From assembly GCA_964532425.1 (NCBI GenBank), contig CAZHIA010000003.1, positions 201,748 through 265,747 on the forward strand: 64,000 bases of DNA. Reading direction: 5' to 3'. Shown one piece after another: positions 1 through 64,000 of the stretch; within the stretch, counting starts at the first letter, position 1, and every line of letters begins with the position of its first letter. The stretch comes from an uncultured Candidatus Saccharibacteria bacterium. GTDB taxonomy: Bacteria > Patescibacteriota > Doudnabacteria > UBA920. The position numbers were made by a program, and so were the translations under genes. The notes beneath the pieces are model-generated. The model did no database searches, had not been told where the DNA came from, and saw only the letters and a program-made list of their open reading frames with translations.

Positions 1-189
1 CTTTGAGGACACTTGCCTCTGCGCTGAACATCTTCTCCCAATCCGGGCTATACGCCACGACGCGGTAAATTTTGTTTTGGTATGATTCGATTGACATAGG
101 CCTCTCTATAATACCACTACTCCGGGAGAAAATCCATGTAATCAAGCGCAAGTTTTCAACAACCCGCATTATTAACATCCATACTCTGA

Positions 190-798
190 TTATGCTTGTC
201 CTGCGAGTAGTATTCGAAGATAAGATTCCACCGGATGCTCCGCATCCACCAAATAGCATATTCCACCAAGCTTGCTGAAAATTTGATGAACCCGCCGGGA
301 ATCATCAATAGCAATACAGTCACGCAAGTCCGCCTTGAACTTGTCGGCGTATTTCAGAAATAACTCTCCTTCGTTGTCCGTTTTGTGGAGACCCTCTTCG
401 AATGAGTTTGACACTATATCAAAACATTGTTTCAACCGGAGGCGAGGTTCGGTAAACATGGAAAAACTGTCCATGTTTCCGGTCAGCAATATCACAACGT
501 ATTGTTTACGCAGACGGCCGATAGACCGCAGCACTTCTTCAGAAACGGACATTGTCTGGCAATCCTGGACGAATATATCCCAGAGCTCTCCAAAAGGAAT
601 GCCTAGGTTTTCCGATACGATCCTGTTTATCTGCTCAGCTGAATATTTTCCGCGCATCCACTCATTGACCAGCGTGGTGTCCTGCCTGAATAATAACTCC
701 TGGACCTGCTCATGCTGGACCGGCGGCAAGCTTCTCCAGTACCGCTCATAGCACAGCACACCGTCAAAATCCATAAATAAAATGGGTTTGTTTTCCAT
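190..798 (-). CDS. HAD-superfamily hydrolase
   Basis: N-terminal FMDFDGVL (DxDG motif I of HAD phosphatases); 202-aa ORF. Confidence 0.55.
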   Translation of the reverse strand: MENKPILFMDFDGVLCYERYWRSLPPVQHEQVQELLFRQDTTLVNEWMRGKYSAEQINRIVSENLGIPFGELWDIFVQDCQTMSVSEEVLRSIGRLRKQYVVILLTGNMDSFSMFTEPRLRLKQCFDIVSNSFEEGLHKTDNEGELFLKYADKFKADLRDCIAIDDSRRVHQIFSKLGGICYLVDAEHPVESYLRILLAGQA

Positions 799-896
799 AT
801 AGAAATTTTATCAAAAAACCGCTGTTCAGGCGAAATGACAACTCTTGACCAGAGCCCTGCTTTTCGCTATACTAGTTCGTTGTTCAAGGAGGCAAA

Positions 897-1577
897 ATGA
901 CACGCAAAATGATGTCCGCAGTAGTTACTCTGGTGCTGCTTCTCTGCGTTACCGTGACAGCGCAAACCGCTCAACAGCCCCAGCAGGATCAGACCAGCCT
1001 CGGCAGTGTCCTCGACAAGCTCAAAGACCCCGAGTCAGTCAAGCAGCTTCAGCAAGCACTGTCCGTACTGCAGGAAGTTGCCCAGACCAAGGCTCAGGTG
1101 ACAAAACCAGGAGATCATAAGTCTGTCGGCGATGCGCTCGACAAAGGCCTGGACATGGCCAAGACCACGGTCGTCTATCTGGCGGGCAAGATCGAACAAG
1201 TGGCGCCGAAGCTGTGGGAGGTTCTCAAGCTCCAACAGTACGTCAAGGGAGCCACACTCCTCATCAACCCTTTTGGGTTCCTGATTGTCGTACTGCTGTA
1301 CCGGCATTACGTACAAAAATGGTGGAAGCCGCTGCCAGTCGACAATAATCCTGACAGCCCGCTCTTCCATGAATCGACAAGTTCGGAGGACGTTCCATTG
1401 CCAACCCGCAAAGGTTGGCGCAGCATCTTTACGGTCGCCGTGCCACTGGCCTCCCTGGTCGGTGGCGGCATCTGGTTCTACTCCTCCATCACGCAGGCGA
1501 TCGGGTACTTTATTAACCCGAACTACTACGCATTGAAAGACATCATCGCCATGGTTCGCAACCCTGGTGTCTTCTAA
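897..1577 (+). CDS. hypothetical secreted/membrane protein
   Basis: SD AAGGAGG 6 nt upstream of ATG; N-terminal hydrophobic signal-like segment and internal TM stretches. Confidence 0.6.
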   Translation: MTRKMMSAVVTLVLLLCVTVTAQTAQQPQQDQTSLGSVLDKLKDPESVKQLQQALSVLQEVAQTKAQVTKPGDHKSVGDALDKGLDMAKTTVVYLAGKIEQVAPKLWEVLKLQQYVKGATLLINPFGFLIVVLLYRHYVQKWWKPLPVDNNPDSPLFHESTSSEDVPLPTRKGWRSIFTVAVPLASLVGGGIWFYSSITQAIGYFINPNYYALKDIIAMVRNPGVF

Positions 1578-1605
1578 AGCTCCATCGTACCGAGGTATAA
1601 TGGAC

Positions 1606-1637
1606 AACGGGGACGGAATAACATTCCGTCCCCGTTT
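1606..1637. terminator. bidirectional rho-independent terminator hairpin
   Basis: 13-bp stem ACGGGGACGGAAT/ATTCCGTCCCCGT with 3-nt loop, T-run after; between convergent genes. Confidence 0.5.
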
Positions 1638-1674
1638 ATATTTCTAAACTCTTCTGAATTTTCCTTTGAACAAT

Positions 1675-2031
1675 TTATTTGACCACATACCCGCTGGCGT
1701 TGAATTTTTCGGAAAAGGTTTGGATGACCCCTCCGGTTTCGTCTTTCACATGAAAGGTTACCGGATGCCCGGCACGGTATTCCTGCGCACTGACATCCAT
1801 GCCAAAATTATGAAGCCCTACACCGACCGCTTCGGAAATGATACGCGATTTAAAATCATCCCATGAACCGGCACTATATTGCCTTACGTTCAGCTTTAGT
1901 TCGTGCGGCTTGCCGTCACCTTTTATAAAACCCACAGTAATTGAATAACGACCTTGGGGTATTTCGCCAGAATCATAACGATTTTCCGGTGCGATTGATT
2001 GTTCGCGATTCATAAAATTGAATTTAGGCAT
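1675..2031 (-). CDS. hypothetical protein
   Basis: ORF on minus strand; start uncertain (internal Met chosen to limit overlap with upstream gene). Confidence 0.4.
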   Translation of the reverse strand: MPKFNFMNREQSIAPENRYDSGEIPQGRYSITVGFIKGDGKPHELKLNVRQYSAGSWDDFKSRIISEAVGVGLHNFGMDVSAQEYRAGHPVTFHVKDETGGVIQTFSEKFNASGYVVK

Positions 2032-2407
2032 GTTGCGCATCAAGCAGCAACACAGCCCGTTTAATTGCAACGAACGAGTATCCCCAGAGCAGGGGCAGCC
2101 AGAGCGGCATGAGGTTAAACAGGCTTCGGCGGGTAAATGTTTCTACCCCGGTACTGACAAAAATTGTTTCGGAAAAGGTCAGAGCGACAAAACCGACAAT
2201 GAAGATTAGAAGTTCTCGTTTGATCATCTTTATGGCAAACGATACCGCTATAATGACTATATAAGCTAAGGCCAAAAAATAGTCATTTTTAATTATCGGA
2301 ATCAACCCAATCATAATAAGGATGGGTATAAAATTGAGGATGATGTATTTTATGGTTTTCATATAATTTGACAATTGACAGAAAGTGATATATAATGCGT
2401 CTATCAC
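2024..2407 (-). CDS. hypothetical membrane protein
   Basis: 127-aa ORF, four hydrophobic helices. Confidence 0.45.
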   Translation of the reverse strand: MIDALYITFCQLSNYMKTIKYIILNFIPILIMIGLIPIIKNDYFLALAYIVIIAVSFAIKMIKRELLIFIVGFVALTFSETIFVSTGVETFTRRSLFNLMPLWLPLLWGYSFVAIKRAVLLLDAQHA

Positions 2408-2420
2408 GATGAGAGCAGGT

Positions 2421-2975
2421 TCATAAGGTTTTGTCCTTATGCAATTGGCTCTCGTTTTGATTTTCTCCGCCTGTCTGGGCGGTTTTTCTGTATTCTAATT
2501 TCTGTTTTAAGTTATTCATAAAATCCAGCTTGTCTACCGCAAATGACCTCAGTAGCTTGGAATATTTGTGAACATTCGGAACTAGTAATTTTAAAAGTTT
2601 TCCATGAGTGTTCAAATATTCGATCAGGCAATAAAAATCACCGTCTCCGGTCACAATTAAAGCTCTCTCATAATTGGGGAACTGTATCATTGTATGAAGT
2701 ACTAATTCAGCGTCCACATTCCCCTTCACTGTAATTTCATTACCTTTCTTAATTTCCAATGTCGGCTTGAAAACGAGAATATACCCTTGTTTCTGCAGGG
2801 TGGTATACAACCCCTGATTTCCGGGCATATATCCAATAAACAAATACGCCTGTTCGATCTTGTATTTATCACGCAAATAAACCCTGAATCTGCCAAAATC
2901 TAAACGCCAACCTTGAGATTTTATGGCAAGGTTTAAATTTTGACTGTCAATGAATGCGTAATTGTGTATTCCCAT
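2421..2975 (-). CDS. NYN/LabA-like PIN-fold domain protein
   Basis: AFIDSQNL ... VTGDGDF motifs typical of NYN (LabA-like) domain. Confidence 0.55.
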   Translation of the reverse strand: MGIHNYAFIDSQNLNLAIKSQGWRLDFGRFRVYLRDKYKIEQAYLFIGYMPGNQGLYTTLQKQGYILVFKPTLEIKKGNEITVKGNVDAELVLHTMIQFPNYERALIVTGDGDFYCLIEYLNTHGKLLKLLVPNVHKYSKLLRSFAVDKLDFMNNLKQKLEYRKTAQTGGENQNESQLHKDKTL

Positions 2976-3020
2976 TCAATCAGAAGTTTATTTCCACTCA
3001 CAAGTGGAGTTGTACTATTG

Positions 3021-3788
3021 TTAAATGAATAACATCGCCATTAGCGGGGTAATGACGTGAATGACGATATCAGCCGAAAAGTGAGCGACCATAGCAGACT
3101 CAAGTCCCTTCTTCCAGTACAGCCAGCCGAAAATGACCCCGGGAACACCGTTCAGCAAGATTGCCCGTAGCACCACGACCGGAGTTATGGCAGTTACGCC
3201 CCCAGTAATCGGCAAGTGTCCCAACCCGAAAAAGACAGCCGCAAGAACTATGGCGATCCAAATACCCACACTCGTCGGATACCCTTCCGGCGTTTTTTTA
3301 ATTTTTGAAATTATCCAGGCAAGCAAGGTCACTAAGAATAGCCGACAGACAACCTCTTCGGCAATGCCGCCGTAGAACGAAGCAAAAAAGGTCTTCCACG
3401 TAGCAATAGACATTTCAACCTTGAGGAAATCCATGGAGACATTTTGGAACGGGATACTCATTAAAATGATAAGTACTCCCGATAAAATACCAAGACCGAT
3501 TGATGCTCCCGCAATCGATTTCAGATACGTCGTTTGGCTCTCCCCTTTTACCATACCTTCCAGGATCGGCAACCGGAATCCGGTTCGCTGGGCCAGGAAC
3601 AAACCTAAGAATACCGCAATCGAAAACATGACAATAGCCTGCACAAACGCAGCCACCATGAGCGCAGAACTGAACACCTTGGCCAAAGCGGGACTTAGCG
3701 CCATCTCATACGGCACCACCATCATCGAAGTCACCACGCATGCAGCCAGCAGAATAAAAAATACTTTCCAGTTGATTTTGTTTCTCAT
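3021..3788 (-). CDS. CPBP-family intramembrane metalloprotease (CAAX protease-like)
   Basis: multi-TM; EEVVCRLFL (EExxxR) and FFGLGHL (HxxxH/N-like) motifs. Confidence 0.65.
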   Translation of the reverse strand: MRNKINWKVFFILLAACVVTSMMVVPYEMALSPALAKVFSSALMVAAFVQAIVMFSIAVFLGLFLAQRTGFRLPILEGMVKGESQTTYLKSIAGASIGLGILSGVLIILMSIPFQNVSMDFLKVEMSIATWKTFFASFYGGIAEEVVCRLFLVTLLAWIISKIKKTPEGYPTSVGIWIAIVLAAVFFGLGHLPITGGVTAITPVVVLRAILLNGVPGVIFGWLYWKKGLESAMVAHFSADIVIHVITPLMAMLFI

Positions 3789-3906
3789 TGCTTTAAAGAG
3801 TTTATTAACAGCAATAATTATATCATAAAGTAAGTGTTGACAATTCAGCGGTTTTATGCCAATATATCATGTTGTCTGAAAATGAAGAGGAGGAAGTAAA
3901 AACAAT

Positions 3907-4821
3907 ATGCGCCCAGATACAGGCAGTCTCATGTCTACTGCATTCACCTCACCCGCAGGCACCGGCACGGTAACCGTGTGCCACTATCCAATCATCGCAG
4001 CCTTGGTGGCCGCGGAAGGGATCCTCGGCAAAGACCGGGTATGGAACGCCATCAACACCCGCCAGCAACAGTTCTTAGCAGAATCGTTCGCTGCCGGTCG
4101 CGGCCAGATTGGGAAGATTCCGGAAATCGAGTCCATAACATCCTGGGATTACCAAGTAATCAACCAGTTCCTCAGCAGCCGGGGGTTCGACATCCAGCTC
4201 GACGCGTTCGCTCCCAACGAATTCGGCGCCGCCAGCGTACTCAAGCTGGCCATGCAATGGCTGGAAGCCGGAGAAGCAGGCGTACTGATGGGGCCCGGAC
4301 GCCGCACATACGACGCAGTCATCATGAAAGGAGACGGCTTCGCACTGCGCTCCTCGCCGAATCTGGCCCACCCCGTAGTGGTGCTGAAGACGAAGACCTC
4401 AGACCTCGTACTACTGACCAAGGTCGATAAGCCGGTTAGCGAGCTCGAGCTGCCGCAGGTCGCCCGGAATATGTTCACTGCCGGGCCATCGGCGGACTAT
4501 GCCGAAGAAGTCGCATTCCCCATGGTCGACCTGGATATGCAGCCGGACATTTCCTGGCTGCTTCAGATGCACACCGTTGACTCGGCGGGTATGCCCTGGA
4601 AGATCAGCCAGGCGCTACAGCAAACCAAGTTCGCCATGGACGAATTCGGCGCCATAGTCGAAAGCGCTGCCGCACTCGGCATGCGCTGCCTGTGCATTCC
4701 GAACCGGTACGAGATTAACGGCCCGTTCGTAGCCGCGGTCTATCGACCTTCCCTGAAGCTGCCGGTTTTCATCGGCTACCTTGATACGGACTGCTGGAGC
4801 CGGCCCAACCGGACCGTGTAA
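3907..4821 (+). CDS. hypothetical protein (high-GC gene)
   Basis: 304-aa ORF with markedly higher GC than flanks; followed by hairpin terminator; shadow ORFs on both strands. Confidence 0.5.
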   Translation: MRPDTGSLMSTAFTSPAGTGTVTVCHYPIIAALVAAEGILGKDRVWNAINTRQQQFLAESFAAGRGQIGKIPEIESITSWDYQVINQFLSSRGFDIQLDAFAPNEFGAASVLKLAMQWLEAGEAGVLMGPGRRTYDAVIMKGDGFALRSSPNLAHPVVVLKTKTSDLVLLTKVDKPVSELELPQVARNMFTAGPSADYAEEVAFPMVDLDMQPDISWLLQMHTVDSAGMPWKISQALQQTKFAMDEFGAIVESAAALGMRCLCIPNRYEINGPFVAAVYRPSLKLPVFIGYLDTDCWSRPNRTV

Positions 4822-4843
4822 CCATCAGTCGCGCAAACACTCT

Positions 4844-4873
4844 AGCCACCAGTTCACGCTGGTGGCTTTTATT
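4844..4873 (+). terminator. rho-independent terminator
   Basis: AGCCACCAG-TTCACG-CTGGTGGCT followed by TTTTATT. Confidence 0.55.
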
Positions 4874-4913
4874 AATCCCCTCCATGGTGGCCATGAAGGA
4901 ACCAAATTTATGT

Positions 4914-4942
4914 AAAAAGCCCACCAATTTACATTGGTGAGC
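4914..4942 (-). terminator. putative terminator hairpin for 4929..5459 gene
   Basis: CACCAAT/ATTGGTG stem overlapping stop codon, T-run on minus strand. Confidence 0.35.
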
Positions 4943-5459
4943 TGATGGATTGGCGGTACCAAATTTGCTGCCAGTTATAGGTCCGATCCTTTATTTCGTC
5001 GATAATCTGTTGGACCTTCGAAAGCGGTAGCCGCTGGTACGGCCAGGGCAGCGGGCAGAGCCTGGCTGCGAGCTGGATGAATGGTTTCTCGAACGTGTAA
5101 TCGCGTCCCGTTTGGGAATAGCAGTGCCACGCGAGCACCTTATGGATAAGCAACCGTGCCAACAATTGACCTGGAAATGATTCTATTGAGTAGTCATTAT
5201 AAGAAAATAGATTCAGCTGTATCGGTGCCGGTCGAACAAATCGCGCCTCGGCTTCGGCTTGCAACTGTTCTTCATCCCACTCGTCCAGGCTTATGTTCTG
5301 CGGCAAAGGCATGAGCTTAAAAGCCGTTTCGATCATTAACGATCTGCGGGCCCGGCTATTGGAGATTCCTCCACTATCGTAGTACTGCCACAGCCTGCGG
5401 AGAATGAGTCTCGCAAGTTCCTGATCAGATAATTCCTTCAGAGTTCGTTTGCCGTTCAT
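4929..5459 (-). CDS. hypothetical protein
   Basis: 176-aa ORF; no recognisable motif. Confidence 0.5.
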   Translation of the reverse strand: MNGKRTLKELSDQELARLILRRLWQYYDSGGISNSRARRSLMIETAFKLMPLPQNISLDEWDEEQLQAEAEARFVRPAPIQLNLFSYNDYSIESFPGQLLARLLIHKVLAWHCYSQTGRDYTFEKPFIQLAARLCPLPWPYQRLPLSKVQQIIDEIKDRTYNWQQIWYRQSISSPM

Positions 5460-5562
5460 AATCCTCCTTAGAAAAAATATTATACACCGCTGAATGAAAA
5501 TATAAAAGCACCGCCGAATGGGGGTGCTTTTGCTAGGTGAATTTTTGCGAGTTTACCGGTCC

Positions 5563-6423
5563 CTACCACTGTTCCGCGAGGATATCTGTGGCAACCTTGA
5601 TCTTCCGTTCGAGAAATGGGGAAAACTGAGGCGAGTCGGACCACATGAACGATTTCTTCTCCATGTCGCCCGGGAGCTTCGCCATCTCGAATCTTGCCAT
5701 GGCTGCCACATGCTGAGCAAGCGGCGGATTTGCTAAGGCCTCTGGCATGACCGCATACAGCAAATATTCGGCTTCCAACAGGCGAAGCGGAGCGGCAAAC
5801 ACAAAGCCTTCGCGCAGCTCAGGATAGAGGCTGGCAAGGGCAATCGACTCGTTGTCCAACAACCCAACCAGCTCCGCATCATACGTTCCCACTCGACCCA
5901 TCATGTCCGGATGGATTGTATACGTCGCGTACGGAACACCGTTTACTACTGTCTGCGTTTCCACCCACGGACCAAGCTTGTCTTGCAACTTGGCGAGCAA
6001 CTGACAAACCAGGTCCTCTGGCATGTGGTTTACCTGGGCCAGCTGGATGGAGCTGATGGGACCGCAGGCCATGAGACCGCGAAGAACGCGATGGCAAGCC
6101 ATATATGTCATAATCTGTCTGCTAAGTTCAGCCATGGCGAAACCATGGACCGCGTCGTAGAGCATGCGCCGCTTTTCAGGGTCGTTGTTCATTGCCCAGA
6201 CCGGGTAATTAGCAGGCTGGGATGGAGTGGCTTCTCTCTTAACTATGACGCCCTCAGTCTCGAAATAGTCAATAAAGCTTTTGGCTTCCTCGCGCGTTAC
6301 TTTAGCCAAGTACTCGATTTCCTGAAGGCCGAAAACCATCAAGCTACAAATGGCTCTCCGAACGCGATCAATCGGTTCCATCTTCGGAACTTCCGGCAGC
6401 GTTAGAATCACTTTCTTATACAT
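5563..6423 (-). CDS. hypothetical protein
   Basis: start moved to MYKKVIL Met preceded by AGGAGG at 7 nt spacing. Confidence 0.55.
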   Translation of the reverse strand: MYKKVILTLPEVPKMEPIDRVRRAICSLMVFGLQEIEYLAKVTREEAKSFIDYFETEGVIVKREATPSQPANYPVWAMNNDPEKRRMLYDAVHGFAMAELSRQIMTYMACHRVLRGLMACGPISSIQLAQVNHMPEDLVCQLLAKLQDKLGPWVETQTVVNGVPYATYTIHPDMMGRVGTYDAELVGLLDNESIALASLYPELREGFVFAAPLRLLEAEYLLYAVMPEALANPPLAQHVAAMARFEMAKLPGDMEKKSFMWSDSPQFSPFLERKIKVATDILAEQW

Positions 6424-6526
6424 ACTTTCCTCCTGTAAAACATTCAACAATACCACAACAGGCGATTTTGGTCAACTCTTTATTTTTTTAGTAAAATAAT
6501 CTATAATATCAAAGAATCTAACACGT

Positions 6527-6576
6527 TGGGGTGTCGCCAAGTGGTAAGGCATCCCGATTGGATCGGGGCATTCGAA
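6527..6576 (+). tRNA. tRNA-Pro(UGG)-like 5' segment (acceptor 5' strand, D arm, anticodon arm, variable loop, first 3 nt of T stem); interrupted
   Basis: TGGGGTG-TC-GCC-AAGTGGTAA-GGC-A-TCCCG-ATTGGAT-CGGGG-CATTC-GAA then diverges; anticodon TGG at 6559-6561. Confidence 0.45.
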
Positions 6577-6581
6577 AGAGT

Positions 6582-6821
6582 ATGTACTCGGTATATATCT
6601 TAGAGAATCCCCTAGGGAAGCTCTACATTGGGCAGACCGATAATGTTGCGGAAAGATTGGAAAGGCACAATCGGAGCGGTACAAATTATACATCCCACAA
6701 AGGTCCCTGGAGAATAATTTATACAAAAGAGTTTTTGACCCGTTCCGAAGCGCTAGGGTATGAAAAGTATTTAAAAAGTCTTAAAAGTTCCCGGTATATA
6801 AAAACTGAGATCGTTCGTTAA
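6582..6821 (+). CDS. GIY-YIG nuclease, YhbQ/UPF0213-like (79 aa)
   Basis: VYILENPLGKLYIGQTDNVAERLERHN = GIY-YIG core (YIG, Arg, Glu), aligns with E. coli YhbQ; AAGAG SD-like upstream; ORF begins inside the tRNA fragment. Confidence 0.75.
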   Translation: MYSVYILENPLGKLYIGQTDNVAERLERHNRSGTNYTSHKGPWRIIYTKEFLTRSEALGYEKYLKSLKSSRYIKTEIVR

Positions 6822-6930
6822 TTTTTTTCTTCCACCCTATTGGGGTGTCGCCAAGTGGTAAGGCAGCGCCCTTTGGAGGCGCCATTCGAAGGTTCGAATC
6901 CTTCCACCCCAGCCAGGTGGAAGAAAAAAA
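6822..6930. repeat. perfect 15-bp inverted repeats TTTTTTTCTTCCACC / GGTGGAAGAAAAAAA bracketing tRNA-Gln
   Basis: IR-L 6822-6836, IR-R 6916-6930; exact reverse complements. Confidence 0.8.
6841..6915 (+). tRNA. tRNA-Gln(UUG), CCA encoded
   Basis: cloverleaf: acceptor TGGGGTG/CACCCCA (U1-A72), G73, D arm GCC-AAGTGGTAA-GGC, anticodon arm GCGCC-CTTTGGA-GGCGC (TTG 6873-6875), T arm GAAGG-TTCGAAT-CCTTC. Confidence 0.85.
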
Positions 6931-6946
6931 TTAGCCAATGCATCTA

Positions 6947-7011
6947 GTCAGTGGTAAGACATCCCGATTGGATCGGGACATTCGAAGGTTCGAATCCTTC
7001 CACCCCAGCCA
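6947..7011 (+). tRNA. tRNA-Pro(UGG)-like 3' segment (D arm through CCA) lacking a matching 5' acceptor strand
   Basis: GTC-AGTGGTAA-GAC-A-TCCCG-ATTGGAT-CGGGA-CATTC-GAAGG-TTCGAAT-CCTTC-CACCCCA-G-CCA; 7 nt at acceptor position (ATGCATC) cannot pair with CACCCCA. Confidence 0.45.
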
Positions 7012-7013
7012 TG

Positions 7014-7046
7014 AAAAAAGTATCCCCGTAAGGTGATACTTTTTTC
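7014..7046 (+). terminator. rho-independent terminator after tRNA cluster
   Basis: 14-bp stem AAAAAAGTATCCCC/GGTGATACTTTTTT (1 mismatch), GTAA loop, T-run. Confidence 0.55.
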
Positions 7047-7292
7047 ATTATGCGGACAAGATGGTGGTACCTTTCTCGATTTCGCACCGCCAATAATGAT
7101 GCTGATATAATTTCTTGTTTCTAACCTCTCTCTGTCTCTCCCCATTTCATTGGGGAGAGGACATACTAAGAAGCCAATCTATAATTACATATGAACTAGC
7201 GCGAGTGGCCAGCATAAAAGATACCCTGGACATGAGCTTCTATATATGGTATCCTGTGAGGTCTTAAAAAGACTTTCGAACAAGGAGGTAGT

Positions 7293-7667
7293 ATGGAAAC
7301 AGCTCACACAGGTGACAACTTACCGCATTTCCAAATCTGTGGGTGCGGCAAGCATGGAAGAGTAGTATTTCCCGACGGCAGGACCGGAGGGGAATTCGCA
7401 TCACAGGCACAAGGCAGACTTTGGATGGAGTACGCGGCACTGGTCGACGCATTCCAAAACGTGGATATCTTCCCCGAGGGAAAACTACAGCACCTCTTCG
7501 AAGAGATTCAAATCTCCCCGCTCCCCGACCAAATCGAACCCGACGCTTACATTCTCAAGGTAGTCGACACCTGGAATGCGGCCAAACTCCACCAACCCAG
7601 CCTGAACCCGGTTAATTTCCACCATGTCATGGACCGGCTGTGGGATTATAATGCCTTTGAGCAGTAA
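7293..7667 (+). CDS. hypothetical protein
   Basis: SD AAGGAGG then ATG; 124 aa; higher-GC block. Confidence 0.6.
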   Translation: METAHTGDNLPHFQICGCGKHGRVVFPDGRTGGEFASQAQGRLWMEYAALVDAFQNVDIFPEGKLQHLFEEIQISPLPDQIEPDAYILKVVDTWNAAKLHQPSLNPVNFHHVMDRLWDYNAFEQ

Positions 7668-7675
7668 CCAGCCTC

Positions 7676-7708
7676 GGCGGCGCGATCACCTCGCGCCGCC
7701 TTTATTTT
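7676..7708 (+). terminator. rho-independent terminator
   Basis: GGCGGCGCGA-TCACC-TCGCGCCGCC then TTTATTTT. Confidence 0.6.
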
Positions 7709-7711
7709 AAA

Positions 7712-7738
7712 TCTCCTCCATGGGGACCATGGAGGAGA
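7712..7738. repeat. 12-bp perfect palindrome TCTCCTCCATGG-GGA-CCATGGAGGAGA
   Basis: member of CCATGG-cored hairpin family. Confidence 0.6.
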
Positions 7739-7821
7739 CCACCATTGACATACATCACTAAATGTGTTATTTTTATTTGTTCAATTTGCTATTTTCAAAA
7801 ACCTCAGGAGGAAGCAAAAAG

Positions 7822-8265
7822 ATGACTCTGTTTCCCAATCAGATCATGGCTAAGCTGGCCCAGCTTGACCCTACTGCGTGTATCCGATACAGATCAAGCT
7901 TTAAGGAGACTGATCCGCGAGTTTGGTATGTTGACCTGGGTCGCATCGTGGTAAGTTCGGAGCGCGGTGGCTTTAACAGCCATCTCCACGGCACAGACGG
8001 CCCAACTCCCGACATAGCGTTATATAAAACGTGGGAAGCCATACTGGAATTTTTCCGAACGTATCCGGAAGGGTTCTTCCTGCTCTTCAGCTGCCCTCCC
8101 AATGTTCCCATCCCCGGTGATACTCCGCAAGCGTGGGTCCGCTGGGATGAACGCCAGGACGATTGGGTGAATGTCAAGCCGACAGCTCAAAGTCTGCAGG
8201 CACATCACATACCAGCCGATAGGATCGTTTCCTACACGGACCACGCTCTCGCAAGTCGGCGATAA
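7822..8265 (+). CDS. hypothetical protein
   Basis: start set at MTLFPNQ Met preceded by GGAGGAAG; 147 aa. Confidence 0.5.
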   Translation: MTLFPNQIMAKLAQLDPTACIRYRSSFKETDPRVWYVDLGRIVVSSERGGFNSHLHGTDGPTPDIALYKTWEAILEFFRTYPEGFFLLFSCPPNVPIPGDTPQAWVRWDERQDDWVNVKPTAQSLQAHHIPADRIVSYTDHALASRR

Positions 8266-8284
8266 CAGATAAAGGAGATATACA

Positions 8285-8803
8285 ATGAGCGCGCATGTTG
8301 TGACACCTATTGTCGACCCGACGAATCCGGTCGACTACTCCAAGACCGTAACGCCGCCCAACTACAAGTGCGGCAAGTGTGGCGCTACGAACTGCAAACT
8401 CTGGCGCGAATACAACACGTTTCTCGAGCACCAGCAACTGCTCTGCGTGAAATGTGCCGGAGAAGAAGAGCGAAAGAAGGTTTGCGACATTGATGCGAAC
8501 GGAAAAATCCAGTTCGAACGGCTCTGGCGCACGGACCAGATCGGCTGGATGATCCCCGCTGTACCGACCGAAGAGAATGATACCTTCTGGGGATATTCGT
8601 CGGTTCCCGCTGCCGGCTGTGAGTGGTGGTACCGGCTGCCCTCCATCTCCGAACAAACCAGAAACGAGCTCAGAAAGCTCGCTGTGACAGTCATCGATCA
8701 TGCGAAGAGTCGAGCGCGCCGCGGCCGCAAGCCGTCCATGGCGTATTGGGGAGAACGAAACCCCAACAAAGCGCTCGCGCTCGCTCGTAAGTTCGCGGCA
8801 TAA
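8285..8803 (+). CDS. hypothetical protein with CxxC...CxxC zinc-ribbon
   Basis: SD AAAGGAGA; CGKCGATNC and CVKCAG cysteine pairs. Confidence 0.55.
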   Translation: MSAHVVTPIVDPTNPVDYSKTVTPPNYKCGKCGATNCKLWREYNTFLEHQQLLCVKCAGEEERKKVCDIDANGKIQFERLWRTDQIGWMIPAVPTEENDTFWGYSSVPAAGCEWWYRLPSISEQTRNELRKLAVTVIDHAKSRARRGRKPSMAYWGERNPNKALALARKFAA

Positions 8804-8818
8804 GCCGCGCAAATTCAA

Positions 8819-8858
8819 ACGCCTGTCCAGGACCAAATCTTGGACAGGCGTATTTTAT
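8819..8858 (+). terminator. rho-independent terminator
   Basis: ACGCCTGTCCA...TGGACAGGCGT followed by ATTTTATT. Confidence 0.55.
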
Positions 8859-8860
8859 TA

Positions 8861-8889
8861 AACCCCTTGATGGTTACCATCAAGGGGTT
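8861..8889. repeat. 13-bp perfect palindrome AACCCCTTGATGG-TTA-CCATCAAGGGGTT
   Basis: between convergent genes; CCATCA/TGATGG core, 3-nt loop. Confidence 0.6.
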
Positions 8890-8898
8890 GTTGATGTA

Positions 8899-9237
8899 TC
8901 AGTCGCGACTTTTGCTGCGGGCAACTTCCACTTCGAGCTCGGTCATAAACTCTTCCTTGGTACAGAGGCCAAGCGACTCGAACTCGCCAAGAAAGTGCCA
9001 CCAGCCCGCGACTTTGTGCTGCCAGAATAGCTGCATGGCGCGTTTTTTGTCGGCTTCGGTCCGGACTGCCGGATAGACATCGCGCCTGCCTACGTCCAGG
9101 CCGTGATCCGCAAGAAATCGATACTGCTGGCCCAATTGGGAAAGATCGCCGTCGCCGACAATGAAGTCGTACTCGGCATCATACCTGCCAGCATGGGACA
9201 GGGAATCTAAAGTTCCCGGAGCAAATGAAAATTGCAT
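8899..9237 (-). CDS. hypothetical protein
   Basis: start at MQFSFAPG Met with AAGGAGG SD; 112 aa. Confidence 0.5.
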   Translation of the reverse strand: MQFSFAPGTLDSLSHAGRYDAEYDFIVGDGDLSQLGQQYRFLADHGLDVGRRDVYPAVRTEADKKRAMQLFWQHKVAGWWHFLGEFESLGLCTKEEFMTELEVEVARSKSRD

Positions 9238-9302
9238 GACGACCTCCTTTTTAGAACTCAATAGAGTACACCCGACCGGCCAAAAAGTCAATCGCCGACA
9301 TA

Positions 9303-9338
9303 AATAAAACCCGCAGCGCGTAGTGATACGCGCTGCGG
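9303..9338 (-). terminator. rho-independent terminator of rtcB
   Basis: CCGCAGCGCGTA-TCAC-TACGCGCTGCGG followed by GTTTTATTT on minus strand. Confidence 0.6.
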
Positions 9339-9346
9339 ACCGAAGA

Positions 9347-10585
9347 CTAATCCTTATATGGGTCGAATTCGTTCTCGCCCGCCATGGCGACAATGAGCGG
9401 ACGAAGCGTGTGGAGGATTTCGATTGTATCCCCCTGCGCTTTCAATACATCCGGCAGCCGGCGATAAGCGTGCGGACTTTCGTCCAAGCCTCCACCTCGC
9501 AATATGACACCCTTTTCGGCCAGCCAAGCCTGCATCATCTCCGGACTGACCTTGCCCGGTTTGATGATTTCACCGGAGCGGAACTTGCGCTTACCCGCGG
9601 CTTCGGTCCGGCTCATGACCCTGCCGGCACCGTGCACCGTGGAGAACAACGCCTGTTCCTGGTCGAAAAGAACTTCCGGTTCGGTAGACACCGTACCCTG
9701 GACAATGACGGCATCGTCCCCCATTGAGCCGCCAATAAAACCTTTCTGTCCGGGATACGCCGGAGTAGCGCCCTTACGGACTACAATAAGATCGCGGCCG
9801 CCATGCGCCTCTTCCCAGGCGAAGTTGTGATGGTTATGAACCAGCTCAACTTCTTTGGCCCCGAGAATTGAAACAACTTTTCTCGCAACCCACTCGCGGC
9901 CGGTGTACGCGTACTCCCCGGCCAACTGCATCAGGTGCCAGTAGTCGTGGCCAAGTGGGTCGCTGAGCGACAACAGAATCTCGACCTCTTGCGCACCGCG
10001 GGCCTCCCACGGCTTGTTCTGCGAGAGGTTCAAAAACCCCGTTGCCACGCCATGACCAAAGCCACGGGAACCGAAGTGCACACCAACCCAGAGCACGCCG
10101 TTTTCATCTGCGAGCACATCCACGTAGTGGTTGCCCGAGCCGACGGTGCCCAGCTGGTTACGGGCGCGGTCTTTGAGACTGTCGCGCTGGCTCCGGTCGC
10201 CAACGAGCGACCACGCATCACTCTCAAAGAGCGGATGGTCAACCGGCGCATCGCCCGCGTTGTTAGCGCGGCCAACACCGAAGCTGATGGTCGCAGCGAT
10301 CTGGTCCGCGATCTCCGCAAGCCGCTTGTTAATGGCTGGCTGATCACTGCCGAGACTCGAAAGTGAAAGGTCAGTCCTTATGGCTGCGTTGCCGCAGGCG
10401 ATATCGAAACCGACACCCACGACACTGACTTTGTTGTCATACGCTGCCACGCCACCAATGGGCATGACATAACCCTTGTGGCCATCGGCCATAAGGGCTG
10501 CAAATTCCGCCCGGCTGGCCACATCAGCAAGCTGGGCAAATGTGCCTTCATCGTGAGTACCGAAAACTCCCAAGATTCTTCCCAT
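9347..10585 (-). CDS. rtcB: RNA ligase RtcB (short ~410-aa form)
   Basis: DGHKGYVMPIGGV, GFDIACG and C-terminal HNHAG-like His motifs of RtcB family. Confidence 0.8.
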   Translation of the reverse strand: MGRILGVFGTHDEGTFAQLADVASRAEFAALMADGHKGYVMPIGGVAAYDNKVSVVGVGFDIACGNAAIRTDLSLSSLGSDQPAINKRLAEIADQIAATISFGVGRANNAGDAPVDHPLFESDAWSLVGDRSQRDSLKDRARNQLGTVGSGNHYVDVLADENGVLWVGVHFGSRGFGHGVATGFLNLSQNKPWEARGAQEVEILLSLSDPLGHDYWHLMQLAGEYAYTGREWVARKVVSILGAKEVELVHNHHNFAWEEAHGGRDLIVVRKGATPAYPGQKGFIGGSMGDDAVIVQGTVSTEPEVLFDQEQALFSTVHGAGRVMSRTEAAGKRKFRSGEIIKPGKVSPEMMQAWLAEKGVILRGGGLDESPHAYRRLPDVLKAQGDTIEILHTLRPLIVAMAGENEFDPYKD

Positions 10586-10799
10586 AATGATTTCCTCCCT
10601 TGAAATTCTTCATATTATACACTATTTTATAATTTTTGTCAAGAGTAAGCCATTTTTAAACTTAGCCTTCTCTGTTACATTATTTGGTTTACACTCTCAC
10701 TACGATACAAAGAAGTATCACAGCAAGGGGTGGAAATAAAAAAACCGCGCCTGAGAAAACCCAAAGCGCGGGATTGAAACTACTGGACCACAGTGGTCC

Positions 10800-11705
10800 T
10801 TACCGATTGCCAATGGACAAATTACCGGAGCCGATTACCACTTTGTGCGGGCGGTTTTCCACGTACGCCAAGCTCACATTACCTGATCCCGTCATTCTCA
10901 CATCCGCGTCTTGGGCCTTGCCGCCAAAATTTACGTTACCGGAACCGGTCATGTCGACTTTGATGTTAGAAACAGCCCCGCGGTCGATGCGTACTTGAGC
11001 AGAACCGACGAGATTAATGTTCACGTGCCCATTCGTCTCGGCGATGCGAATTCTTCCGCTCCCGCTGAGAAGCAGATCTGTGTCAGTGACCTTTCCAGCT
11101 TGGATTTGGTTCGATCCGTCCAGGTTCACCAGAAGCGGGCCGAGCGTATCCCCCACCTCGGTTTTACCTCTGACCCGGTTCAGTCTCACCGGTGCGCCTT
11201 GGGGAACCTTGATGTCGACCTTCGCTAAGTCGGCACCTCCACCAGCCGTCAAGACAACATTGTTGACGATCGAATCGAAGACTCTGCCGGAAATAACAGT
11301 AGCGCCACTGACTACATACTTCGTGGCCCGGCTGGGCTGCCCGGAAATTACAAGGCACCCTTTTGATTCGTTCATAACAATCGCCTCGACCGCATCCTGC
11401 TCCCCTGAGATAGTCACCTCGATGACATCTCCTGCATGGGGCTCTATGGAAACCTTGGCGTGAACGCCGGAAACTTCCAGCACCTGGCTCCGGAATAACA
11501 ACGGACCTTTCGTAACCAATTCTGGTCCGGTGTCATTTGGCGGCGAACCGATGGTAATGTATCCCTTACCGCGATTGACGACCTGACCTGTCGATACATC
11601 ACACCAGCTGCCGTCTTCAAACTCAACGCGGCCGCCTTTGATAGCACTGAACAGCTTGTCCGAGTATACGTCTTTACCGTTTATGTTGGCAATAAGTTTT
11701 GCCAT
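10800..11705 (-). CDS. DUF2807/DUF4097-like (head GIN domain) beta-repeat protein
   Basis: repeated LSGSGRIRI / MTGSGNVNF / MTGSGNVSL strands; start moved to MAKLIAN Met with GGGGGA SD. Confidence 0.5.
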   Translation of the reverse strand: MAKLIANINGKDVYSDKLFSAIKGGRVEFEDGSWCDVSTGQVVNRGKGYITIGSPPNDTGPELVTKGPLLFRSQVLEVSGVHAKVSIEPHAGDVIEVTISGEQDAVEAIVMNESKGCLVISGQPSRATKYVVSGATVISGRVFDSIVNNVVLTAGGGADLAKVDIKVPQGAPVRLNRVRGKTEVGDTLGPLLVNLDGSNQIQAGKVTDTDLLLSGSGRIRIAETNGHVNINLVGSAQVRIDRGAVSNIKVDMTGSGNVNFGGKAQDADVRMTGSGNVSLAYVENRPHKVVIGSGNLSIGNR

Positions 11706-11914
11706 TACGTCCCCCTTTAAATCAGCGAATAAACTCCAGTATTCATGCTGACCTGCCAGTTTACCATATAAACCGCATCCTGAAAAGACCGTTTTTCTTA
11801 TGCACCAAACCCTCTTCTCCTGCCGTAGTACTATGTATGAAATAAACCAATAGGAAACTTGTATTAATGAATGCAACCTCAAAAGAGATTATTAAGTCGG
11901 AAAGGAACATAATT

Positions 11915-12727
11915 ATGAGCATATCGAAAAAAACCGCAATCATAACCGGAGCAGCCATTATCATTGCCAGCGCCGGTATTATCCGCGTCAGCTCTGCAGC
12001 CGGAACTTCGAGCACCCGTATGAGCAATCTGGTCAATGCCATTGCCAGCAAATTTAACCTTAACCCAAATGATGTCCAGCAGGTGGTTGACCAGACTCTG
12101 CAGCAGGAGCGGTCACAGCGGCAAGCGCAGTTTCTCCAAAATTACACCACGAGAATCAACCAGGCAGTGCAGAATGGACAGCTGACCCAGGATCAGGCCA
12201 ATAAAATTTTGGCTAAAGAACAGGAAGTCCAGAATTTTCTGAACAGTCTTTCCGGAAAGACCGCACAGGAACGCCAGTCCGCAGTACAGCAGGAACTCAC
12301 CTCCCTTCAGCAGTGGGCACAGGATAATAACATTCCGCAACAATACTTACCCATCGGCTTTGCCATGAAAGGCCATATGCGCGGCGGTTTCGGTATGATG
12401 GGACAGCACCCGGCTGCAGTCGGAACCGTCACGGGCGTATCTGGCAATAGCATTACCATAACTGACGGAAACAACACGACCTACACCGTAGATGCATCGA
12501 AGGCAACAATCACGAAATTGACCCCGGGCACCAACGGCGCAGCACCAACCCAAGCCACCGTGGCTGTGTCCCAGATCCAGACCGGCGACAAACTTGCGGT
12601 TGTAGGAACTCTTTCCGGCAATACCATTTCCGCTACGCAAATTACTGACGGCGTATTCGGCCGCATGGGAATGGGCGCAGGCATGGGCAGATGGATGATG
12701 CAGCCGGCCAACTCGGCAACCCAGTAA
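11915..12727 (+). CDS. hypothetical secreted Gln-rich protein
   Basis: start at MSISKK with GGAAAGGA SD; N-terminal signal/anchor; Q-rich coiled region; Gly/Met-rich tail. Confidence 0.5.
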   Translation: MSISKKTAIITGAAIIIASAGIIRVSSAAGTSSTRMSNLVNAIASKFNLNPNDVQQVVDQTLQQERSQRQAQFLQNYTTRINQAVQNGQLTQDQANKILAKEQEVQNFLNSLSGKTAQERQSAVQQELTSLQQWAQDNNIPQQYLPIGFAMKGHMRGGFGMMGQHPAAVGTVTGVSGNSITITDGNNTTYTVDASKATITKLTPGTNGAAPTQATVAVSQIQTGDKLAVVGTLSGNTISATQITDGVFGRMGMGAGMGRWMMQPANSATQ

Positions 12728-12787
12728 AAAACCGAGTCTGAATATCACAATTCAGGATCACGTCAAAAATATTGAAAGGAAATTCAT

Positions 12788-13702
12788 ATGCCGCTCAAAA
12801 TTAAATTGATGGCAACAGCAGCGCTGCTGGCCTCACTGCTCGGCTTTTCGATTCTGACTGCCGCACCGGCGCTCGCCTATAGCGGCAGGCACCAAGCCAA
12901 CCCGCCGAACATTACCGTCATCCGCCATCGCTTCGGAAACAGAGGCTTTGGTTTGGCATTCGGCTACTACCGTCTCATGAGTCCCCAAACCGGGGCAACC
13001 ACTGCATTAACGCCGCAAGCGAGCACCGTAGCACAACAGGCCTCCCCTGCCGTAGTCTACATAAACGCATATAAGAATGTACCGACATATTCGGTTGAGT
13101 ATACCCAGGCAGCTGACGGGACCATTCAGGTCAATCAAACGCAGACCGGCACCGTTAATCAGGAGATATCTTCGGGAAGCGGATTCTTCATTACATCCGG
13201 CGGTTATATACTGACCAACAAACATGTAGTCTCTGATGCGACCAACACATATATGGTCAACTATAACAACACGGAAATTCCTGCCCAAGTCATCTACCGG
13301 GATCCGAACTACGATCTGGCCATAGTGAAAGTCGATGGCAACAATTATCCCACACTCCCACTCGCAGATTCGTCAGGCGTGACTGTCGGCGAAAACGTAG
13401 TGGCTGTAGGGAACGCCCTTGGCCGGATTACTGACTACGCCACGCAGGGCACGGTCACCGCGCTATCCCAAAACATCACCGTTGACGGCGATAACGGCAG
13501 TGCTGAAAACTTGCAGAACGTGCTGCAAACGAACGCCAAACTTTACCCAGGCGATTCCGGCGGCCCGCTTTTGGACTTGAACGGAAAAGTGATTGGGGTC
13601 AATACCGCCACAACTGTTGGCAGCAGATTCGCCTCAGCCGGATTTTCCATTCCTATCAACACCGCAAAGAGCGTAATCTCCGCAGCCGGCATTACTATGT
13701 AA
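12788..13702 (+). CDS. trypsin-like (S1/Do-family) serine protease without PDZ domain
   Basis: signal peptide; catalytic triad contexts TNKHVV, DLAIVKV, GDSGGPLLD. Confidence 0.75.
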   Translation: MPLKIKLMATAALLASLLGFSILTAAPALAYSGRHQANPPNITVIRHRFGNRGFGLAFGYYRLMSPQTGATTALTPQASTVAQQASPAVVYINAYKNVPTYSVEYTQAADGTIQVNQTQTGTVNQEISSGSGFFITSGGYILTNKHVVSDATNTYMVNYNNTEIPAQVIYRDPNYDLAIVKVDGNNYPTLPLADSSGVTVGENVVAVGNALGRITDYATQGTVTALSQNITVDGDNGSAENLQNVLQTNAKLYPGDSGGPLLDLNGKVIGVNTATTVGSRFASAGFSIPINTAKSVISAAGITM

Positions 13703-13716
13703 ATACTTCAGTATTA

Positions 13717-13750
13717 AAATCCGCCCCGCAATGTGCAGGGGCGGATTTTG
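13717..13750 (+). terminator. rho-independent terminator
   Basis: AAATCCGCCCC-loop-GGGGCGGATTTT. Confidence 0.6.
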
Positions 13751-13776
13751 CATCTGACAAATGTATGGACAACCGG

Positions 13777-14133
13777 CTATCGCGGAGTAAAAATCACCTT
13801 CCTGCCACGGCGGTAGTAGACCGGCATTCCTTCATAACTTCGCGGAAACACCGCTGGTTGTTTCAGGGGAATCGCTTTACTGCCAATCGTTTCTCTTCCT
13901 TTGGGAAGATGCTCCGACTGGCGCGCATCAAGCGAAATTTCTGCCGGAATGTATTCTACGAGTAAGGCATCAATTCCCACCGGACAGCCAAACCCTTTAC
14001 TCCAGGCAGCTGTTGACTGCCAAGACGAATAGAGAGCTATTATCTGAACGGGTGGAATATCGTCCCCCTCGAGCGTACCAGGCCTGTTCCAGAATTGTTT
14101 ACTGAACCGCTCCCTCACTTGGTTTTTATCCAA
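13777..14133 (-). CDS. hypothetical protein
   Basis: 118-aa ORF, no motif recognised. Confidence 0.4.
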   Translation of the reverse strand: MDKNQVRERFSKQFWNRPGTLEGDDIPPVQIIALYSSWQSTAAWSKGFGCPVGIDALLVEYIPAEISLDARQSEHLPKGRETIGSKAIPLKQPAVFPRSYEGMPVYYRRGRKVIFTPR

Positions 14134-14263
14134 ACACCCTCCTTTTTAAGCCCTCCCATTCTACCTAACATTTAGCTTTTGTCAACCTGCCGGGTATCCC
14201 CGCGGAGGTATGCAATTTGACTTTTCTTCCAAAGCTGATACATTGACCCAGAAGGAGGAATAT

Positions 14264-14608
14264 ATGCCGGTAACTATGATACCCCGGCAAGTCGGCAACA
14301 TTACCGTATTTGACTGCGCCGGTCGCATTACGCTCGGCGAAGGAGCCACACACTTGCGCGACACTCTTCGCGAAGCGGCCGCAAAAGGCAATCAGCAGAT
14401 CTTGCTAAACCTGCACGGCGTTACCTATGTCGATCCGTCCGGCATTGGAGAGCTGGTATCCGGATTCACGACTATCACAAACCACGGCGGCCGATTAAAA
14501 CTCCTCGCGCCGGTCAGACGCGTCGAAGACCTCCTGAGAATTACCAAGCTGTATACGGTCTTTGAAGTATTCACCGACGAACCAACCGCAATACGCAGTT
14601 TCAACTAA
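14264..14608 (+). CDS. STAS-domain anti-sigma-factor antagonist (SpoIIAA-like)
   Basis: start MPVTM with GAAGGAGG SD; ITVFDCAGRITLG ... VTYVDPSGIGELV ... STAS pattern. Confidence 0.65.
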   Translation: MPVTMIPRQVGNITVFDCAGRITLGEGATHLRDTLREAAAKGNQQILLNLHGVTYVDPSGIGELVSGFTTITNHGGRLKLLAPVRRVEDLLRITKLYTVFEVFTDEPTAIRSFN

Positions 14609-14628
14609 AACTCCAGAAAGGACTGATC

Positions 14629-14874
14629 ATGACCTGCCCGAAATGCAAAGGAAGAAAATCTGTCATAGTCAAAGTTCCCGCTCTCGGCAACATTCACGCC
14701 GAAGTCAGCTGCCCGGACTGCAAAGGCACGGGTAAAATCGGCGAACCAGGAGTCTGCCAGGAATGCAACGGAAGCCGGACCGTTATGCACGACATGGGCG
14801 GTTTCTTCGCCGAAGTCAGATGCCCAAGCTGTTCAGCTCCCGTAGTCTTGGAGCCCGAACAAGCAAGCTCATAG
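14629..14874 (+). CDS. small DnaJ-type zinc-finger protein (4 x CxxCxG)
   Basis: CPKCKGRK, CPDCKGTG, CQECNGSR, CPSCS repeats. Confidence 0.55.
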   Translation: MTCPKCKGRKSVIVKVPALGNIHAEVSCPDCKGTGKIGEPGVCQECNGSRTVMHDMGGFFAEVRCPSCSAPVVLEPEQASS

Positions 14875-14894
14875 ACATCGGCTGGCACACAACA

Positions 14895-14925
14895 ACCCGG
14901 ACCACTTTGGTCCGGGTCTTTTTTA
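14895..14925 (+). terminator. rho-independent terminator
   Basis: ACCCGGACC-ACTT-GGTCCGGGT then TCTTTTTTATTT. Confidence 0.65.
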
Positions 14926-14929
14926 TTTC

Positions 14930-15760
14930 TTATATTATTGGGTGAACGGGCAGCTTACGCTTGCCCCTACGGAGAACGATCGAATGTGATAAAAGCGGAA
15001 CAAATCGGTTCTCATATGGTTGATCCATAACAAAAAGTAACGGGTGGCACTGCGTAGAGTGCCACCCGTGCTGTACGAGCGTTATGCGACAATGGAGGTC
15101 TACCGCACGGCGCACAGAGAGTGCGCTAAATATGGTTATGTTTCCTGCGAAATGTAGCAGAGCCGTATCGGATATCGCAAGACACCACATCGTGCCCACA
15201 TCTTCGGTCCCAGTCCTAGCTCACTGCGCTAGATTGTTCCGTGCAACTTCCACGGGATGAACCGGATTGTCAACATCAAACTTCGATGTATCCTCCTACC
15301 TTAGGTAGTGGTCTGGGCTGAATCCCTTTAATCTCAGATCCTGAAGCTACCCTGAGATTTTCGACCAACCATTGCAACTGGACATTATTCAACTTTAGGC
15401 CCGGGTACCACCCTGGCATCAACTTGCCGAACTTCCGGCAAGACTTGAAAGTAGTCCTTGTGTACTTCAGACAGTCTTTCTTGTTTTTCCAAGGGCCTCA
15501 TCCTATGCGGGAACCAAATCCCACGTTCGGCTTCCAGGCAAACTGCTGCCCTTCTCGCCTTATCGTCACGGCATCAGGAATCGAGTTTACGGCTCTTTAA
15601 CAGAACCGATGGTTCTTTCTTGTCATTTCTAATGTCCAGTACGGATTTTTGGTCCGTAAAATCATTTTACTCTTTGTGTGTACAGTGTCAAATTAGTTAT
15701 CAACAAGCGGGAAAAGTGCACTGATCCGTAACAACACCAGTTTCCCCGCGTCAGACCTCC
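14930..15760. other. ORF-free hairpin-rich segment (candidate structured ncRNA or decayed gene)
   Basis: no ORF above ~90 aa on either strand; multiple strong hairpins (e.g. 15040-15069 CGGGTGGCAC/GTGCCACCCG; 15107-15126; 15423-15440). Confidence 0.3.
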
Positions 15761-15774
15761 GGTAAGGAGGAATA

Positions 15775-16419
15775 TTGTTTAAACCAGCTGTCTGTATATG
15801 CGTGTTTGTCGCCAGTGTTCCCGCCCTGGCACAGTACCAGAGTGGGTTCGGCGTGGAATTACGACCGGGAGTCTTGATTCTACCGGATTACCTACAATCC
15901 ACAACGCTGCGGATCAACCCCACACTCACCCAAACCTTCCTCGCTCCCCACCGGGGTTTTTACCTGTTCAGCGGCAGCATTGCACCGGAATTGTATTGGC
16001 ACCGCTTTGCGGTCCGTGGCGGACCGGTATTTACCTACCCGATGTACCCGACCAGGGACACTACGGCATTAACCTCAAGCCAGTTCTCAATCGGCATGGA
16101 GCAAAAGATGATTGTCTCCGGCTTTGGGGAAATGCAGTTCAACTTAACGAAAAGTTTCTCGGTCATAGCGGGCTACACCCAGAACCGCTACAACCTCGAA
16201 GCCAACTACCCTCCGGGTACGATAAATCGCTTCTCCCGGCATACACTCCGTTTACCCTACGGCGGCATCCGTTTCCAGCCCAGTGTGCTCGGAATGTACG
16301 CTACAATCGGTCCACTGTCCGAAAGCATGACACTACTGCGGCCAAATACCGACATAACCATGAGCACTCCAACTTATTTCGTCTCCGCAGGTCTGGTCTT
16401 TGACTTCTCCTGGCATTAG
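15775..16419 (+). CDS. secreted beta-rich protein, outer-membrane beta-barrel-like
   Basis: TAAGGAGG SD then TTG start; signal peptide; alternating amphipathic strands; C-terminal ...VFDFSWH. Confidence 0.45.
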   Translation: MFKPAVCICVFVASVPALAQYQSGFGVELRPGVLILPDYLQSTTLRINPTLTQTFLAPHRGFYLFSGSIAPELYWHRFAVRGGPVFTYPMYPTRDTTALTSSQFSIGMEQKMIVSGFGEMQFNLTKSFSVIAGYTQNRYNLEANYPPGTINRFSRHTLRLPYGGIRFQPSVLGMYATIGPLSESMTLLRPNTDITMSTPTYFVSAGLVFDFSWH

Positions 16420-16564
16420 CAGACCGCTTCACAAAGCGAGGTTAGAAAAAACCTCGCAACCGAAAGCCGTTTCATCCGCTCCGGCGGTCTTGGAACGGCC
16501 ATTTTCATTTCCAAATAGCTGCTCCTGAACTATACTTAAAGCATAGATATTGCAGGAGGAAATA

Positions 16565-17680
16565 ATGCAGTTTCTTACCGGCATCGACACTCCGATGCCA
16601 GATGTTATGAAAGATGGCGGCGTTGTCTGGAACCATCATGCGAAATGGAATCAATGGGAAACACATTGGGAAGATGACCTGCGCTGGCATGCCGACAACG
16701 GTTTTCGGCTGTTACGCTTCAATATTCCATGGTCGCTGATCCAGCCCAAACAGAACATCTTTGACTTCACGGTACTTGGGCCACAGATCGAGCTTGCCCG
16801 CAAACTTGGCATCGAGATCGTCTATCCGCTCGCGCACTTCAACTACCCGTACTGGATCTGCCGTGACGACGAGCTTCATCCCACACTGGCTTCAGGATTA
16901 GCTGATGCACTGGCACTGTATGCCGAGGTAGCCAAACGGGAATTCTCTTTCCACTATATTATTCCCATAGTCGAAATCAGCATCGATTGTATGCTGCGTA
17001 GCGCGGATTCGCGATGGGCTGACCACAGCGGAGTCTGGGCGCCCCATGCCCGGGGCGTTCGCGAAGTGATGGAACACAATCTCACCAGGGCTTTCGTGAC
17101 CGCCGCGGCCAACCTCCAGCACCGATCCGGCTCGCTGATCCTCTGCTCAGAACCTGCTTCCGCGCTGGACATCGTAAAAAATATCAGTCGCTATTGCGAC
17201 ATCCTCGGCATGGATTACTATCCAAAATTCCACCGTCATCCAAAAAACGGCGAACCAGATCTCTCAGACCGCCTCAAACAATGGAGCATCCTGTTCAAAC
17301 GCCCGATCGCCATAACCGAATACGGAATTCCCGAAACGTACGATTGGGACAGGCAACGCGACCAGCCCGATTTGCACATTCGTGCCGGAGATTGCCGGAA
17401 CCGGACCCAGGCAGCCAAGTACTTATTCCGGGAGATCCGCAAAGCCAAACAAGCCGGAGTGACGATTCCCTTCGCGGGATGGTTCCCGAGCATTGATAAC
17501 CGCGGCTGGGAAAGCCTGCTCACGAAAGACCCAGGAAATGCTGCCGGCAATCGCGCCGGCATTGTCGATCTGGAGTGGGAAGATAGCAAACTCCGGCGCG
17601 TCCCCTGCGCTGAACTGGTTGCGGAACTTCACACCCTTAGCGATTACAAGCAAGCCAAAGAAGCATCCACATCAACGTAA
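16565..17680 (+). CDS. TIM-barrel glycoside hydrolase (GH1/GH5-like)
   Basis: AGGAGG SD; ITEYGIPE resembles GH1 nucleophile motif I/VTENG. Confidence 0.5.
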   Translation: MQFLTGIDTPMPDVMKDGGVVWNHHAKWNQWETHWEDDLRWHADNGFRLLRFNIPWSLIQPKQNIFDFTVLGPQIELARKLGIEIVYPLAHFNYPYWICRDDELHPTLASGLADALALYAEVAKREFSFHYIIPIVEISIDCMLRSADSRWADHSGVWAPHARGVREVMEHNLTRAFVTAAANLQHRSGSLILCSEPASALDIVKNISRYCDILGMDYYPKFHRHPKNGEPDLSDRLKQWSILFKRPIAITEYGIPETYDWDRQRDQPDLHIRAGDCRNRTQAAKYLFREIRKAKQAGVTIPFAGWFPSIDNRGWESLLTKDPGNAAGNRAGIVDLEWEDSKLRRVPCAELVAELHTLSDYKQAKEASTST

Positions 17681-17685
17681 GACAC

Positions 17686-17716
17686 AAAAACCCCGTCGCG
17701 ATCGCGACGGGGTTTT
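17686..17716. terminator. bidirectional terminator
   Basis: AAAAA-CCCCGTCGCGATCGCGACGGGG-TTTT palindrome between convergent genes. Confidence 0.65.
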
Positions 17717-17764
17717 ACTATTCACTCAGCACTAATCACTATGTACTATGAGCTAATTACTGTA

Positions 17765-19507
17765 TCACTTCTTCTCCACCGGCCTTGTCGGCGCAATATG
17801 GTAATAGCTCAAAATGAATTGCGCTAATTCTCCCCACGCCGGAGCGGCGGTGCTCTCCGCGAAGCTGACATCGCGAGGATGGTCGATGCGCACAAGCATG
17901 ACAAACTGAGGATCGTCTATAGGGCCGTATCCGATAAAGGAACCAATATTGTCATCTGTCACATACCTGCCGTCTTTGGAAACCTGGGCAGTACCAGTCT
18001 TGCCTCCGATATAGTAACCGGACACCCCCGCTTTTTTCCCATGCCCGTTTTCCACCACGCTCACCAGCATCGCAGAAAGAATGTTCGCAGTTTTGGCGCT
18101 TATGACCTGGCCTACAACTTCAGGCTGTGTCGCATAGGTCTTTCCTTCCGGAGTGATGCGTGACTGGACAATATACGGCTTCATCATCTTGCCTTCATTA
18201 GCGAGTGCACCATACGCCTGTAGCATTTGGATTGGCGTGACCATAAACCCCTGACCAAAGCTCGCCGTGTCATAATTGACCGCAATATTGGCGCGTAGGT
18301 TATCCAAATTCCCGGACGTCTCAGCCACCTCGATACCAGTTTTCCGCCCAAACCCAAAACGCTGAATAGCTTTGTAAAATTCAGGGTTGCCGATCTGATT
18401 CTTGGAAAAAATCGCCCCGGTGTTCAAGGACTCCTCTAAGACTTGGGTCATGGTCCGTATGCCGTGAGCTTTGTGGTCCGAGTTCTGGATTTTTGTGCCA
18501 TCCACTTCTTCCACTACGCCAGTATCGTTGTACGTCGTATCCGGAGTGACTTTGCCGGCATCTACGGCTGCAGCCATGGTCACCGACTTGAATGTCGAAC
18601 CCGGTTCATAATTTCCGGTTGTGCATTCGTTATTGAACACTTTGGGATCGGTGGCTTTGTTATATTCATTCGGATCAAAATCCGGGTATCCGGCCATTGC
18701 CAAAATGGCACCGGTCTTCGGATTGGCCACTATAACACACCCGCTGTCAGCTCCGTGAGCAACAACCGAATCTTTCAGAACTTGCTGGGCTTTGAACTGA
18801 ATCGTTTTATCAACGGTCAAAATAAGATTATCCCCATCACGGGCCGGCACAAAGGACCGCTTGGAGCCAAAGATCCAGGCACCGTTCGTATCTTTTTCTT
18901 CTTCGAGCAAACCCGGAGTTCCGGCGAGCTGGGATTCAAAAGCCCGTTCGAGCCCATAGAGGCCAACCTTCTTGCTGTCCTTGTTATAGCCGACAAAACC
19001 CAATACCTGACTGAGCAGATTTTTCTCAGGATAAAAACGGGTATCCTCGGAATCAAAATAAATACCCGGTAAATTCAGGTCTTTGATTTTTTGTTGCTGC
19101 TCATCGGTCAATTGCTTCTTAATGGGAACATATTTCTTTTCCGTGTTCGTGAGTTTAACCAGCACGTCCTTGCTGTCCATGGCAATCACGGGTGAAAGCT
19201 TGGCCGCTGCATCGGCAGGGTTTACGATCTCCTGGGGTACGGCATAAACCAGATAACTCTTAATATCCGTCGCCACGTCGGCAGCATCGCCGGACAGGCG
19301 ATCCACGATTTTAATTTCACCACGGCTGGGAAAAAGCTTTTGGTAAATGCTATGCTGGTCTTCGGCCCGAGCCCGCGCAGCGGCTCCCCTAACAACCTGA
19401 AGATAGAACAGGCGCGAGACAAGTACCGTAAAACATACCAATAAAAAAACCGTAAGGACGGTGGTGCGGTTTGTAAAAACGTCATTGCGAACTTTTCGAC
19501 TTGGCAT
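17765..19507 (-). CDS. ftsI: peptidoglycan D,D-transpeptidase FtsI (class B PBP)
   Basis: N-terminal TM, PBP dimerisation region, transpeptidase STFK-like/SxN/KTG(T) context; downstream of ftsL-rsmH-mraZ. Confidence 0.85.
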   Translation of the reverse strand: MPSRKVRNDVFTNRTTVLTVFLLVCFTVLVSRLFYLQVVRGAAARARAEDQHSIYQKLFPSRGEIKIVDRLSGDAADVATDIKSYLVYAVPQEIVNPADAAAKLSPVIAMDSKDVLVKLTNTEKKYVPIKKQLTDEQQQKIKDLNLPGIYFDSEDTRFYPEKNLLSQVLGFVGYNKDSKKVGLYGLERAFESQLAGTPGLLEEEKDTNGAWIFGSKRSFVPARDGDNLILTVDKTIQFKAQQVLKDSVVAHGADSGCVIVANPKTGAILAMAGYPDFDPNEYNKATDPKVFNNECTTGNYEPGSTFKSVTMAAAVDAGKVTPDTTYNDTGVVEEVDGTKIQNSDHKAHGIRTMTQVLEESLNTGAIFSKNQIGNPEFYKAIQRFGFGRKTGIEVAETSGNLDNLRANIAVNYDTASFGQGFMVTPIQMLQAYGALANEGKMMKPYIVQSRITPEGKTYATQPEVVGQVISAKTANILSAMLVSVVENGHGKKAGVSGYYIGGKTGTAQVSKDGRYVTDDNIGSFIGYGPIDDPQFVMLVRIDHPRDVSFAESTAAPAWGELAQFILSYYHIAPTRPVEKK

Positions 19508-19678
19508 AGAGGTTATAAGTACACCTGCCGAAAAACGGAAAAGAAATAAGGTAGAAATAAAGTTGAGATACAGTGGAAATACAATTGTATTTCTATGGTA
19601 TTTCTACCATATTTCTATTTATTTCTTGTTTAATTGATTAGTATTCCATTTCGACAAAAGGTCATTTTGAACAGTCTC

Positions 19679-20041
19679 CTATCTCCGAGTAAGTTGTGTC
19701 TGTTGCAAATACTGTGTCTGCCCGACCGGTACGAATTTTGCACCGAGGAAATCTCCCTGGATAGAGGCGATAGACGACTGCTCGGCCATCTTCAGACCAA
19801 GCTTCTTGTTTTCTTCGGTTAGCTGGTTGACCCGGGTCTGCAGACGCTTGATTTCATATCCCCTGGATGCATTAATATTGACACCGAGCAGATACGCCAT
19901 CAACACCACCGCATTGGCAACCGTCAATACCAAAACCATCGCTACAATGAGCGGTTGCGGCTTTGCCACCGTGTGAACCTTTACTGAGCGAGCTGGTGTG
20001 GGGGCCGAAAAAAACGTCGGCATGGATAGCGTTTTGAACAT
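19679..20041 (-). CDS. cell-division protein FtsL-like
   Basis: single TM plus coiled-coil LQTRVNQLTEENKKL; position between rsmH and ftsI. Confidence 0.5.
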   Translation of the reverse strand: MFKTLSMPTFFSAPTPARSVKVHTVAKPQPLIVAMVLVLTVANAVVLMAYLLGVNINASRGYEIKRLQTRVNQLTEENKKLGLKMAEQSSIASIQGDFLGAKFVPVGQTQYLQQTQLTRR

Positions 20042-20106
20042 AGCGTGTTGGTGTGTTTCTTTGTTTTCCAGAATTATTTTGTTTCTGGCGGGCTTAAAAT
20101 TTTTAT

Positions 20107-21069
20107 TTATAGTTTGATAATTGCACGCAGCTTGGCAGGCTTGCTTCGCGGGTTTGTAGCGAGCTCATCCGGTGAGGCAGTAACTGGCTTTTTGTCCAGC
20201 AGCCTTGCTTTTGGGTTCTTTCCGCAGATGCACTGGGGAAATTCCGGCGGACAAACACAGCCTTTTGCCAGGCGCTGGAAGAATTGCTTGACAATCCGGT
20301 CCTCGAGCGAGTGAAAACTGACCACTGCCAGCCTGCCGCCCGGGGCAAGAATATCGAACGCCTTAGGCAGAAAGTCCTGCAGGCTGTCCAGCTCCCCGTT
20401 GACCGCGATGCGAACGGCCTGGAATACACGGCGGGCAGAGTCGCCAGCCTTGTGCCGAACCGGCTTTGGTAGTGCCGCTTCAATGATCCGGTATAAGTCG
20501 GTTGTGTATTTAATTTCTGATCCGTCCCCTGGGGAATCACCCTTTCTGGCTTCCGAAATTTTTCTGGCTATCTGGCGGGAGAATTTTTCCTCGCCATATT
20601 CCCAGAAAATAGCTGCCATTTCTTGCTCGGTCCATCCCCCATTCAGGTAGAACCTGGCATCATCTTTCTGACGCTGATCGAATCGCATATCGAGCAGCTC
20701 TTTTTTTTGAAAGCTGATACCACGTTCCGCCTGGTCAAGCTGGTAGCTAGAAAACCCCAGGTCAGCCACTATGCCATTGACGATATTAAAACCGTGTCGT
20801 GTGGTTAACGCATCGATCTCGCGAAAATTGCCATGTGCTATGGTCCAATTCTTAATTTCAAGATCTTGTTTTTGTTTCTCTGCATTTTTGACCGCATCGA
20901 GATCCGCATCAATCGATAAGACGGATCCGGTGCTCCCCACTTTCTCCAAAATTGCTTTGCTGTATCCCGCGCCGCCTAGCGTGGCGTCGACGAAACTCTC
21001 ACCGGTACAGGGACCAAGATGCGAAATAACTTCTCCCAAAAGGACAGGTACATGGTGGTAATCGGTCAT
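20107..21069 (-). CDS. rsmH: 16S rRNA (cytosine1402-N4)-methyltransferase RsmH
   Basis: HVPVLL, DATLGGAGYS, KGFSF motifs. Confidence 0.9.
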   Translation of the reverse strand: MTDYHHVPVLLGEVISHLGPCTGESFVDATLGGAGYSKAILEKVGSTGSVLSIDADLDAVKNAEKQKQDLEIKNWTIAHGNFREIDALTTRHGFNIVNGIVADLGFSSYQLDQAERGISFQKKELLDMRFDQRQKDDARFYLNGGWTEQEMAAIFWEYGEEKFSRQIARKISEARKGDSPGDGSEIKYTTDLYRIIEAALPKPVRHKAGDSARRVFQAVRIAVNGELDSLQDFLPKAFDILAPGGRLAVVSFHSLEDRIVKQFFQRLAKGCVCPPEFPQCICGKNPKARLLDKKPVTASPDELATNPRSKPAKLRAIIKL

Positions 21070-21090
21070 GAATTAATGGTTTTCGGTATA

Positions 21091-21188
21091 CAATTCCCAA
21101 TTTCCAATATCCAATTCCCAATGGCTGGATTTTGTTGGGAAACCTGCCTGCCGGCAGGCAGGTTAGAAATTGGGTATTAGAAATTAAT
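21091..21188. repeat. MITE-like element: CCAATTTCCAAT-type arms around GC palindrome CCTGCCTGCCGGCAGGCAGG
   Basis: between rsmH and mraZ; related copy at 36848-36948. Confidence 0.55.
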
Positions 21189-21190
21189 TA

Positions 21191-21619
21191 TTACACCCCC
21201 AGCGTTCCCAGCTGCTCCGCGATATTATTGCTTTCCTTCTCGGTCTGCAACTTGTACGTATTCCAGAGTTCCTCGCTCCAAATTTCAACACGGTTGAACA
21301 AGCCGGCGAACACAATCTTCTTGTTGATTTTGGCGAAGTCCTTCAAGTAAGCAGGCAGGTTAATTCTCCCCTGCTTATCTATCTCGCAGTCCATTGCCCC
21401 GGCCAGCATCAGACGGGAAAAAGCTCTGGTGTTGGCCGTGGAAATGGGCAGGCTGGCCAGCTTTTCCGCCAGCTTCTTCCACTCGTCCATGGTATACAAA
21501 AACAGCGAATTATCGAGCCCACGGGTCACTACGACTTTAGCCTTCAGTTGGGTGCGGAATTTCGCTGGTATGGAAATTCTTCCTTTTTCATCGATATTAG
21601 CTTGGTATTCGCCGATGAA
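21191..21619 (-). CDS. mraZ: transcriptional regulator MraZ
   Basis: MFIGEYQANIDEKGRISIPAKFR ... second DxxGRxxIP repeat. Confidence 0.85.
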   Translation of the reverse strand, partial: FIGEYQANIDEKGRISIPAKFRTQLKAKVVVTRGLDNSLFLYTMDEWKKLAEKLASLPISTANTRAFSRLMLAGAMDCEIDKQGRINLPAYLKDFAKINKKIVFAGLFNRVEIWSEELWNTYKLQTEKESNNIAEQLGTLGV

Positions 21620-21882
21620 CATAAGATCGCAGATTAAAATCACAGATTTTTAGACACCACGCAGATAGCACTGATAGGGGCCATAAATCCGAAACACCAT
21701 ACTGACGGAGATGACTGACATTGTAGGTTAACCGAATCTTTGCAGAGCATCTGCATTATCTGCGCAAATCTGCGTATCTGTGATCCTTTTTGGTCTGCGG
21801 ACTTCTGCACCCTGCCTGCTCCAGGTAGAGGGAGACTTCGACCTGGCCCAAACAGGTGGGGTGATGCAGAAGCCCTAAAATA

Positions 21883-22181
21883 GTATCCACAAGGTCCACC
21901 ACTTATCCCCACTTTTTACCACTTTGTACCATTTCAAATTCATTATATACCACCTTTTGACACAGGTCAAAGCCTAAACAAGAACCCTGTATATACCAAA
22001 AAACCGCATATAAATGCGGTATAACTTGAATTACTCCCTGTCTTTAAAAAACTTATCCCCCACTCAAAAAATGATTTTATTTATTGTGGTGGATAAAATC
22101 AAAAAAGTGGATAAATTTGACCACAATACCAAGTCAAAGGCAAATTTTTTTAGCTCATGTCAGCACCTATTTTTATCCACG
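21883..22181. promoter_or_regulatory. cluster of six DnaA-box-like 9-mers (each 8/9 to TTATCCACA) in 670-bp AT-rich noncoding region upstream of mraZ
   Basis: GTATCCACA 21883, TTATCCCCA 21903, TTATCCCCC 22053, GGTGGATAA 22088, AGTGGATAA 22106, TTATCCACG 22173. Confidence 0.4.
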
Positions 22182-22195
22182 TAATGACATGACCT

Positions 22196-22300
22196 ATACA
22201 AATCTACAGATGTATCCGAATCTACAAATACCTACAAATTCCGGTAAGTGGAATTTGTAGGTATTTGTAGATCTGTAGCAAATTTGTAAATTTGCAGCAC
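22196..22300. repeat. repeat element containing 21-bp perfect IR CTACAAATACCTACAAATTCC / GGAATTTGTAGGTATTTGTAG
   Basis: IR arms 22222-22242 and 22250-22270; TCTACAGAT and TTTGTAAATT units shared with 39692-39790. Confidence 0.6.
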
Positions 22301-22312
22301 TCCATCGTACAA

Positions 22313-22807
22313 TCATGCATTACGAAGCCCATACATGGCCACTCCGAATGCTACAGAGACGTTCAGACTCTCTTTTTGGCCGAGCATAGGAATTTCCAAA
22401 AGCACATCACACTGCCGTAACAACGATTTACCGATACCACTCACTTCTTCGCCGAGAATTAATGTTAGAGGAAATGTTGGTTTGAATATATTCAAAGGGC
22501 GCAGGCGGCCAATGGCCGCCCCTACATTATTCTCAAGACCAACAATCTGGATACCGGGATGTTCTTTTTTGAGCTTGGTGATTAGCCTGCCGGCTGATCT
22601 GGAATACTCCCAGGGCACGAAATTTTCGGCTCCCAGGGCTGTTTTTGCGATTTTTGAGGCGTGGACCGGGTTATCGGGCGCACCCGTATATCCGGTCAAA
22701 TACAACCGAGTCACACCAAAGGCATCCGCAGTGCGAAAAATAGAACCGACATTAAGGAGCGAGCGGATGTTATGGGCGATGACAAATATTTCTTCGCTAT
22801 TTTTCAT
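22313..22807 (-). CDS. SpoU/TrmH-family RNA 2'-O-methyltransferase
   Basis: SPOUT motifs GLENNVGAAIGR, LILGEE, NVSVAFGVAMY. Confidence 0.7.
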   Translation of the reverse strand: MKNSEEIFVIAHNIRSLLNVGSIFRTADAFGVTRLYLTGYTGAPDNPVHASKIAKTALGAENFVPWEYSRSAGRLITKLKKEHPGIQIVGLENNVGAAIGRLRPLNIFKPTFPLTLILGEEVSGIGKSLLRQCDVLLEIPMLGQKESLNVSVAFGVAMYGLRNA

Positions 22808-22813
22808 AAAAAA

Positions 22814-22917
22814 GCTACGAAACTACGGAATACACGAATCTACGGAAAACTACAAATTCTCTTCATGAAGATCCGTAGTTTTCCGTAGATTCGGATTCTT
22901 TTCGTAGTTTCGTAGTC
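22814..22917. repeat. ~100-bp imperfect palindrome built of CTACGAAACTACGG / CCGTAGTTTTCGTAG units
   Basis: arms ~40 bp each around TCTTCATGAAGA core. Confidence 0.55.
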
Positions 22918-22930
22918 CGAAATTGGTAGC

Positions 22931-23350
22931 CTAATCAAGTAAGTTGAGCCCGATCTCTTCGCTCTTTTTACGACTCATTTCACCTTCCATCTGGATCAAG
23001 AAAATCTCGCAAGTTGCCTGTACCACGAGTTTGAACACATGGCCCCCAGCAACTGAAAAGTCCGTCCTACCGAACATCCCATGCATATGCACTGCAGGTT
23101 TACCGTCCAGCAACGACACATTGCCGTTTAAGCTGATGATTTCCATATCCTCAAACATCGGCTTGCGCCGATATTCCTTTAAATGGGCATTAAAATACCC
23201 CAATTCCAACTCGCGGCAGCTGCCGATGCCATGGAACGCGGCTGCCTTGCTCCCCTGCTTGGTGGCAAAATCAACTAACCCTTCCACTACATCTTCTCCC
23301 TGGTCAAACCTCAGCACGAATCTCCGGTTATCCTGTACGACGATTTTCAT
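22931..23350 (-). CDS. PPC-domain (DUF296) protein
   Basis: 139 aa; FHGIGSCRELELGYF ... pattern of PPC/DUF296 family. Confidence 0.5.
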   Translation of the reverse strand: MKIVVQDNRRFVLRFDQGEDVVEGLVDFATKQGSKAAAFHGIGSCRELELGYFNAHLKEYRRKPMFEDMEIISLNGNVSLLDGKPAVHMHGMFGRTDFSVAGGHVFKLVVQATCEIFLIQMEGEMSRKKSEEIGLNLLD

Positions 23351-23352
23351 GA

Positions 23353-23736
23353 TTACCCCACGCGCACGGTGCGGCTTAATACATCTTTTACTTTCTGGAC
23401 AATGTCATCGACCGATTGGTCGCTCTTAAGCAGGTAATCAGTCGCCCCTGCCTCCACGATCTTGCTGATCGTCTCAACGTCACCAATGTTCGTTAACACA
23501 ACCACCGGAATAGCTGCGGTGTCGGGGTTGGCTTTCAGTTCCCAGAGGACCGAGATACCGTCAAGTTTCGGCATCATAATATCAAGCAGCATGATATTTG
23601 GTTTGACTTCCTTCGACTTCGCTACCGCCTCCTCGCCGTCATATGCCGGCTCAGCTTCAAATCCGTTCTGTTTGAGCGCGTCGCAGAGCGAAGCTGAGAT
23701 CAGCTTGTCATCTTCAGCGACTAATATTTTTGCCAT
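23353..23736 (-). CDS. single-domain response regulator (CheY-like receiver)
   Basis: MAKILVAEDD ... LLDIMMPKLDG ... receiver motifs; start moved to MAKIL. Confidence 0.8.
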   Translation of the reverse strand: MAKILVAEDDKLISASLCDALKQNGFEAEPAYDGEEAVAKSKEVKPNIMLLDIMMPKLDGISVLWELKANPDTAAIPVVVLTNIGDVETISKIVEAGATDYLLKSDQSVDDIVQKVKDVLSRTVRVG

Positions 23737-23774
23737 ACGAATATACTTTAATTGTATTAACACCATTTTAATAC

Positions 23775-23950
23775 ATCGAATCAACGAATGGAACGAATCT
23801 GCGAATATTCTACGAAGCTACGAATTCGTTGATTCGTAGCCCTTCGTAGATTCGCCTGCCTGCCCCGGCACCATCATATGGTGCTCGGGCCTGCCGGTAG
23901 GCAGGCCTGCCTGCCGGTAGGCAGGTCTTGATTCGTAGATTCGATATATT
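23775..23950. repeat. composite repeat: TTCGTAG/CGAAT palindromic units plus two GCCTGCCGGTAGGCAGGC palindromes and GGCACCATCATATGGTGC hairpin
   Basis: intergenic between histidine kinase and response regulator. Confidence 0.5.
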
Positions 23951-23952
23951 GC

Positions 23953-25626
23953 TTAATTTTGCTTATCCAGCGGCAAGGCAAAATAGAAAGTTGACCCCAG
24001 GTTTTCACCGGCGCTTTCCGCCCAGATCTTCCCGCCGTGCGCATCGATGATACCCTTACTCACGACCAGTCCAAGCCCGGTCCCCTTCCGGCTGTGCTCC
24101 AAAGTCTTCAACTGCTTGAACTTAGAAAATAATACCGGCAAATCTTCACGCGCTATTCCAATTCCGGTGTCTTTGACGGAAACAACCACCGTGTGATCGG
24201 CTTCGCCTACGGCAACATTGAGGTTGATCTGCCCGGAATCGGTGTATTTTATGGAATTGCTCAACAAGTTGCCGATCACCTGGGAAATCCTCACCCGGTC
24301 GAAATTCAGTCGGTATTTGTCCGGACAGGTAACGGTCAACTCCAAATGCTTAGTTTGGGCCTGCGGAGTAAACATCTTCACCTGGTCCTTTACCACCTCA
24401 ACTATATCATAGTTTTGCATATTTAACTCAAATTTACCAGCCTCAATCTTGGCCACATCCAACAGGTCGTTGACCAGTTCAAGCATGTTATTAGAGGCAG
24501 TCTCAATGGTCACCATGGTTTCCTTGACCTTAGCCGGATCGGTTCCCTGCGCCAAAGACAGATTCTTAATAAGGGACTCCGAAGACCAGCGAACCGCGGT
24601 CAACGGGGCCCGTAACTCGTGGACCATCATGGCGGTAAATTCCTGTCGGACCTTCTCCAGCGATTTTTCCGATGTGATGTCATGGAAAACTACGGATGCG
24701 CCAATATTTTCTCCCAGCGAGCTCTTCACCGGGCTGATAACCACTTCCAACGCCTTATCTTTCAACAGTACCTCGGATATAACAATGGGCTTGTCCTCAG
24801 CCAGAGCTTGTTCAATTTTCGTGCGCAGGTCCAATTTTCCGGCAAGGGCATCCACAATATCAAACATAGTCAGTGGCTTATCACCACTGATACCGAGCGT
24901 CTGTTTGACCGCCGGATTGGATACCGTCAGCTGATGGTTTAAATCCACCGTGACCACACCGTCAGCCAGGGAATAAATAATGGCAGCCAACTTGCCCTTT
25001 TCGCTCTCGAGTACGGTCTGCAGTTTGGAAACCGCAGTCGCCGCCTGGTTAGTAATGGTATATAAAATGGCAGCCTGCTTTTCCCCGTACCGCCCTTTCT
25101 CGCGTGATGCAACATTAATGAGCCCGACTAACCGTCCGGAAATTACCACCGGGAGGTTAAAATATGATTCCACATCGGCATTGAGATTGTCATCCAATAT
25201 GTTGCCGGTAATGCTTTCATCAATGTGCTGCGGCTTAGTTTCATCATTCATGATCGCCTGGTAAGAGCCAAGCATCTTGAATTTGATCTTTTCGATGAAC
25301 GCATGATTGACCGTGCTTTCGACATGGCACTTGAACACCAGATTGCCATCCTGCGCAACGAGAATATGCGATACTGTATCGTACCCCAACAAATTCCCAA
25401 GCGAGCTGGTAATAATTTCCACGACTTTGCCGGTGTCGAGGCTATAGCCGATGCGCTCGTTGATCTCTTTTAAGACTTGTGCCTGGTAAACCTTCTGCTG
25501 CAGCTCAAGAGATTGGCTGGCTTCGGCGCGCAAAAACTTCCGCTCGCGGTTCGAGGCATACAAATACGCTCCGACCACGATGGCCAGCATGAGAAAATCT
25601 ATGACGAGCAGGAGGTTGATAATCAT
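23953..25626 (-). CDS. sensor histidine kinase (TM, GAF/PAS-like, HisKA, HATPase)
   Basis: H-box HELRAPLTAV; G-boxes DTGIGI, GTGLGLVVSKGII. Confidence 0.8.
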   Translation of the reverse strand: MIINLLLVIDFLMLAIVVGAYLYASNRERKFLRAEASQSLELQQKVYQAQVLKEINERIGYSLDTGKVVEIITSSLGNLLGYDTVSHILVAQDGNLVFKCHVESTVNHAFIEKIKFKMLGSYQAIMNDETKPQHIDESITGNILDDNLNADVESYFNLPVVISGRLVGLINVASREKGRYGEKQAAILYTITNQAATAVSKLQTVLESEKGKLAAIIYSLADGVVTVDLNHQLTVSNPAVKQTLGISGDKPLTMFDIVDALAGKLDLRTKIEQALAEDKPIVISEVLLKDKALEVVISPVKSSLGENIGASVVFHDITSEKSLEKVRQEFTAMMVHELRAPLTAVRWSSESLIKNLSLAQGTDPAKVKETMVTIETASNNMLELVNDLLDVAKIEAGKFELNMQNYDIVEVVKDQVKMFTPQAQTKHLELTVTCPDKYRLNFDRVRISQVIGNLLSNSIKYTDSGQINLNVAVGEADHTVVVSVKDTGIGIAREDLPVLFSKFKQLKTLEHSRKGTGLGLVVSKGIIDAHGGKIWAESAGENLGSTFYFALPLDKQN

Positions 25627-25671
25627 AACAACAGCGGAGGTTCGCGATGAACCAGCCGAATTAGTTGGGTA

Positions 25672-25938
25672 TTAATCAAGTTTCAATTGGGGATATTTCT
25701 TGACCAGTGCGGCCATGGTAATTCCGAACACGTACTCCGAGAGTGCGCGAAATTCATTCATTACGGCTTTGAAGATCATGACTGGGTCGCCGCCCATAGT
25801 CAAAACCACACCCTCGTCGCTAACCTTGATCCCGGGAACCTTGCGCGCCCTGTCGACGGCGATGTTCGGGCCCAATATAACCATCTGTTTCTGAATCAGT
25901 TCGGTCAAGGCTTTTCTATATTCTTCTTGTTCTGCCAT
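25672..25938 (-). CDS. hypothetical small protein
   Basis: 88-aa ORF upstream of kinase. Confidence 0.4.
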   Translation of the reverse strand: MAEQEEYRKALTELIQKQMVILGPNIAVDRARKVPGIKVSDEGVVLTMGGDPVMIFKAVMNEFRALSEYVFGITMAALVKKYPQLKLD

Positions 25939-26147
25939 GATTTTTATTTCATTGAGAAGCTTTATACAGATTTATTATACCACATTTCCACCATGCTACA
26001 CTATTCCTGTTGAAAACCCTGTTCAGATGTCTCGCGGAAGCACGGATAACACGGACCCCGTGGGAATAAGACGGCCATTCCGCGCCATCTGCGAAACCCG
26101 CATATCCGCGAGATAACTATTCCTGAAGGTAGATATTGTACATCACT

Positions 26148-27722
26148 CTAGCTATCACCCATCTCTTTCCACTCATTCCGCTCCCGCAGGCGTCCAAAAC
26201 CTATAGAGTCTCGAATGACATTCCGGGCGGCAATCACCGGCGCGCGGCACACGGTAAAATCGCCATATTTTTTATCAAGCTTGTCTAAGGCCTCATCAAC
26301 GCGCCGGGTGCGCTCGGCGTCGCCGAACAGGCTCAGTTGGTTCACCGCTTCGGACAGGCCGGAAACGGTCACACCTATTAATTTAATACCGCTGATCGGT
26401 CGCTGACGGGAACGCTGATCGGTCGCTGATTTTACAGCCACGTAACCCTCCATATTGATACGGTCAAATATTTTCATACATTCCAAAAAGATTTCCCGAC
26501 CGTCCTGAGTGTTGTAGCCAAGTTTTTTTGACTGGCCATAACACTCATGATCCTTGTCGTGCAGGTGGAAATGTAGCACATTGCCCCATAACCCTTGCAG
26601 CCGCAGGCGACGGCTCACCATTTCGCACAACCGGTAGAGCACGGGCACGAAATACTTCCGTTCCCGGTATTCTTCCGGAAGCGTGTACATATGGCCCATA
26701 GACTTGATGTCTTGTTCGTCCGCCACATCTTCTTTCCAACTGCCTTCCAGCTGTCCCATACTATGCAAATGGTGGCCTAAAATGCCAAACTTGCTGACCA
26801 GCCAGCTTTTAGGGTATTTCCGCAGATCCGCCAGTGTCTTGATTCCCATTTCATTCAGGCGCCGTTCCTGCCGCACGCCAATACCGGGGATATCAATCAA
26901 TTTCAAACGATGGTATAAGTCTTCTTTGGTAAGCACAATAGCCCTGACACCCGCACTCTTCACTCCGCACTCTGCACTTTTCACTACCACCAATCCATCG
27001 GGCTTTTGCAGGTCTGAAGCAATCTTGGCAATGAGTTTATTGGGACCAATACCGACGGAACAGGTCAGGTAGTCACCCACCTCGCGCTTCATCCGCCGCT
27101 TGATGGTTTGGGCAATCTTCACCGCCTCCTCGAACGGGTCGGCTGCTCGGTAATCTTGTTGGTGTTTCATCCAATAATACTCCACTTCGGGATCTTGCCC
27201 GCCCAAAGGCCTCAAGGCCAATGTGGGGGGTCCGCCTGAATGTCTGTCAGGGCTTTCGGCGGAAAAATTGGAAATTGGAAATTTGACCCTGTCATTCGTC
27301 AGGGCCATCCCGTCGCATGACGGGATGGCACCTGACATTTGATAGCTATTCGGCTTCTGGAATGTGGTGATCGGAATTCTGATATTACTTGCCTTCGTAA
27401 TATCCAAAAACACCTCGTCAATGCTGTACACCTCCACTTTGTCCGTATAATCACCCACCACTCTGTGAAGGCGCGAAGCATACAGCCGGTAGCGCTCCGG
27501 ATGCGTCTTGGTCAGGATAATTTTAGGATAGAGCTTTCTTGCCTCCCACACAGCCGTGCCGGTCTTGATGCCCCAACGCTTAGCTTCAATGCTAGCCGCA
27601 ATGATAATACCGCCCAGGTGCTCGCACACGCCGACCGGCTTGCCGCGATACTCAGGATTATCCTGCTGCTCCACCGAAGCGAAGTAGCTGTTCATGTCGA
27701 GATGGAGAATAATGGGAGGCAT
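26148..27722 (-). CDS. dinB: DNA polymerase IV (Y-family, DinB) with extra in-frame segments
   Basis: ILHLDMNSYFASVEQ, SIDEVFLD, IGPNKLIAKIASD core motifs; ~75-aa and ~12-aa insertions relative to E. coli DinB coincide with repeat DNA. Confidence 0.75.
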   Translation of the reverse strand: MPPIILHLDMNSYFASVEQQDNPEYRGKPVGVCEHLGGIIIAASIEAKRWGIKTGTAVWEARKLYPKIILTKTHPERYRLYASRLHRVVGDYTDKVEVYSIDEVFLDITKASNIRIPITTFQKPNSYQMSGAIPSCDGMALTNDRVKFPISNFSAESPDRHSGGPPTLALRPLGGQDPEVEYYWMKHQQDYRAADPFEEAVKIAQTIKRRMKREVGDYLTCSVGIGPNKLIAKIASDLQKPDGLVVVKSAECGVKSAGVRAIVLTKEDLYHRLKLIDIPGIGVRQERRLNEMGIKTLADLRKYPKSWLVSKFGILGHHLHSMGQLEGSWKEDVADEQDIKSMGHMYTLPEEYRERKYFVPVLYRLCEMVSRRLRLQGLWGNVLHFHLHDKDHECYGQSKKLGYNTQDGREIFLECMKIFDRINMEGYVAVKSATDQRSRQRPISGIKLIGVTVSGLSEAVNQLSLFGDAERTRRVDEALDKLDKKYGDFTVCRAPVIAARNVIRDSIGFGRLRERNEWKEMGDS

Positions 27723-27983
27723 GCTATTAATTCAAAATGAAAAATTCAAAATTCAAAATGTAGGTGTCCGCCGAAGGCGGACTCTATAACTTTTAACTTT
27801 ACACTTTTAACTTTGAACTGATATGTGTACGTTCGTTCACCTTATTATGATAGCATAAAAAAACGGCCAAAGCCGTAAGTTGTCCACAAGAAGCTTTCAG
27901 CTATCAGCTTATAGCTGTTAGGAGGGGCCGATAAAAAGAACTTCAATGCTGGTATTCCTATAAGCTAAAAGCTATAAGCTTGC

Positions 27984-28463
27984 CTAATGTTTTTTCTCCT
28001 GCCCTCCCGGCAGGCTCCCGTGGTGTTCGCTTCCCTGGGCGCCGTGTTGTTGGCTGTGCTGTCCGTGTCCCCCGCCATGATGTGCATGGTGGTGAGCCGC
28101 CAGCTCCCGCCGCACATGAACATGGCGCTTCTTATGAAAAAAGAAGATGGTCAAACCGAACAGCAGATATCCTGCCCAGAATGGCCAGCGCTTATATGGC
28201 TCGTAACCAACGATCGGTACTATAACGAGAAAGTCTCCCAGCAGGGAAAGCAACAGCCAGACAATAGCCGTCATCAGTCCTTCCAGGTAGTTAATCACCC
28301 CGAGGCGCCGGCAGCAGGCCAACGTGGCCAGGCAAATTAAAAAGCCGAACAGAACCTGGGCAAACAAAGTATCTATCCCGGTGAATTTGAAAAAAAGGAC
28401 CTTAATGGCAACCGTAAGCAGCCAGGCCAGAAAGCCGTAGCCAAAAAATTTTTTGAAGGTCAT
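27984..28463 (-). CDS. hypothetical membrane protein, His-rich C-terminus
   Basis: four TM helices; HHHAHHGGGHGQH tail. Confidence 0.45.
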   Translation of the reverse strand: MTFKKFFGYGFLAWLLTVAIKVLFFKFTGIDTLFAQVLFGFLICLATLACCRRLGVINYLEGLMTAIVWLLLSLLGDFLVIVPIVGYEPYKRWPFWAGYLLFGLTIFFFHKKRHVHVRRELAAHHHAHHGGGHGQHSQQHGAQGSEHHGSLPGGQEKKH

Positions 28464-28467
28464 ATAA

Positions 28468-28551
28468 ATATAAAACCTTTAACATTTAACATTTGACCTT
28501 TAACTTAATACAAAACCGGTCAAATGTCATATGTCAAAGGTTAAATGTTGT
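28468..28551. repeat. MITE-like element, TTTGACATTTGACC family copy 1
   Basis: AACATTTAACATTTGACC ... GGTCAAATGTCATATGTCAAAGGTTAAATGTT inverted arms. Confidence 0.6.
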
Positions 28552-28563
28552 CTTGGCAATAGA

Positions 28564-29082
28564 CTATTTCACGGTTTTTCTTGCCACGCGCTTGCGCACA
28601 GTCGGTTTGACGGTCGGTTTTATGGTAACCGGCATCCGTTCTACTTCCTTCGAAAGGTCTTCCAACTCCCACAAGCCCTTTTCCAAATCGCGGGCCACAT
28701 CTGCGGTCAAGTGCGAGATACGGGTTTTCAGTGTACCGGGTTGATAAGAGGGCTTGACCCTGGCGCTGGCATACAACAGGTGTTCCAAAAGGCCGCCATG
28801 GATATTGCTTTCATACACTGCCTCATACCAGTATGAACCGATCCAGATCCCATACCAAACACCACCGAGCAGGGCAAAAACCATCGTGATATACTCCAGC
28901 GCCAGGAATTCGATCCCGGATAAGCCGAATGTCAGAAAATCATTGCTCTCTGCTAAGATGACGAAATACAAAAACACTGCGATCCGGTGCAGGATCAAAA
29001 AGAGCAATGCCCCTAACAGCGCGGTGAGAAAAATATAAAAAACTTTTCTCGCTCCATTTGTCATATAATTTTTATTTCCCAA
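28564..29082 (-). CDS. hypothetical membrane protein
   Basis: 172 aa, several TM helices. Confidence 0.45.
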   Translation of the reverse strand: MGNKNYMTNGARKVFYIFLTALLGALLFLILHRIAVFLYFVILAESNDFLTFGLSGIEFLALEYITMVFALLGGVWYGIWIGSYWYEAVYESNIHGGLLEHLLYASARVKPSYQPGTLKTRISHLTADVARDLEKGLWELEDLSKEVERMPVTIKPTVKPTVRKRVARKTVK

Positions 29083-29141
29083 AGATATTATTTGGTTTTA
29101 GTATAGAATAGTTTGCGGAAAAACGCAAATCATTGTTACTA

Positions 29142-29222
29142 ACATGCGACATGTAACCTTTGACATTTGACCAACCGAAACAGATTCACGTCAAATGTTA
29201 AATGTCAATTGTCAAATGTCCT
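29142..29222. repeat. MITE-like element, TTTGACATTTGACC family copy 2
   Basis: TAACCTTTGACATTTGACC ... GTCAAATGTTAAATGTCAATTGTCAAATGTCC. Confidence 0.6.
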
Positions 29223-29229
29223 ATTGGGA

Positions 29230-30237
29230 CTATTTAGTACTCAAGATGCTCTTCTTGTAACTATCCAAATTATCCAAGGCTACACCGGTTCCTTTCGCGA
29301 CGCACAGGAGCGATTCTTCCGCCACGAAACAGGGCACGCCAACCGACTGGGAAATGTAATGGTTCAAATTTTTGAGCAGCGCGGTGCCGCCGGTCATAAC
29401 CATACCCTTGTCAATAATATCCGAAGCCAGCTCCGGCGGTGTTTCCTGCAACACGGTCTTGACCGCCTTGACTATTTCACGCAACTCTTCCTGGATTGCA
29501 TCCACCGCTTCATTGGTAGAGACAGTCACGGTCTTTGGCAGGCCGGTAATCATATCCCGCCCTTTTACCTCCATCAATTCCTCTTCAGGCATGCGGACAG
29601 CCCCGCCAATGGTGACTTTGATATCTTCTGCAGTCCGGTCCCCGATAGCAATGTTGTGGCGGCGCCTGACGAAATCAATGATAGCCTGGTCCAAACGATT
29701 ACCCGCGACGCGCACCGAGGTGGAATTGACGATTCCACCGAGCGACAATACAGCCACGTCCGTGGTCCCGCCTCCGATATCGATGATCAGATTGCCGGAC
29801 GCTGAAGCAATAGGGATACCGGCACCGATCGCCGCTGCTACGGTCTCCTTAATGACATATGCCTGCTTGGCACCAGCTGCAATTGCAGCGTCGATCACCG
29901 CGCGTCGTTCGGTTGAAGTAATACCTCCCGGCACCGAAATCATGACTTCCGGACGGAAGAAACGAATATTACCGAGAGCCTTGTTAATAAAATACCGGAG
30001 CATAGCCTCTGTTACCCGGTAATCAGCAATAACCCCATCCTTCATAGGGCGGCTAGCAACAATCGTCTCTGGAGTACGCCCGAGCATTTCTTTGGCCTCC
30101 TGTCCCACCGCGAGGACCTTATTCTCTTCCAATGAAATAGCAACAACCGTAGGCTCATTGATAATAATCCCCTTTTTGGGGACGAATACCAGAGTATTAG
30201 CCGTTCCGAGATCAATGCCAATTTTCGTTTCAAACAT
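29230..30237 (-). CDS. mreB: rod-shape protein MreB
   Basis: start MFETKIGIDLGTANT; actin-fold phosphate motifs DIGGGTTD. Confidence 0.9.
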   Translation of the reverse strand: MFETKIGIDLGTANTLVFVPKKGIIINEPTVVAISLEENKVLAVGQEAKEMLGRTPETIVASRPMKDGVIADYRVTEAMLRYFINKALGNIRFFRPEVMISVPGGITSTERRAVIDAAIAAGAKQAYVIKETVAAAIGAGIPIASASGNLIIDIGGGTTDVAVLSLGGIVNSTSVRVAGNRLDQAIIDFVRRRHNIAIGDRTAEDIKVTIGGAVRMPEEELMEVKGRDMITGLPKTVTVSTNEAVDAIQEELREIVKAVKTVLQETPPELASDIIDKGMVMTGGTALLKNLNHYISQSVGVPCFVAEESLLCVAKGTGVALDNLDSYKKSILSTK

Positions 30238-30350
30238 GAAATATAATCCTAAACTACGAATAGTATCCAAATGCCCCAAATGGACCCAATTCGATTTGAA
30301 TCATTCGGATTGCGAGTATTCGGAGCATTCGGATTATATTAATATACCTA
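30238..30350. mobile_element. ~100-bp MITE-like derivative (R1-A) of the 42761-43208 GxxExxY cassette, in mreB 5' region
   Basis: ATAATCCTAA...GCCCCAAATGGACCCAATTCGATT...CATTCGGATTGCGAGTATTCGGAGCATTCGGATTATAT; ~80% identical to 48055-48158. Confidence 0.6.
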
Positions 30351-30415
30351 ACGACTTATTATACCAAACGTTGGTGTATTGTTAAAGCCCCATTTTTCCT
30401 GTAAAATAGGCATAT

Positions 30416-31708
30416 ATGTCCAAAAAGGCCCGCTATCTCCTGCTTGTTTTCGGCTTTCTCGTGTTCATAGTCCTGGCTCCCATGATTGTCATGTACGCCA
30501 CCGGCTTACGCTATGATACCGCCTCAGGCAGGTTCACCCCGACAGGATTGATCGCCATCCGGACCGACCCACGGTCCGCCAGCATTACCGTTAATGGAAA
30601 ACCCAGACTCAAGTCAGCAGGTGACATCAAATTTCTGGAACCAGGCGAATACGAAATCTCCATCAAACGAGATGGCTACTTTGAATGGAGCAAGCGACTG
30701 CAAGTCAAGGAGAACCAGGTAACCTGGGCCAACCCCGTACCGAATAAAATATTCCTGTTCCGCAAAGACCAACAACCCCAGCAGCTCGCCAGTAACATCA
30801 CTGATTTCAGCATTATCGGAAGCCAGGTATTAGCGGTCACAAACGGGGGGCTGAGTTTGTTTTCTCTCAACACTCCTCAGGCGAGCGAGAATTATCCCCT
30901 CTCCGAGCCGGTCGACACGATCTTAGCTGTGCAAGGCGACCAGGCTGTTGTTGGCCAGTCTTCCAGCACAAACCCCGCTCTATACTACTTTAACCGCAGC
31001 GACAGAAAGACCACAGACTTAAGTAGCCTGTTCTCTTCAAAGCCGACGGTCAAGATCGCTAGCGATGGCACCCTTTTTGCCCTTGACCAGGGCAGCTTAT
31101 ACCGCCTCAACCCTACTGCCCGCACCAAACAGCTTATCACGACCCACTGTTCTGCGTATGCACTGGAGGGGCATAACCTGTATTACACAACGGACGTTGA
31201 CAGTAAGAATACGCTCTATGTCGCGGGGCTGGACGGCCATAATCCACAAGTGCTATTTGAAAACATTCCAAGCTTCTTAAGCGGAGACATTTTTATCACC
31301 TCGCAAAAGCAGGCATTCCTCAAGGCTGATAACAAACTGTATGTTATCCGATTGGGGTTGGACTTGCTTTCCGATAATGTGGATGAAGTCGATTTCAACC
31401 AGGAAGCCGGCACCCTACTGTTCCACCACGGTGGGGAGGTTAGTAACTACAACTTCGGCCAGCAGAATGTCGACCTGGTCACGAGAAGCGATGAACGACT
31501 CGCTTCACCTATCCTTGACCAGCCAACCAGCGTCGCATTCGTCATCAAGGGCAACCGCGCTGAAGGCATCGAACTCGATCCCCGCGACCGTCAAAATGAG
31601 TACGTCTTCTACGAGGGCAAGAACCTGACTAAAATTTCACTCTACCGTCAATCTACGGCCTTACTGGTGCTCGATGGCGGGACGTTACAGGAGATAAAGA
31701 TCAGGTAG
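30416..31708 (+). CDS. PEGA-domain membrane-anchored protein
   Basis: N-terminal TM; IRTDPRSASITVNGKPRLKSAGDIKFLEPGEYEISIKRDGY = PEGA domain. Confidence 0.6.
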   Translation: MSKKARYLLLVFGFLVFIVLAPMIVMYATGLRYDTASGRFTPTGLIAIRTDPRSASITVNGKPRLKSAGDIKFLEPGEYEISIKRDGYFEWSKRLQVKENQVTWANPVPNKIFLFRKDQQPQQLASNITDFSIIGSQVLAVTNGGLSLFSLNTPQASENYPLSEPVDTILAVQGDQAVVGQSSSTNPALYYFNRSDRKTTDLSSLFSSKPTVKIASDGTLFALDQGSLYRLNPTARTKQLITTHCSAYALEGHNLYYTTDVDSKNTLYVAGLDGHNPQVLFENIPSFLSGDIFITSQKQAFLKADNKLYVIRLGLDLLSDNVDEVDFNQEAGTLLFHHGGEVSNYNFGQQNVDLVTRSDERLASPILDQPTSVAFVIKGNRAEGIELDPRDRQNEYVFYEGKNLTKISLYRQSTALLVLDGGTLQEIKIR

Positions 31709-31756
31709 GGAGAGATGGTTATAGGTTATAGTTCGCAAGATCCTATGGTATTTTAA

Positions 31757-31788
31757 AACCCCCTTATCACAAGGGGGTTAATTTTATT
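31757..31788. terminator. bidirectional terminator
   Basis: AACCCCCTT-ATCACA-AGGGGGTT then AATTTTATT. Confidence 0.6.
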
Positions 31789-31792
31789 CACA

Positions 31793-32209
31793 CTACGCTT
31801 TTACTGACAGAGCTTCGTCGATTGCCTGATTTACGAGTTTGTCTGCCGCTTTGTTCAATTCCCGTCGCACATGGGTAAAACTGATCGATTTGAAATTGCG
31901 AGTCAGCTTAAACACTTCCTGGGCCAGTTTTTGCAGGCTCGGTTCTTTGATCTTGTACAAACCTTTCATTTGCTTGACGACCAACTCCGAATCCATTTGC
32001 ACCTGAATGTCCTGCTCACTACGCTTAACGGCTTCCTGCAGCCCCAGGATCAATGCCCTGTATTCCGCCACATTATTCGTAGCTTCGCCGATATATTCCT
32101 TAAACTCTTCGGTTATCTTACCGTTCTTCTGAAATACCACCCCGATACCAGCCGGGCCGGGATTGCCCCTGGCGCCGCCATCGGTATTGATTACAAGTTT
32201 TTCGGACAT
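31793..32209 (-). CDS. rnhA: ribonuclease HI
   Basis: INTDGGARGNPGPAGIGVV ... DEDHN-type motifs of RNase H. Confidence 0.85.
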   Translation of the reverse strand: MSEKLVINTDGGARGNPGPAGIGVVFQKNGKITEEFKEYIGEATNNVAEYRALILGLQEAVKRSEQDIQVQMDSELVVKQMKGLYKIKEPSLQKLAQEVFKLTRNFKSISFTHVRRELNKAADKLVNQAIDEALSVKA

Positions 32210-32230
32210 TTGTTTTTTAATACTGGTAAT

Positions 32231-33958
32231 TTATCTTTTCCTGATATCTATAACCCTTAATTTCACGCTTTGCCGGCCATTCCAACTGTCAGCGACCAGC
32301 TCAGCTGCCACATCTATAGTATCGCCAAGATTCACATTTTTTGCAAAGTCAGAAGCGTTAAAGACTATGGCGCCAATCTGACGATCCCCGGCTTGCAATT
32401 GCAGCTGTAAATGCTGTTGGCTTGCTCCAACGAGCCGAACCGACCGAACGGATAGGCCCTCTACCAAGAATTTCGGCTTTGTGTTATCCACACCGAACGG
32501 TTCGAACTTAGCCACCGCCGCTGCCGTTTCCAGCGTCAGCTGCCTGGTGTCGAGTATCGCTTCCAGTTCCAATTTGGAGCGCATATCATCTTCACTCAGG
32601 AATTCCTCCGCATACTCCAGCATTTTACGGTAAAAATCCTCATATTCGCCAGCTCTCAAGGTCAGGCCGGCAGCTTGTTTGTGCCCGCCAAACCGGCATA
32701 AATGCTCAGAAGCATGCTTTAGTGCCTCGACCACATTGAATTCCCCTATGGTCCGGGCCGAGCCAGTGGCTGTCTCGCCGTTTTTCTCCATGACAATGAC
32801 CGGCTTCTTGTATTCTTCGACCAGGCGCCCAGCCACCAGGCCGACTACGCCTTTAGACCAGCCTTCACCCATAATGATCAGGATCTTCCGGTCCTTAATG
32901 AGCTCTATTTGTTCCCGGGCTTCACTCAAAATTCGCGCGGTAATATCCTGTCGATTCTGATTAATCTGCTCTAGTTGGTCTGCCCTCACCGCTGCCTGGA
33001 GAGGATTCTCCTCAAGCAGCAGGTGCAAGGCGATATTTGCATGTTGGAGCCGGCCTGCAGCATTCAATCGCGGGGCAATAACGAACCCGATCGTATACGT
33101 ATCCGGCATGCGGGCGGAACAATCCACGTTAGCCCTGGCACACAGAGCCTTGAGGCCTGCCCAGCGCGTTTTAGTCAGAACCGTGAGACCAAACTTTACC
33201 AATATGCGATTTTCTCCCAGCAAGCTGTGACAGTCAGCTACAGTTCCAATCGCGACCAGGTCAAGGAGCCACTTTTCCCAAGCTGCGACAAACGGCTTTT
33301 TGAGCATATCCCGACGCTCTTGAACCTTGCTGTGTTTGGAAAGCAGACCGCAGGCCAATTTGTATGCCACACCGACGCCGGTAATCTCATGGTATGGGTA
33401 TTGATCTGCCGGATTTTTCGGGTTGATGAGCGCCAGAGCATCCGGAACAGGGCCAATAATCTCGTGGTGGTCCGTAATAATCAAATCAAGGTTGTTTTGC
33501 TTACAGTATTCAGCCACATCGACGGAATTTGTACCGCAGTCCACGGTAATCACGAGCTGCGCCCCAAGATTCTTAATCTTATCGAATGCCTCCAAGTTCA
33601 ACCCGTACCCTTCCGTAAACCGGTCCGGGATATAGCTTTCCACCTCGACACCTAAGTATCGGAAAGTCTGCTGCAGCACCGCATTAGCAGTTACCGCGTC
33701 CGCATCGTAGTCTCCGTAAATGAAGATCTTCTCCTTGTTCCCAATCGCCTGCCAGACGCGCTGTACGGCTTTTTCCATATCCATAAACAAAAACGGGTCA
33801 TGGAGGGACTCGTATGATGGGTGCAAGAATTGTTCCGCTTCGGACGGCTCTAAAAGACCTCGGCGATACAGTAGCTGCGCAGTCAAATCATCGTACTCTG
33901 CCAGCTGCTTGCGTATTTGTGCCGGAATTTCAGGCGCTATATTCCAGGTGTGAGGCAT
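32231..33958 (-). CDS. recJ: single-stranded-DNA-specific exonuclease RecJ
   Basis: DHH motifs (IYGDYDADAVT, DCGT, ITDHH) and DHHA1 GGHxxAAG. Confidence 0.85.
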   Translation of the reverse strand: MPHTWNIAPEIPAQIRKQLAEYDDLTAQLLYRRGLLEPSEAEQFLHPSYESLHDPFLFMDMEKAVQRVWQAIGNKEKIFIYGDYDADAVTANAVLQQTFRYLGVEVESYIPDRFTEGYGLNLEAFDKIKNLGAQLVITVDCGTNSVDVAEYCKQNNLDLIITDHHEIIGPVPDALALINPKNPADQYPYHEITGVGVAYKLACGLLSKHSKVQERRDMLKKPFVAAWEKWLLDLVAIGTVADCHSLLGENRILVKFGLTVLTKTRWAGLKALCARANVDCSARMPDTYTIGFVIAPRLNAAGRLQHANIALHLLLEENPLQAAVRADQLEQINQNRQDITARILSEAREQIELIKDRKILIIMGEGWSKGVVGLVAGRLVEEYKKPVIVMEKNGETATGSARTIGEFNVVEALKHASEHLCRFGGHKQAAGLTLRAGEYEDFYRKMLEYAEEFLSEDDMRSKLELEAILDTRQLTLETAAAVAKFEPFGVDNTKPKFLVEGLSVRSVRLVGASQQHLQLQLQAGDRQIGAIVFNASDFAKNVNLGDTIDVAAELVADSWNGRQSVKLRVIDIRKR

Positions 33959-34096
33959 ATATTATATTGTACCAGGCTGGCAATGAAAAACCAATTAACC
34001 GCCAAGATACAAATATAGAAGAATAGAAAATAGAAAAATTACCCAAAGCCATAGATACCCTTAACAAACCATGATAATCAAGAATTTTTAAAAAAA

Positions 34097-34125
34097 CTCA
34101 AAAATATTGACAAAAAACAAAAATT
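34097..34125 (+). promoter_or_regulatory. consensus sigma70 promoter
   Basis: TTGACA (34097-34102), 17-nt spacer, TATAAT (34120-34125). Confidence 0.6.
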
Positions 34126-34158
34126 GTTGTATAATTGTCTCATTCATCCAGGAGGAAC

Positions 34159-34416
34159 ATGCCTAATACAAATCGCCGCAACGGCAAGAGCAAGTATCCC
34201 CTCTTCAATCAAATTAAGGCGGATCGATATTTCCGATTCATCGAACTGCCCGAAGGAGAAGCAGAAAAGGGAAAATATATTCTCCGGAAGTGGGACAATA
34301 AAACAGCGCTCGTCGTAAGCGCCGATGAATACCCTCTTCACCTCAACGGTCCGTTGCGCGTCGGATCCTTCGTCAATGTCAGGACGAACAGCAAGGTCGC
34401 ACTGCAAACTATGTAA
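34159..34416 (+). CDS. hypothetical small basic protein
   Basis: AGGAGG SD then ATG (MPNTNRRNG); 85 aa. Confidence 0.5.
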   Translation: MPNTNRRNGKSKYPLFNQIKADRYFRFIELPEGEAEKGKYILRKWDNKTALVVSADEYPLHLNGPLRVGSFVNVRTNSKVALQTM

Positions 34417-34421
34417 ACGAA

Positions 34422-34469
34422 CTCCCGTTCAAATCCGCATAAAGCGGATCGGAACGGGAGATTTTTTTT
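34422..34469 (+). terminator. rho-independent terminator (nested hairpin)
   Basis: CTCCCGTTC...ATCCGC-ATAAA-GCGGAT...GAACGGGAG then TTTTTTTT. Confidence 0.65.
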
Positions 34470-34599
34470 AAATGAACAAATATTATAAGAATAAGTAAAA
34501 ATGATCAATAATTATTCTTGTCATTTTTAATTTTTGTTCATTTTTGTCATTACAGCCATAAACACCCGCACACGAAACAACGACGAACTCGGTATGCGA

Positions 34600-36201
34600 T
34601 TAGTATAACGAATTTAAAAGGCTTATCCCGGTCATCTCAGCCGGCTTTTCGATGCCGAACAGATCCAAGATGGTCGGAGCCACATCGCAGACCACACCGC
34701 CAGGCACGTGTTCTGCTAGGTTCTCATACTCGCGCGCCTTAGGCGTGACAAAGCGAAATTCTTCCGCGACGACCAGCAACGGCACCGGGTTGGTCGTATG
34801 GTCTTTGTCTATCTCGCCCGTCTTCATGTTGATCATCTGCTCGACATTGCCATGGTCCGCCGTTACCACCAGCGCAGCACCAGCCTGCAAAACAGCATCT
34901 CGAATCTTACCCAGACACTGGTCCAGCGCCTCCACCGCCGCGATACCAGCAGTTAAATTGCCGGTATGGCCGACCATATCACCGTTGGCAAAATTAGCAA
35001 CGAATAAGTTAGTGTCAGTATGGAGGATTTTATCGACGAGCATATCGGTGAGCGCGTCAGCTGACATGCGCGGATTATCGACGTAATTCTTCGTATTATT
35101 TGTCGGGCTGGCTACAATGTACCGGTCCTCTCCGGAATACCGTTCGCTCCGGCCGCAATTGAAAAAGACAGTAACGTGGGCGTATTTCTCGCTCTCTGCC
35201 ATATGGAACTGCGACATGCCTTTTTGAGAGATCACTTCAGCCAGATTGTTGTTGAGGTTCATGGGTCCAAAAGCAACCTTGACCGGGAAATCCGGGCTGT
35301 ACTCGGTCATAGTTGCGATATACATGTTTTGGAAAGGCTGGTGGCGAAACTGTTCGGGGACAATCTCGGAATTAACGAACATTTCCGTCAGCTGCATCAC
35401 GCGGTCTGTTCGGAAATTGAAAAAGATAACCGCGTCATTGTCGGAGATCCTAGCCACGGGCGCGCCGTCCGAACGCAAAATCACGGTCGGCTTGATCATT
35501 TCATCAAAAACATTCTTGGCATAGTTATTGCGGATACAGTCCTCGGCTGATGGTGCCATCTCCCCTGCCCCGTTGACCAGGGCCTGATACGTCAACTCGG
35601 TCTGTTCCCAATGGCCGCCGCGGTCCATAGCGTAAAATCGACCTGCGATGGTGGCTACTTCTCCAGCGCCGATCTCGTCGATCTTTTCGTGTAGCTTGCG
35701 AAGCGATTCCAAGGCCACCTTTTCGTCAGTGTCCCGGCCGTCAGTGAACATATGGATATATACCGAATGGACATGGTGTTCGACCGCCAGCTCAAGCAAT
35801 GCATAAGCATGCTCGTCCAGACTGTGTACCCCACCCGGACTGACCATACCGACCAGATGCAGTTTGGAATTGTTTTTAGCCGCATGGTCAGCAGCCCCGC
35901 AGAGCGCCGGGTTTCGAAAAAACTCATGCATCTGAATCGAATTGGTAATGCGCGGCAAATCCTGGCCGACTATGCGCCCGGCGCCGATATTGAGGTGTCC
36001 AACCTCACTATTCCCCATCTCGCCCCATGGCAGGCCAACCAGAGGTCCTGAAGCCTGAATGGTCGTTACCGGATAATCAGCCACAATTTCATTCAGATTG
36101 GGAGTCCTTGCCTGGCTAATGGCATTGCCATGGCCCGGATGGGACACGCCAAATCCGTCGAAGATGACCAAAACAACTTTGCTGTATGTTTTATGCTCCA
36201 T
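34600..36201 (-). CDS. gpmI: 2,3-bisphosphoglycerate-independent phosphoglycerate mutase
   Basis: VVLVIFDGFGV, DGRDT, HGNVEQM-type motifs. Confidence 0.9.
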   Translation of the reverse strand: MEHKTYSKVVLVIFDGFGVSHPGHGNAISQARTPNLNEIVADYPVTTIQASGPLVGLPWGEMGNSEVGHLNIGAGRIVGQDLPRITNSIQMHEFFRNPALCGAADHAAKNNSKLHLVGMVSPGGVHSLDEHAYALLELAVEHHVHSVYIHMFTDGRDTDEKVALESLRKLHEKIDEIGAGEVATIAGRFYAMDRGGHWEQTELTYQALVNGAGEMAPSAEDCIRNNYAKNVFDEMIKPTVILRSDGAPVARISDNDAVIFFNFRTDRVMQLTEMFVNSEIVPEQFRHQPFQNMYIATMTEYSPDFPVKVAFGPMNLNNNLAEVISQKGMSQFHMAESEKYAHVTVFFNCGRSERYSGEDRYIVASPTNNTKNYVDNPRMSADALTDMLVDKILHTDTNLFVANFANGDMVGHTGNLTAGIAAVEALDQCLGKIRDAVLQAGAALVVTADHGNVEQMINMKTGEIDKDHTTNPVPLLVVAEEFRFVTPKAREYENLAEHVPGGVVCDVAPTILDLFGIEKPAEMTGISLLNSLY

Positions 36202-36363
36202 AATGATGTTTTTGTTTCGTTATCTGATTACTGAAATCTGCGCCCAGTATTGCCTGTATTATACAGGAAATCGCCGAAAATGAAAAAATGCCCTGCCTCC
36301 GCCTCCGTCGGTTGACGGATGACAGACGACAGGGCGGGCACGGCGTCCAGGAACAAGCCTGGT

Positions 36364-36735
36364 TTAAGCGACTTGGAGGGCGCCAGTGGCGAGCAGTGGG
36401 TGTCCGGCTCGCATAACGTTTCCTCTTCTCGTCTTGACGGGTTGGGGAATTTCTTTGCGGAGTATGTACTCCACGCATCCCCGGCCGTCCGGAGCAAATT
36501 CGATCAGGAATTCGGGCATGCGCTCTCTGAGGCGCAACACGACCGTAGCCAAGTTGACCGGATTGTTGGCATCGCGAAGCACGCGGTCAAGATCTGCATG
36601 GTCACGCAGCGGATAGTCATGGGTCTGACCCTTCGTATCCTTGCGGCTGCGAAACACCGACCAGTCTTCCCTCATTCCAATTACCAAATCGTCGAGGATC
36701 GGTCCCAAAGGGTCCTCAAGCTGCTCAGTATTCAA
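36364..36735 (-). CDS. hypothetical protein
   Basis: AGGAGG SD before MNTEQL; competing plus-strand ORF judged a shadow. Confidence 0.4.
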   Translation of the reverse strand: MNTEQLEDPLGPILDDLVIGMREDWSVFRSRKDTKGQTHDYPLRDHADLDRVLRDANNPVNLATVVLRLRERMPEFLIEFAPDGRGCVEYILRKEIPQPVKTRRGNVMRAGHPLLATGALQVA

Positions 36736-36847
36736 TTCATTTGCCTCCTGCTATGGAATTTTTTGTTTACGCCTCATACAATTTTGAAACGCAATTGTAT
36801 TTAAAAGCAATTTGTTTTTTGTGTCAAGATGTGGACAAATGGAAAAA

Positions 36848-36948
36848 TCCAATTTCCAATTCCCAATTTCTAATAAAACACCCAAACTGACCAGTACCAG
36901 TTTGGGTGTTCTGAATTTTTTGGAAATTAGATATTGGAAATTGGAAAT
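36848..36948. repeat. MITE-like element: CCAATTTCCAATTCCCAATTTCTAAT / ATTAGATATTGGAAATTGGAAATTT arms around 13-bp perfect hairpin AACACCCAAACTG/CAGTTTGGGTGTT
   Basis: immediately downstream of pgk stop; same family as 21091-21188. Confidence 0.6.
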
Positions 36949-38175
36949 TTATTTCAATGCTTCTATCCCCGGCAGTTTCTTGCCGGCTAAATATTCCAGC
37001 ATGGCGCCGCCACCGGTGGAGACATGGTCGATATTCTCAAACTGGTGCGATTGCCTCACCGCATCCACCGTTTCTCCGCCACCGACTACGGCATAAGCCT
37101 TGCGGCCGGCAACACCGCCGATGACGCGCGCCAAAGCCATAGTAGCCGTGCGGAACGGCTTGGCTTCAAAATAGCCTAGCGGGCCATTCCAGACGATGGT
37201 TTTGGCTGCTTTGAGCTCTTCCGCATACATGAGAATAGTCTTCGGCCCAACATCCAGGATCATCTCTTGCTTGCCCACCTCATAGGGCGTACGGACCCGA
37301 ATCGAATCGCGGCTCATATTCTTGTCTGCCACTACGACATCCACGGGCAACAGCAGTTTATCCTTGAAATTCTTCGAGATCTCAAAAGCAATGCGTTCCG
37401 CCCCGTCTTCCGCTTTCGACAATCCGACTTCCATACCTTTCGCTTTGAAGATCAATGTAGACAATCCCCCGCCAAGCAGGATCTTGTCAGCCTTTTCCCC
37501 GAGATGGGTAAGCGTCTTGGCTTTGTCGGAAATTTTAATGCCACCCATGAGCAGGACAAAGGGTTTCTTGTGCTTATGAGTCACGACATCAAGCGATTTA
37601 ATCTCTTGCTCCAGTAACGGGCCACAATATGACGGTAATAATTTCGTAATGACAGCTGTCGACGCGGCAGCCCGATGGCACACGGAAAAAGCGTCGTTGA
37701 CATAGACATCACCCAAACGAGCCAGACACCGCGCGAAATATTTGTCATTCTCCTCTTCACCCTTGTAGAAGCGGAGGTTTTCCAGCATGACAATATCCTT
37801 GGCCGTAATATTCTTGAGCTGGTCAGCGTGCAGGTCAGCCATAATGTTCCCGGTGTAGAAGATGAGATGGCTAATGGGGTACTCAGGCAGCGGGTGATGA
37901 GTTTCCAAAAACTTATACCCTAAATGCCCGGCAAGGACCTTGGCCACGGGCTTCAACGACAAACTCTTATCCCGGCCCTCGGGCCTTCCCAAATGCCCGC
38001 AGAGAATAATGCGATTATTCCCTTCCTGAAGCATCCGAATGGTCGGAATAATGGAGGCAATGCGAAAATCATCCGCCACCTTGCCGGTCTTATCGTCAAT
38101 CGGAACATTCACATCCACGCGCAGAAGGATGGTTTTATTTTTTAGGGTAGTGGGTTTTAGATACTTGATGGACAT
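36949..38175 (-). CDS. pgk: phosphoglycerate kinase
   Basis: MSIKYLKPTT...RVDVNVP; GGGA/GGGETV nucleotide-binding motifs. Confidence 0.9.
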   Translation of the reverse strand: MSIKYLKPTTLKNKTILLRVDVNVPIDDKTGKVADDFRIASIIPTIRMLQEGNNRIILCGHLGRPEGRDKSLSLKPVAKVLAGHLGYKFLETHHPLPEYPISHLIFYTGNIMADLHADQLKNITAKDIVMLENLRFYKGEEENDKYFARCLARLGDVYVNDAFSVCHRAAASTAVITKLLPSYCGPLLEQEIKSLDVVTHKHKKPFVLLMGGIKISDKAKTLTHLGEKADKILLGGGLSTLIFKAKGMEVGLSKAEDGAERIAFEISKNFKDKLLLPVDVVVADKNMSRDSIRVRTPYEVGKQEMILDVGPKTILMYAEELKAAKTIVWNGPLGYFEAKPFRTATMALARVIGGVAGRKAYAVVGGGETVDAVRQSHQFENIDHVSTGGGAMLEYLAGKKLPGIEALK

Positions 38176-38655
38176 ATGATACCGATATACGGATTTGAAT
38201 ACTGATGATACGGATAAATACGGATCACCCCTTCCAGTTATCTATCCTCACAATACGCTTGGGTTTGATGTATTTATCCCGAAAATTGACCAGGATTCCA
38301 AGTTTTAGACCACTCTCTTGAAGGTACCGTTGTACTTGATAATAAACGTCTTTTGTTAATAACCGCTTAGCCTTAAACTCGAGTAGCACCAGCCCTTTCA
38401 CTATACCATCTGCAATATTATTTGAATCCCCGATTCTCACTTCCGTTTCAAACCCTATTCCTTTTTCTTTGAATAAGCGCTTAACCACCTCTACGTATTG
38501 CTTCTCTCGAGCATATGGGCCGACTTCGTTATGTGCCGCAAACAGTACACCATTAATGTCAAACGTCAAATCCTCGTAAATCAGTTTACGTTCTCTAGGT
38601 TTGATATCCGTATTATCAGTATCATCCGTACCCATCAGTATATCCGTATCATATT
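38176..38655. mobile_element. GxxExxY-gene cassette flanked by imperfect inverted repeats of ATACGGAT/CAGTAT units
   Basis: flanks 38180-38224 and 38598-38652 are reverse-complement related; inserted between gap and pgk. Confidence 0.5.
38225..38635 (-). CDS. GxxExxY-family protein (PD-(D/E)xK nuclease-like)
   Basis: HNEVGPYAREKQYVEVV ... VLLEFKAKRLL ... GLKLGILVNFR; paralog of 42768..43127. Confidence 0.65.
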   Translation of the reverse strand: MGTDDTDNTDIKPRERKLIYEDLTFDINGVLFAAHNEVGPYAREKQYVEVVKRLFKEKGIGFETEVRIGDSNNIADGIVKGLVLLEFKAKRLLTKDVYYQVQRYLQESGLKLGILVNFRDKYIKPKRIVRIDNWKG

Positions 38656-39679
38656 ATATACTCTTCCCTACTAATATAGCCTCCTCCACCAGCCTATTGC
38701 TATACCCGAACTCGTTATCGTACCAGGCGATGATTTTAACAAAGTTGCCGTCAATAACCTGGGTCAGCGAGAGGTCGACGATGCAGGAAGCGGGATTGCC
38801 GACAATGTCGGATGACACGATCTGCTCAGTGGTGACTTCCAGGATGCCTTTATACGTCTTGTGCTTGCTGGCTTCGGTCATGGCTTTGTTGATCTCTTCC
38901 TTGGTGGTTTTTTTCTTCAGGATGATGGAAAAATCAGAGAGACTGCCGACTGGCGTAGGCACGCGGATGGCCAAGCCGTCAAATTTGCCGCGCAGCTCGG
39001 GAATAGCCTGAGTAGCCGAAATGGCAGCACCGGTGGAGGTGGGTATAATATTGGCCGCAGCGGCACGGGCGCGGCGCAGGTCATTGGCTTTGCCTCCGGG
39101 CGGCGGTCCGTCAACCAAATTTTGTTCGGCGGTATAACTGTGAATAGTGGTCATGAATGCCTTATCAATACCGAATTTGGCTTGCAATACCGCCATAACC
39201 GGCGTGATGCAGTTGGTTGTGCACGAAGCGTTGCTGATAATCGCCTGATCCTTGTAATCCTTCTGATTCACACCAAGCACAATGGTCGGAGTAACACCTT
39301 CGTCTTTGGCCGGGGCGGATATGATAACGCGGCGCGCGCCAGCCTTAATATGGGCAGACGCTTTTTCACTGTCCGTAAAACGCCCGGTAGACTCAATGAC
39401 CACGTCAACTTTTAACTTGCCCCAGGGCAGCATGCTCGGATCTTTTTCCGCAAAGATCGGGTACTTCTTACCTTCGACCACTACCTCCTTTTCGGTGGCT
39501 CCGATATCCAGCGGAAATTTCCCATAATTAGTGTCGTATTTTAACAAGTGCGCCAACACTTGAGGACTCGTCAAATCATTAATCCCCACTACTTCCAATT
39601 CTTTCTTTTCCAGCGCCAATTTAAAGGCCTGGCGTCCAATGCGGCCAAATCCGTTGATACCAACCCTAATCTTTTTCAT
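38654..39679 (-). CDS. gap: glyceraldehyde-3-phosphate dehydrogenase
   Basis: MKKIRVGINGFGRIGR; ASCTTNC catalytic motif. Confidence 0.9.
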   Translation of the reverse strand: MKKIRVGINGFGRIGRQAFKLALEKKELEVVGINDLTSPQVLAHLLKYDTNYGKFPLDIGATEKEVVVEGKKYPIFAEKDPSMLPWGKLKVDVVIESTGRFTDSEKASAHIKAGARRVIISAPAKDEGVTPTIVLGVNQKDYKDQAIISNASCTTNCITPVMAVLQAKFGIDKAFMTTIHSYTAEQNLVDGPPPGGKANDLRRARAAAANIIPTSTGAAISATQAIPELRGKFDGLAIRVPTPVGSLSDFSIILKKKTTKEEINKAMTEASKHKTYKGILEVTTEQIVSSDIVGNPASCIVDLSLTQVIDGNFVKIIAWYDNEFGYSNRLVEEAILVGKSI

Positions 39680-39691
39680 AGCATCTCCATG

Positions 39692-39790
39692 CAAATTTAC
39701 AGATGGTCACAAATCTACAGATACCTACCTATTTCCAATCCTGCATATCTGTAGTTATTTGTAAATTGGCTACTATCTGTAGATTGGCAT
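39692..39790. repeat. repeat element of TCTACAGAT/TTTGTAAATT family
   Basis: AAATTTACAGATGG...AAATCTACAGATACCTACC...ATATCTGTAG...TATCTGTAGATTGG; same motif set as 22196-22300. Confidence 0.55.
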
Positions 39791-39796
39791 TATTTA

Positions 39797-40024
39797 TTAT
39801 TCTGTTTCAATTAATTTTCTTTGCATTTCGCGCTGCTTGAGCAAATTCGATTTCTTGAGCTTAACCTGCTCATGCGTGACCGGCATCCCCTCATACTCGG
39901 TAGACATCATCAACTGCGCTTTCCAAAACAGCACCGAACCGAATGCTAATACCCCCATAAATACTATAACACAAAACCTTAGCTTGACGTTGGCATTCTT
40001 GACTTCGCTTCCGAGTAGCCCCAT
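39797..40024 (-). CDS. hypothetical small membrane protein
   Basis: 75 aa, one TM helix. Confidence 0.35.
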   Translation of the reverse strand: MGLLGSEVKNANVKLRFCVIVFMGVLAFGSVLFWKAQLMMSTEYEGMPVTHEQVKLKKSNLLKQREMQRKLIETE

Positions 40025-40092
40025 GTCTTTCTAGAAATAATTATCTGTACAAACCGATCTATACTGCTTTTCTATCACTAATACCAATCTGA

Positions 40093-41109
40093 CTATTTTC
40101 TATTTTTATATACCTCATCTATTACTCGCTGTTTCACTTTATGATCCGTGATAAGCACCGGCTGGTACGACTTCTTTTTCTTTAACTGAGTTTCTATGAC
40201 GTGCCGGCTCAAGAGTCCAGCTTGCGGCCCGATATGCTGAACTACACTCGCCGCATTGACCGTTCCCCACCGTAACGCTTCCCGATGCGGCAACCCGTAC
40301 GCCAGAGCCGCTATGTACGCCGTAGTGAATGAGTCCCCTGCCCCGGTCGCCTCGACGCGAGGACCGGGAAATTCCGGAATGTAATAAAAACCCTCGCTGC
40401 TCAAACTGAACGCGCCGCGCTGGCCATCGGTCAGCACAACCGCCTGCGGTCCAAGCTTGACCAGGCGTCGGCACAATTCTTCCGGGTCACGGCCGCAGTC
40501 ACCCACCCAGCCTTGCGCCTCTTCGACATTCAGTGACAGCAATGCGGTCCGCTTGAGTATCTGTTCATTAGCCTTGAGACCCTTGCGAAGCTGGAACGTG
40601 CCGGGATTGAATCCGAGCTTGGCCTCATACCGGTCAATATATTTGGCCAGGTCGCCATAGATCTTTTCAAAACCATTAGCCAGGCTGGTTAAATAGATCC
40701 AGCGTGCAGGTACGAGGTTCGGCAGTTTGTAAGTCCGGTGCTCGTGATACACAAATATCGTTCGCTCACCATCGTGGGAGAGCACGGTCGAGGCATTTGT
40801 TCCGTGGCGTTCATCAATCACGATAAACCTTGTCGAAACCCCTTCCTTCTGCATTTTATAGATTATTTCGCGGCCGCCGACATCGTGGGCCAGCACCGTA
40901 TAGAACGCCGTTTTAAGACCCAGCCGCGCCGAACCAACCGCGTTATTGGCAGCATTGCCCGCCACGGTGCGGTAAAATTCCTGAACCGGCAGTTTGTCGC
41001 CCCAGCTGATAATCGCTTTCTGCTGGCCCTCGATATCCTTGATCTCGACATCTTTAACGAACAGGAATGTATCAATGGTCGCATCGCCGATGGAAATAAT
41101 GTCAAACAT
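40093..41109 (-). CDS. PfkB-family carbohydrate kinase (ribokinase/fructokinase-like)
   Basis: MFDIISIGDATID; GGNAANNAVG; GAGDSFTTAYIAALAYG anion-hole/catalytic motifs. Confidence 0.75.
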   Translation of the reverse strand: MFDIISIGDATIDTFLFVKDVEIKDIEGQQKAIISWGDKLPVQEFYRTVAGNAANNAVGSARLGLKTAFYTVLAHDVGGREIIYKMQKEGVSTRFIVIDERHGTNASTVLSHDGERTIFVYHEHRTYKLPNLVPARWIYLTSLANGFEKIYGDLAKYIDRYEAKLGFNPGTFQLRKGLKANEQILKRTALLSLNVEEAQGWVGDCGRDPEELCRRLVKLGPQAVVLTDGQRGAFSLSSEGFYYIPEFPGPRVEATGAGDSFTTAYIAALAYGLPHREALRWGTVNAASVVQHIGPQAGLLSRHVIETQLKKKKSYQPVLITDHKVKQRVIDEVYKNRK

Positions 41110-41283
41110 GACAAATAGTGACTAGCGATTAATGAATAGTAAACAGTAAATAGTTTCGGACAATTAAATTACAGAACACCCACGACTACACTCAAGACTT
41201 CTTAGTACGTTCCCTCTCCAATTCATGGACAAGGGTACCCCAAATTTGCCAAAGGCAAATGAGAGGAATCCCCTGGAGAGAGG

Positions 41284-41786
41284 CAGGGAGAGGTTAACAT
41301 ACGACCTTCCTGATGGTTTCCAATATCCCTTCCATGTTACTATCTAAATCATTATTCCAGAATCTTAAGACCGTATACTTGTGTTCTTCTAAAAACTCTT
41401 GTTTGCTTTTGTCCTTCTGTGAGACTCCTATGGTACCATGTTGGCTGCCATCGAGTTCTATAACCAATCTTTTGCTCTGGCAACAGAAATCTACTACATA
41501 ATCGCCAATTGGCACTTGCCTCTTAAATTTAAGACCATTAAACCTGTTCCCTCGCAAAAAATACCATAACTTAGCTTCCCACGGGGTGGATTTCTTTCTG
41601 AGAAGCTTTGATACTATTGTCAGGTTTTTCCCTTCCAGAATCTAACCTCTCTCCTGTCCTCTCTCCATGCAATGGAGAGAGGAACCTTCTACACAGACTT
41701 TCTGATATTTATAATTCGCATAGATAGTATTAATTTCCACAGTACGTCCCCTCCCCAATGCATGGGGAGGGACAGGGAGAGGTTAA
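41284..41786. mobile_element. DUF559-gene cassette bounded by 14-bp direct repeats CAGGGAGAGGTTAA
   Basis: direct repeats at 41284-41297 and 41773-41786; internal CTCC...CATG...GGAG palindromes (41659-41682, 41746-41773). Confidence 0.5.
41294..41557 (-). CDS. DUF559 (Vsr-like endonuclease fold) protein, N-terminally truncated
   Basis: VPIGDYVVDFCCQSKRLVIELDGSQH ... VLRFWNNDL; TTG start. Confidence 0.6.
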   Translation of the reverse strand: MRGNRFNGLKFKRQVPIGDYVVDFCCQSKRLVIELDGSQHGTIGVSQKDKSKQEFLEEHKYTVLRFWNNDLDSNMEGILETIRKVVC

Positions 41787-42763
41787 AGCCGGGGTTTGTT
41801 TTTCCTCCCCATTACCTTCTTTACCGCACTGACAATGGCTTTTGTACCCATTCCGTATTTTTCGGCCAGTTCATTAGGCGTACCTGACTCGCCAAACACA
41901 TTCGGCATGCCGACCATTTCGATAGGCACGGGGCAGTGCTGTGCCAGCACCTCGCAGACCGCACTACCGCAGCCAGCCATTGTCTGGTGTTCCTCCAGTG
42001 TAACTACGGCCCCGCATTTTTGTGCTGCTGCCACAATCGTCTCAACATCGATCGGTTTGATGGTGTGATTATTGATCACCATCACGCTGAGACCTTCTTT
42101 TTCGAGTTCCCGGGCAGCAAGCAGTCCGCTGTAGAGTATCGGCCCGCTGCCGATTATCGCCGCGTCAGCTCCCTCCCGAAATACGACAGCCTTGCCGATC
42201 TCGAACGGAGCGTCCTCAGTGGTCATCACGGGCGACTTTTCCCGACCCAGTCGAAAATATACCGGTCCGGTAGTTTCAGCGGCTGCTATGGCCGTTTTTT
42301 TGGCTTCTACGGCATCACACGGAACGATCACGGTCAAATTCGGGAGGACTCGGGTAATTGCCACATCTTCGAGCGCCTGGTGAGTCGCCCCGTCAGGGCC
42401 AACCGAGACTCCGGCGTGGCAACCGGCAATCTTTACATTGGCCTGGCTGTAACATACGCTCACGCGCAGCTGATCCCAGGACCGTCCCGGTGAGAATACG
42501 GCATATGAGGTCACAAACGGAATCTTTCCGGCCAGCGCCATCCCCGCTGCCACACCCATCATATTCTGTTCAGCTACTCCACACTCAACGAACCGTTCCG
42601 GGTATTGTTTAGCAAACGCTTCAACGCGGGTGCTTTCTGCCAGATCCGCGGTCAGCACAACCACATTCTCGTCGGCCGCCCCGGCTTCCAATACACCATC
42701 ACCAAAACCATTACGAGTAGGGACTTGTTCGATGTCAGGTTGTCCAATCTTAGAGTTCAACAT
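41783..42763 (-). CDS. transketolase, C-terminal (pyrimidine-binding) subunit
   Basis: PTRNGFGDGVLEAG...; start ATG lies inside the left TIR of the adjacent cassette. Confidence 0.8.
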   Translation of the reverse strand: MLNSKIGQPDIEQVPTRNGFGDGVLEAGAADENVVVLTADLAESTRVEAFAKQYPERFVECGVAEQNMMGVAAGMALAGKIPFVTSYAVFSPGRSWDQLRVSVCYSQANVKIAGCHAGVSVGPDGATHQALEDVAITRVLPNLTVIVPCDAVEAKKTAIAAAETTGPVYFRLGREKSPVMTTEDAPFEIGKAVVFREGADAAIIGSGPILYSGLLAARELEKEGLSVMVINNHTIKPIDVETIVAAAQKCGAVVTLEEHQTMAGCGSAVCEVLAQHCPVPIEMVGMPNVFGESGTPNELAEKYGMGTKAIVSAVKKVMGRKNKPRL

Positions 42764-43208
42764 AATCCTAATTCCCCGAATTAATATCCAAATTCCCCGA
42801 ATAACTGCTATTAAGTACGCGCTTTGGAGACAATCGATACGCTCGAAAATTAACAAGCAATCCTAATTCTAATTTAGATGCTGTTAAATATCTTTGCATC
42901 TGCAAATAATCTTCTTTAGTAATATATGGTTTTGCTTTGAGATCAATAACTATTTTATTCTCAGCCAAGAAATCAACCCTGTTTCCCTTAGGTGATCCTT
43001 CTATGAATAGTTTAATTTCGTACTCCCGTCGATACTCAATTTGTTCTTCTATCAACATTTTTTCGAATTCATCACAATACTGTCTTTCCGACGCAAAACG
43101 TCCCAGCTTTTTATGGACCTTAAACACAATCCAACAATTTTATATGATAATTCTGGCTCCACTATTTGAGGCATTTGGATTGCAGTATTCGGGGAATTAG
43201 GATTATGT
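42761..43208. mobile_element. 448-bp TIR-bounded cassette encoding a GxxExxY protein
   Basis: TIR CATAATCCTAATTCCCCGAAT at 42761-42781, reverse complement at 43188-43208 (21 bp perfect; ~26 bp with internal duplication on left). Confidence 0.7.
42768..43127 (-). CDS. GxxExxY-family protein (PD-(D/E)xK nuclease-like)
   Basis: VDFLAENKIVIDLKAK ... ELGLLVNFR; C-terminal 12 aa encoded by the TIR. Confidence 0.6.
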   Translation of the reverse strand: MFKVHKKLGRFASERQYCDEFEKMLIEEQIEYRREYEIKLFIEGSPKGNRVDFLAENKIVIDLKAKPYITKEDYLQMQRYLTASKLELGLLVNFRAYRLSPKRVLNSSYSGNLDINSGN

Positions 43209-45389
43209 TTCCTTTCCTTGTAAAAACCCTATTATCTGCTCCCGGTGCCTGCGATAAATAATGGATACGCCGACCAAAATAAACCCGAGGGCTATGAACG
43301 ATACAACTCTAAAGCTCAAGTCCAATACGAGGAGATCGTACAAAAAGACCTTCAGAATAGTCACGGCGAACAAGACGACGGCCAGTTTTTTAAGCAATGA
43401 GTTGTTGCGGAAGACTCCCCAGAACATCATCACCGCCGAATACACGATCCACCACAGGCTCAAGATGAGGTTGCGGGCATTTTTTGAATCAAAACCCCGG
43501 TAATGCTCCACAATCTCCCATGAGACAGCTAGCCACAACAACAAACTCGCTCCTACATTGAACACATCACTCAGCTGATTCTGACCCTCGCCGCGGCGGT
43601 AGATATACGCGGCAAACAGCAAGGCCGCAGCCTCAAGTACCATTAATTCGAATTTGGTATTCATCAAGAAAACCGGGTTAGCGTCATATGGCAGCACGAG
43701 AACGCGTACCAGGCTAAACACCAGTAAGATCGCGGCCGTAGCCATAAGCAGCTTTCGTTTGGCCAATGCGGCAATCAGGAGCAACAGCGCCGGATACAAC
43801 ACCCACCATAACGCCATCCACTGGCTGCGAGCCAAGTCAGTCGTCCCGACCAGGGCCGCGGCAATATCCCAGCTGACTCCCGCCCACAGGACCAGGATTG
43901 CAACAATCTCCATAGCATCCCGCGCCTTGTCTCCGGTTTGCGGGTCCGGATACCGGCTATAGAGCCAGCCAGCATACAAAAGCGCCAAGGTATCGGCAAA
44001 CATCAGACCGAATTTGGCATTGAACAGGAAAACGAGATCTTGTGACGTATACGGCTCCACGACGGATTTGAACAGCGCCAAGAACAGAATCACCACACTC
44101 CACATGCGGAGCTCTTCGCGCTTCAATAATGCGCCGATCGTAATACCAAACAACCCCAAAGCCAACCAAGCGAGAGCCAAGGCCTTCCCCTGCCATTCCC
44201 AACCGGCGGCACAGACCAGCATGACAGCTCCCACAATCGATAATCCGTAGTTCAGCATACGGTATTCCAGCCGGTCAACTAAGGCATAAGCAAACAGGAA
44301 CAGCACACCGCCGAGCAACGCCACCGGTGCAAGCAGCGAATGATAGTTCTCATTAAGAAGCAGCGCGATGGATATAAAATAGAACAAGCCGGACAGAGTC
44401 GCTACAATTGAAGCATCTTTTTCGAAATTTTTCGGAAGCACCCCCTGTGCGTGATGATACCTGGTCAAAAAACCGAGACCGAGCACGAATAGCACAGACG
44501 TGAAAATGATAAAGAACAGGCTCGGATAGGTATTGCCCGCATTCGAGTAAGCGGAACCCCAGACGGCAAAATCGAGCGTTGCCCCAACCAGGGCTAGCAG
44601 CATCAATTCCAGCCAATATTTTCTCGCCAGAACGACCAACACAGCAATGTTAAGCAGCGTAAGATAAATGAGCAGCGGCCCCTGCTGGTCATGACCGGTA
44701 GACAAAACGAGCGGTGACCCATAAGCCCCAAAAAATGCCAATGCCCCCAAAGCCAGAGAAGAATGCCGATATGCCAGCCAGACGGATAGCGCGGCAACAC
44801 CGAGCATAAGCACGAACGCCAGCGGCTGGGGCAGCAATCCATAAAAATGGAAGCCGGCATACAAAGTGAAATACAACAAGGCAATACCGCCTCCTGTAAT
44901 GGCTAGCGCGTAATTACCATACCGTTCCTTCCACAATTCTCCAAGATAGATCAGCAATCCGCCAACGGCCAATCCGAGCGCAATACGGACCCACTCATTG
45001 ATCCAGCCCATGTCAACGGCGATCTTATAAAAAAACGCAACGCCTAAAACCAGAGCAGCGACCCCGATCTTGTTGAGCCAAGAAATCGCGCGGTCCGTAT
45101 TCATCTCGCTGTGCCGTTCCTCAGGCCTGGCAGAGACAGGGGCTTGGAAGGTCCGTGCTTCCGGCTCGCGGTGCGACGGAAAAGGCGTATGATGAATTTC
45201 CGGCTGCTGCAGCGCGGCATTGTATTCGGCTTCGGTCGGCGGACGTGGCGCAGGGCGCGGCGGAGCGGACGCAAGTCCCTGGCTCCGCAGACGCGCTTCC
45301 AATTCATGTACGCGATTGTTGATACTGGCAATCCAAAAGATCAGAATAAGAACGACAACGAACAGTACGAATTCAATGAATCCGGACAT
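43203..45389 (-). CDS. DUF2339-like polytopic membrane protein
   Basis: 728 aa, >20 predicted TM helices in repeated blocks; stop codon overlaps right TIR. Confidence 0.55.
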   Translation of the reverse strand: MSGFIEFVLFVVVLILIFWIASINNRVHELEARLRSQGLASAPPRPAPRPPTEAEYNAALQQPEIHHTPFPSHREPEARTFQAPVSARPEERHSEMNTDRAISWLNKIGVAALVLGVAFFYKIAVDMGWINEWVRIALGLAVGGLLIYLGELWKERYGNYALAITGGGIALLYFTLYAGFHFYGLLPQPLAFVLMLGVAALSVWLAYRHSSLALGALAFFGAYGSPLVLSTGHDQQGPLLIYLTLLNIAVLVVLARKYWLELMLLALVGATLDFAVWGSAYSNAGNTYPSLFFIIFTSVLFVLGLGFLTRYHHAQGVLPKNFEKDASIVATLSGLFYFISIALLLNENYHSLLAPVALLGGVLFLFAYALVDRLEYRMLNYGLSIVGAVMLVCAAGWEWQGKALALAWLALGLFGITIGALLKREELRMWSVVILFLALFKSVVEPYTSQDLVFLFNAKFGLMFADTLALLYAGWLYSRYPDPQTGDKARDAMEIVAILVLWAGVSWDIAAALVGTTDLARSQWMALWWVLYPALLLLIAALAKRKLLMATAAILLVFSLVRVLVLPYDANPVFLMNTKFELMVLEAAALLFAAYIYRRGEGQNQLSDVFNVGASLLLWLAVSWEIVEHYRGFDSKNARNLILSLWWIVYSAVMMFWGVFRNNSLLKKLAVVLFAVTILKVFLYDLLVLDLSFRVVSFIALGFILVGVSIIYRRHREQIIGFLQGKET

Positions 45390-45399
45390 AAATTTCTTA

Positions 45400-45996
45400 T
45401 TATTGGTCTAGGTGGGCTATCGCACTGCCGGTCTTGTAAGAATTGAACTCTGTCTTGTTGACCGTGATAATCTGTTCCTCATCGATAGGTGCCTCGTCAA
45501 GCGCTGACTGAAGAAGCTGCTGCTTGACCCCATTCTCGATATCAACCTGGTAGATCTTGGAGTTCCCCTGTAATCGGATATATTGGGCGGTTAAGTAAAA
45601 ATCAAACTCATCTTGGGAAACGGTCTGCACTTCCTCATGCTTGTTGTGATATGACTTGAATACCGTTTCATTGAGCATGGGGAGTTTATAGTTGTGCTCG
45701 GAAACCCAATACACGGTCTGGTCACCCTCGAGCTGGATAAGTCGCGGGCCGTCAGGATACTGGCGGAAAGACAGCAAGCCGTCGCTGTTCACGAACGAAC
45801 TGCCATTGGTAAACCCGTTATTGTTCGGCGTGACATAGTTATACCAGTCAGAGGGCATCTGCAGGCCTCCCCCCTGCATCTGGAGCATGGGCACGGCCGA
45901 ATCGGTCGTAGACGCATTATCTGCCAACAAAGTCGCCGGCCCAACCAGGGCCAGTATAAAGACTATGGCAGCGGTGATGAAATGTTTACGGTTCAT
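45400..45996 (-). CDS. hypothetical secreted protein
   Basis: signal peptide MNRKHFITAAIVFILALVGPATLLA. Confidence 0.5.
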   Translation of the reverse strand: MNRKHFITAAIVFILALVGPATLLADNASTTDSAVPMLQMQGGGLQMPSDWYNYVTPNNNGFTNGSSFVNSDGLLSFRQYPDGPRLIQLEGDQTVYWVSEHNYKLPMLNETVFKSYHNKHEEVQTVSQDEFDFYLTAQYIRLQGNSKIYQVDIENGVKQQLLQSALDEAPIDEEQIITVNKTEFNSYKTGSAIAHLDQ

Positions 45997-46041
45997 ATAT
46001 TAATCTTTTAATCCTTAAATTTTTAAATTTTAAATTTGATA

Positions 46042-46893
46042 TTATTGATGCTCGCTGGTAATCCGGCCGCGCAGTGTTCGCAGCTCATTTAAAGCTAGGG
46101 CTGCCTGCTCCTTGTCAGGTGGAATGCCGTGCCATTCGTACCGGTATTCCATAAAATCAATGCCTTTACCTGGGATCGTGTGGGCAATAATCACCGTCGG
46201 CTTTTCATAGATCGCCTTAGCTTCCATACACGCATCGATCATCTCCTGAACGTTATGGCCATCGACTTCGAGCACGTGCCAATTGAATGCTTCATATTTC
46301 GCTTTCAGACTCTCAAGTGGCATAACATCTTCCGTAAAGCCGCTGATCTGGATATTATTGCGGTCAATAATCGCCGTGAGATTACTGAGCCGGTACTTGC
46401 CGGCGAACATGACAGCCTCCCAAGTTTGCCCTTCTTCCTGTTCACCATCGGACATAACCAAGTAGACCCGGCTGCGCGAACGGCTCATTCGCAGGGCCAA
46501 AGCCATGCCGCAGGCCTGGCTCGAACCTTGACCTAAAGGGCCGGATGAAGTTTCCACGCCTGGCAGTGCTAAGTTATGAGGGTGCCCCTGAAGCCTACTG
46601 CCAAGCTTGCGCAGACTCATAAGTTCCGCTTTAGGAAAATAGCCGGACTCCGCCAGAGTGGCATAGAGCACGGGTGCGAGATGTCCGCAGGACAGTACGA
46701 GCCGGTCGCGACCATCCCACGAAGGATTTGCCGGGTCATGATCGAGTACGCGGAAATATAAAGCTGCAAAGGCATCAGCCATATCCAAAGAACCAGCGCT
46801 ATGGCCGGACTGAGCCTCAAGCAGCATCTGGATGATATCCTGCCTGATATCGTTGGCTTTGTACTTGAGTTCGTTAATAGATAATTGTTGCAT
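46042..46893 (-). CDS. transketolase, N-terminal (TPP-binding) subunit
   Basis: GHSAGSLDMAD, GHLAPVLYA, GPLGQG TPP motifs. Confidence 0.85.
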   Translation of the reverse strand: MQQLSINELKYKANDIRQDIIQMLLEAQSGHSAGSLDMADAFAALYFRVLDHDPANPSWDGRDRLVLSCGHLAPVLYATLAESGYFPKAELMSLRKLGSRLQGHPHNLALPGVETSSGPLGQGSSQACGMALALRMSRSRSRVYLVMSDGEQEEGQTWEAVMFAGKYRLSNLTAIIDRNNIQISGFTEDVMPLESLKAKYEAFNWHVLEVDGHNVQEMIDACMEAKAIYEKPTVIIAHTIPGKGIDFMEYRYEWHGIPPDKEQAALALNELRTLRGRITSEHQ

Positions 46894-46937
46894 TTGGTAT
46901 CAATATCCCTCAAAATTGCGGGATGCCCTGAATGCTA

Positions 46938-47594
46938 TTAGGAAATATTGCCTTGGACCGCTGATTGCAACGAATCCAGCGCACTTTGCACATCTCCGGC
47001 TTTGACCAATGCGGACCCGATGACTACAAGGTCCGCCCCGGCATCAATTACAGCTTTGATATTTGTTTCATTTATGCCGCCATCTACTTCAATTATAGCA
47101 TTCGGACACATTTTTCTCAATTCCGCAACACGTTTGGGGGTGCTTGGAATAAAACTCCCGCCCTGAAAACCCGGTTCAACACTTAACAACAAAAAGTGGT
47201 TTGTGAGCCCTTCAAACGCCTTCAGCACGGAAACATGGGTTTGAGGGCATAGAGCCACCCCGGATTCAAGACCTTCGGCTCTGATCGCATCAAGCGCTTT
47301 AATGATGCCTGCCAGCCCGGAAAACGCCTCATAGTGAATAATGATCGAAGTAAAGCCAGGTATCTGGTAATCCAGAAAGTCAGATGGCTCCCAAACCATA
47401 AGATGGGCTTCCCAAAGGAACGCCGGGTTCAAACTATCCATCTCAACGACCGGCAGTGTCTGGTGGGATACAAACTTTCCGTCGCCAAAATCCACCTGGA
47501 TACGCTCAATTCCGGGCAGCTTGGTAACTCGCGCCACTTTGTCGAGAAACCCAGATTCGTTCTCTTCTAAAATTGCCGGGACGATAACGCTCAT
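46938..47594 (-). CDS. rpe: ribulose-phosphate 3-epimerase
   Basis: PSILSAD-like start context, HLMV, VDGGIN motifs. Confidence 0.9.
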   Translation of the reverse strand: MSVIVPAILEENESGFLDKVARVTKLPGIERIQVDFGDGKFVSHQTLPVVEMDSLNPAFLWEAHLMVWEPSDFLDYQIPGFTSIIIHYEAFSGLAGIIKALDAIRAEGLESGVALCPQTHVSVLKAFEGLTNHFLLLSVEPGFQGGSFIPSTPKRVAELRKMCPNAIIEVDGGINETNIKAVIDAGADLVVIGSALVKAGDVQSALDSLQSAVQGNIS

Positions 47595-47601
47595 AAAATG
47601 C

Positions 47602-48057
47602 TCATACCAGATTAGTTCGTTCTATGCTTTCTATCTCCCTAATTCGGCGCTTGTGGCGTTCCTCGGTGCCAAATGGAGTCTGTAAAAATGCTTTGACGAT
47701 CTTTCTTGCCTCAACCACGGTGATGAAGTCGGCTGGCAGGCTCAGTACATTCGCAAAATCATCATGACGACTCGCCTTGGCTTCTTTGATATTCCAAACC
47801 AGAGCCGACCGCACGCCCCTGAATTTATTAGCTACGATAGAAACCCCTTGGCCACTGCGGCAAATCAACAGTCCCATATTAGTCTTCGGCTGCTTTGCAA
47901 CTTCAGTCGCAACCTTGGTAGCATAGGGAGGATAATCATCACTCTTGTCTAATTTCTCCGGACCCAAATCCACATACTCTATCCCCTGCTTCACAAAAAA
48001 TTTCTTCAATTCTTCCTTAAGTTTATAGCCTCCGTGGTCAGATGCGATAAATAACAT
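47602..48057 (-). CDS. rpiB: ribose-5-phosphate isomerase B
   Basis: MLFIASDHGGYKLKEEL ... LICRSGQGVSIVANK. Confidence 0.9.
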   Translation of the reverse strand: MLFIASDHGGYKLKEELKKFFVKQGIEYVDLGPEKLDKSDDYPPYATKVATEVAKQPKTNMGLLICRSGQGVSIVANKFRGVRSALVWNIKEAKASRHDDFANVLSLPADFITVVEARKIVKAFLQTPFGTEERHKRRIREIESIERTNLV

Positions 48058-48158
48058 AATCCTAATGCTCCGAATTGGTATCCGTATGCCCCGAATGGAC
48101 CCATTCGATTCGGGTCATTCGGATTGCAAGCATTCGGATAATTCGGATTATATTTACA
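48055..48158. mobile_element. ~100-bp MITE-like derivative (R1-B) of the GxxExxY cassette; terminus overlaps rpiB start codon
   Basis: CATAATCCTAATGCTCCGAAT...GCCCCGAATGGACCCATTCGATT...CATTCGGATTGCAAGCATTCGGATAATTCGGATTATAT. Confidence 0.6.
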
Positions 48159-48864
48159 TGTTAATTATTTGATTAAAATGCTTCGGAATGAGGCTGTCTG
48201 CGCCAACCAGCAAGCCGTCGACGTGCGGCTGTTCCAAATACGGCTTGGCATTGAAGACATTGACGCTGCCGCCGTAGAGCACGGTTTTTACATTGTAACG
48301 AGTCTTGATGTAAAGAGAGATCTTTTCCGCATGGTCCGGGGTCGGTACTTTTTTGGTCAAGTACGGGTCACCGCTCGAGATGGCCCAAACAGGTTCGTAT
48401 GCCACCACGACCTTGGACGGATCAATACCGCGCAAATCCAGTTCCAGCTGGCCTTTCAGGACATCTACCACGGCTAAATCATCTTCCTCAGCTGTCGTTC
48501 CATAACCAACACAGAGAATGGGAGTGATTTTGTGTTCAACCAGGGTCCTGAGCTTAAAATTGACCTGGTCATCCGTTTCCCCAGTCCCACGCTTCTCACT
48601 ATGGCCGATGATGCAATATTTGATTTTGAGTGCCTTGAGCTGCACCGGCGAGATCTGGCCAGTGAACGCGCCGCGTTCTTCCCAAAAGCAGTCCTGGCTG
48701 CCTATATTGGGGAAATCTACCAATCCCATAAAAGCCGGCGGCGGACAGATGACCACCTTGCTGTTCGCTTCGCGCGAAATCTTGGCAGCCAGCCTGACTG
48801 CCTCTTTCGGAGTCGCCGGATTTAGTTTCCAGTTGGCTACGATCAATTTTTGAGGGAGTTTCAT
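48154..48864 (-). CDS. tpiA: triosephosphate isomerase
   Basis: VANWKLN, IGHSE(K)R, YGGSV motifs. Confidence 0.9.
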   Translation of the reverse strand: MKLPQKLIVANWKLNPATPKEAVRLAAKISREANSKVVICPPPAFMGLVDFPNIGSQDCFWEERGAFTGQISPVQLKALKIKYCIIGHSEKRGTGETDDQVNFKLRTLVEHKITPILCVGYGTTAEEDDLAVVDVLKGQLELDLRGIDPSKVVVAYEPVWAISSGDPYLTKKVPTPDHAEKISLYIKTRYNVKTVLYGGSVNVFNAKPYLEQPHVDGLLVGADSLIPKHFNQIINM

Positions 48865-48865
48865 A

Positions 48866-49291
48866 TCAGGTAAGTTTAGCGTTATTGTTCGAAAGCCGTT
48901 CTATTTCACGAAGTAGCAAGTCTTTTTGCTTTTGCACTTGCCGGGTGGCTGTCCATAAGAACAAATCGCCGAGGGTAAAATATAAAACGGTCTCGATGGG
49001 ACGCTCGACGTTGGCATGTGTGAGCCGGTCCAGGAACAAGCTGGCGATTGCCACCATAACCCCCGCCAGTCCGAATATCCAGCACAACCCTTCCTTTGCC
49101 TCATCCGGCATCCACCGGGCAAACCCGAAACACGCAAGCCCGGCCGCGAGGTGAATAAGGTTTTGTTCGTCATCCAGCCACCACAGGTTGTGTAACGCGC
49201 TTTCATCGGCCGTTGGGCCGAGCACGCCAAAGAAACCCAGCGCCGCAAGGATCAGGAGGAACAAGCCCATGCCAAGTAAAAATTTTTTCAT
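48866..49291 (-). CDS. hypothetical membrane protein
   Basis: 141 aa, four TM helices. Confidence 0.45.
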   Translation of the reverse strand: MKKFLLGMGLFLLILAALGFFGVLGPTADESALHNLWWLDDEQNLIHLAAGLACFGFARWMPDEAKEGLCWIFGLAGVMVAIASLFLDRLTHANVERPIETVLYFTLGDLFLWTATRQVQKQKDLLLREIERLSNNNAKLT

Positions 49292-49319
49292 ATGGCTGTA
49301 TGCATATTACGACCCGGGA

Positions 49320-50318
49320 TCAGGAAAGATCGCCTCTCAAAAACTTTGCTGTTTCTTCCGGCGGCATGGGATTGACCGGTATGCCGGTCGCATACTCAAA
49401 GCCGGCCCAAATAGTGATCCGCGGGAAAATAGTCAGGTGCCAGTGGTACGACTTCTCTTCGTGTTCTTGCTGCACATTTCCCCGGTCGATCGGCATGGTA
49501 TGAATGTAGAAATTCAGCGGCGGATCGGACAATTTCGTGTAAAGTTGCCCGAGCGTAACCTTCAGAACGAACGACAAATGATGAATCTCTTCCGAAGTCA
49601 ACTCTTCAAACCGGGCACAATGCCTTTTGGGCAGGATCCATGTTTCGAAGGGACTGCGGCTAGCATATGCGGAAATAACCACAAAATGCTCGCTTTCAAA
49701 GACCACACGGTCGTGGACAGTGAGCTCCTCTTTAATGATATCACAATACGCGCAGGCCCGGTGATTTTGGTAGTAGTGATAGCACCCCATGATCTCCCCA
49801 TGTATATGGGGAGGGACGATGGGAGTGGCGATAAGCTGGTAGTGAGGATGAACAATGGAGGCACCCGCATCGCGCCCGTGATTATGGAAGACCTGTACAT
49901 ACGCCAGTTCGGGATGATTTGTTAATCGCTGCATCCGCTCGATAAAAGTCTTCAAAGTCAACTCGACGACCCCGATTGACTGCAGGGCTACAGGCTCGTT
50001 GTGCTTGCGCGTGATAATCACCTCATGATCGCCGTCGCCGGAATGCGAAACGTAAAATTCGCGGTGGCGGTACGCCGCGGTATGTTCAAGCGCCTGGAAT
50101 TTATTCGGAATCACCCGAATTTCCCAGTTTTTACCGTTGGGTATGCGCTCTACTTCTTTGTTCAGGTGCTCGTTACCGGGACAAAATACGCATTTTTCAT
50201 CGACTTCCGGTATCCCGGTCATGACACTGTACGTTGCATACTGGTCTGGCCGCTTGGCCCGGTTCGGGGCAATCAAGACCCACTGTTTTGTAATTGGATT
50301 TTGCCGAAACTCGCTCAT
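49320..50318 (-). CDS. galactose-1-phosphate uridylyltransferase-like (GalT/HIT family)
   Basis: CVFCPG zinc site; HPHYQLIA (HxHxQ) motif; start moved to MSEFRQNP. Confidence 0.7.
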   Translation of the reverse strand: MSEFRQNPITKQWVLIAPNRAKRPDQYATYSVMTGIPEVDEKCVFCPGNEHLNKEVERIPNGKNWEIRVIPNKFQALEHTAAYRHREFYVSHSGDGDHEVIITRKHNEPVALQSIGVVELTLKTFIERMQRLTNHPELAYVQVFHNHGRDAGASIVHPHYQLIATPIVPPHIHGEIMGCYHYYQNHRACAYCDIIKEELTVHDRVVFESEHFVVISAYASRSPFETWILPKRHCARFEELTSEEIHHLSFVLKVTLGQLYTKLSDPPLNFYIHTMPIDRGNVQQEHEEKSYHWHLTIFPRITIWAGFEYATGIPVNPMPPEETAKFLRGDLS

Positions 50319-50545
50319 AATTTTATAGAGTGTAGGTCCGCCGAAGCTTTCTGATAAAAGGCAGCTCACACACTCTGGAATTAAATATTTATTTTAGAAA
50401 AATATTACAAGCACCGAAAGCGAAGGCGGAACGGAATTCAGACATTTATTTTCTTATAGTATGGAGATCCGCCGAAGCTTCAGCGAAGGCGGGACGGAAC
50501 TCATTTATGTTGTTATTGAGCAAAAATCCTCCAAGGTTCTCTGGC

Positions 50546-51121
50546 CTATACGCTGCCTGCCGGTTGCAGAATACCCATTTTGATTTTTACGGCATACCAT
50601 ATGCCAAAGGCCATACCGCACTGCCACAGGATGTAAAGGAGAATAAACGGAAAAATACTGCGAATGCCACTCGTGTCTTGAAGCTCGAACGCCCCGACCA
50701 TCCCAAGCAAGCCGCCGCACAGGCCTAAAATCAACACCCATTGCCAACTGTAGACCCGATATAACGCATTGACCGTGGCCAATAACAGAAGAGCTCCGAT
50801 TAAGCCGCCCGCGAAAAATGAAGCCCACGGCTGCCGCTCACACGAACCAAAAACTATGCCGCAATTACTGTCGAGCCAGCCAAAAGCATAGATGGTCGAC
50901 CAGACCGCAGCCATATAAAAACCAGCTGAGGCCAGCAGGAGCACCACCCGTTTCCACAATCGGGCATCACCAACACCCATACGAGAGAACATTACCATGA
51001 GCACAAGCGAAAAGAGTATCCCGGGTATGGGATTAAACAACAACATCCCATCTGTAACCAGGTTACTTGCCGATGACAGAACCGCCGAGACCACGCTCCC
51101 TGCTAAAATTAGTAGTGCCAT
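50546..51121 (-). CDS. hypothetical membrane protein
   Basis: 191 aa, 5-6 TM helices. Confidence 0.45.
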   Translation of the reverse strand: MALLILAGSVVSAVLSSASNLVTDGMLLFNPIPGILFSLVLMVMFSRMGVGDARLWKRVVLLLASAGFYMAAVWSTIYAFGWLDSNCGIVFGSCERQPWASFFAGGLIGALLLLATVNALYRVYSWQWVLILGLCGGLLGMVGAFELQDTSGIRSIFPFILLYILWQCGMAFGIWYAVKIKMGILQPAGSV

Positions 51122-51128
51122 ATTTGAT

Positions 51129-51515
51129 TTAATAAAGGCTTTTTATTTTATCGAGATAATTTTGTAGTAAAATCTGAGCGGCTAAACTATCTACATCCTT
51201 TTTCCCGCCCGGCAATTTAGCTGCCATGACGCTCGATAACCGCTCATCGATGGTTCTCACCGGCAACCCCGTCTCGCTTTCTAGATTTACCTTGAAACTT
51301 TTTACTTCTTCCGTCTTTTTTGTCTCTTCACCGTCCATGTTCAGGGGCCAGCCCAGCACAATCTCCCCAACCTCTTCGTCCGCAATGAGCAACCTGATTT
51401 TTTCCCAAAACTCTTTTGGTGACAGAATTCCGAGCTCGCGGGCAAACGTCTGCGATTCATCGCTGATCGCTAACCCTATCCTCTTTTCACCGTAATCAAT
51501 TCCTAGGATCTTCAT
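51129..51515 (-). CDS. ruvX: pre-16S rRNA nuclease / Holliday-junction resolvase-like YqgF (RuvX)
   Basis: MKILGIDYGEKRIGLAISD RNase H-fold start. Confidence 0.85.
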   Translation of the reverse strand: MKILGIDYGEKRIGLAISDESQTFARELGILSPKEFWEKIRLLIADEEVGEIVLGWPLNMDGEETKKTEEVKSFKVNLESETGLPVRTIDERLSSVMAAKLPGGKKDVDSLAAQILLQNYLDKIKSLY

Positions 51516-51593
51516 GACATTTAACCTTTGACATATGACATTTGACCTGCTGCAATGTATGTTAAATGTTAATGGTCAAATGTTAAATGTTGC
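51514..51593. repeat. MITE-like element, TTTGACATTTGACC family copy 3
   Basis: ACATTTAACCTTTGACATATGACATTTGACC ... TTAAATGTTAATGGTCAAATGTTAAATGTT. Confidence 0.6.
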
Positions 51594-51594
51594 T

Positions 51595-52893
51595 TTATTT
51601 CGTTTCCCCCAACGTCACTTGCACCGTCTTTTCACTGCCTTTATCATACACCTTCATAGTCACCGTATCACCGGCATTGGAGGAACCCAGTGCGTCTGTT
51701 AACGTATGGTTTTCATTAATCTGCTGCCCATTCACCTCTTCGATAATGTCATTTTCCACCAGCCCTGCCTTGTCAGCCGGGCTCCCCGGAATCACCGCAA
51801 ACTCGTTGGCGTTCTGGCCGCGTATGACCAGCGCACCGTAGTTTTTCGGCAGTTTTTCCTGCTGGGCAACATCGGCAGTAATAATCACGTACCGGACACC
51901 CAGATACGGTCTCGTAATCTTTCCGCTTTTCTGGAAACTGGTCACTGCCTTGCTGGCTGCATTGGATGGGATGGCAAAGCCGACAAGCTGGCCCTGTTGG
52001 TCAACTGCCGTATTGATGCCAATCACTTGTCCTACAACGTTCAAAAGCGGCCCGCCAGAGTTGCCGGGGTTAATAGCCGCATCCGTCTGGATGACTCCCG
52101 AGAGTTCCTCGCTGCCGGTCTCCCCGCCTGCCGTAATGCGCCGCCCGATGCCTGACACAATACCGGTCGTGACCGTATTTTGGTATTGTCCCAGACTGTT
52201 GCCGATGGCAATAACGCGCTGGCCAACCTGCAGTTGCGAAGAGTCCGCCAAAGACAGCTTCGGGGCGTTTTGAATATTAACTTTTACGATGGCCAAGTCG
52301 TTCACCGGGTCCCGCGACAAAACCTGGGCATCGTATTTTTTCCCGTCCGAGGTCAATACCGTATAGCTCGCCTGAGTATCTTCAACTACATGCTTGTTAG
52401 TCAAAATCAAACCATCGCTACTGATGAAAAAACCGGTACCCGCGCCGACTTGCTGGACATTGGGTGACGTAGGAGCAGCAGGCTGCTGGCCACCGCCATT
52501 ATTGAAGAAAAAATTGAAAAAGGGGTCATTTTCGAAAGGATTAATCCCATACCCCGGGATCTTGCTCAAATCCTTGGAAATAACAATAGAGACCACGGCC
52601 GGACTGGTTTTTTTGACAACATCGATGACCGCGGAATCCTCTGTCAGTGATACGGATTGCTGGAGAGAGGCATTACCGCTTTGACTGCCGAGGGCCCGGT
52701 CTATGCCGGGAATCTTAAGGCCGTACCACACGCCGAACACGCCGCCTGCCGCGCCTGCCATCATACTGACCACAATGGTCAGTATCAGCGTACTAACGCT
52801 GAGTGATGGCCCTTTGCGCTCATGCGACTGAGCAACGGAAGGTATTTGCTGAATAGGGTTTGTGTTGATAGGTTCCATAAAATGTAAGATCAA
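51595..52893 (-). CDS. htrA: HtrA/DegP-family serine protease with PDZ domain
   Basis: TM anchor; GSGFFIS..LILTNKHVV, DLAIVKV, GNSGGPLLN; C-terminal PDZ. Confidence 0.85.
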   Translation of the reverse strand: MILHFMEPINTNPIQQIPSVAQSHERKGPSLSVSTLILTIVVSMMAGAAGGVFGVWYGLKIPGIDRALGSQSGNASLQQSVSLTEDSAVIDVVKKTSPAVVSIVISKDLSKIPGYGINPFENDPFFNFFFNNGGGQQPAAPTSPNVQQVGAGTGFFISSDGLILTNKHVVEDTQASYTVLTSDGKKYDAQVLSRDPVNDLAIVKVNIQNAPKLSLADSSQLQVGQRVIAIGNSLGQYQNTVTTGIVSGIGRRITAGGETGSEELSGVIQTDAAINPGNSGGPLLNVVGQVIGINTAVDQQGQLVGFAIPSNAASKAVTSFQKSGKITRPYLGVRYVIITADVAQQEKLPKNYGALVIRGQNANEFAVIPGSPADKAGLVENDIIEEVNGQQINENHTLTDALGSSNAGDTVTMKVYDKGSEKTVQVTLGETK

Positions 52894-53047
52894 TTACCGA
52901 GCTCGGCACCACCCAAGCGCACGCGCTAAAAACCTGGTTGTTCTATCAAAATAAGGCTTATTATACGGGAGGGCACCTGAATAAATTATACCATATTATC
53001 CATAACGAAACCGGCCGCCAAAACTGGCGGCCGGTTGTACGGGAGTA

Positions 53048-54775
53048 TTAAGGTCCTGTGTTGAGCATGCAGGGATTGGGGATATTGTACTGCTGCATCT
53101 CCGCAGCCGTCCATTCACCGCAGAACTGTGCGACCGTACACACCCCGGAATCGACTTCCATTTGCGATAGCGGGTTACTACGCGACCAAGCCTTACATTG
53201 CTTATCAGGAATCGTCAGGGTGCTCAACGAACTGGTCGCCAGGCCGGTGGCAAGCGAATAAGCAGGGATAACACAAGTACTCTGTTCCTTGATAACCACC
53301 CCCTGGAACAAGTACTGGTTGAGCAGGGCCTGCGTTATGTTCGAAGCAATCTTCGCTGCCGGAATCAAATTGCTGTTAGATGGATCAGACATGTTGAGAG
53401 CTTTCTGCAAACTTACCCGAATGCTCTCCAAGAACATCTGGGCCGGCTTTAAGATGTCCCCGAGCAGCGTTCGGGCGGATTTCATCCCCGGTGCATTCAA
53501 TTCATTATTCACAGCTTCTTTGGCTGCGGCAATAGACTGCTGCGCCACATCCTGATAATCCATCTCCCAACCATCAGGCCTGGACAAGTAATCTCCGGCT
53601 CTGCCCATTTTCGAATAGAAATCCGGATCACTGGGATTAAGCGTTGCCGGGTCATACCCCAAATGCTGGTCGGCTTTAGCTTTCAAAGCCGCTCTCATAT
53701 CCGGCGACATCCCGCACGTAATTTGGGGAATAAAATTCTGAATGAGCTGCTTATCAATGTTGTCCGGCACGTACTTCTTTAGATAATCCTGGACATACTG
53801 ACCGCTCATCACGGCATCGGCATAGTATAGATAGTTTGAAATGCGGTACGTTTGTTCAAGCTTGTTAATGAGCATATTAACAAACGCAAGCTCAAACTGG
53901 ACCAAGGCGGTCGCAATGATGACTTCGACAATTTGTTTAACTTTTTCCCAAACGTCTATAGTCAGCCATTGGGCATGGGCAGCAGGTACAAATATATTGC
54001 CTTTGGCTAATCCGGCGTCAGACTGTTCCTGGTAGTATGCCGTCAGATTATATTTCGAATTTAAATGCTGGTAATTACTCTGTGCATTCATTACCCCCTC
54101 ATGGGCAACCAAATAGTCCTGATAGACTGATGGCCAGGGATCATCCAGACTGCCTTCTGCATATGCTTGGGCATTTTTTACGACATCAACATAGGCTTGC
54201 AACGCGAGTATGGCGCCTTTATGGAACTGCACAGCTTCAGAAGGCACCGAGAGCTGTCTATATTTCTCCAAAGCGTCCTGGGCTTTGGAAACAAGCGGCT
54301 GGACACTGGCTCCGTTCGTGCCCTTGGCAAATAAATCATTCAGCATAGGGTCGGCCGCACTCCCCAATTCCTGAAAATAACCACCGCCTTTCATCATATA
54401 ATCACCGATCTCTTTGCGGCCGGTTTTTTTTGCGACTTTTATTTCGGAGTCAGGCACTGCCGGAGGCGTGAATTGCTGATCAGCCTTAAGCGCTTTTACC
54501 ACTTCCTGTTCCACCACTGCTTGCGGCATAACTTCTTCGAACAGCATTTGGCTGGCTTTCGGGCTGGTATTGAGCGCTGCCAGGTAAGCCATAGTCGCCT
54601 GCATTCGATCCTGGTACGCCTTCTCCGCCGCCGAATAATTTGTCTGATCCACGTAGACCGTCTGCGGTCGATGCCAAATCGAGACAACGAGCAAGACCAC
54701 AATCAACGCGATCGTGGTGAAAAATAGTTGTTTTTGTTCTTTTGTTTCTAACATAGAGTGAGCGCTTAAGCGCAA
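53048..54775 (-). CDS. hypothetical large exported/anchored protein
   Basis: N-terminal TM helix; 575 aa; no motif recognised. Confidence 0.45.
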   Translation of the reverse strand: MRLSAHSMLETKEQKQLFFTTIALIVVLLVVSIWHRPQTVYVDQTNYSAAEKAYQDRMQATMAYLAALNTSPKASQMLFEEVMPQAVVEQEVVKALKADQQFTPPAVPDSEIKVAKKTGRKEIGDYMMKGGGYFQELGSAADPMLNDLFAKGTNGASVQPLVSKAQDALEKYRQLSVPSEAVQFHKGAILALQAYVDVVKNAQAYAEGSLDDPWPSVYQDYLVAHEGVMNAQSNYQHLNSKYNLTAYYQEQSDAGLAKGNIFVPAAHAQWLTIDVWEKVKQIVEVIIATALVQFELAFVNMLINKLEQTYRISNYLYYADAVMSGQYVQDYLKKYVPDNIDKQLIQNFIPQITCGMSPDMRAALKAKADQHLGYDPATLNPSDPDFYSKMGRAGDYLSRPDGWEMDYQDVAQQSIAAAKEAVNNELNAPGMKSARTLLGDILKPAQMFLESIRVSLQKALNMSDPSNSNLIPAAKIASNITQALLNQYLFQGVVIKEQSTCVIPAYSLATGLATSSLSTLTIPDKQCKAWSRSNPLSQMEVDSGVCTVAQFCGEWTAAEMQQYNIPNPCMLNTGP

Positions 54776-54975
54776 AACACATTATTTGTCTCTCCTCATG
54801 AAGAAAGAAGGGACCCGTTTAACGGGTAGAGGGGTTTCTAACCAAACCTAATATTTGTTTTATTATACCACACAGCCAGCGGTATGAGTAATGCGGTAAC
54901 CCACCCGCCGGCGAGGCAGGTGCTGCGCGTTTCGGTTATCAATATACGACAAACGAAGATACAGCATCGATTCCT

Positions 54976-56598
54976 CTATTCTATAAGCTCCCCCCCGAAC
55001 AGTTTGATTGCACTATCTAAGGCCCCGGCATGGTCAACTGGCACAGACTCTTCTTTCTTAACAATCTCAGTGGTCAAGCCAACCCGCTTGCCTGAAACCT
55101 CGGCAATAGTATCGCAAATAAGCTTCAAGTTTTTCTGATTCTCCAAATTTTGCTTATGGAATAAGTACTTAACGCCCAAGACCGCTTTACCATCGCGAAT
55201 ATCTTGCAGCGGGGAATTTTTTAACAAATTAGCGAGCGGGCCATTATGCTGTTTCAAACGGTCAATAACCGCCGGCCAGGAGGCATGAAGTTCTTCCACG
55301 GTTACCGTTGAATCGTACTGACTGGAATATGCGGCAGAAGACTCTTTAGCTGTGGTAGATTGGTCGATCGCTCCTGCAGATTCCGCTACAATCGACGAGG
55401 GTGGTTGCGTGGTCTGGGCCGGAGTTTGCGTCACGGTAAAAACAGGGGCTGCAGCCTTTTGCCCGCTACTTGGTACCACAGCACGCTGCACCGGAACTTC
55501 TGGCGCGCTCCGCTTCAAGCACGCTTCCACCGCAGCCAACAAGAGCGGAATTTCAGGTTCAGGCGCACCGGGAATTTCCTTGAATGAACGTAAAAACAAA
55601 CGGATCACAAAGACAATTTCGTTCACGGTAAGTTCCCGGGACAGTTCCAAAACTTTCTGGTCATGGCTTTCACCGAGCCCTGGCAACTGCTTGCCAGCGG
55701 TGACCTTACAGACCAAAACTTTTCTCAAATATTCCAAAAAATCACGATTAAAAACCGCCGCATCCAACCCCTGCTGGCCTAAATTCTCAAAGAATTCCGG
55801 CACAGTTGCTGCCGCACCGATAACAATCTTCCGGAGGAGATCTTCCGACAAAGCTACGTCGGTCACGCCCAGAAGCTGCCGGCACTCTTCGAGCGTCGCC
55901 GTGTTGCCCAGAGTCTGCACCTTGCCGAGCAAAGACAAGGCGTCGCGCATGCCACCTTCGGCCCGCTGGGCGATCAAAGTAAAAATCTCCGGATCAAACT
56001 GCAAGTCTTCCTGAGCAGCGACCTGGGAAAGATGCCCAGCAAGGTCCTGAATTGACAAGGACTTGAAGTCAAACCGCTGGGTACGTGAAATGATGGTGGC
56101 CGGGACTTTATTAATCTCAGTCGTGGCTAATATGAACATAGCATGCGCCGGCGGCTCTTCCAATGTCTTCAGCAAAGCATTAAACGCCCCCTTGCTCAGC
56201 ATATGGACTTCATCGATGATAAACACCTTGTATTTGCCGGCAGTCGGACTGAACTTGATATGCTCGATAAGGTCGCGGATATTGTCGACGCCGGTATTGG
56301 AAGCGGCATCAATCTCTACCAGATCCATAAAGCTGCCATCGGCGATCTGAGTGCACACCTCGCATGTACCGCACGGTTCGCCCACTTTGGCCTTTTGGCA
56401 ATTCACCGCTTTGGCCATAATGCGCGCAATGGATGTTTTGCCGACACCGCGACCACCGGTAAATAAGTAAGCATGCGCCGGCTTGCCGGCTTTGGCCTGG
56501 TTTTTAAGCGTCCGGACAATATGTTGCTGCCCCACCACTTCCGCAAAGGTCTGGGGCCTGTATTTTCTATATAAAACCGCCATGTTTTTGTGTATCAA
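54976..56598 (-). CDS. dnaX: DNA polymerase III subunit gamma/tau
   Basis: YRPQTFAEVVGQ, GGRGVGKTS Walker A, zinc module CQKAKVGEPCGTCEVC, DEVHMLS. Confidence 0.85.
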   Translation of the reverse strand: MIHKNMAVLYRKYRPQTFAEVVGQQHIVRTLKNQAKAGKPAHAYLFTGGRGVGKTSIARIMAKAVNCQKAKVGEPCGTCEVCTQIADGSFMDLVEIDAASNTGVDNIRDLIEHIKFSPTAGKYKVFIIDEVHMLSKGAFNALLKTLEEPPAHAMFILATTEINKVPATIISRTQRFDFKSLSIQDLAGHLSQVAAQEDLQFDPEIFTLIAQRAEGGMRDALSLLGKVQTLGNTATLEECRQLLGVTDVALSEDLLRKIVIGAAATVPEFFENLGQQGLDAAVFNRDFLEYLRKVLVCKVTAGKQLPGLGESHDQKVLELSRELTVNEIVFVIRLFLRSFKEIPGAPEPEIPLLLAAVEACLKRSAPEVPVQRAVVPSSGQKAAAPVFTVTQTPAQTTQPPSSIVAESAGAIDQSTTAKESSAAYSSQYDSTVTVEELHASWPAVIDRLKQHNGPLANLLKNSPLQDIRDGKAVLGVKYLFHKQNLENQKNLKLICDTIAEVSGKRVGLTTEIVKKEESVPVDHAGALDSAIKLFGGELIE

Positions 56599-56730
56599 CT
56601 GATGTCTTTAACCTGTTCATTATACCATCGACGTCATAAAACTACAAAAGTGGCGAGCCTCTTTGCCTAGACTGCCATATTGGGCAGTAAGGCAGTATTT
56701 TTGCATTTCAGTAGTAATATATTGTGAGGC

Positions 56731-56767
56731 AAAAAAGAAACCCCAGCTACCCGAAGGTGCTGGGGTT
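56731..56767 (-). terminator. rho-independent terminator
   Basis: AACCCCAGC-ACCTTCGGGTA-GCTGGGGTT then TTTCTTTTTTG on minus strand. Confidence 0.6.
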
Positions 56768-56782
56768 GGCGAACTTGTACTA

Positions 56783-57112
56783 CTAGCTGGATCGCTTCTT
56801 GGGCGTGCGGCGCCGTTTCGGCTGCCGCCGCTCGTAGGTCTGCCCGGCCTCGAACGCTTGCTTCAGCAAGTTTTCGAGGAGGCTCAAAAAGGTCACTGAG
56901 TCTCCGAGGTGCTGAAGATTCGGGTCACAGAGGGACATCAGAATTTTGCCAATCCTCTCATACTTGGGCCCGGTCTCGATCACCCCGGCTAGTTTAGGAT
57001 TGCCTCCAAAAAATCGACTGAGCTCCGCCTCACTCAAGTCGAGAGGCCGGAAGCCTGCTCTTTCCACAATAGCGGCAACTGTGCCGTTTTGGATCGCAAA
57101 ACCAACTCTCAT
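56783..57112 (-). CDS. hypothetical protein with basic C-terminal tail
   Basis: AGGAGG SD; 109 aa; RRQPKRRRTPKKRSS tail. Confidence 0.5.
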   Translation of the reverse strand: MRVGFAIQNGTVAAIVERAGFRPLDLSEAELSRFFGGNPKLAGVIETGPKYERIGKILMSLCDPNLQHLGDSVTFLSLLENLLKQAFEAGQTYERRQPKRRRTPKKRSS

Positions 57113-57340
57113 AAAAACTCCTCCTATCGTTTTTCGTTCCCATCCTACCTTTAACCATACTGAGTTACAGGGAGAAATCTGCCCACGAGTATCAGCATGG
57201 ACAATTTTCTCCCAATAATTGGAAACTATATTTTATCACATTTTACAAATTTTGTCAATCACATACGGAAAATATAAAAAACCGGCCAAAAAGCCGGTTT
57301 ATCTGTGTTAATCCGTAAAAAAATCAGTGTTTATCAGTGT

Positions 57341-58006
57341 TCATTTCTTAAACACAAAAATCTTATATCCGATAAAATTCCAAATCAGTGAGATAGCGGT
57401 AGCTGCCAGTTTGCCAATATTCAGGTTATCGCCTGCGTTCGCAGTCACGGATCCGTGAGTAGTAGTAAGATACAGTACGAGCGAATTGATAAGAAAGCCA
57501 ATCACGCTCACAATAAAGAATGACAAATACGGCTGATGCTGTTCACTTCCTTTTTCCTTAAAGAAGCCGAACGCATACCAGAGAATGACCTGGGCTAGGA
57601 TGAATACAATAAGGATACCAAGGAAGAACAGCGGGCGGGCTGCCACATGGCCTCCGAACAGCACGAGCCCGAAGATTAACACTCCCACGACGCCAACTGC
57701 AACCAGACGCAGAAAATTCTTGACCGCATCCACCACCGCTTCCGTTCCGAAAGCCCAGTACTTGTTCCAGTAGTAGCTCTGAATGACCGCAAGGATAAAC
57801 CCTGGCAAGTTAACCCAGCCGATCCCAACCCCCTTAGTAATACCGAACTGGGATGACATGTAATTCAGGACCAGGGCATCCATAGCGGTATTGAACACGC
57901 CAATAGCACCAAAGCGCAAAATCTGTAAAACGATCGGGTTTTTTTGCAAAACTTCGGAAATTTTCTGCCTGAACGAAATCGTAGTGACTGTTTGTGTTTG
58001 TTCCAT
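57341..58006 (-). CDS. GtrA-family membrane protein (extended)
   Basis: RFGAIGVFNTAMD ... NFIGYKIFVF GtrA signatures; start ambiguous (ATG 58006 or GTG 58054). Confidence 0.55.
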   Translation of the reverse strand: MEQTQTVTTISFRQKISEVLQKNPIVLQILRFGAIGVFNTAMDALVLNYMSSQFGITKGVGIGWVNLPGFILAVIQSYYWNKYWAFGTEAVVDAVKNFLRLVAVGVVGVLIFGLVLFGGHVAARPLFFLGILIVFILAQVILWYAFGFFKEKGSEQHQPYLSFFIVSVIGFLINSLVLYLTTTHGSVTANAGDNLNIGKLAATAISLIWNFIGYKIFVFKK

Positions 58007-58107
58007 AAAGCTGGTTAATCTTCTTTGATATAAAACGCTGATGGTCACCGGCACTGCATCGTTTTCAGCGAGCGTTCCGCGTAGCCATCAGCGTAATTTG
58101 AGCGTGA

Positions 58108-58725
58108 TTATAGCTCTTCATCCTCATCAATAACCAGGCGGTTCCCTGCCAGACCGTCACCCATTTCCAGGTCGGTGTGGGATGTGGAAGAATCCTTCTT
58201 GATGACATTCTCAACCGCGGCCCATTCGGCTTCCGTATCTTTGGGTACGATAATGGTCACTTCATCCCCGGGTTCGGCTTTAAAATAGGTCAGGCTGGCC
58301 AGCAAAACCCTGAACGGATGACCTTCCGCAAGCACTCGAAAATCACCGCGGTCATCCACGGTCAGAATTCCCAACATTTTCTTACGCTCTACTGGACCGA
58401 TCTGTTTATAAATAAATGATCCATCCTCGGCAATGGTGAGCTTCAGTACATCCCCTTCTACCAACTTTGATTTGGAGGCGTAGTTGGCAGGGACCGGGTA
58501 CTGTTTTTTGTCGGGACCGATCATATTCTGCCCGTCAAACACACCCTCAATAACCTTGCCGCCTTCGGATACCGTTAAAGCCTGAGCCTTTTCAGAAAGC
58601 TGACCTAAAGGCTTGATCGGCTGGCCACCCATCATTTCCCTAAGCAACTGCTTGGCCGACTGGATATTTTTTTCCGCAGATTCGATCATCTGCGCGATAA
58701 GAGCCAAATTAGAAAGTTTGTCCAT
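58108..58725 (-). CDS. hypothetical protein
   Basis: 205 aa, acidic C-terminus. Confidence 0.45.
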   Translation of the reverse strand: MDKLSNLALIAQMIESAEKNIQSAKQLLREMMGGQPIKPLGQLSEKAQALTVSEGGKVIEGVFDGQNMIGPDKKQYPVPANYASKSKLVEGDVLKLTIAEDGSFIYKQIGPVERKKMLGILTVDDRGDFRVLAEGHPFRVLLASLTYFKAEPGDEVTIIVPKDTEAEWAAVENVIKKDSSTSHTDLEMGDGLAGNRLVIDEDEEL

Positions 58726-58862
58726 AAGTTTTTTGTTTTTTACTTTGGGTTATAAAAAGCGTTAGGGTTGCAGCTCTTTTTGTTTCAAACTGTAAGACGC
58801 ATACCTCCCTCAATTATAACATAAACATTTAAAACCGCAAGTAATACTGCTATTTTTACCCT

Positions 58863-59306
58863 TCAAGCCGGTTGAGCAACCTGGGAGAACTGGCGAGCCA
58901 CCTCTGAATCGGATAACAAATAACTGCAGAATGCTGGGTATTTAACGCATAACTCTTGTACTGTCGCCCCAGGCCGCGCAGCCGTTTGCAGAAATTCGGA
59001 AGACATCACCATATCCTGTTTGAACAGCTCAGCCGCAAATTCCCGGACCTGTTGTTCGTAGACTACAATATCCGATGGGTCATATCCGAAATGAAGCGCC
59101 ATCTTCAGGACCGTAAACTCTTCAAACTCCTTCTCAATATCCGCCAAAAACCCCAGCACCTCATCCTCGTTTTTAAGCGTCTGAATGGCATAGAGAACGC
59201 GCGAAGAAATTTCCGCCGCCCTCCGGATACTGGTCCGCCGGCTCCGGATGATCTCTGACAGGAACAATGCTACAAGATTTTTTAGATTTTGGTTTGGTTC
59301 GAACAT
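58863..59306 (-). CDS. hypothetical protein
   Basis: 147-aa ORF. Confidence 0.45.
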   Translation of the reverse strand: MFEPNQNLKNLVALFLSEIIRSRRTSIRRAAEISSRVLYAIQTLKNEDEVLGFLADIEKEFEEFTVLKMALHFGYDPSDIVVYEQQVREFAAELFKQDMVMSSEFLQTAARPGATVQELCVKYPAFCSYLLSDSEVARQFSQVAQPA

Positions 59307-59324
59307 GTTTGTGTGATGTATGTT

Positions 59325-59585
59325 TCAATGATGGCCGTGGCCGCCGGATTTCTTCGCGCCTCCACCGCCACCTTTGCCTCCCCATATGGCGGCGCCTAAA
59401 AAGTCACCGATTATCGATGCAAAACCCGACATAGTTTCAATGAACTGCTCCGGACTATTTATGGCGCGCAGCTGGTTGATGGGCTGCATGATCGTAGAAT
59501 CAAAAAATTCGCGCCAAAACCCGCCTGACGATTTCTTTTTTGGCTCTTCGTGGTGTCCTCCACCTTCTGGTCCGTGTCCCGACAT
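59325..59585 (-). CDS. hypothetical Gly/His-rich small protein
   Basis: GGGHHEE... GGKGGGGGAKKSGGHGHH low-complexity ends. Confidence 0.4.
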   Translation of the reverse strand: MSGHGPEGGGHHEEPKKKSSGGFWREFFDSTIMQPINQLRAINSPEQFIETMSGFASIIGDFLGAAIWGGKGGGGGAKKSGGHGHH

Positions 59586-59589
59586 ATAA

Positions 59590-59823
59590 TTATTCTTTAA
59601 ACTGGTATGCCGGGTCTTGAAGCCGGTCTTTTAATTCCTGCAGCTCCGGGAACCCCTGCAGATTCTCATCAATGAAAGCAATGAGCTCATTCCGAGACTT
59701 TACAGTCTCCAGGAACGGTACATAAATTTTCATCATCTCATAAACTCTTTTCAAATCGGCTCGCTTTTCCTGCAGCAACTCGGCCATGTACACCGAATAA
59801 ATATGAATATAGTTTTCTTCCAT
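59590..59823 (-). CDS. hypothetical small protein
   Basis: 77-aa ORF 4 nt downstream of ATPase-cluster gene. Confidence 0.4.
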   Translation of the reverse strand: MEENYIHIYSVYMAELLQEKRADLKRVYEMMKIYVPFLETVKSRNELIAFIDENLQGFPELQELKDRLQDPAYQFKE

Positions 59824-59926
59824 AATGTTATTATAACAACATTAGCACTATAACGGCAACTATTCACTCCTTTATCCCGTCGAGAACTTGATACCTTTAT
59901 AACTTTCTACTTGATAACTTAATTAC

Positions 59927-62464
59927 TTACAGCCCTCGTTCGATACTTCCCGGCCCGGCCGACATCATTTCCGCCGCACGACTCGATTCCAGTATTTCAT
60001 CCTCAACTTCCGCCCTGGGACGGCCATACTTGAGGCGGGACAGCTGCCGGATAGCCTTGGCCAGTTCGGGGTTATGTTCTTTAGGCAGCCAAGGGGTAGC
60101 CAAATTGAACGGCTTGGTAGCCGCACCGTTGACCAGCATTTTAATGTAGACATTGCCGCGCTCAATGTTAGTTAGGTCGAACTGGTTGAACGTTGGAGAA
60201 AATTCCTTTTCCAGGAATTCAGCATCTTCCGCACCGGCACGAAAAGTGATTATGGTACCGGCATTACCGAAGACCGCATCTCGCAAGTCCGAAGAACCTG
60301 CTCCCTGCGCCCCAGCCTGCGACTGCAGTTGCGCCAGATACTGGTGGGCAATAACCAGTCCCAGATGGTACTTTCTGGCTTCAGATAGAATGGAGGCGAA
60401 GGCGTCGGTGATGAAATTTTGAAACTCGTCCACATACAGCAAAAAGTCGCGGCGCTGCGATTCCGGTACATTGGCACGGCTCATGGCAGCCATTTGGATC
60501 TTGCTGACCAAAATGAGCCCCAAAAGCTTGGCATTGATCTCGCCGGTGAGCCCTTTGGACAAATTCACTAAGAGTACCTTACCGTCATCCATGACCTTGC
60601 GAAAATTAAAAGCACTCTTCGGCTGGCCGACAATGTTGCGCATCATGGCATTTTCTACAAAGCGCCCGACTTTGGAGACCAAGTAGCCCAACATCTCCGA
60701 CTTGTGGAAGTCAGACGTCTTGGCCATTTCCTTTTCCCAGAACAACCGAACGACCGGGTCTTTGACCTTATTCACCTTGTATTTTTGGAAATCAGTGTCG
60801 GTGAATATGCGCGGAATGTCCGTAATCGTACCAGGGTGTTCCTCATCCGCCATAAGCGTGAGCATGGCATTGCGCATATTATGCTCGAACATCGGGCCGA
60901 GCATGGACGGGTCAGTCACCAACTTATAGAAAATGGAGATCATCTCCTGCACCGCAAAATCCTTCTGCTCCTCATTGTCTACTTCCAGCATATTGAGGCC
61001 CATAGGGCGATCCATGTCGAACGGCTCGAACAGCACGACGTCTTCGGCCCGCTCCTTGGGTACGCGCTCCAAAATATCCTGGGTCAAATCCCCGTGCGGA
61101 TCAATGACGCACAAGCCTTCGCCATTCACGATATCCTGTATGGCCATATTAGCCAGCAGCCAGCTCTTGCCGCCTCCGGTACGGCCAAGCACATACGTGT
61201 GGCGCAAGCGGTCTGACTTGGCCATATAAATAGGCGTTTGCATGCCGCGGTAGATATTGGTGCCCAAAAACAACCCTGCAGTCGGTACGTTAATGGGCGG
61301 CGGTGCCTTTTTTGACATGAGCCATTTAATGTTCGGCGTCTCGATGAACGGCGTAGGCAAATGCCACAGACTCGTCAGCTCCTCAGTATTCAAAATATTC
61401 CTGACACCCTCGTCACGAAACACGCGCAGCACGTAATCCTGTAAAATGTCGTCCTTTTTGCGCTTTTTCGTGTGAAATCCGTTGAAGGGCGGCATATTGA
61501 ACTGCAGAAATGACGACAGGATGTTGCGCATGTGAATGCCGGCATTTCCTGGTATGGTCGATGAAGTGACCACGCGGATGTTCGTTTTGTATCCGGGACG
61601 GCTGGCTTTTTCTTCTAAACGCTTCACAATCTCCTGCTGCATGGGTGTCAGCTGGATTGGCGAATAATATCCGGTCAGGTCCTTGTGGGCGTGGTCCCCC
61701 TGCTGGCCGCTGCCGGACAGGCTGGAAGTAACACCATGTAGCAGATCATGCATCATACGGGCGAACTTGCCTTTTTCCACCAGCTCGGGATTCTTGCCTT
61801 GCTGAATCTCGAGCGCCATGTGCCGCGGGCGACTCTGCCACACGGTCCCGGCCGGACAAACCACAAATTGGATTGCCGCACCTTCGGTCTCGGTTAGCTT
61901 GCTCATGGCATTGGTAATGGCATTGAGCGGATCTGATTCCATGTTCTTATAAGTGCGGAACGGGTAGACATACTGTTTATTCAACTGCAGCTCTTCCACT
62001 TCCACGGTCCCGCCCTGGACGAACGGATTATAGCCGCGCACCTCTTCTACGAAGGCATGGGGGTACTGGGCCTGCAACTGCTTTTCAACGAGCTGCTGCA
62101 AATGGCGTGGGCAATTGATATAGAACGCAACCTTCTTGTCCGTGCAGGCAATTTCAAAACTATAATAGTCACTACCCTTCAGCCAGCCCTTACTACCACC
62201 ACCTTCGGATAAGGTTGTGAACAACTGCTCGCCGAGCGAAATCATGGCCTTCTTTTCTTCTTCAGATTTCTGGCGGTTGTCATCGCCTGAGTTCTCTTTC
62301 GGCATCTGGATTTCCAGAAAAACCCATTCCAAAACCCGGGGCGCAACATGCTTGGTATGATAGATGTGGCGTTTGTAGTAATAAAAAAAGACAGCAATAA
62401 AAATTGCTATCAGAGCAGCCAAAACTACCACCGCAATATTGGTAACACTCAATTCAAACGGCAT
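59927..62464 (-). CDS. membrane-anchored P-loop ATPase, type IV secretion coupling-protein-like (VirD4/TraG/DUF87 family)
   Basis: N-terminal TM; Walker A YVLGRTGGGKSWLL; Walker B LLYVDEFQNF; LVIAHQYLAQL resembles TraG-D_C HQ motif. Confidence 0.65.
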   Translation of the reverse strand: MPFELSVTNIAVVVLAALIAIFIAVFFYYYKRHIYHTKHVAPRVLEWVFLEIQMPKENSGDDNRQKSEEEKKAMISLGEQLFTTLSEGGGSKGWLKGSDYYSFEIACTDKKVAFYINCPRHLQQLVEKQLQAQYPHAFVEEVRGYNPFVQGGTVEVEELQLNKQYVYPFRTYKNMESDPLNAITNAMSKLTETEGAAIQFVVCPAGTVWQSRPRHMALEIQQGKNPELVEKGKFARMMHDLLHGVTSSLSGSGQQGDHAHKDLTGYYSPIQLTPMQQEIVKRLEEKASRPGYKTNIRVVTSSTIPGNAGIHMRNILSSFLQFNMPPFNGFHTKKRKKDDILQDYVLRVFRDEGVRNILNTEELTSLWHLPTPFIETPNIKWLMSKKAPPPINVPTAGLFLGTNIYRGMQTPIYMAKSDRLRHTYVLGRTGGGKSWLLANMAIQDIVNGEGLCVIDPHGDLTQDILERVPKERAEDVVLFEPFDMDRPMGLNMLEVDNEEQKDFAVQEMISIFYKLVTDPSMLGPMFEHNMRNAMLTLMADEEHPGTITDIPRIFTDTDFQKYKVNKVKDPVVRLFWEKEMAKTSDFHKSEMLGYLVSKVGRFVENAMMRNIVGQPKSAFNFRKVMDDGKVLLVNLSKGLTGEINAKLLGLILVSKIQMAAMSRANVPESQRRDFLLYVDEFQNFITDAFASILSEARKYHLGLVIAHQYLAQLQSQAGAQGAGSSDLRDAVFGNAGTIITFRAGAEDAEFLEKEFSPTFNQFDLTNIERGNVYIKMLVNGAATKPFNLATPWLPKEHNPELAKAIRQLSRLKYGRPRAEVEDEILESSRAAEMMSAGPGSIERGL

Positions 62465-62487
62465 GGATTTTTGTTTTTAGCTTCCGC

Positions 62488-62886
62488 TTATTTCAGCTCG
62501 GGGTCCTGGTTGTTCCTCTTAAACTGCTCGGAGGCGTTCAAGATTTCATCCATTATATTAGGCAGATCTTTATTTCCGATCCCGATCTTCTGTGAATCGT
62601 TGTCAACGGTTTGATTAAGCAAGGCTGCCAATTCTCTTGCGCCATACACGGGTTTGTTGGAGGTTTCAGGGACAGCAACATTTCCAGAACCGTGGATTTC
62701 TATTACTTCTTTGGCAGCTTCCAACTGTTGGGCATCTGCGGTCTCCTGGTCGGCTACAGGCACTTCTGGTTCATGACCAGCTTCAATAGCGTCCCGGTTT
62801 TCCGGTTGTGGTCCTGTCTCGATCGATTCCGCTTTCTGAAACCCCTGTTCTAGCTTCGGTTTTTCTGCTTCAGGCATTGGTGTCAT
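62488..62886 (-). CDS. hypothetical acidic protein
   Basis: 132 aa, Glu/Pro-rich N-terminus. Confidence 0.4.
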   Translation of the reverse strand: MTPMPEAEKPKLEQGFQKAESIETGPQPENRDAIEAGHEPEVPVADQETADAQQLEAAKEVIEIHGSGNVAVPETSNKPVYGARELAALLNQTVDNDSQKIGIGNKDLPNIMDEILNASEQFKRNNQDPELK

Positions 62887-63070
62887 GCATTAATTATACC
62901 ACAAACCATAAATAACCCATAATCTTAGCTTTTTCCAGAGCTTCTGTCAAACCTCAGAGCTCAAAAAGAATGAACTTCTGATAGATAAAAGCAATTCTTC
63001 CGGGCCTTTCCCATATATTAAAACCGACGCCAGTCCAGAGCAGGACTTAAGCGCCGGTCGCACATACCTT

Positions 63071-63850
63071 TTACTTCATGTACAAAAATGCGGTTTTCAA
63101 CTTCTTCCCGTTGAAATACAGATCAAGCGTATGCCGGCCCGGCCCCGCTGCCGGTACCTGCAAGTTAACCTGTACGGTCGCGAATCGCTTTGGTGCCGCA
63201 CCGACAAACAACACAGTTTCTCCCGGCTGGACCTGGCCGTCAAACGTCCAGGACAGCACACCTTTCGGCTTGGGCAGCCATTCACCCGTAGGAGCGATTC
63301 CCGGCGGCAGCGGATTATCAAACATACCGAAAGCCGTGCCGAGCAATGCTACGAACCCAGGCGACGAAGCTGGTAATGGGTTGACGTAATCCACAGCTGC
63401 GTATGGCGGCAGGGCGCTTAAGACTATCGGATCGCCGCCGGCATCCTGGAATAAAGCCGGTGAGGCCTCGTGGACAAACACCTTTACCGGTTCGCTCGCC
63501 ATGCCGTTATTGTTGACGACGATAGCGGCATTATTACCAGGTGCCAGGTACGGGGTTACGAAGTTAATCTGCTGCGGCGAGACGTACAAGAGGTTGCACA
63601 TCACGCCGTTTACACTGACCGTGACCCCGCCTAAGCTGTATGGTAGTGGCGTGGATGGGTTACTGTAGTCAGCCTGGACACTGTAGATGGCCAGGTTGTT
63701 CCCTTTTATGGTATATACCGCACCGGGAGTGATAGCACCCACTTCCCCTGCGGGATTGGTTATACCGGAGAAGTCAAATTTGGGTACCTGGGTTTGCTGA
63801 GCGGCTGCCAGGATGGCAACCAGCAAAAATACCGACGCGAACTTGCACAT
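63071..63850 (-). CDS. secreted protein with TIGR03437-like (Solibacter-type) C-terminal domain
   Basis: signal peptide; ...LLYVSPQQINFVTP... and ...ATVQVNLQVPAAGPG... resemble IPT/TIG-like module and the QVN.QVP hallmark. Confidence 0.45.
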   Translation of the reverse strand: MCKFASVFLLVAILAAAQQTQVPKFDFSGITNPAGEVGAITPGAVYTIKGNNLAIYSVQADYSNPSTPLPYSLGGVTVSVNGVMCNLLYVSPQQINFVTPYLAPGNNAAIVVNNNGMASEPVKVFVHEASPALFQDAGGDPIVLSALPPYAAVDYVNPLPASSPGFVALLGTAFGMFDNPLPPGIAPTGEWLPKPKGVLSWTFDGQVQPGETVLFVGAAPKRFATVQVNLQVPAAGPGRHTLDLYFNGKKLKTAFLYMK

Positions 63851-64000
63851 GAACTTCCTCCTCTGGGATCAGACTTCCGCCAAACACGTGCCGGAAATCT
63901 TCATATCATAGAAGGAAAAGGTAACTTTGTCAAAAGGGAAAACAGCCGTCAAATTTTACCCTCGGCTAACCATTTTTGTTCGAGTTTCCGGATCTCTGAT

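What the first reader, a model, noticed from the sequence alone, without database searches (positions are those of the whole stretch)
6527..7046. tRNA-Pro(UGG)-like gene split by a ~370-nt insertion carrying a GIY-YIG nuclease gene and an intact tRNA-Gln
The window shows, in order: a 5' tRNA segment (6527-6576: acceptor 5' strand, D arm, UGG anticodon arm, variable loop, GAA); a 79-codon GIY-YIG/YhbQ-like ORF (6582-6821) that starts inside that segment; a complete tRNA-Gln(UUG) (6841-6915) bracketed by perfect 15-bp inverted repeats; and a 3' tRNA segment (6947-7011: D arm to CCA) followed by a terminator. The two partial copies share a 37-bp direct repeat (AGTGGTAAG[G/A]CATCCCGATTGGATCGGG[G/A]CATTCGAA) with two mismatches. 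Joining 6527-6576 to 6987-7011 reconstitutes a perfect 75-nt cloverleaf. This looks like an intron-like or mobile insertion within the T-stem (not the canonical anticodon-loop group I position), or an integrase-type att duplication, with a homing-type nuclease and a passenger tRNA. A split tRNA whose insert carries another functional tRNA plus a GIY-YIG gene is not a described arrangement as far as I know.
Basis: partly seen in the sequence, partly recalled or inferred. Interest (0 to 1): 0.85.

Follow-up and report, generated by a model that had tools for sequence, protein, structure and literature searches.

The report
Nuclease-and-hairpin cassette embedded in tRNA-Gln gene
What looked like a split proline tRNA is a broken copy of a glutamine tRNA gene wrapped around a tiny nuclease gene and a spare intact tRNA, and the same cassette, marked by one conserved hairpin, sits in tRNA genes of more than ten bacterial phyla without, as far as I could find, having been described.

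Summary
The sequence features are real: a 5' tRNA piece, a 79-codon GIY-YIG gene, an intact tRNA-Gln(UUG) between 15-bp inverted repeats, a 3' tRNA piece, a 37-bp direct repeat and a terminator. The interpretation as a split tRNA-Pro(UGG) does not hold.

- **The 'Pro anticodon arm' is a family hairpin.** It reads TCCCGR-loop-YCGGGA. In relatives the loop is 2-10 nt beyond the 6-bp stem and is not an anticodon. The tRNA body is a copy of the neighbouring tRNA-Gln.
- **The layout recurs widely.** In 163 related loci (83 from species genomes, 80 from metagenomes), about 75% have a co-oriented tRNA within about 150 nt, covering 16 isoacceptor types. Most of those also carry partial copies of that same tRNA with a segment replaced by the hairpin.
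- **Arrays are common.** A third of the genome loci hold tandem arrays of the unit, some 100% identical.
- **The protein is an intact nuclease.** It is a domain-only Slx1/UPF0213-type GIY-YIG protein whose catalytic residues are 99-100% conserved.

Best reading: a selfish, recombination-driving nuclease cassette living in a duplicated tRNA gene, with the intact tRNA as the host's working copy. The role of the hairpin and the mobility mechanism are inferred, not shown. The closest known analogue is phage SegB. I found no paper describing this family.

The parts
6469..6507 (+). Promoter-like region upstream of the 5' tRNA piece (TGGTCA-17-TAAAAT; also TATAAT at 6502-6507). Presumably the original tRNA promoter, now driving the whole unit.
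   Evidence: 9/12 match; sequence. The 28-nt repeat D3 (6498-6525 / 7176-7203) also carries TATAAT. Function is inferred.
6527..6576 (+). 5' piece of a disrupted tRNA-Gln copy: positions 1-26, then the family hairpin in place of the anticodon arm, then the variable loop and the first 3 nt of the T stem. It serves as the 5' leader of the nuclease gene.
   Evidence: 1-25 identical to the intact tRNA-Gln. The same layout is seen in L011, L012, L002 and L004.
6552..6568 (.). Family hairpin copy 1: TCCCGAT-TGG-ATCGGGG, 30 nt before the ATG.
   Evidence: In loci with the tRNA downstream of the ORF, the hairpin lies 30-47 nt upstream of the start.
6582..6821 (+). 79-aa domain-only GIY-YIG nuclease gene of the Slx1/UPF0213 branch.
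   Evidence: Pfam PF01541, E=1.7e-16. Profile against PDB: 1zg2 at 7.6e-15, SLX1 at 1e-7. AF2 pLDDT 87.5 and Foldseek hits to 1zg2/Slx1. Y5, Y15, R25, H29 and E61 are 99-100% conserved in 135 relatives.
6822..6836 (+). Left arm of the inverted repeat bracketing the intact tRNA-Gln (TTTTTTTCTTCCACC). It contains a remnant of a tRNA 3' end (CTTCCACC).
   Evidence: z=-8.2. Comparable leader/trailer pairing occurs in L012 (z=-4.7), L004 and L071.
6841..6915 (+). Intact tRNA-Gln(UUG). This is the working copy carried between the two broken pieces.
   Evidence: ARAGORN; Rfam, 64 bits. All close relatives have an intact tRNA-Gln 16-27 nt after the ORF.
6916..6930 (+). Right arm of the inverted repeat (GGTGGAAGAAAAAAA).
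6945..7011 (+). 3' piece of the disrupted tRNA-Gln copy: positions 8-26 with D stem GTC/GAC, the family hairpin in place of the anticodon arm, then positions 44-76 including CCA. It lacks the 5' acceptor strand.
   Evidence: Rfam tRNA, 30 bits, model positions 8-63. Positions 43-75 are identical to the intact tRNA. ARAGORN does not call it.
6962..6978 (.). Family hairpin copy 2: TCCCGAT-TGG-ATCGGGA.
   Evidence: These are the only two TCCCGA-stem hairpins in the 64-kb window.
7011..7048 (+). Terminator-type hairpin with flanking A/T runs, ending the unit.
   Evidence: Inverted repeat I2, 17-nt arms, 94% complementary. It is folded as a closed hairpin. The rule-based scan did not call it.

Best explanation
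The locus is one copy of a widespread cassette that lives inside tRNA genes. The cassette has three components:
- a gene for an approximately 80-aa, domain-only GIY-YIG nuclease of the Slx1/UPF0213 (structure-specific) branch;
- a signature hairpin, TCCCGR-loop-YCGGGA;
- a local duplication of the host tRNA gene.

**Anatomy in the window (shown).** A tRNA-Gln(UUG) gene with its own promoter and terminator is represented by two broken, overlapping pieces. In both, the anticodon arm has been replaced by the hairpin. Between them lie the nuclease gene and one intact tRNA-Gln, which supplies the cell. 'UGG' is simply this copy's hairpin loop.

**Other steps shown.** The family-wide association with tRNA genes. 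Hairpin stem sequence conserved while the loop varies. Strict conservation of the nuclease catalytic residues. Tandem arrays of the unit. Pieces that derive from other tRNA-Gln alleles.

**How it probably works (inferred).**
- The unit is transcribed from the tRNA promoter.
- The nuclease recognises stem-loop DNA and makes breaks or nicks. Candidate substrates are the hairpin and/or the arms of transcribed tDNA.
- Repair by homologous recombination between the short tRNA repeats homogenises the copies and amplifies the unit in tandem.
- When a plain homologous tRNA gene is available, the cassette can be copied in, with the tRNA pieces acting as homology arms.
- The cassette-borne intact tRNA makes the insertion harmless.

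Not shown: cleavage, its substrate, and transfer between genomes.
For: **tRNA association**
- Genome set: 65 of 83 non-redundant loci have a co-oriented adjacent tRNA. 52 have a downstream and 31 an upstream partial copy of that same tRNA.
- Independent metagenome set: 60 of 80 loci have a tRNA within 150 nt, and 58 of 80 have the hairpin.
- The two sets together cover 16 isoacceptor types.
- Several loci without a tRNA end at a contig edge.

**Hairpin**
- Hairpins with a TCCCGA stem occur 74 times in 43 loci within 400 nt of the ORF (80 kb in total). They occur 11 times in the remaining 283 kb.
- The stem sequence is kept while loops vary from 2 to 10 nt. This argues for recognition of a folded stem rather than a fixed-spacing duplex site.

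**Window-type relatives**
- L011, L012, L002 and L004 (56-66% protein identity, unrelated neighbouring genes) show the layout 5' piece + hairpin, ORF, intact tRNA-Gln. All but L011, where only a remnant remains, also have a 3' piece + hairpin.

**History of recombination or movement**
- The L071 5' piece equals the L047-type tRNA-Gln, not its own intact tRNA.
- L002 carries a fossil 3' piece ending in the window-type CCTTCCACCCCAGCCA, next to its own-type piece.
- In L012 the outer pieces are CUG-type around a UUG tRNA.
- In L045 and L031 the second 5' piece and the intact tRNA share a cassette-type upstream flank, while the first piece has a different flank.

**Amplification and decay**
- 28 of 83 loci have two or more ORF copies.
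- Arrays: 3.5 x 342 bp at 100% identity, 6.4 x 381 bp at 97%, and 3.3 x 379 bp at 97%.
- 4 of 83 ORFs have internal stops, and truncated copies also occur.

**Nuclease**
- Y5, Y15, G17, R25, H29, E61 and K65 are 99-100% conserved in 135 unique proteins.
- The fold is closest to UPF0213 and Slx1.

**Precedent**
- Phage SegB, a GIY-YIG nuclease, cleaves inside tRNA genes. It drives recombination-dependent tandem amplification of tRNA plus segB (PMC13096335).
Against: - **No empty site.** No empty/filled pair of orthologous sites was found. The upstream neighbour is an ORFan and the exact flank is absent from metagenome contigs. Mobility between genomes is therefore not demonstrated.
- **Conflict with classical homing logic.** The intact tRNA inside the cassette should remain a target if the nuclease cuts tRNA genes. 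If instead it cuts the hairpin, breaks fall in the carrier allele, which does not by itself give spread.
- **Conservation could mean a host function.** Near-perfect conservation of catalytic residues, and protein clades that track tRNA type and partly track taxonomy, also fit a long-lived vertically inherited function.
- **No DNA-binding domain.** The protein has none, and Slx1-like bacterial proteins have been regarded as repair factors of vertical descent (PMC1564403).
- **Concerted evolution.** Gene conversion could explain the identity between pieces and the local tRNA without recent insertion.
Confidence: 0.6

Rival explanations
1. A functional RNA-protein system rather than a selfish element. 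The hairpin-bearing tRNA-like pieces would be made as RNA and act with the nuclease as cofactor, regulator, decoy or antitoxin (type III toxin-antitoxin-like), or as a tRNA-related defence or repair module.
For: - The hairpin stem sequence is conserved across phyla while the loop is free.
- Catalytic residues are 99-100% conserved.
- The D stem of the window's 3' piece shows a double, pairing-preserving change: GCC/GGC to GTC/GAC.
- Some loci have 2-4 tandem hairpin-bearing units in front of the ORF, as in type III antitoxin repeats: L039, L031, L045 and L148.
- The hairpin sits at a fixed distance from the ORF ends.
- One bacterial Slx1-like protein is fused to a TrmH-like tRNA methyltransferase (PMC1564403).
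Against: - There is no constant RNA architecture. The hairpin replaces the D-loop, anticodon arm, variable region or T-loop depending on the clade.
- The pieces lack one acceptor strand and are sometimes heterologous or unable to pair.
- The partial copies always match the local tRNA, whatever its type. That is the signature of a DNA-level duplication.
- No PADLOC or NCBIfam family is matched above noise.
- GIY-YIG enzymes characterised so far are DNA nucleases (my knowledge).
Confidence: 0.17
2. A domesticated tDNA-maintenance nuclease. By analogy with Slx1 at rDNA, the protein would process stalled forks or R-loop structures at a highly transcribed tRNA gene. The partial copies and arrays would be by-products of that recombination, without any spread between genomes.
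For: - Slx1-like fold.
- Slx1 maintains rDNA copy number by cleaving branched DNA (PMC1564403).
- Arrays and partial copies are confined to the tRNA locus.
- Protein clades track tRNA type and partly track taxonomy.
Against: - Only one tRNA gene per genome region is affected, and the tRNA type differs between lineages.
- Pieces derived from foreign tRNA-Gln alleles and pseudogenised copies point to turnover and transfer.
- Distribution across phyla is patchy. The 223 relatives were recovered with a single peptide pattern among 185,579 species genomes, so that count is a lower bound.
Confidence: 0.12
3. A tRNA-Pro(UGG) gene is split by an intron-like insert, and the 75-nt tRNA is reconstituted at the RNA level by removal of 6577-6986.
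For: - The joined sequence is called tRNA-Pro(tgg) by ARAGORN.
- The minimum-energy fold of the whole transcript pairs the 5' piece with the 3' piece (z=-6.9). This is expected from the repeats alone.
- An RtcB ligase gene lies 2.3 kb away.
Against: - Relatives have non-anticodon loops in the same hairpin.
- The hairpin occupies other tRNA positions in other clades.
- The body has Gln features, not Pro: U1-A72 and G73, with A at position 32.
- The halves in L004 cannot form an acceptor stem.
- Rfam finds no group I or II intron.
- RtcB is absent from all other loci.
Confidence: 0.03
4. An integrase-type att duplication. An integrative element inserted into the tRNA gene by site-specific recombination and left partial tRNA copies as attL and attR.
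For: - tRNA genes are classical integration targets, and direct repeats of tRNA sequence flank the insert.
- The structure 5' piece-hairpin ... hairpin-3' piece is formally what recombination at a palindromic core would give (inference).
Against: - The insert is only about 370 bp, with one ORF that is a nuclease, not a recombinase.
- Flanking ORFs have no integrase domain.
- Neither flanking copy is a restored tRNA, unlike attL of integrative elements.
- The repeat boundaries differ widely between loci.
Confidence: 0.04

Closest known systems
SegB and other Seg-type free-standing GIY-YIG homing endonucleases in the tRNA gene clusters of T4-like phages (PMC2330249; PMC13096335)
   Same: - A GIY-YIG nuclease gene sits among or next to tRNA genes, with a wide range of isotypes.
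- The enzyme cleaves within tRNA genes.
- It promotes recombination-dependent tandem amplification of a segment holding a full tRNA plus (partly truncated) nuclease gene copies.
- This matches the arrays and partial copies seen here.
   Different: - SegB belongs to the I-TevI/Seg branch, which has a C-terminal DNA-binding region, and is encoded by phages.
- The protein here is an approximately 80-aa catalytic domain only, of the Slx1/UPF0213 branch (TIGR01453 scores 19 bits against a cut-off of 56).
- It is chromosomal in bacteria and nearly absent from viral collections.
- It always comes with a conserved hairpin and is embedded in a duplicated copy of one tRNA gene.
Slx1 (eukaryotic structure-specific nuclease) and bacterial UPF0213/YhbQ stand-alone GIY-YIG proteins
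   Same: - Best sequence-profile and fold matches (1zg2, 1ywl, Slx1).
- Minimal domain with no conserved C-terminal Asn (feature as described in PMC1564403).
- Slx1 cuts branched and stem-loop DNA and maintains a repeated RNA-gene array (rDNA).
   Different: - None of the papers I found describes any link of the bacterial proteins to tRNA genes, to a cognate hairpin or to tandem cassettes.
- There is no Slx4-like partner or RING domain here.
Group I introns with homing endonuclease genes in bacterial tRNA anticodon loops
   Same: A tRNA gene is interrupted at the anticodon region by an element that can carry a GIY-YIG gene. The host cost is neutralised.
   Different: There is no ribozyme (no Rfam intron hit). 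The cost is neutralised by carrying a second, intact tRNA gene instead of by splicing. The interrupted copy is not restorable in several relatives.
Integrative elements and genomic islands that target tRNA genes
   Same: tRNA gene as address. Partial tRNA duplications flank the insert. tRNA function is preserved.
   Different: No integrase. The insert is about 0.4 kb. Repeat boundaries are variable. The anticodon arm is replaced by a hairpin.
Hairpin-dependent elements (IS200/IS605, REP/RAYT) and mobile mini-palindromes (Rickettsia palindromic elements, mitochondrial GC clusters)
   Same: A short conserved stem-loop travels with, or is handled by, a small nuclease. Here the hairpin also appears in the D-loop and T-loop positions of dead tRNA copies, much as mini-palindromes colonise RNA-gene loops.
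   Different: The nuclease class differs (GIY-YIG, not HUH). The hairpin is confined to the cassette locus: only two copies occur in the 64-kb window. There are no terminal inverted repeats of a transposon. The resemblance is recalled from my knowledge, not tested.

Membership tests
GIY-YIG nuclease superfamily | Match to the GIY-YIG catalytic domain profile | tested here: met
   PF01541, E=1.7e-16, 60.7 bits against a cut-off of 22.6, residues 1-70.
GIY-YIG nuclease superfamily | Catalytic residues (two Tyr, Arg, His, Glu) present and conserved | tested here: met
   Y5 100%, Y15 99%, R25 99%, H29 100% and E61 99% in 135 unique family proteins.
GIY-YIG nuclease superfamily | Nuclease activity | not testable with these tools
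   Needs purified protein and DNA/RNA substrates.
Slx1 / UPF0213 (YhbQ) branch | Closest sequence and fold relatives are UPF0213/Slx1. Minimal domain without the C-terminal Asn of the UvrC/I-TevI lineage (criterion from PMC1564403). | tested here: met
   Profile against PDB: 1zg2 at 7.6e-15, 1ywl at 9.6e-11, SLX1 at 1e-7. Foldseek ranks 1zg2 and Slx1 (TMq 0.58-0.69) ahead of UvrC (0.52). No conserved Asn after E61.
I-TevI / Seg-type homing endonucleases | GIY-YIG domain joined to a DNA-binding region; match to the group I intron endonuclease model | tested here: not met
   79 aa in total, all of it catalytic domain. TIGR01453 scores 19.2 bits against a cut-off of 56.
I-TevI / Seg-type homing endonucleases | Site-specific cleavage of the element-free allele and copying into it | not testable with these tools
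   No empty allele was found. Needs experiment.
tRNA-Pro(UGG) (split gene) | Cloverleaf with a 7-nt anticodon loop reading UGG | tested here: inconclusive
   Met only after manual joining in this window. Neither piece is called in situ.
tRNA-Pro(UGG) (split gene) | Anticodon and loop conserved in orthologous or related copies | tested here: not met
   The same hairpin has loops AGCA, CTGT, CCG, TCCGA and others in the closest relatives. Loop length is 2-10 nt beyond the 6-bp stem.
tRNA-Pro(UGG) (split gene) | Bacterial proline identity elements in the acceptor end (A73, G72; from my knowledge) | tested here: not met
   The sequence has G73 and A72 (U1-A72), identical to the neighbouring tRNA-Gln.
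Group I / group II intron | Ribozyme core detectable by covariance models | tested here: not met
   Rfam scan of 6200-7300 at E<=10 finds only tRNA and chance-level hits.
Integrase-mediated tRNA-targeting island | Tyrosine or serine recombinase gene in the insert; one flank restores a complete tRNA | tested here: not met
   The single ORF in the insert is GIY-YIG. Both flanking copies are incomplete.
Type III toxin-antitoxin | Tandem RNA repeats directly upstream of an endoribonuclease toxin gene | tested here: inconclusive
   The window has a single upstream hairpin unit. Arrays of 2-4 units occur in a minority of relatives. The protein fold is not that of known type III toxins.

The most novel reading that the evidence does not exclude
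A previously unrecognised class of minimal selfish DNA. It would consist of an approximately 80-aa Slx1-like structure-specific nuclease plus its cognate 16-22-nt hairpin. It would invade tRNA genes of many types across bacterial phyla, neutralise the damage by carrying a spare intact tRNA, and spread and amplify through cleavage of folded stem-loop or cruciform DNA followed by recombination on tRNA-length homology arms. That mobility mechanism would differ from those of homing endonucleases, integrases and transposases.
Probability: 0.3. Interest if true: 0.85.

Novelty: new variant of a known kind. Interest (0 to 1): 0.68.

Why it matters
- **A new handle on an uncharacterised protein family.** The work would give a function and a defined nucleic-acid partner (the TCCCGR/YCGGGA stem-loop) to bacterial stand-alone Slx1/UPF0213 proteins, for which I found no experimental characterisation.
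- **Very small cassettes at tRNA genes.** It would show that tRNA genes in many phyla host nuclease cassettes that reshape them by partial copies, tandem arrays and swapped alleles. This has consequences for tRNA gene annotation: pieces can be mis-joined or miscalled as here, and assemblies break at these loci.
- **Extension of a recent phage result.** It would extend to bacterial chromosomes the finding that a GIY-YIG nuclease amplifies tRNA loci.
- **Possible tool.** The short protein with a short specific hairpin may be useful as a reagent.
- **Testable.** Culturable carriers exist, for example Flavobacterium sp. P21.

Tried and rejected
- **Rfam scan.** A scan for introns or known RNAs around the locus found only tRNA hits.
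- **Phage origin.** DNA and protein searches of phage records and IMG/VR gave only tRNA-Gln similarity and a few distant GIY-YIG genes. A phage tRNA cluster is rejected, and the window carries chromosomal housekeeping genes.
- **RtcB link.** The RtcB gene at 9347-10585 looked suggestive for tRNA splicing, but it is absent from every related locus. Rejected as coincidence.
- **Empty-site comparison.** The upstream neighbour has no homologue other than itself. The exact promoter/tRNA junction is absent from metagenome contigs. No result.
- **Defence-system and NCBIfam libraries.** Only sub-threshold hits.
- **Literature.** Nine full-text searches found no description of the family. The library lacks most subscription journals, so this is not proof of absence.
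- **Hairpin as a genome-wide repeat.** Rejected: the only two TCCCGA-stem hairpins in the 64-kb window are at this locus.
- **Hairpin as an intrinsic terminator.** Rejected: no T-run follows it.
- **Inverted repeats around tRNA-Gln as transposon ends.** Not supported. Their sequences differ between loci and partly derive from tRNA 3'-end remnants.
- **Organism of the window.** Could not be determined. The closest cassettes are in Patescibacteria and Saccharibacteria genome bins.
Full report
**1. Observation.**
- The 5' tRNA piece is 6527-6576.
- The 79-codon ORF is 6582-6821, with a clear GIY-YIG domain (Pfam E=1.7e-16).
- An intact tRNA-Gln(UUG) lies at 6841-6915 (ARAGORN; Rfam 64 bits).
- It is bracketed by perfect 15-bp inverted repeats at 6822-6836 and 6916-6930. 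The leader/trailer duplex scores z=-8.2.
- The 3' tRNA piece is 6945-7011 (Rfam tRNA 30 bits, model positions 8-63).
- A 37-bp direct repeat with two mismatches lies at 6540-6576 and 6950-6986.
- A terminator-type hairpin lies at 7011-7048.
- Joining 6527-6576 to 6987-7011 gives a sequence that ARAGORN calls tRNA-Pro(tgg).

One correction: the ATG of the ORF lies just after the 5' piece, not inside it. The window is a bacterial chromosome carrying PBP2, DnaX, RecJ, iPGM, RtcB and a type IV coupling protein. It holds only this one tRNA gene.

**2. The 'tRNA-Pro' body is a copy of the neighbouring tRNA-Gln.**
Positions 1-25 of the 5' piece and 43-75 of the 3' piece are identical to the intact tRNA-Gln. 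Only the anticodon arm differs. It reads TCCCGAT-TGG-ATCGGG(G/A), which folds equally well as a 7-bp stem with a 3-nt loop.

**3. Relatives.**
The protein has few close homologues in the indexed search. Each of the four whose contigs I fetched (P0002, P0004, P0005 and the more distant P0006) lies next to a tRNA.

Three of them, at 56-65% identity and in unrelated gene neighbourhoods, share the window's layout. A 5' tRNA-Gln-like piece has its anticodon arm replaced by a CCCGA...TCGGG hairpin. The ORF follows, then an intact tRNA-Gln 16-27 nt after the stop. A 3' piece with the same hairpin follows in all but L011, where only a remnant remains. The hairpin loops are AGCA, CTGT, CCG and TCCGA, none of them an anticodon.

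A pattern-plus-tblastn scan of one genome per species found 223 relatives. Among the 83 non-redundant loci I analysed, mostly from the 80 best of these:
- 65 have a co-oriented adjacent tRNA;
- 52 have a downstream partial copy of that same tRNA;
- 31 have an upstream partial copy.

An independent set of 80 metagenome loci gave 60 with a tRNA within 150 nt and 58 with the hairpin. The two sets together cover sixteen isoacceptor types. Hosts include Patescibacteria, Bacteroidota, Ignavibacteria, Verrucomicrobia, Planctomycetes, Acidobacteria, Chloroflexi and others.

Two layouts occur: tRNA, ORF, hairpin + 3' piece; or 5' piece + hairpin, ORF, tRNA. The window and many other loci carry broken pieces on both sides. 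The family is almost absent from viral collections.

**4. The hairpin.**
I counted all perfect 6-bp hairpins de novo. The TCCCGA stem occurs 74 times in 43 loci within 400 nt of the ORF (80 kb). It occurs 11 times in the remaining 283 kb, and most of those belong to extended arrays. Variants are TCCCGC, TCCGCC, TCCCGG and CCCCGA.

The stem sequence is kept across phyla while the loop varies from 2 to 10 nt. I take this as evidence that a trans-acting factor reads the folded stem, since a duplex site would need constant spacing. The co-inherited nuclease is the obvious candidate, but this is inference.

The hairpin replaces different parts of the dead tRNA copy in different clades:
- the whole anticodon arm (His, Pro, Ser, Trp, Gln, Ala);
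- either half of it (Asn);
- the variable region and T-stem strand (Phe);
- the D-loop;
- the T-loop.

In the 64-kb window its only two copies are at this locus.

**5. The protein.**
It is a bare catalytic domain.
- A profile search of solved structures gives UPF0213 proteins (1zg2 at 7.6e-15, 1ywl) and Slx1 (1e-7).
- An AlphaFold model (pLDDT 87.5) matches the same proteins ahead of UvrC.
- The group I intron endonuclease model is far below its cut-off.
- No defence-system model matches meaningfully.
- Across 135 unique family members, Y5, Y15, G17, R25, H29, E61 and K65 are 99-100% conserved. The nuclease activity is therefore under selection.
- A few copies are pseudogenes or truncated.

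**6. Signs of recombination and movement.**
- The 5' piece in L071 is identical to the tRNA-Gln of L047, not to its own intact tRNA.
- L002 has two successive 3' pieces. One ends in the window-type CCTTCCACCCCAGCCA and the other in its own CUG-type end.
- L012 has CUG-type outer pieces around a UUG tRNA.
- In L004 the acceptor strands of the 5' and 3' pieces cannot pair.
- In L045 and L031 the second 5' piece and the intact tRNA share a cassette-type upstream flank, while the first piece has a different flank.
- Twenty-eight of 83 loci carry two to seven ORF copies in tandem. Arrays are 97-100% identical.
- A neighbour-joining tree of the proteins groups them largely by tRNA type, with several phyla inside the Asn and Ala clades. 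The tree rests on about 80 residues and is weak.

**7. Interpretation.**
The split tRNA-Pro reading fails. The remaining question is what the cassette does.

I favour a selfish nuclease cassette resident in a duplicated tRNA gene. It would be expressed from the tRNA promoter. The intact tRNA keeps the host whole, and the broken pieces are both products of and substrates for recombination. The nearest precedent is phage SegB, a GIY-YIG enzyme that cuts inside tRNA genes. SegB drives recombination-dependent tandem amplification of tRNA plus its own gene (PMC13096335; PMC2330249).

The differences from SegB are substantial: another branch of the superfamily, no DNA-binding domain, a chromosomal location, an obligatory hairpin, and embedding within one tRNA gene.

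Weak points:
- I found no empty site.
- The intact tRNA should remain a target under a simple homing model.
- Cutting at the hairpin would not by itself give spread.
- The high conservation also fits a host function.

Rivals are a tRNA-like RNA plus protein system, a domesticated tDNA-maintenance nuclease, the split-tRNA idea and an integrase-type duplication. Their confidences are given in the rival section.

One speculative point may be worth testing. Resolution of an extruded hairpin (cruciform) by a structure-specific nuclease leaves a full palindrome on both broken ends. That would naturally produce hairpin copies on both sides of whatever is inserted.

**8. Novelty.**
Nine full-text searches found no paper on this family or on any tRNA link of bacterial Slx1/UPF0213 proteins. 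The 2006 survey of the superfamily treats them as stand-alone repair proteins of vertical descent (PMC1564403). The library omits most subscription journals, so prior description cannot be excluded.

I rate it a new variant of a known kind: a nuclease cassette at tRNA genes. There is a fair chance that the mechanism is new.

Noticed in passing
window 9347-10585 (-): An RtcB RNA ligase gene (Pfam E=1.4e-61) lies 2.3 kb from the tRNA locus. It is suggestive for tRNA repair or splicing, but no related locus contains an RtcB gene, so the proximity looks coincidental.
   Followed up: yes
window 3900-9300: The genes flanking the cassette (for example 5563-6456, 7293-7667, 7762-8265) have no Pfam hits. 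The 297-aa upstream neighbour has no homologue except itself among 5.8 billion proteins. The cassette may sit in a strain-specific island.
   Followed up: partly
window 6498-6525 and 7176-7203: A 28-nt direct repeat (71% identical), with TATAAT in both copies, lies upstream of the 5' tRNA piece and again about 130 nt after the terminator. The second copy belongs to a 10/12 promoter match (7158-7185). These may be related promoters.
   Followed up: no
window 6822-6836 / 6916-6930; also L012, L004, L071, L047: The intact tRNA-Gln is bracketed by leader/trailer inverted repeats in several relatives, with different sequences (z from -8.2 to -1.5). In the window the left arm contains a remnant of a tRNA 3' end (CTTCCACC). 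They could form a processing stem or be a scar of earlier duplications. Unexplained.
   Followed up: partly
L074 2091-3303; L086 1287-3714; L033 2053-3285: Tandem arrays of the whole unit (tRNA 3' part + terminator + nuclease gene + hairpin): 3.5 copies at 100% identity, 6.4 copies at 97% and 3.3 copies at 97%. This implies recent or ongoing amplification.
   Followed up: partly
L039 2401-2476: The acceptor stem of this tRNA-Asn is TCCCGAG/CTCGGGA, the same sequence as the family hairpin stem. tRNA-Asn genes generally begin TCC and end GGA. The hairpin might derive from a tRNA-Asn acceptor minihelix, or this may be coincidence.
   Followed up: no
L002 2911-3000 and 3352-3608; L004 2876-3000 and 3359-3475: The broken tRNA pieces in these relatives carry extra inserted hairpins in the D-loop and a 40-60-nt insertion in the T-loop that itself contains family hairpins. 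The hairpin behaves like a small palindrome that colonises the loops of dead tRNA copies.
   Followed up: partly
L023, L038, L021, L085: In many loci with the tRNA upstream, the nuclease gene starts directly after the tRNA's intrinsic terminator, and a second copy of that terminator follows the 3' piece. Expression would then depend on read-through, as for many phage homing endonuclease genes.
   Followed up: no
window 59927-62464 (-), 26148-27722 (-), 43203-45389 (-): A type IV secretion coupling protein (TraG/VirD4-like), a Y-family DNA polymerase and a large DUF2339 membrane protein are encoded elsewhere in the window. There is no evident link to the cassette.
   Followed up: no
L001 (Logan SRR11567520 contig, 6951 bp): The only public contig with the identical protein ends inside the tRNA-Gln, right after the nuclease gene. 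Many related contigs also end at these loci. The repeated tRNA pieces break short-read assemblies, so the family is probably under-counted.
   Followed up: partly

What the first reader, a model, noticed from the sequence alone, without database searches (positions are those of the whole stretch)
14930..15760. ~830-bp ORF-free, hairpin-dense segment: candidate large structured RNA or decayed gene
Between a strong terminator (14895-14925) and the SD of the next gene (15759) there is no ORF over ~90 aa on any frame. The segment contains many stable stem-loops, for example CGGGTGGCAC-TGCGTAGA-GTGCCACCCG (15040-15069), GCGCAC-AGAGAG-TGCGC (15107-15126), TTGCCG-AACTTC-CGGCAA (15423-15440), CAGAACC-GAT-GGTTCTT and TACGGA-TTTTTGG-TCCGTA. 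It starts GTGCG at 15121 but has no recognisable group II domain V. I also checked by eye for RNase P P4 (AAGUCCGG/CCGGCUUA), tmRNA ends (CUCCACCA), SRP helix 8 and 5S motifs, and none fits. Its length and structure are in the range of large bacterial ncRNAs (OLE/GOLLD/ROOL-like), a degenerate intron, or a frameshifted pseudogene.
Basis: seen in the sequence. Interest (0 to 1): 0.6.

Follow-up and report, generated by a model that had tools for sequence, protein, structure and literature searches.

The report
Orphan non-coding unit, promoter to terminator
The 830-base gene-free stretch is truly non-coding and matches no known RNA or protein family; sequence signals suggest a roughly 625-base RNA made from the opposite strand, but no related genome carries this stretch, so whether it has a function cannot yet be tested.

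Summary
The segment is real; an independent assembly reproduces it at 100% identity. It is non-coding: there is no ORF over 89 aa, no 3-base periodicity, and codon scores are zero or negative in all six frames. It is the longest intergenic region in the window. Its GC (0.48-0.49) equals that of coding DNA, whereas most other spacers have 0.26-0.46.

"Hairpin-dense" holds only modestly. The core fold z is -3.0 (+ strand) and -2.0 (- strand), and raw folding energy is ordinary. The strongest hairpin (15040-15069) is a minus-strand intrinsic terminator. An 11/12 sigma-70-type promoter lies on the same strand at 15691-15664. Both signal classes are about ten times enriched over shuffles in this window, and nearly all other members flank genes. 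This is the only strong terminator with no ORF in front of it.

My best reading (0.42) is an independent minus-strand transcription unit of about 625 nt, running from ~15657 to ~15030, that makes a non-coding RNA of unknown function.

Rfam 15 gave nothing inside the segment, even at E<=10. Pseudogene tests, recoding and repeat/mobile-element tests were all negative.

The locus lies in lineage-specific DNA just beyond a synteny break at ftsI. No relative carries it, so conservation and covariation cannot be tested. It is a modestly interesting, unverified singleton.

The parts
14629..14874 (+). Upstream neighbour: an 81-aa zinc-finger protein with four CXXC motifs (DnaJ central-domain type). 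It is the last gene of the STAS-ZnF pair.
   Evidence: Pfam DnaJ_CXXCXGXG, 35.9 bits, E 8.9e-9. 85% identical to the gene that follows STAS in ENA contig L083. Period-3 signal 4.6-4.9.
14895..14926 (+). Intrinsic terminator of the STAS-ZnF operon: a 10-bp stem with 7 GC pairs, followed by a T-run.
15030..15069 (-). Minus-strand intrinsic terminator: a perfect 12-bp stem (8 GC pairs), a 6-nt loop, then TTACTTTTTGT. This is the predicted 3' end of the non-coding transcript.
   Evidence: Of 15 strong terminator-like hairpins in the window (0-2 in shuffles), it is the only one I could not place just after a gene's stop codon.
15070..15657 (-). Body of the predicted ~625-nt non-coding transcript. 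It has GC 0.49, no ORF with coding signal, and moderately more structure than expected.
   Evidence: no coding signal. (z -2.0 on the minus strand, -3.0 on the plus strand). (GC). (helices with pair probability >=0.8).
15664..15691 (-). Sigma-70-type promoter, TTGACA-16-TAAAAT (11 of 12 matches). The predicted transcription start is near 15657-15655.
   Evidence: There are 10 sites with >=11/12 matches in the window, against 0.93+/-1.2 in shuffles. By my reading against the ORF list, about seven of the other nine lie upstream of a gene on the same strand.
15377..15640 (.). Long-range perfect 11-bp helix, ACTGGACATTA (15377-15387) with TAATGTCCAGT (15630-15640). It closes a ~260-nt domain in the folds of both strands.
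   Evidence: pair probability 0.98 on both strands. My estimate of the chance expectation for such a repeat in 830 nt is about 0.08, so it is only suggestive.
15756..15770 (+). Small hairpin, CCTCC-GGTAA-GGAGG, that contains the Shine-Dalgarno sequence of the next gene.
   Evidence: sequence. Function not tested.
15775..16419 (+). Downstream neighbour, transcribed divergently from the predicted RNA: a 201-214-aa ORFan with a signal-peptide-like N-terminus.
   Evidence: Its only match among 5.8 billion proteins is itself. No Pfam hit. Weak but positive codon score and period-3 signal in its middle part.

Best explanation
The segment holds an independent, non-protein-coding transcription unit on the MINUS strand. 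RNA polymerase would start about 7 nt downstream of a near-consensus sigma-70-type promoter (15691-15664). It would transcribe about 590 nt that contain no gene and stop at a strong intrinsic terminator (hairpin 15069-15040, T-run to ~15030). The terminator sits back-to-back with the terminator of the convergent STAS-ZnF operon. The product would be a ~625-nt moderately structured RNA with a 5' stem-loop, several local hairpins and one 11-bp long-range helix.

Shown: the sequence signals, their enrichment in this genome, and the lack of coding signal.

Inferred: that the unit is transcribed, and that the RNA rather than a peptide is the product. No partner gene, known motif or homologue points to what the RNA does. 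As a guess, I would expect a trans-acting or scaffold-type RNA specific to this lineage.
For: 1. Promoter. TTGACA-16-TAAAAT matches 11 of 12 positions. Sites this good number 10 in the window against 0.93+/-1.2 in 30 dinucleotide shuffles. By my reading against the ORF list, about seven of the other nine lie upstream of a gene on the same strand; examples are RtcB at 10642, mraZ at 21970, and those at 30385, 57258 and 63933.

2. Terminator. Fifteen strong terminator-like hairpins occur, against 0-2 in shuffles. The others sit within a short distance after a gene's stop codon. The one at 15069-15040 (-) is the only one with no ORF in front of it.

3. No coding signal between the two signals. 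Codon log-odds are zero or negative in all frames. Period-3 power is 0.3-1.5, against a window median of 2.8.

4. Intergenic-region profile. This is the longest intergenic region in the window, and its GC of 0.48-0.49 equals that of coding DNA. Most other spacers have 0.26-0.46. Long, GC-rich intergenic regions are the class that published screens describe as enriched for structured ncRNAs (abstract of PMC8723152, listed).

5. Fold. The core z is -2.0 (-) and -3.0 (+), at or beyond the range of 12 coding controls.

6. Both signals are intact while the interior has no trace of a reading frame. That is easier to explain if the interior never needed one.

7. Two assemblies agree at 100% identity.
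Against: - There is no expression data.
- There is no homologue anywhere, so conservation and covariation are entirely untested.
- The structure excess is modest. It is stronger and better defined on the + strand (z -3.0; mean pair probability 0.85, against 0.67 on the minus strand). This disagrees with the strand indicated by the promoter and terminator.
- Raw folding energy is ordinary for this genome.
- The locus lies in lineage-specific DNA next to an ORFan, where decayed or inert sequence is common.
- Most genes in the syntenic part of the window lack a Shine-Dalgarno sequence, so a missing SD does not exclude a small protein gene.
- A>T skew on the minus strand at 15300-15750 resembles that of coding strands here and could be a relic of a lost gene.
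Confidence: 0.42

Rival explanations
1. This is the relic of a lost minus-strand protein gene, or simply inert lineage-specific DNA. The promoter and terminator are leftovers or fortuitous, and any transcript has no function.
For: - The promoter-to-terminator distance (~590 nt) is a normal gene size.
- The region lies beyond a synteny break. Relatives share gene order from window ~29800 down to ftsI and nothing after it.
- The adjacent gene is an ORFan.
- A second ORF-poor gap with coding-like GC lies 700 nt away, at 13703-14209.
- Minus-strand frames at 15279-15596 have the least negative codon scores, about 0 per codon, similar to the real small ZnF gene.
- A>T skew on the minus strand resembles that of coding strands.
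- Stop-free stretches of >=70 codons number 6, against 2.6 expected (P=0.015).
Against: - No protein similarity appeared in any search.
- There is no residual 3-base periodicity.
- GC has not drifted down to the level of other spacers.
- The promoter (11/12) and terminator (12/12 bp) are undamaged, while the interior would have to be completely degraded.
Confidence: 0.3
2. It is a long structured 5' leader of the downstream + strand gene (15775-16419). It would control that gene through structures that include the CCTCC/GGAGG hairpin over its ribosome-binding site.
For: - The fold signal is stronger and better defined on the + strand (z -3.0 to -3.4).
- The most negative local z values lie at 15301-15540 on the + strand.
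- The SD sits in a 5-bp hairpin at 15756-15770.
- An upstream GGAGG at 15094-15098 can pair with the same CCTCC (repeat I5).
Against: - The best + strand promoter match is only 9/12, at 15267-15294; the next best are 8/12.
- No riboswitch or leader model matches, even at E<=10.
- This reading does not explain the minus-strand promoter and terminator.
- The downstream gene is an ORFan with a weak coding signal.
- A 5-bp hairpin over the SD is weak evidence.
Confidence: 0.12
3. The minus-strand unit is an mRNA for one or more small proteins. Candidates are the 38-aa ORF at 15385-15501 and the 48-aa ORF at 15276-15422.
For: - Most genes in the syntenic part of the window lack an SD, so ORFs without one cannot be dismissed.
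- Small ORFs are present.
- The codon score of these frames is near zero rather than clearly negative.
Against: - There is no homologue for any frame.
- There is no periodicity.
- The two candidate ORFs overlap in different frames.
- Together they would use under a quarter of the transcript.
Confidence: 0.08

Closest known systems
Large standalone bacterial ncRNAs (OLE, ROOL, GOLLD class)
   Same: The size range is about 0.6 kb. It appears to be its own transcription unit, carries no ORF, and lies in a long intergenic region whose GC is not depressed.
   Different: No match to any Rfam 15 model, even at E<=10. The fold z-score is only -2 to -3. There is no homologue, so none of the conserved ornate structure that defines those classes can be shown. 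None of the usual genomic associations is present.
Ordinary promoter-to-terminator sRNA genes of bacteria (trans-acting regulatory RNAs)
   Same: A sigma-70-type promoter, a Rho-independent terminator, no ORF, an intergenic position and lineage-restricted distribution.
   Different: It is three to six times longer than typical sRNAs. No target complementarity stood out: the best matches within the window are 13-17 nt chance-level hits.
Decayed genes in variable regions next to tRNA genes
   Same: It lies in DNA absent from relatives, between tRNA-Gln and ftsI. The tRNA carries a duplicated 3' half nearby, and the neighbouring gene is an ORFan.
   Different: No detectable protein remnant, no periodicity and no AT drift. 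GC3 of the surrounding genes equals that of the syntenic part of the window, and no repeats bound the block.

Membership tests
Any Rfam 15 family (including OLE, GOLLD, ROOL, HEARO, RNase P, tmRNA, SRP, 6S, group I/II introns, riboswitches) | Covariance-model score at or above the family's gathering threshold | tested here: not met
   The whole window at gathering threshold gives only tRNA hits. In 14800-15900 at E<=10, the only two hits (20 and 15 bits) cover the upstream terminator at 14800-14926.
Pseudogene of a known protein family | Significant similarity of one or more reading frames to a protein or protein profile | tested here: not met
   - Pfam on ten fragments: best E 0.07.
- Six-frame concatenate against 5.8 billion proteins: none at E<=10.
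- 73-aa fragment against 1.84 billion representatives: only a hit inflated by repeats, with each single stretch of 18-31 aa at pairwise E ~1e-4 or weaker.
- Response regulator and kinase of STAS relatives: E>=0.07.
Pseudogene of a known protein family | Residual codon structure (3-base periodicity, codon bias) in at least part of the segment | tested here: not met
   Period-3 power is 0.3-1.5, against a window median of 2.8. Codon log-odds are zero or negative.
Independently transcribed bacterial ncRNA gene | Own promoter and own terminator on one strand, with no ORF between them | tested here: met
   Promoter at 15691-15664 (11/12) and terminator at 15069-15030, both on the minus strand. Both signal classes are about 10-fold enriched over shuffles and are otherwise associated with genes. 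These are sequence signals only.
Independently transcribed bacterial ncRNA gene | Detected transcript with defined ends | not testable with these tools
   No expression data are available.
Structured ncRNA (any new class) | Conservation with covarying base pairs in relatives | not testable with these tools
   No homologous DNA was found in any of these:
- 79 ftsI loci of relatives.
- JGI metagenomes, 20-mer scan: one chance hit.
- Viral contigs.
- Plasmids and phages.
The flanking ORFan has no homologue. The closest relative with STAS-ZnF is a 705-nt contig that ends inside ZnF.
Structured ncRNA (any new class) | Folding energy clearly below that of shuffled sequence | tested here: inconclusive
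   z is -3.0 (+) and -2.0 (-) for the core, against +2.1 to -2.1 in coding controls. Raw MFE is ordinary.
Riboswitch or leader of the downstream gene | Known aptamer or leader fold, a same-strand promoter upstream, and an expression platform | tested here: not met
   No Rfam cis-regulatory hit. The best + strand promoter match is 9/12. The only platform-like feature is a 5-bp hairpin over the SD.
MITE, IS remnant or other repeated mobile element | Terminal inverted repeats plus further copies | tested here: not met
   No second copy in the window. No tandem repeats. The inverted repeat 15363-15387/15630-15654 is best matched at its inner ends, not its outer ends. No plasmid or phage match.
Gene hidden by stop-codon reassignment (code 4/25, as in some Patescibacteria) | In-frame stops all of one type, and gaps that fill when that codon is read as sense | tested here: not met
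   Stops in every frame are a mix of TAA, TAG and TGA. Reading TGA as sense gives at most 126-190 codons that only partly cover the gap.

The most novel reading that the evidence does not exclude
A previously undescribed ~0.6-kb structured non-coding RNA gene. It has its own promoter and terminator and occurs in an uncultivated bacterium whose closest GTDB matches are labelled Patescibacteria. It would be the first sighting of a new large-RNA class restricted to a poorly sampled lineage.
Probability: 0.15. Interest if true: 0.6.

Novelty: new member of a known kind. Interest (0 to 1): 0.33.

Why it matters
If the RNA is real, it would add a large non-coding RNA to a bacterial lineage in which I know of almost no RNA genes beyond the universal ones. 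Large bacterial ncRNAs are rare enough that each new class has proved informative. As it stands, this is a single sequence with no relatives, so its value is as a pointer. The genome has unusually clean promoter and terminator signals, which makes orphan transcription units easy to call. The same approach could be run genome-wide once transcript data or sister genomes exist. If the segment is instead a decayed gene, it has no wider importance.

Tried and rejected
- Known RNA families: Rfam at gathering threshold and at E<=10 gave nothing in the segment.
- Frameshifted pseudogene: negative in Pfam on fragments and in the six-frame search of 5.8 billion proteins.
- HMMER search of the 73-aa fragment: the E 1.9e-18 hit is an artefact of 12 repeats of a short GWYP..LNLTNV motif in a 2078-aa protein. 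No single stretch is significant.
- Relic of the response regulator or RsbW-type kinase that flank STAS in relatives: no similarity.
- TGA recoding: rejected.
- Small ORFs with an SD: none, apart from the downstream gene's own start and a GAGG-3 nt-TTG of no weight. I later found that most genes in the syntenic part of the window lack an SD anyway.
- Repeat or mobile element: no other copy, no tandem repeats, no plasmid or phage match.
- Replication origin: only one DnaA-box-like site in the segment.
- Conservation: relatives' ftsI loci have no similar DNA and none of the neighbouring genes. Exact-protein look-ups found only the same organism. Contexts of STAS homologues differ. The metagenome 20-mer scan gave one chance match. 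Two viral scans were empty.
- A first attempt at a window-wide fold scan timed out and was rerun with smaller settings.

Full report
**What is there.**
- Window 14875-15774 lies between two + strand genes. Upstream is an 81-aa four-CXXC zinc-finger protein (14629-14874). Downstream is a 201-214-aa ORFan (15775/15798-16403).
- The zinc-finger gene has a Pfam DnaJ_CXXCXGXG hit. It is 85% identical to the gene that follows STAS in an ENA relative.
- The longest ORFs inside the gap are 89 and 88 aa.
- A Logan assembly of SRR11567520 (L001) is 100% identical over all 875 bases compared. It bridges the segment to ftsI, rsmH and mraZ. The sequence and its context are therefore not an assembly artefact.

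**Is it non-coding?** Yes, by every test I could run.
- A codon log-odds model trained on 28 long genes of the window is negative in all six frames across 14920-15760. Flanking genes score +0.10 to +0.25 bits per codon. The best individual stop-free fragments score about zero.
- Three-base periodicity is 0.3-1.5, where random sequence gives about 1 and the window median is 2.8.
- The longest stop-free stretch (96 codons) is what dinucleotide shuffles give (P=0.51). The count of stretches of >=70 codons is slightly high: 6 against 2.6 expected, P=0.015.
- Reading TGA as sense does not help. I checked this because some Patescibacteria use code 25 and TGA ends only 2 of 28 genes here. Stops in all frames are of mixed type, and the gap does not fill.

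**Is it a pseudogene?** I found no evidence for one.
- Pfam on ten six-frame fragments gave a best E of 0.07.
- A concatenate of all stop-free fragments of 29 aa or more, searched against 5.8 billion proteins, gave nothing at E<=10 among 8000 word-sharing candidates.
- A full HMMER scan of 1.84 billion representatives with the best-scoring 73-aa minus-strand fragment returned two repeat proteins. The stronger hit reaches E 1.9e-18 only because 12 copies of a short GWYP..LNLTNV repeat each match the same ~20 residues. No single stretch is significant.
- STAS homologues at 68-72% identity elsewhere sit between an RsbW-type kinase and a LuxR-type response regulator. Neither protein leaves a trace in or near the segment.

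**Is it a known RNA?** No. Rfam 15 finds only tRNA in the whole window at gathering threshold. At E<=10 in 14800-15900, the only two hits are weak sRNA matches that are just the upstream terminator.

**Is it unusually structured?** Modestly.
- The whole + strand segment folds with z -3.4. The minus strand 15030-15665 folds with z -2.55.
- With both terminators removed, the core 15075-15657 gives z -3.0 (+) and -2.0 (-) with 40 shuffles. Twelve equal-length coding controls ranged from +2.1 to -2.1.
- A window-wide scan of 120-nt windows puts the segment's mean z at rank 53/1054 (+) and 117/1054 (-). Raw energies are ordinary.
- The + strand fold is better defined: mean pair probability 0.85 against 0.67.
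- Both folds share several local hairpins and a perfect 11-bp long-range helix, 15377-15387 with 15630-15640. By my estimate its chance expectation is about 0.08.

**The new observation: transcription signals on the minus strand.**
- The most stable hairpin (15040-15069, 12 perfect pairs) is followed by a T-run only on the minus strand. It is a minus-strand intrinsic terminator, back-to-back with the + strand terminator at 14895-14917.
- At 15691-15664 on the same strand lies TTGACA-16-TAAAAT, an 11/12 match.
- These signals are informative in this genome. Sites of >=11/12 number 10 in the window, against 0.93+/-1.2 in shuffles. Read against the ORF list, about seven of the other nine lie upstream of a gene on the same strand (RtcB, mraZ and others).
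- Strong terminator-like hairpins number 15, against 0-2 in shuffles. Read the same way, all the others follow a gene's stop codon. The one at 15069-15040 is the only one with no ORF in front of it.
- Minus-strand transcription from further upstream is unlikely. The ftsI terminator at 17716-17687 lies in between, and no other strong minus-strand promoter match occurs.
- Together the signals define a ~625-nt ORF-less transcription unit, ~15657 to ~15030.
- The segment is also the longest intergenic region of the window. It has coding-like GC (0.48-0.49), while most other spacers have 0.26-0.46. Published screens describe this length-and-GC profile as enriched for structured ncRNAs (abstract of PMC8723152, listed). 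It is also compatible with unannotated or recently acquired DNA.

**Context.**
- The nearest genomes in GTDB (FtsI 63-67% identical, MraZ about 80-85%) are MAGs labelled Patescibacteria, Saccharibacteria or Doudnabacteria.
- Gene order is shared from window ~29800 down to ftsI and stops there. None of the proteins encoded in 9347-17680 occurs in the relatives' 10-kb flanks.
- In relative L004, a tRNA-Gln lies 925 nt beyond ftsI. In L030 it lies ~7 kb beyond, and in the window 10.85 kb beyond. The interval therefore varies within the clade.
- The window's tRNA-Gln is followed by a second copy of its 3' half.
- GC3 of genes on either side of ftsI is the same, so there is no compositional sign of recent transfer.
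- The segment thus lies in lineage-specific DNA, flanked by an ORFan whose only database match is itself.

**Why conservation cannot be assessed.**
- No similar DNA occurs in the 79 relatives' loci, in plasmids or phages, or in two viral-contig scans.
- One 20-mer scan of JGI metagenomes returned a single chance match with no flanking similarity.
- Exact-protein look-ups return only this organism, from two sister samples.
- The one closer relative (STAS 76%, ZnF 85%) is a 705-nt contig that ends inside ZnF.

**Verdict.**
The segment is non-coding, is not a member of any described RNA family, and shows no sign of being a pseudogene.
- My best reading is an orphan minus-strand non-coding transcription unit (confidence about 0.42).
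- The rivals are: a functionless relic or inert DNA (0.30), a long + strand leader of the downstream ORFan (0.12), and a small-protein mRNA (0.08).
- The strand favoured by the signals (-) and the strand favoured by folding (+) disagree. I cannot resolve this.
- Because it is a singleton with no transcript data, the finding deserves modest interest until one RNA-seq track or one sister genome is available.

Noticed in passing
window 21644-22312: A 669-nt ORF-free gap lies upstream of mraZ and has the lowest local fold z-scores of the window. It contains an 11/12 minus-strand promoter at 21970-21942. A ~70-nt block (~21884-21953) is 74-83% conserved upstream of mraZ in seven relatives. Five sites within one mismatch of TTATCCACA lie at 21883-22181. 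A ~55-nt palindrome at 22218-22274 gives only generic hairpin hits in Rfam. On the mraZ strand the boxes read TGTGGATAC and TGGGGATAA. From memory, this could be an MraZ operator array or DnaA boxes; I did not test either.
   Followed up: partly
window 6841-7011: tRNA-Gln (6841-6915) is followed 96 nt later by a 5'-truncated second copy. The second copy shares an exact 33-nt 3' half, CATTCGAAGGTTCGAATCCTTCCACCCCAGCCA, and gives a partial Rfam tRNA hit at 6945-7000 (30 bits). It looks like the scar of an integration at the tRNA 3' end. No matching repeat was found in 7060-18000.
   Followed up: partly
window 1-17700 versus 17765-64000: Shine-Dalgarno use differs sharply. About 8 of 11 genes left of ftsI have AGGAGG-type sites, for example RtcB, STAS, ZnF and the genes at 12788, 15775 and 16550. 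Only about 2-4 of 22 genes in the syntenic part do. GC3 is the same in both parts. Unexplained.
   Followed up: partly
window 13703-14209: This is a second ORF-poor gap with coding-like GC (0.50) and no 3-base periodicity. It lies exactly where STAS relatives carry an RsbW-type kinase. An 11/12 minus-strand promoter at 14185-14158 sits in front of a 118-aa ORF (13777-14133) that has no Pfam hit and a weak codon score. No kinase remnant was detected.
   Followed up: partly
window 14210-14874: The STAS protein is 68-72% identical to many proteins that JGI labels 'anti-sigma B factor antagonist'; NCBI assigns some of the homologues to Bryobacteraceae. The core genes, by contrast, match Patescibacteria-labelled MAGs. 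Here STAS is paired with a zinc-finger protein instead of a kinase and a response regulator. The ZnF gene was not called in the Logan annotation of L001, but it is conserved.
   Followed up: partly
window 9347-10585: An RtcB RNA ligase gene (Pfam E 1.4e-61) has a perfect 12/12 promoter at 10642-10614 and a strong terminator at 9341-9308. It lies about 4.5 kb from the segment. I found no link to it.
   Followed up: no
window 41110-41782: Another 673-nt ORF-free gap (GC 0.42). Its only Rfam hit at E<=1 is a weak ylbH-leader match (16 bits against a gathering score of 50). It has no similarity to the relatives' loci.
   Followed up: partly
window 2368-2396: A perfect 12/12 sigma-70-type site lies on the + strand, at the junction of two minus-strand ORFs (2024-2407 and 2421-2975), with no + strand gene of >=100 aa downstream. 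It may be an antisense or orphan promoter.
   Followed up: no
whole window: TGA ends only 2 of 28 long genes; TAA ends 19 and TAG ends 7.
   Followed up: partly

What the first reader, a model, noticed from the sequence alone, without database searches (positions are those of the whole stretch)
26940..27350. dinB carries in-frame insertions that coincide with palindromic repeat DNA
The Y-family core motifs are intact, but the ORF is 524 aa. Relative to E. coli DinB there is a ~75-aa insertion between the SIDEVFLD finger region and the ...IGPNKLIAKIASD segment. It is encoded by 27231-27350, which contains MITE-like arm sequence (GGAAAAATTGGAAATTGGAAATTT) and two hairpins (CCCTG...CAGGG; ATCCCGTC-GCAT-GACGGGAT). 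A second ~12-aa insertion is encoded by the CACTC[T/C]GCACT tandem repeats at 26940-27000. The frame is preserved, so either the polymerase tolerates repeat-encoded loops or this is a recent in-frame MITE invasion of a mutagenesis gene.
Basis: partly seen in the sequence, partly recalled or inferred. Interest (0 to 1): 0.55.

Follow-up and report, generated by a model that had tools for sequence, protein, structure and literature searches.

The report
Repeat DNA translated inside dinB loops
An intact error-prone DNA polymerase gene of an uncultured Patescibacteria (Doudnabacteria-like) bacterium carries three in-frame stretches built from the genome's own intergenic-type repeat DNA, and relatives carry different repeats at the same loops, much like the palindromic elements found inside Rickettsia genes.

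Summary
dinB (26148-27722, minus strand, 524 aa) is an intact Y-family polymerase with extra segments at three loops:
- Site 1: 78 aa, 27144-27377.
- Site 2: about 16 aa, 26931-26978.
- Site 3: about 16-21 aa, 26388-26450.

Site 1 holds a heptamer arm and three hairpins. Site 2 is a tract with 7-nt period. Site 3 is a 17-nt direct repeat. In this window these motifs are otherwise almost only intergenic.

About 200 orthologues show that sites 1 and 2 are insertion hot spots: 35-50% carry at least 8 extra aa there. The inserts fall into many unrelated sequence families. All 54 tested are open in the gene frame. Eleven of 54 match other places in their own genome, against 0 of 540 shuffles. Species with about 90% identical cores carry unrelated inserts.

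The AlphaFold model keeps the core confident (pLDDT above 90) and leaves insert 1 unstructured (below 50).

So "the polymerase tolerates repeat-encoded loops" is supported and "ancestral domain" is refuted. A recent MITE invasion of this particular gene is not shown: there is no full copy, no terminal inverted repeat and no target duplication within 64 kb. The closest known parallel is the Rickettsia palindromic elements. I found no report of this for Patescibacteria.

The parts
26148..27722 (-). dinB (DNA polymerase IV, Y family), intact 524-aa ORF
   Evidence: ORF. Pfam IMS 4.7e-39, IMS_C 1.1e-15, IMS_HHH_1 4e-08. PDB Pol IV 7yll 7e-41. Foldseek TM 0.82 to Dpo4 and E. coli DinB.
27144..27377 (-). 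Insert 1 (hot spot 1). Residues 116-193, 78 aa, in the palm loop between the catalytic SIDE strand and the DPFEEA helix. A composite of repeat modules.
   Evidence: Boundaries from the 120- and 79-sequence alignments. Translation checked. RNA fold z = -3.6 and -4.4. pLDDT below 50 for residues 128-174.
27339..27377 (-). Insert 1, 5' module: IPITTFQKPNSYQ, a degenerate heptamer-arm-like segment. Compare IPNKKFQITNKSQ and FPISNFQFPNKFQ in orthologues.
   Evidence: The resemblance is by eye and was not tested statistically.
27298..27336 (.). Hairpin 1: perfect 11-bp GC-rich stem (27304-27314 / 27319-27329), extended by GTCAGG/CCTGAC.
   Evidence: (I7). It is the only GC-rich perfect hairpin inside an ORF of at least 150 aa in the window.
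27261..27284 (.). Heptamer arm GGAAAAATTGGAAATTGGAAATTT, encoding KFPISNFS.
   Evidence: 18/18-nt match to the arm of the intergenic palindrome at 36933-36950, with further matches at 36851-36869 and 21099-21116. None of 200 shuffles reach this score.
27231..27263 (.). Hairpin 2: TCCGCC...GGCGGA stem with a 21-nt loop. The stem is the same as in the intergenic hairpin 27767-27781.
   Evidence: 3 matches in the window against 0.11 expected. CCGCCGAA(N)GC occurs 5 times against 0.32 expected. One search gives the alignment.
27197..27230 (.). Hairpin 3: GGCC-TCAA-GGCC core flanked by C-rich and G-rich runs.
   Evidence: MFE structure; sequence.
26931..26985 (-). Insert 2 (hot spot 2). Residues about 249-264 (SAECGVKSAGVRAIVL) at the palm-thumb junction, encoded by a period-7 tract at 26954-26985.
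   Evidence: No copy elsewhere in the window and no significant fold.
26388..26450 (-). Insert 3 (minor hot spot). Residues 425-445 (EGYVAVKSATDQRSRQRPISG) in a little-finger loop. Holds the 17-nt direct repeat CGCTGATCGGTCGCTGA twice (26390-26406, 26413-26429).
   Evidence: (D5). The same direct repeats, with a 39-nt spacer, are present in the syntenic relative L092.
27729..27820 (.). Intergenic palindromic element directly upstream of dinB: heptamer arm, TCCGCCGAAGGCGGA hairpin, then inverted arm. It shows what the genome's intergenic elements look like.
   Evidence: (D3, D9, D14, I6).
26325..26339 (-). QLSLF beta-clamp-binding-type motif (residues 462-466), intact.
   Evidence: Q462 and F466 are invariant in 120 homologues. 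That this motif binds the clamp rests on established knowledge of DinB.
27414..27419 (-). Catalytic Asp-Glu pair (D102, E103) of the SIDE motif, 13 residues before insert 1.
   Evidence: Invariant.

Best explanation
**What it is.** dinB here is a working-looking Pol IV gene. Three of its surface loops have taken up pieces of the genome's own intergenic-type repeat DNA: A/T-rich arms with 7-nt periodicity, GC-rich hairpins and short direct repeats. These pieces are translated as extra loop residues.

**How it most likely works.**
1. Such repeats normally sit between genes in this lineage and are copied around the genome by a non-autonomous process (transposition or recombination). This step is inferred.
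2. Copies that land in dinB survive only at a few permissive loops, mainly the palm loop after the catalytic Asp-Glu and the palm-thumb junction. They survive only if they keep the reading frame open. The pattern is shown; selection as its cause is inferred.
3. The inserted peptides are flexible surface loops that leave the catalytic core, little finger and clamp motif intact. This is modelled, not measured.
4. Inserts are gained, lost and replaced quickly, so each species carries a different one. This is shown in relatives.

**Age in this gene.** Insert 1 is a composite and not demonstrably recent. Insert 3 predates the split from the syntenic relative L092.
For: **Intact polymerase.**

**Insert DNA looks like this genome's intergenic DNA.**
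- Period-7 tracts: 8 in the window against 0 for neighbouring periods. Seven lie outside long ORFs and one lies in dinB.
- 18 of 21 perfect hairpins lie outside ORFs of at least 150 aa, and the GC-rich exception is in insert 1.
- The heptamer arm and the TCCGCC stem recur in intergenic elements.

**Lineage evidence.**
- 35-50% of orthologues have at least 8 extra aa at site 1, and 39-44% at site 2.
- 22 site-1 inserts fall into 15 similarity clusters, and 35 site-2 inserts into 23.
- 77 of 79 dinB ORFs found in the 80 relative loci are complete; the other two are N-masked or cut by a contig end.
- 54/54 inserts are open in the gene frame, against 10/54 and 8/54 in the other frames.
- 11/54 inserts match their own flanks at 34 bits or more, against 0/540 dinucleotide shuffles.
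- The L004 site-1 insert is a 150-nt palindrome. A 60-nt stretch is 95% identical to an intergenic copy 7 kb away.
- The syntenic relative L092 has an unrelated 132-nt palindrome at site 1.
- Cores that are 86-93% identical carry inserts with only 20-50% nucleotide identity.
- Inserts fold better than core segments: mean z -2.26 against -0.21, p = 7e-4.
- dinB carries 2.5 period-7 tracts per 10 kb, against 0.47 in other long ORFs.

**Structure.** Core pLDDT is above 90. Insert 1 is below 50, and inserts 2 and 3 are about 58-71. No terminator-like site lies inside the gene.
Against: - For this gene no second full copy of any insert was found in 64 kb.
- No terminal inverted repeats or target duplication are seen.
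- Hairpin 1 is not a dispersed family in JGI metagenomes.
- Inserts 2 and 3 are direct or heptamer repeats without palindromic structure. They could have arisen locally rather than by insertion.
- The closest orthologue is only about 61-68% identical, so gain cannot be dated.
- Low pLDDT may reflect the lack of alignment depth in the insert rather than true disorder.
- Translation and enzyme activity are untested.
Confidence: 0.7

Rival explanations
1. Local origin. The extra segments were generated on the spot in mutation-tolerant loops, by replication slippage, tandem duplication and template switching that create heptamer tracts and hairpins. They were not inserted from copies elsewhere.
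For: - Insert 2 is a pure period-7 tract and insert 3 a 17-nt direct repeat. Neither has a copy elsewhere in the window.
- L013 differs from L015 by a second C-rich/G-rich hairpin that resembles its neighbour.
- The heptamer units differ from species to species.
Against: - In relatives, inserts share 25-60-nt near-identical stretches with distant intergenic DNA and with other genes: 11/54 against 0/540 shuffles.
- A dispersed terminal motif GTCATYSYGAG occurs at about 5 times the naive expectation in the flanks and about 17 times inside dinB.
- Insert 1 shares an 18-nt arm and a stem with intergenic elements in the window.
Confidence: 0.17
2. Functional switch. The intragenic heptamer tracts and hairpins are kept because they regulate a mutagenic polymerase. 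One route is frameshifting on gain or loss of a 7-nt unit (phase variation). Another is mRNA structure that throttles expression.
For: - dinB is about 5 times richer in period-7 tracts than other long ORFs in 77 relatives.
- A 7-nt unit is not a multiple of 3, so changes in unit number would shift the frame.
- Heptanucleotide repeats mediate phase variation in Haemophilus (abstract of PMC2651432).
Against: - The tracts are imperfect and short, about 4.5 units here, which disfavours slippage.
- All 77 complete orthologues are in frame.
- No terminator-like site lies inside the gene.
- The same repeats also sit in RecJ and RsmH of relatives.
Confidence: 0.07
3. Ancestral lineage-specific domain. 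The extra segments are an inherited functional module of Patescibacteria DinB, and their repeat-like look is coincidental.
For: - The clade does have conserved additions: a C-terminal extension of about 55 aa, and a partly conserved (E/D)W..A(D/N)P stretch at the 3' end of site 1.
- Insert 3's direct repeats are shared with L092.
Against: - Insert length ranges from 0 to more than 100 aa.
- Inserts fall into 15 and 23 unrelated clusters.
- Close relatives have an empty site (L052, L050).
- No Pfam family covers the inserts.
Confidence: 0.03
4. Not part of the protein. The inserts are removed or bypassed (intron, intein, translational hop), or the gene is a pseudogene or an assembly artefact.
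For: Insert 1 is strongly structured as RNA.
Against: - No Rfam family matches inside the gene at E <= 1.
- No intein or other domain is detected.
- 54/54 inserts are kept open in frame, which removal would not require.
- A second assembly gives the identical sequence.
Confidence: 0.03

Closest known systems
Rickettsia palindromic elements (RPEs; Ogata et al. 2000, as reviewed in PMC10969869)
   Same: Both are short palindromic repeat DNA inserted in frame into unrelated housekeeping genes. Both are translated as extra peptide at positions judged compatible with the protein fold. Here this applies to dinB in the window, and to RecJ and RsmH in relatives.
   Different: - RPEs form defined families of about 150 bp, each with a conserved encoded peptide. 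Here the inserts are heterogeneous modules (heptamer arms, hairpins, direct repeats) and differ between species.
- The same two loops of one gene are hit again and again and turned over.
- The host is a Patescibacteria lineage, not an alphaproteobacterial endosymbiont.
MITEs and REP/BIME-type extragenic palindromes (including intragenic ERIC and BOX cases; PMC10969869)
   Same: All are small non-coding palindromic repeats, mostly intergenic, that occasionally form in-frame fusions. In relatives a dispersed family with terminal motif GTCATYSYGAG / CTCRSRATGAC sits in dinB.
   Different: For the window's own inserts no terminal inverted repeats, target duplication or multiple full copies could be shown. 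No transposase partner (IS or RAYT) was looked for.
Heptanucleotide tandem repeats of cyanobacteria (STRR; my own recollection) and the intergenic TAACTGA repeats of Beggiatoaceae (PMC4679880, abstract)
   Same: Both are tandem 7-nt units that are abundant and mostly intergenic.
   Different: - Here the heptamer tracts form inverted arms around a GC hairpin.
- The unit sequence changes from locus to locus.
- Some tracts are translated inside genes.
Tandem repeats in Borg elements that create disordered protein regions (PMC9879509, abstract)
   Same: Both are rapidly evolving, independently arising repeat DNA inside ORFs that is kept in frame and adds disordered segments.
   Different: Borg repeats are perfect tandem direct repeats. 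The dinB inserts are mostly imperfect heptamer tracts and palindromes shared with intergenic DNA.
Human DNA polymerase kappa palm-loop insertion (my own recollection: a roughly 60-residue segment disordered in crystal structures)
   Same: A long unstructured insertion appears to be tolerated at the same palm loop after the catalytic Asp-Glu. This fits Pol kappa aligning to the query as a single stretch (4-413 against 102-485), while Pol IV alignments break there.
   Different: The Pol kappa loop is a fixed feature of that protein and is not repeat-derived or variable between close species. The equivalence was not verified residue by residue here.

Membership tests
Y-family DNA polymerase IV (DinB) | IMS palm/fingers domain containing the catalytic Asp and Asp-Glu | tested here: met
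   PF00817 at 4.7e-39. D9 and D102-E103 are present and invariant. Motif I reads D-M-N rather than D-M-D across the whole clade.
Y-family DNA polymerase IV (DinB) | Thumb (HhH) and little-finger (IMS_C) domains, and the overall fold | tested here: met
   PF21999 and PF11799 match. The AF2 core has pLDDT above 90. Foldseek gives TM 0.82 to Dpo4 and E. coli DinB.
Y-family DNA polymerase IV (DinB) | Beta-clamp-binding motif QL[SD]LF | tested here: met
   QLSLF at residues 462-466, with Q462 and F466 invariant. Binding itself is untested.
MITE | Terminal inverted repeats bounding the inserted segment | tested here: not met
   Only internal hairpins were found in 27144-27377, with no end-to-end inverted repeat. 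The feature is met for the inserts of relatives L004 and L092.
MITE | Target-site duplication | not testable with these tools
   No empty allele or close relative is available. The best orthologue is about 61-68% identical.
MITE | Several near-identical copies in the same genome | tested here: inconclusive
   There is no full copy in the 64-kb window; only an 18-nt arm and a 6-bp stem recur. The rest of the genome could not be searched.
RPE-like in-frame palindromic element | Palindromic DNA that preserves the host reading frame | tested here: met
   Insert 1 has z = -4.4. It is open in frame 0 only, with stops in all five other frames.
RPE-like in-frame palindromic element | Located at a surface position compatible with the fold | tested here: met
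   All three inserts fall between secondary-structure elements of a confident core and themselves have low pLDDT. This is a model only.
RPE-like in-frame palindromic element | The same element family (a conserved peptide) is present in several different host genes | tested here: inconclusive
   Not seen in the window. dinB is its only long ORF with a heptamer tract or a GC-rich perfect hairpin; two other long ORFs carry AT-rich perfect hairpins. In relatives, pieces of the dinB inserts recur in RecJ and RsmH. A peptide search of the protein database was uninformative.
REP / RAYT system | An associated RAYT (Y1 transposase) gene and hundreds of intergenic copies | not tested
   The window's ORFs were not screened for a Y1 transposase, and the whole genome is not available.
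Phase-variable simple-sequence contingency locus | A perfect tandem tract whose unit number varies between alleles | tested here: not met
   The tract 26954-26985 has 4.5 imperfect units. All 77 complete orthologues are in frame. Allele variation could not be tested without reads.
Self-splicing intron or intein | A recognisable ribozyme structure or intein splicing motifs | tested here: not met
   There are no Rfam hits inside the gene at E <= 1. No Pfam domain lies in residues 112-195.

The most novel reading that the evidence does not exclude
Doudnabacteria-like Patescibacteria may have a class of palindromic elements with heptamer arms that is directed to a few fixed positions in particular genes. 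The positions seen are two loops of dinB, plus sites in RecJ and RsmH. At these positions one element repeatedly replaces another, giving a cassette-like, site-specific turnover. This could double as a control on a mutagenic polymerase, either through frame-shifting 7-nt units or through mRNA structure. Under this reading the pattern is not just a passive filter of random insertions by loop tolerance.
Probability: 0.12. Interest if true: 0.8.

Novelty: new variant of a known kind. Interest (0 to 1): 0.55.

Why it matters
In-frame colonisation of housekeeping genes by palindromic repeat DNA is best known from Rickettsia. Finding it in Patescibacteria has several consequences.

- **Wider phenomenon.** It extends to a huge, uncultured, genome-reduced lineage, with two loops of one polymerase hit in a third to a half of species and unrelated inserts in near-identical genes.
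- **Natural experiment.** It gives a set of examples of how disordered loops are born and replaced.
- **Annotation.** It explains why CPR proteins are often oddly long, and warns annotators and structure predictors that such segments are repeat-derived.
- **Open question.** dinB is about 5 times richer in these repeats than neighbouring genes. This may reflect simple tolerance or something tied to the gene's role in mutagenesis.

Tried and rejected
- **Rfam scan of 25900-28100 at E <= 1.** It gave only two sub-threshold hits (Ysr49, sok) in the upstream intergenic palindrome and nothing in the gene. The intron or ribozyme idea was dropped.
- **Whole-window BLAST of the three inserts.** No full copies were found.
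- **Metagenome scan for hairpin 1 (CCATCCCGTC-N4-GACGGGATGG).** It returned 10 hits in unrelated contexts, with GC from 39 to 73% and unrelated flanks, so hairpin 1 is not a family.
- **Protein-database search with the 78-aa insert peptide.** It returned nothing, not even the parent protein, so it is uninformative.
- **Alignment of the five CCGCCGAA(N)GC sites.** Only the 9-nt core and A/T-rich left flanks are shared, which is too weak to call a family.
- **Literature searches.** Searches for Patescibacteria/CPR combined with palindromic or extragenic repeats, heptanucleotide repeats or in-frame elements found no prior description.
- **Composition anomaly.** Considered and rejected: the insert has GC 0.513 against 0.519 for the gene.
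- **First period-7 threshold.** It was too strict and found only 2 tracts. It was relaxed, with other periods as controls.
- **L035.** My motif regex found no dinB ORF in this locus, and I did not examine it further.
Full report
**1. The gene and the observation**

The finding lies in one ORF, 26148..27722 on the minus strand, 524 aa. It matches Pfam IMS (4.7e-39), IMS_HHH_1 and IMS_C, and solved Pol IV/Dbh/Dpo4 structures (best 7yll, 7e-41).

Against 7yll the alignment breaks from query 111 to 203 while the chain moves only from 112 to 119. That is about 85 extra residues right after SIDEVFLD. A second gap of 14 residues falls at query 248-263.

- the arm GGAAAAATTGGAAATTGGAAATTT at 27261-27284;
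- a perfect 11-bp hairpin at 27304-27329, extendable to 27298-27336;
- CCCTG...CAGGG at 27288-27305;
- the tract CACTCTT CACTCCG CACTCTG CACTTTT CACT at 26954-26985.

A Logan assembly of run SRR11567520 reproduces window 25624-28547 without a mismatch.
- Insert 1 spans 27144-27377 (78 aa, residues 116-193), not just 27231-27350.
- There is a third insert at 26388-26450 that contains a 17-nt direct repeat.
- Part of the excess length over E. coli DinB is a clade-wide C-terminal extension of about 55 aa after the QLSLF clamp motif.

**2. Is the coincidence with repeat DNA more than chance?**

In the 64-kb window, tracts with 7-nt periodicity occur 8 times. Periods 4, 5, 6, 8, 9 and 10 give none. 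Seven of the eight tracts lie outside ORFs of at least 150 aa, and the eighth is dinB insert 2.

Of 21 perfect hairpins (stem at least 9 bp), 18 lie outside long ORFs, although such ORFs cover 71% of the window. The only GC-rich one inside a long ORF is in dinB insert 1.

The intergenic elements have a recognisable plan: heptamer arm, GC hairpin, inverted arm. Examples are 36844-36950, 21090-21200, and 27729-27820 directly upstream of dinB.

Insert 1 shares modules with these elements:
- an 18/18-nt arm match to 36933-36950, which none of 200 shuffles reach;
- the stem TCCGCC...GGCGGA, which occurs 3 times in the window against 0.11 expected, once at 27767-27781;
- the half-hairpin CCGCCGAA(N)GC, 5 occurrences against 0.32 expected.

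Insert 1 also folds far better than shuffles (z = -3.6 and -4.4). Inserts 2 and 3 are direct repeats with no significant fold and no other copy in the window.

**3. What the relatives show**

The 120 best homologues are Patescibacteria/Doudnabacteria DinB proteins of 413-540 aa, at most about 66% identical to the query. I also fetched 80 genomic loci.

*Hot spots.* Alignments reveal two dominant insertion hot spots:
- Site 1 lies between CNI[KR] and DPFEEA. At least 8 extra aa are present in 35-50% of sequences.
- Site 2 lies between KPDGLVV and DLYxxLxLxDIPGIG, with 39-44%.

Minor sites include the little-finger loop used by insert 3.

*Insert content.* The inserted peptides are not homologous to one another. 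Many read as translated repeat DNA. Examples are FPISNFQFPNKFQ from (TTTCCAA)n, NAECKMQN...SAFCIHHSAF, and VIPSE..EESL...SLHSSDALGRDDT. By BLASTN, 22 site-1 inserts form 15 clusters and 35 site-2 inserts form 23.

*Reading frame.* My motif search found a dinB ORF in 79 of the 80 loci, and 77 of these are complete. One of the other two is N-masked and one is cut by a contig end. All 54 inserts tested are stop-free in the gene frame, against 10/54 and 8/54 in the other two frames. The loci were found by tblastn on N-terminal motifs, so intactness was not a selection criterion.

*Copies elsewhere in the same genome.* Insert DNA recurs within the flanking 8 kb of its own genome. Eleven of 54 inserts have a match of at least 34 bits, against 0 of 540 dinucleotide shuffles.
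- The clearest case is L004. Its site-1 insert is a 150-nt palindrome (-75.9 kcal/mol) with end motifs GGCGTCATYCTGAG. A 60-nt stretch is 95% identical to an intergenic copy 7 kb away.
- The L004 site-2 insert matches DNA just downstream of the gene, 39 nt at 92%.
- Some copies lie inside other real genes: RecJ in L036 and L012, and RsmH/MraW in L020 and L007.

*Turnover is fast.*
- L052 and L050 have an empty site 1. L015 has one palindrome there, and L013 has two. Their cores are 91-93% identical.
- L012, L018, L021 and L042 have cores 86-91% identical. Each carries a different heptamer-armed element at both sites. Insert nucleotide identity is 0.37-0.51 where measured (L018/L021, L012/L021), while third-codon positions of the core are 0.62-0.66 identical.
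- L092 is a syntenic relative with the same dinB / 88-aa gene / histidine kinase order; the kinase is 71% identical. At site 1 it has an unrelated 132-nt palindrome with GTCATTGCGAG/CTCGCAATGAC ends. At site 3 it shares the window's 17-nt direct repeats, with a 39-nt rather than a 6-nt spacer.

*Enrichment in dinB.* Across 77 loci, period-7 tracts occur at 2.54 per 10 kb in dinB, 0.47 in other long ORFs and 2.17 in the remainder. Hairpins occur at 2.36, 0.78 and 5.10. Inserts are more self-complementary than core segments (mean z -2.26 against -0.21; Mann-Whitney p = 7e-4).

**4. Structure**

An AlphaFold2 model built on the 120-sequence alignment has mean pLDDT 83 and pTM 0.75.
- The core is above 90.
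- Residues 128-174 of insert 1 are below 50.
- Insert 2 is about 70 and forms the tip of a beta hairpin (strands 244-248 and 262-265).
- Insert 3 is 58-71, lying between helix 408-424 and strand 446-454.

Foldseek places the model with Dpo4 and E. coli DinB (TM 0.82 on the target) and with Pol kappa. D9, D102-E103 and QLSLF are intact. No terminator-like site is predicted inside the gene. Low pLDDT in the inserts may partly reflect the absence of aligned homologues there.

**5. How it most likely works**

*Shown:*
- The polymerase gene is intact.
- Three loop insertions are made of motif types that are otherwise intergenic in this genome.
- In relatives, the same loops hold unrelated inserts that are always in frame. 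Some of them have copies elsewhere in the genome, and they turn over quickly.

*Inferred:*
- The repeats spread by a non-autonomous copy mechanism (transposition or recombination).
- Selection removes every insertion that breaks the frame or hits structured parts. Only a few loops accumulate them.
- The inserts are translated as flexible surface loops that do not disable the enzyme.

I put 0.7 on this account.

For the window's gene specifically, insert 1 is a composite: a degenerate arm, hairpin 1, an arm, hairpin 2 and hairpin 3, then a partly conserved helix. It has no detectable twin in 64 kb, so "recent invasion" is unproven. Insert 3 is older than the split from L092. Insert 2 could equally be a local heptamer expansion.

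**6. Rivals**

- **Purely local generation by slippage or template switching (0.17).** This fits inserts 2 and 3 and the L013/L015 difference. It does not fit the long matches to distant copies in relatives.
- **A regulatory or phase-variation role (0.07).** It is suggested by the roughly 5-fold enrichment in dinB and by the 7-nt unit. However, the tracts are imperfect, all orthologues are in frame, and RecJ and RsmH are hit too.
- **An ancestral domain (0.03).** It is contradicted by empty sites and unrelated inserts.
- **Removal, bypass or artefact (0.03).** It is contradicted by universal frame preservation, the lack of Rfam or intein signals, and the identical second assembly.

**7. Comparison with what is known**

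*Closest parallel.* The closest parallel is the Rickettsia palindromic elements: palindromic repeats of about 150 bp inserted in frame in many unrelated genes at fold-compatible positions (PMC10969869). The present case works like that but differs in three ways:
- The inserts are heterogeneous modules rather than families with a conserved peptide.
- They carry arms with 7-nt periodicity.
- The same two loops of one gene are repeatedly re-used and replaced.

*MITE membership.* It cannot be claimed for the window's inserts. No terminal inverted repeats were found, a target duplication is untestable, and copy number is unknown.

*Other partial analogues:*
- heptanucleotide intergenic repeats in Beggiatoaceae (PMC4679880) and cyanobacteria (my recollection);
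- Borg tandem repeats that create disordered regions (PMC9879509);
- the long disordered palm-loop insertion of human Pol kappa at what appears to be the same position. This is my recollection. It is consistent with the single-stretch Pol kappa alignment but was not checked residue by residue.

*Literature.* Four literature searches found no description of this phenomenon in Patescibacteria/CPR. The library is limited to open-access papers.

**8. Verdict**

Tolerance of repeat-encoded loops is supported, and the ancestral-domain alternative is refuted. A recent MITE invasion is not demonstrated for this copy.
- Novelty: a new variant of a known kind, RPE-like in-frame repeat colonisation in a new lineage, with hot-spot turnover and heptamer-armed elements.
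- Interest: 0.55.

Noticed in passing
window 28473-28504 and 29190-29220: Two period-7 tracts built from ACATTTA/ACATTTG-type units lie in inverted orientation on either side of the 172-aa ORF 28564-29082. The small gene is thus bracketed by matching heptamer arms about 700 nt apart.
   Followed up: no
window 22220-22272: An intergenic perfect palindrome with a 23-bp stem and heptamer-like arms (ATCTACAAATACCTACAAATTCC / GGAATTTGTAGGTATTTGTAGAT). It is the longest perfect hairpin in the window.
   Followed up: no
window 50324-50500; also 2123-2132 and 27760-27790: A small repeat family sharing (TATAGAG)-GTAGGT-CCGCCGAAGC. The copy at 50337-50430 looks like the same hairpin with about 60 nt inserted in its loop. 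This parallels the enlarged loop of hairpin 2 in dinB insert 1.
   Followed up: partly
window 26148-27722 (dinB protein residues 9-11 and 462-524): Two clade-wide peculiarities of the polymerase. Motif I reads D-M-N, with N11 nearly invariant, instead of the usual D-M-D. The QLSLF clamp motif is internal and is followed by a conserved extension of about 55 aa (...LDKINxKYGDFTVCRAP...DSIGFGR).
   Followed up: no
L036 109-1743 and L012 1223-2950 (RecJ); L020 15350-16291 and L007 15224-16159 (RsmH/MraW): In relatives, pieces of the dinB inserts (hairpins, heptamer tracts) also occur inside RecJ and RsmH coding sequences. In both RecJ genes the DHH domain is stretched relative to the Pfam profile. 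In-frame repeat inserts are therefore not confined to dinB.
   Followed up: partly
L092 (GCA_034680565.1, JAXOUH010027419.1) 4755-8473 against window 23953-27722: This relative conserves the gene order dinB / 88-aa ORF / PAS-HisKA histidine kinase (kinase 71% identical, DinB 61%). It is the best available outgroup for dating the inserts. Site 3 is shared with the window, while sites 1 and 2 are unrelated.
   Followed up: yes
window 27859-27984: Weak sub-threshold Rfam hits (Ysr49 at 26.5 bits against a gathering score of 95; sok at 19.3 against 59) fall on the AGCTATA/AGCTTAT palindromic arms upstream of dinB. They are most likely chance matches to a long hairpin.
   Followed up: no
L002-L092, all loci: The terminal motif GTCATYSYGAG / CTCRSRATGAC occurs 29 times in about 1.2 Mb. 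That is 0.20 per 10 kb outside dinB and 0.64 inside it, against a naive expectation of 0.04. It marks a palindromic element family dispersed across Patescibacteria genomes.
   Followed up: partly
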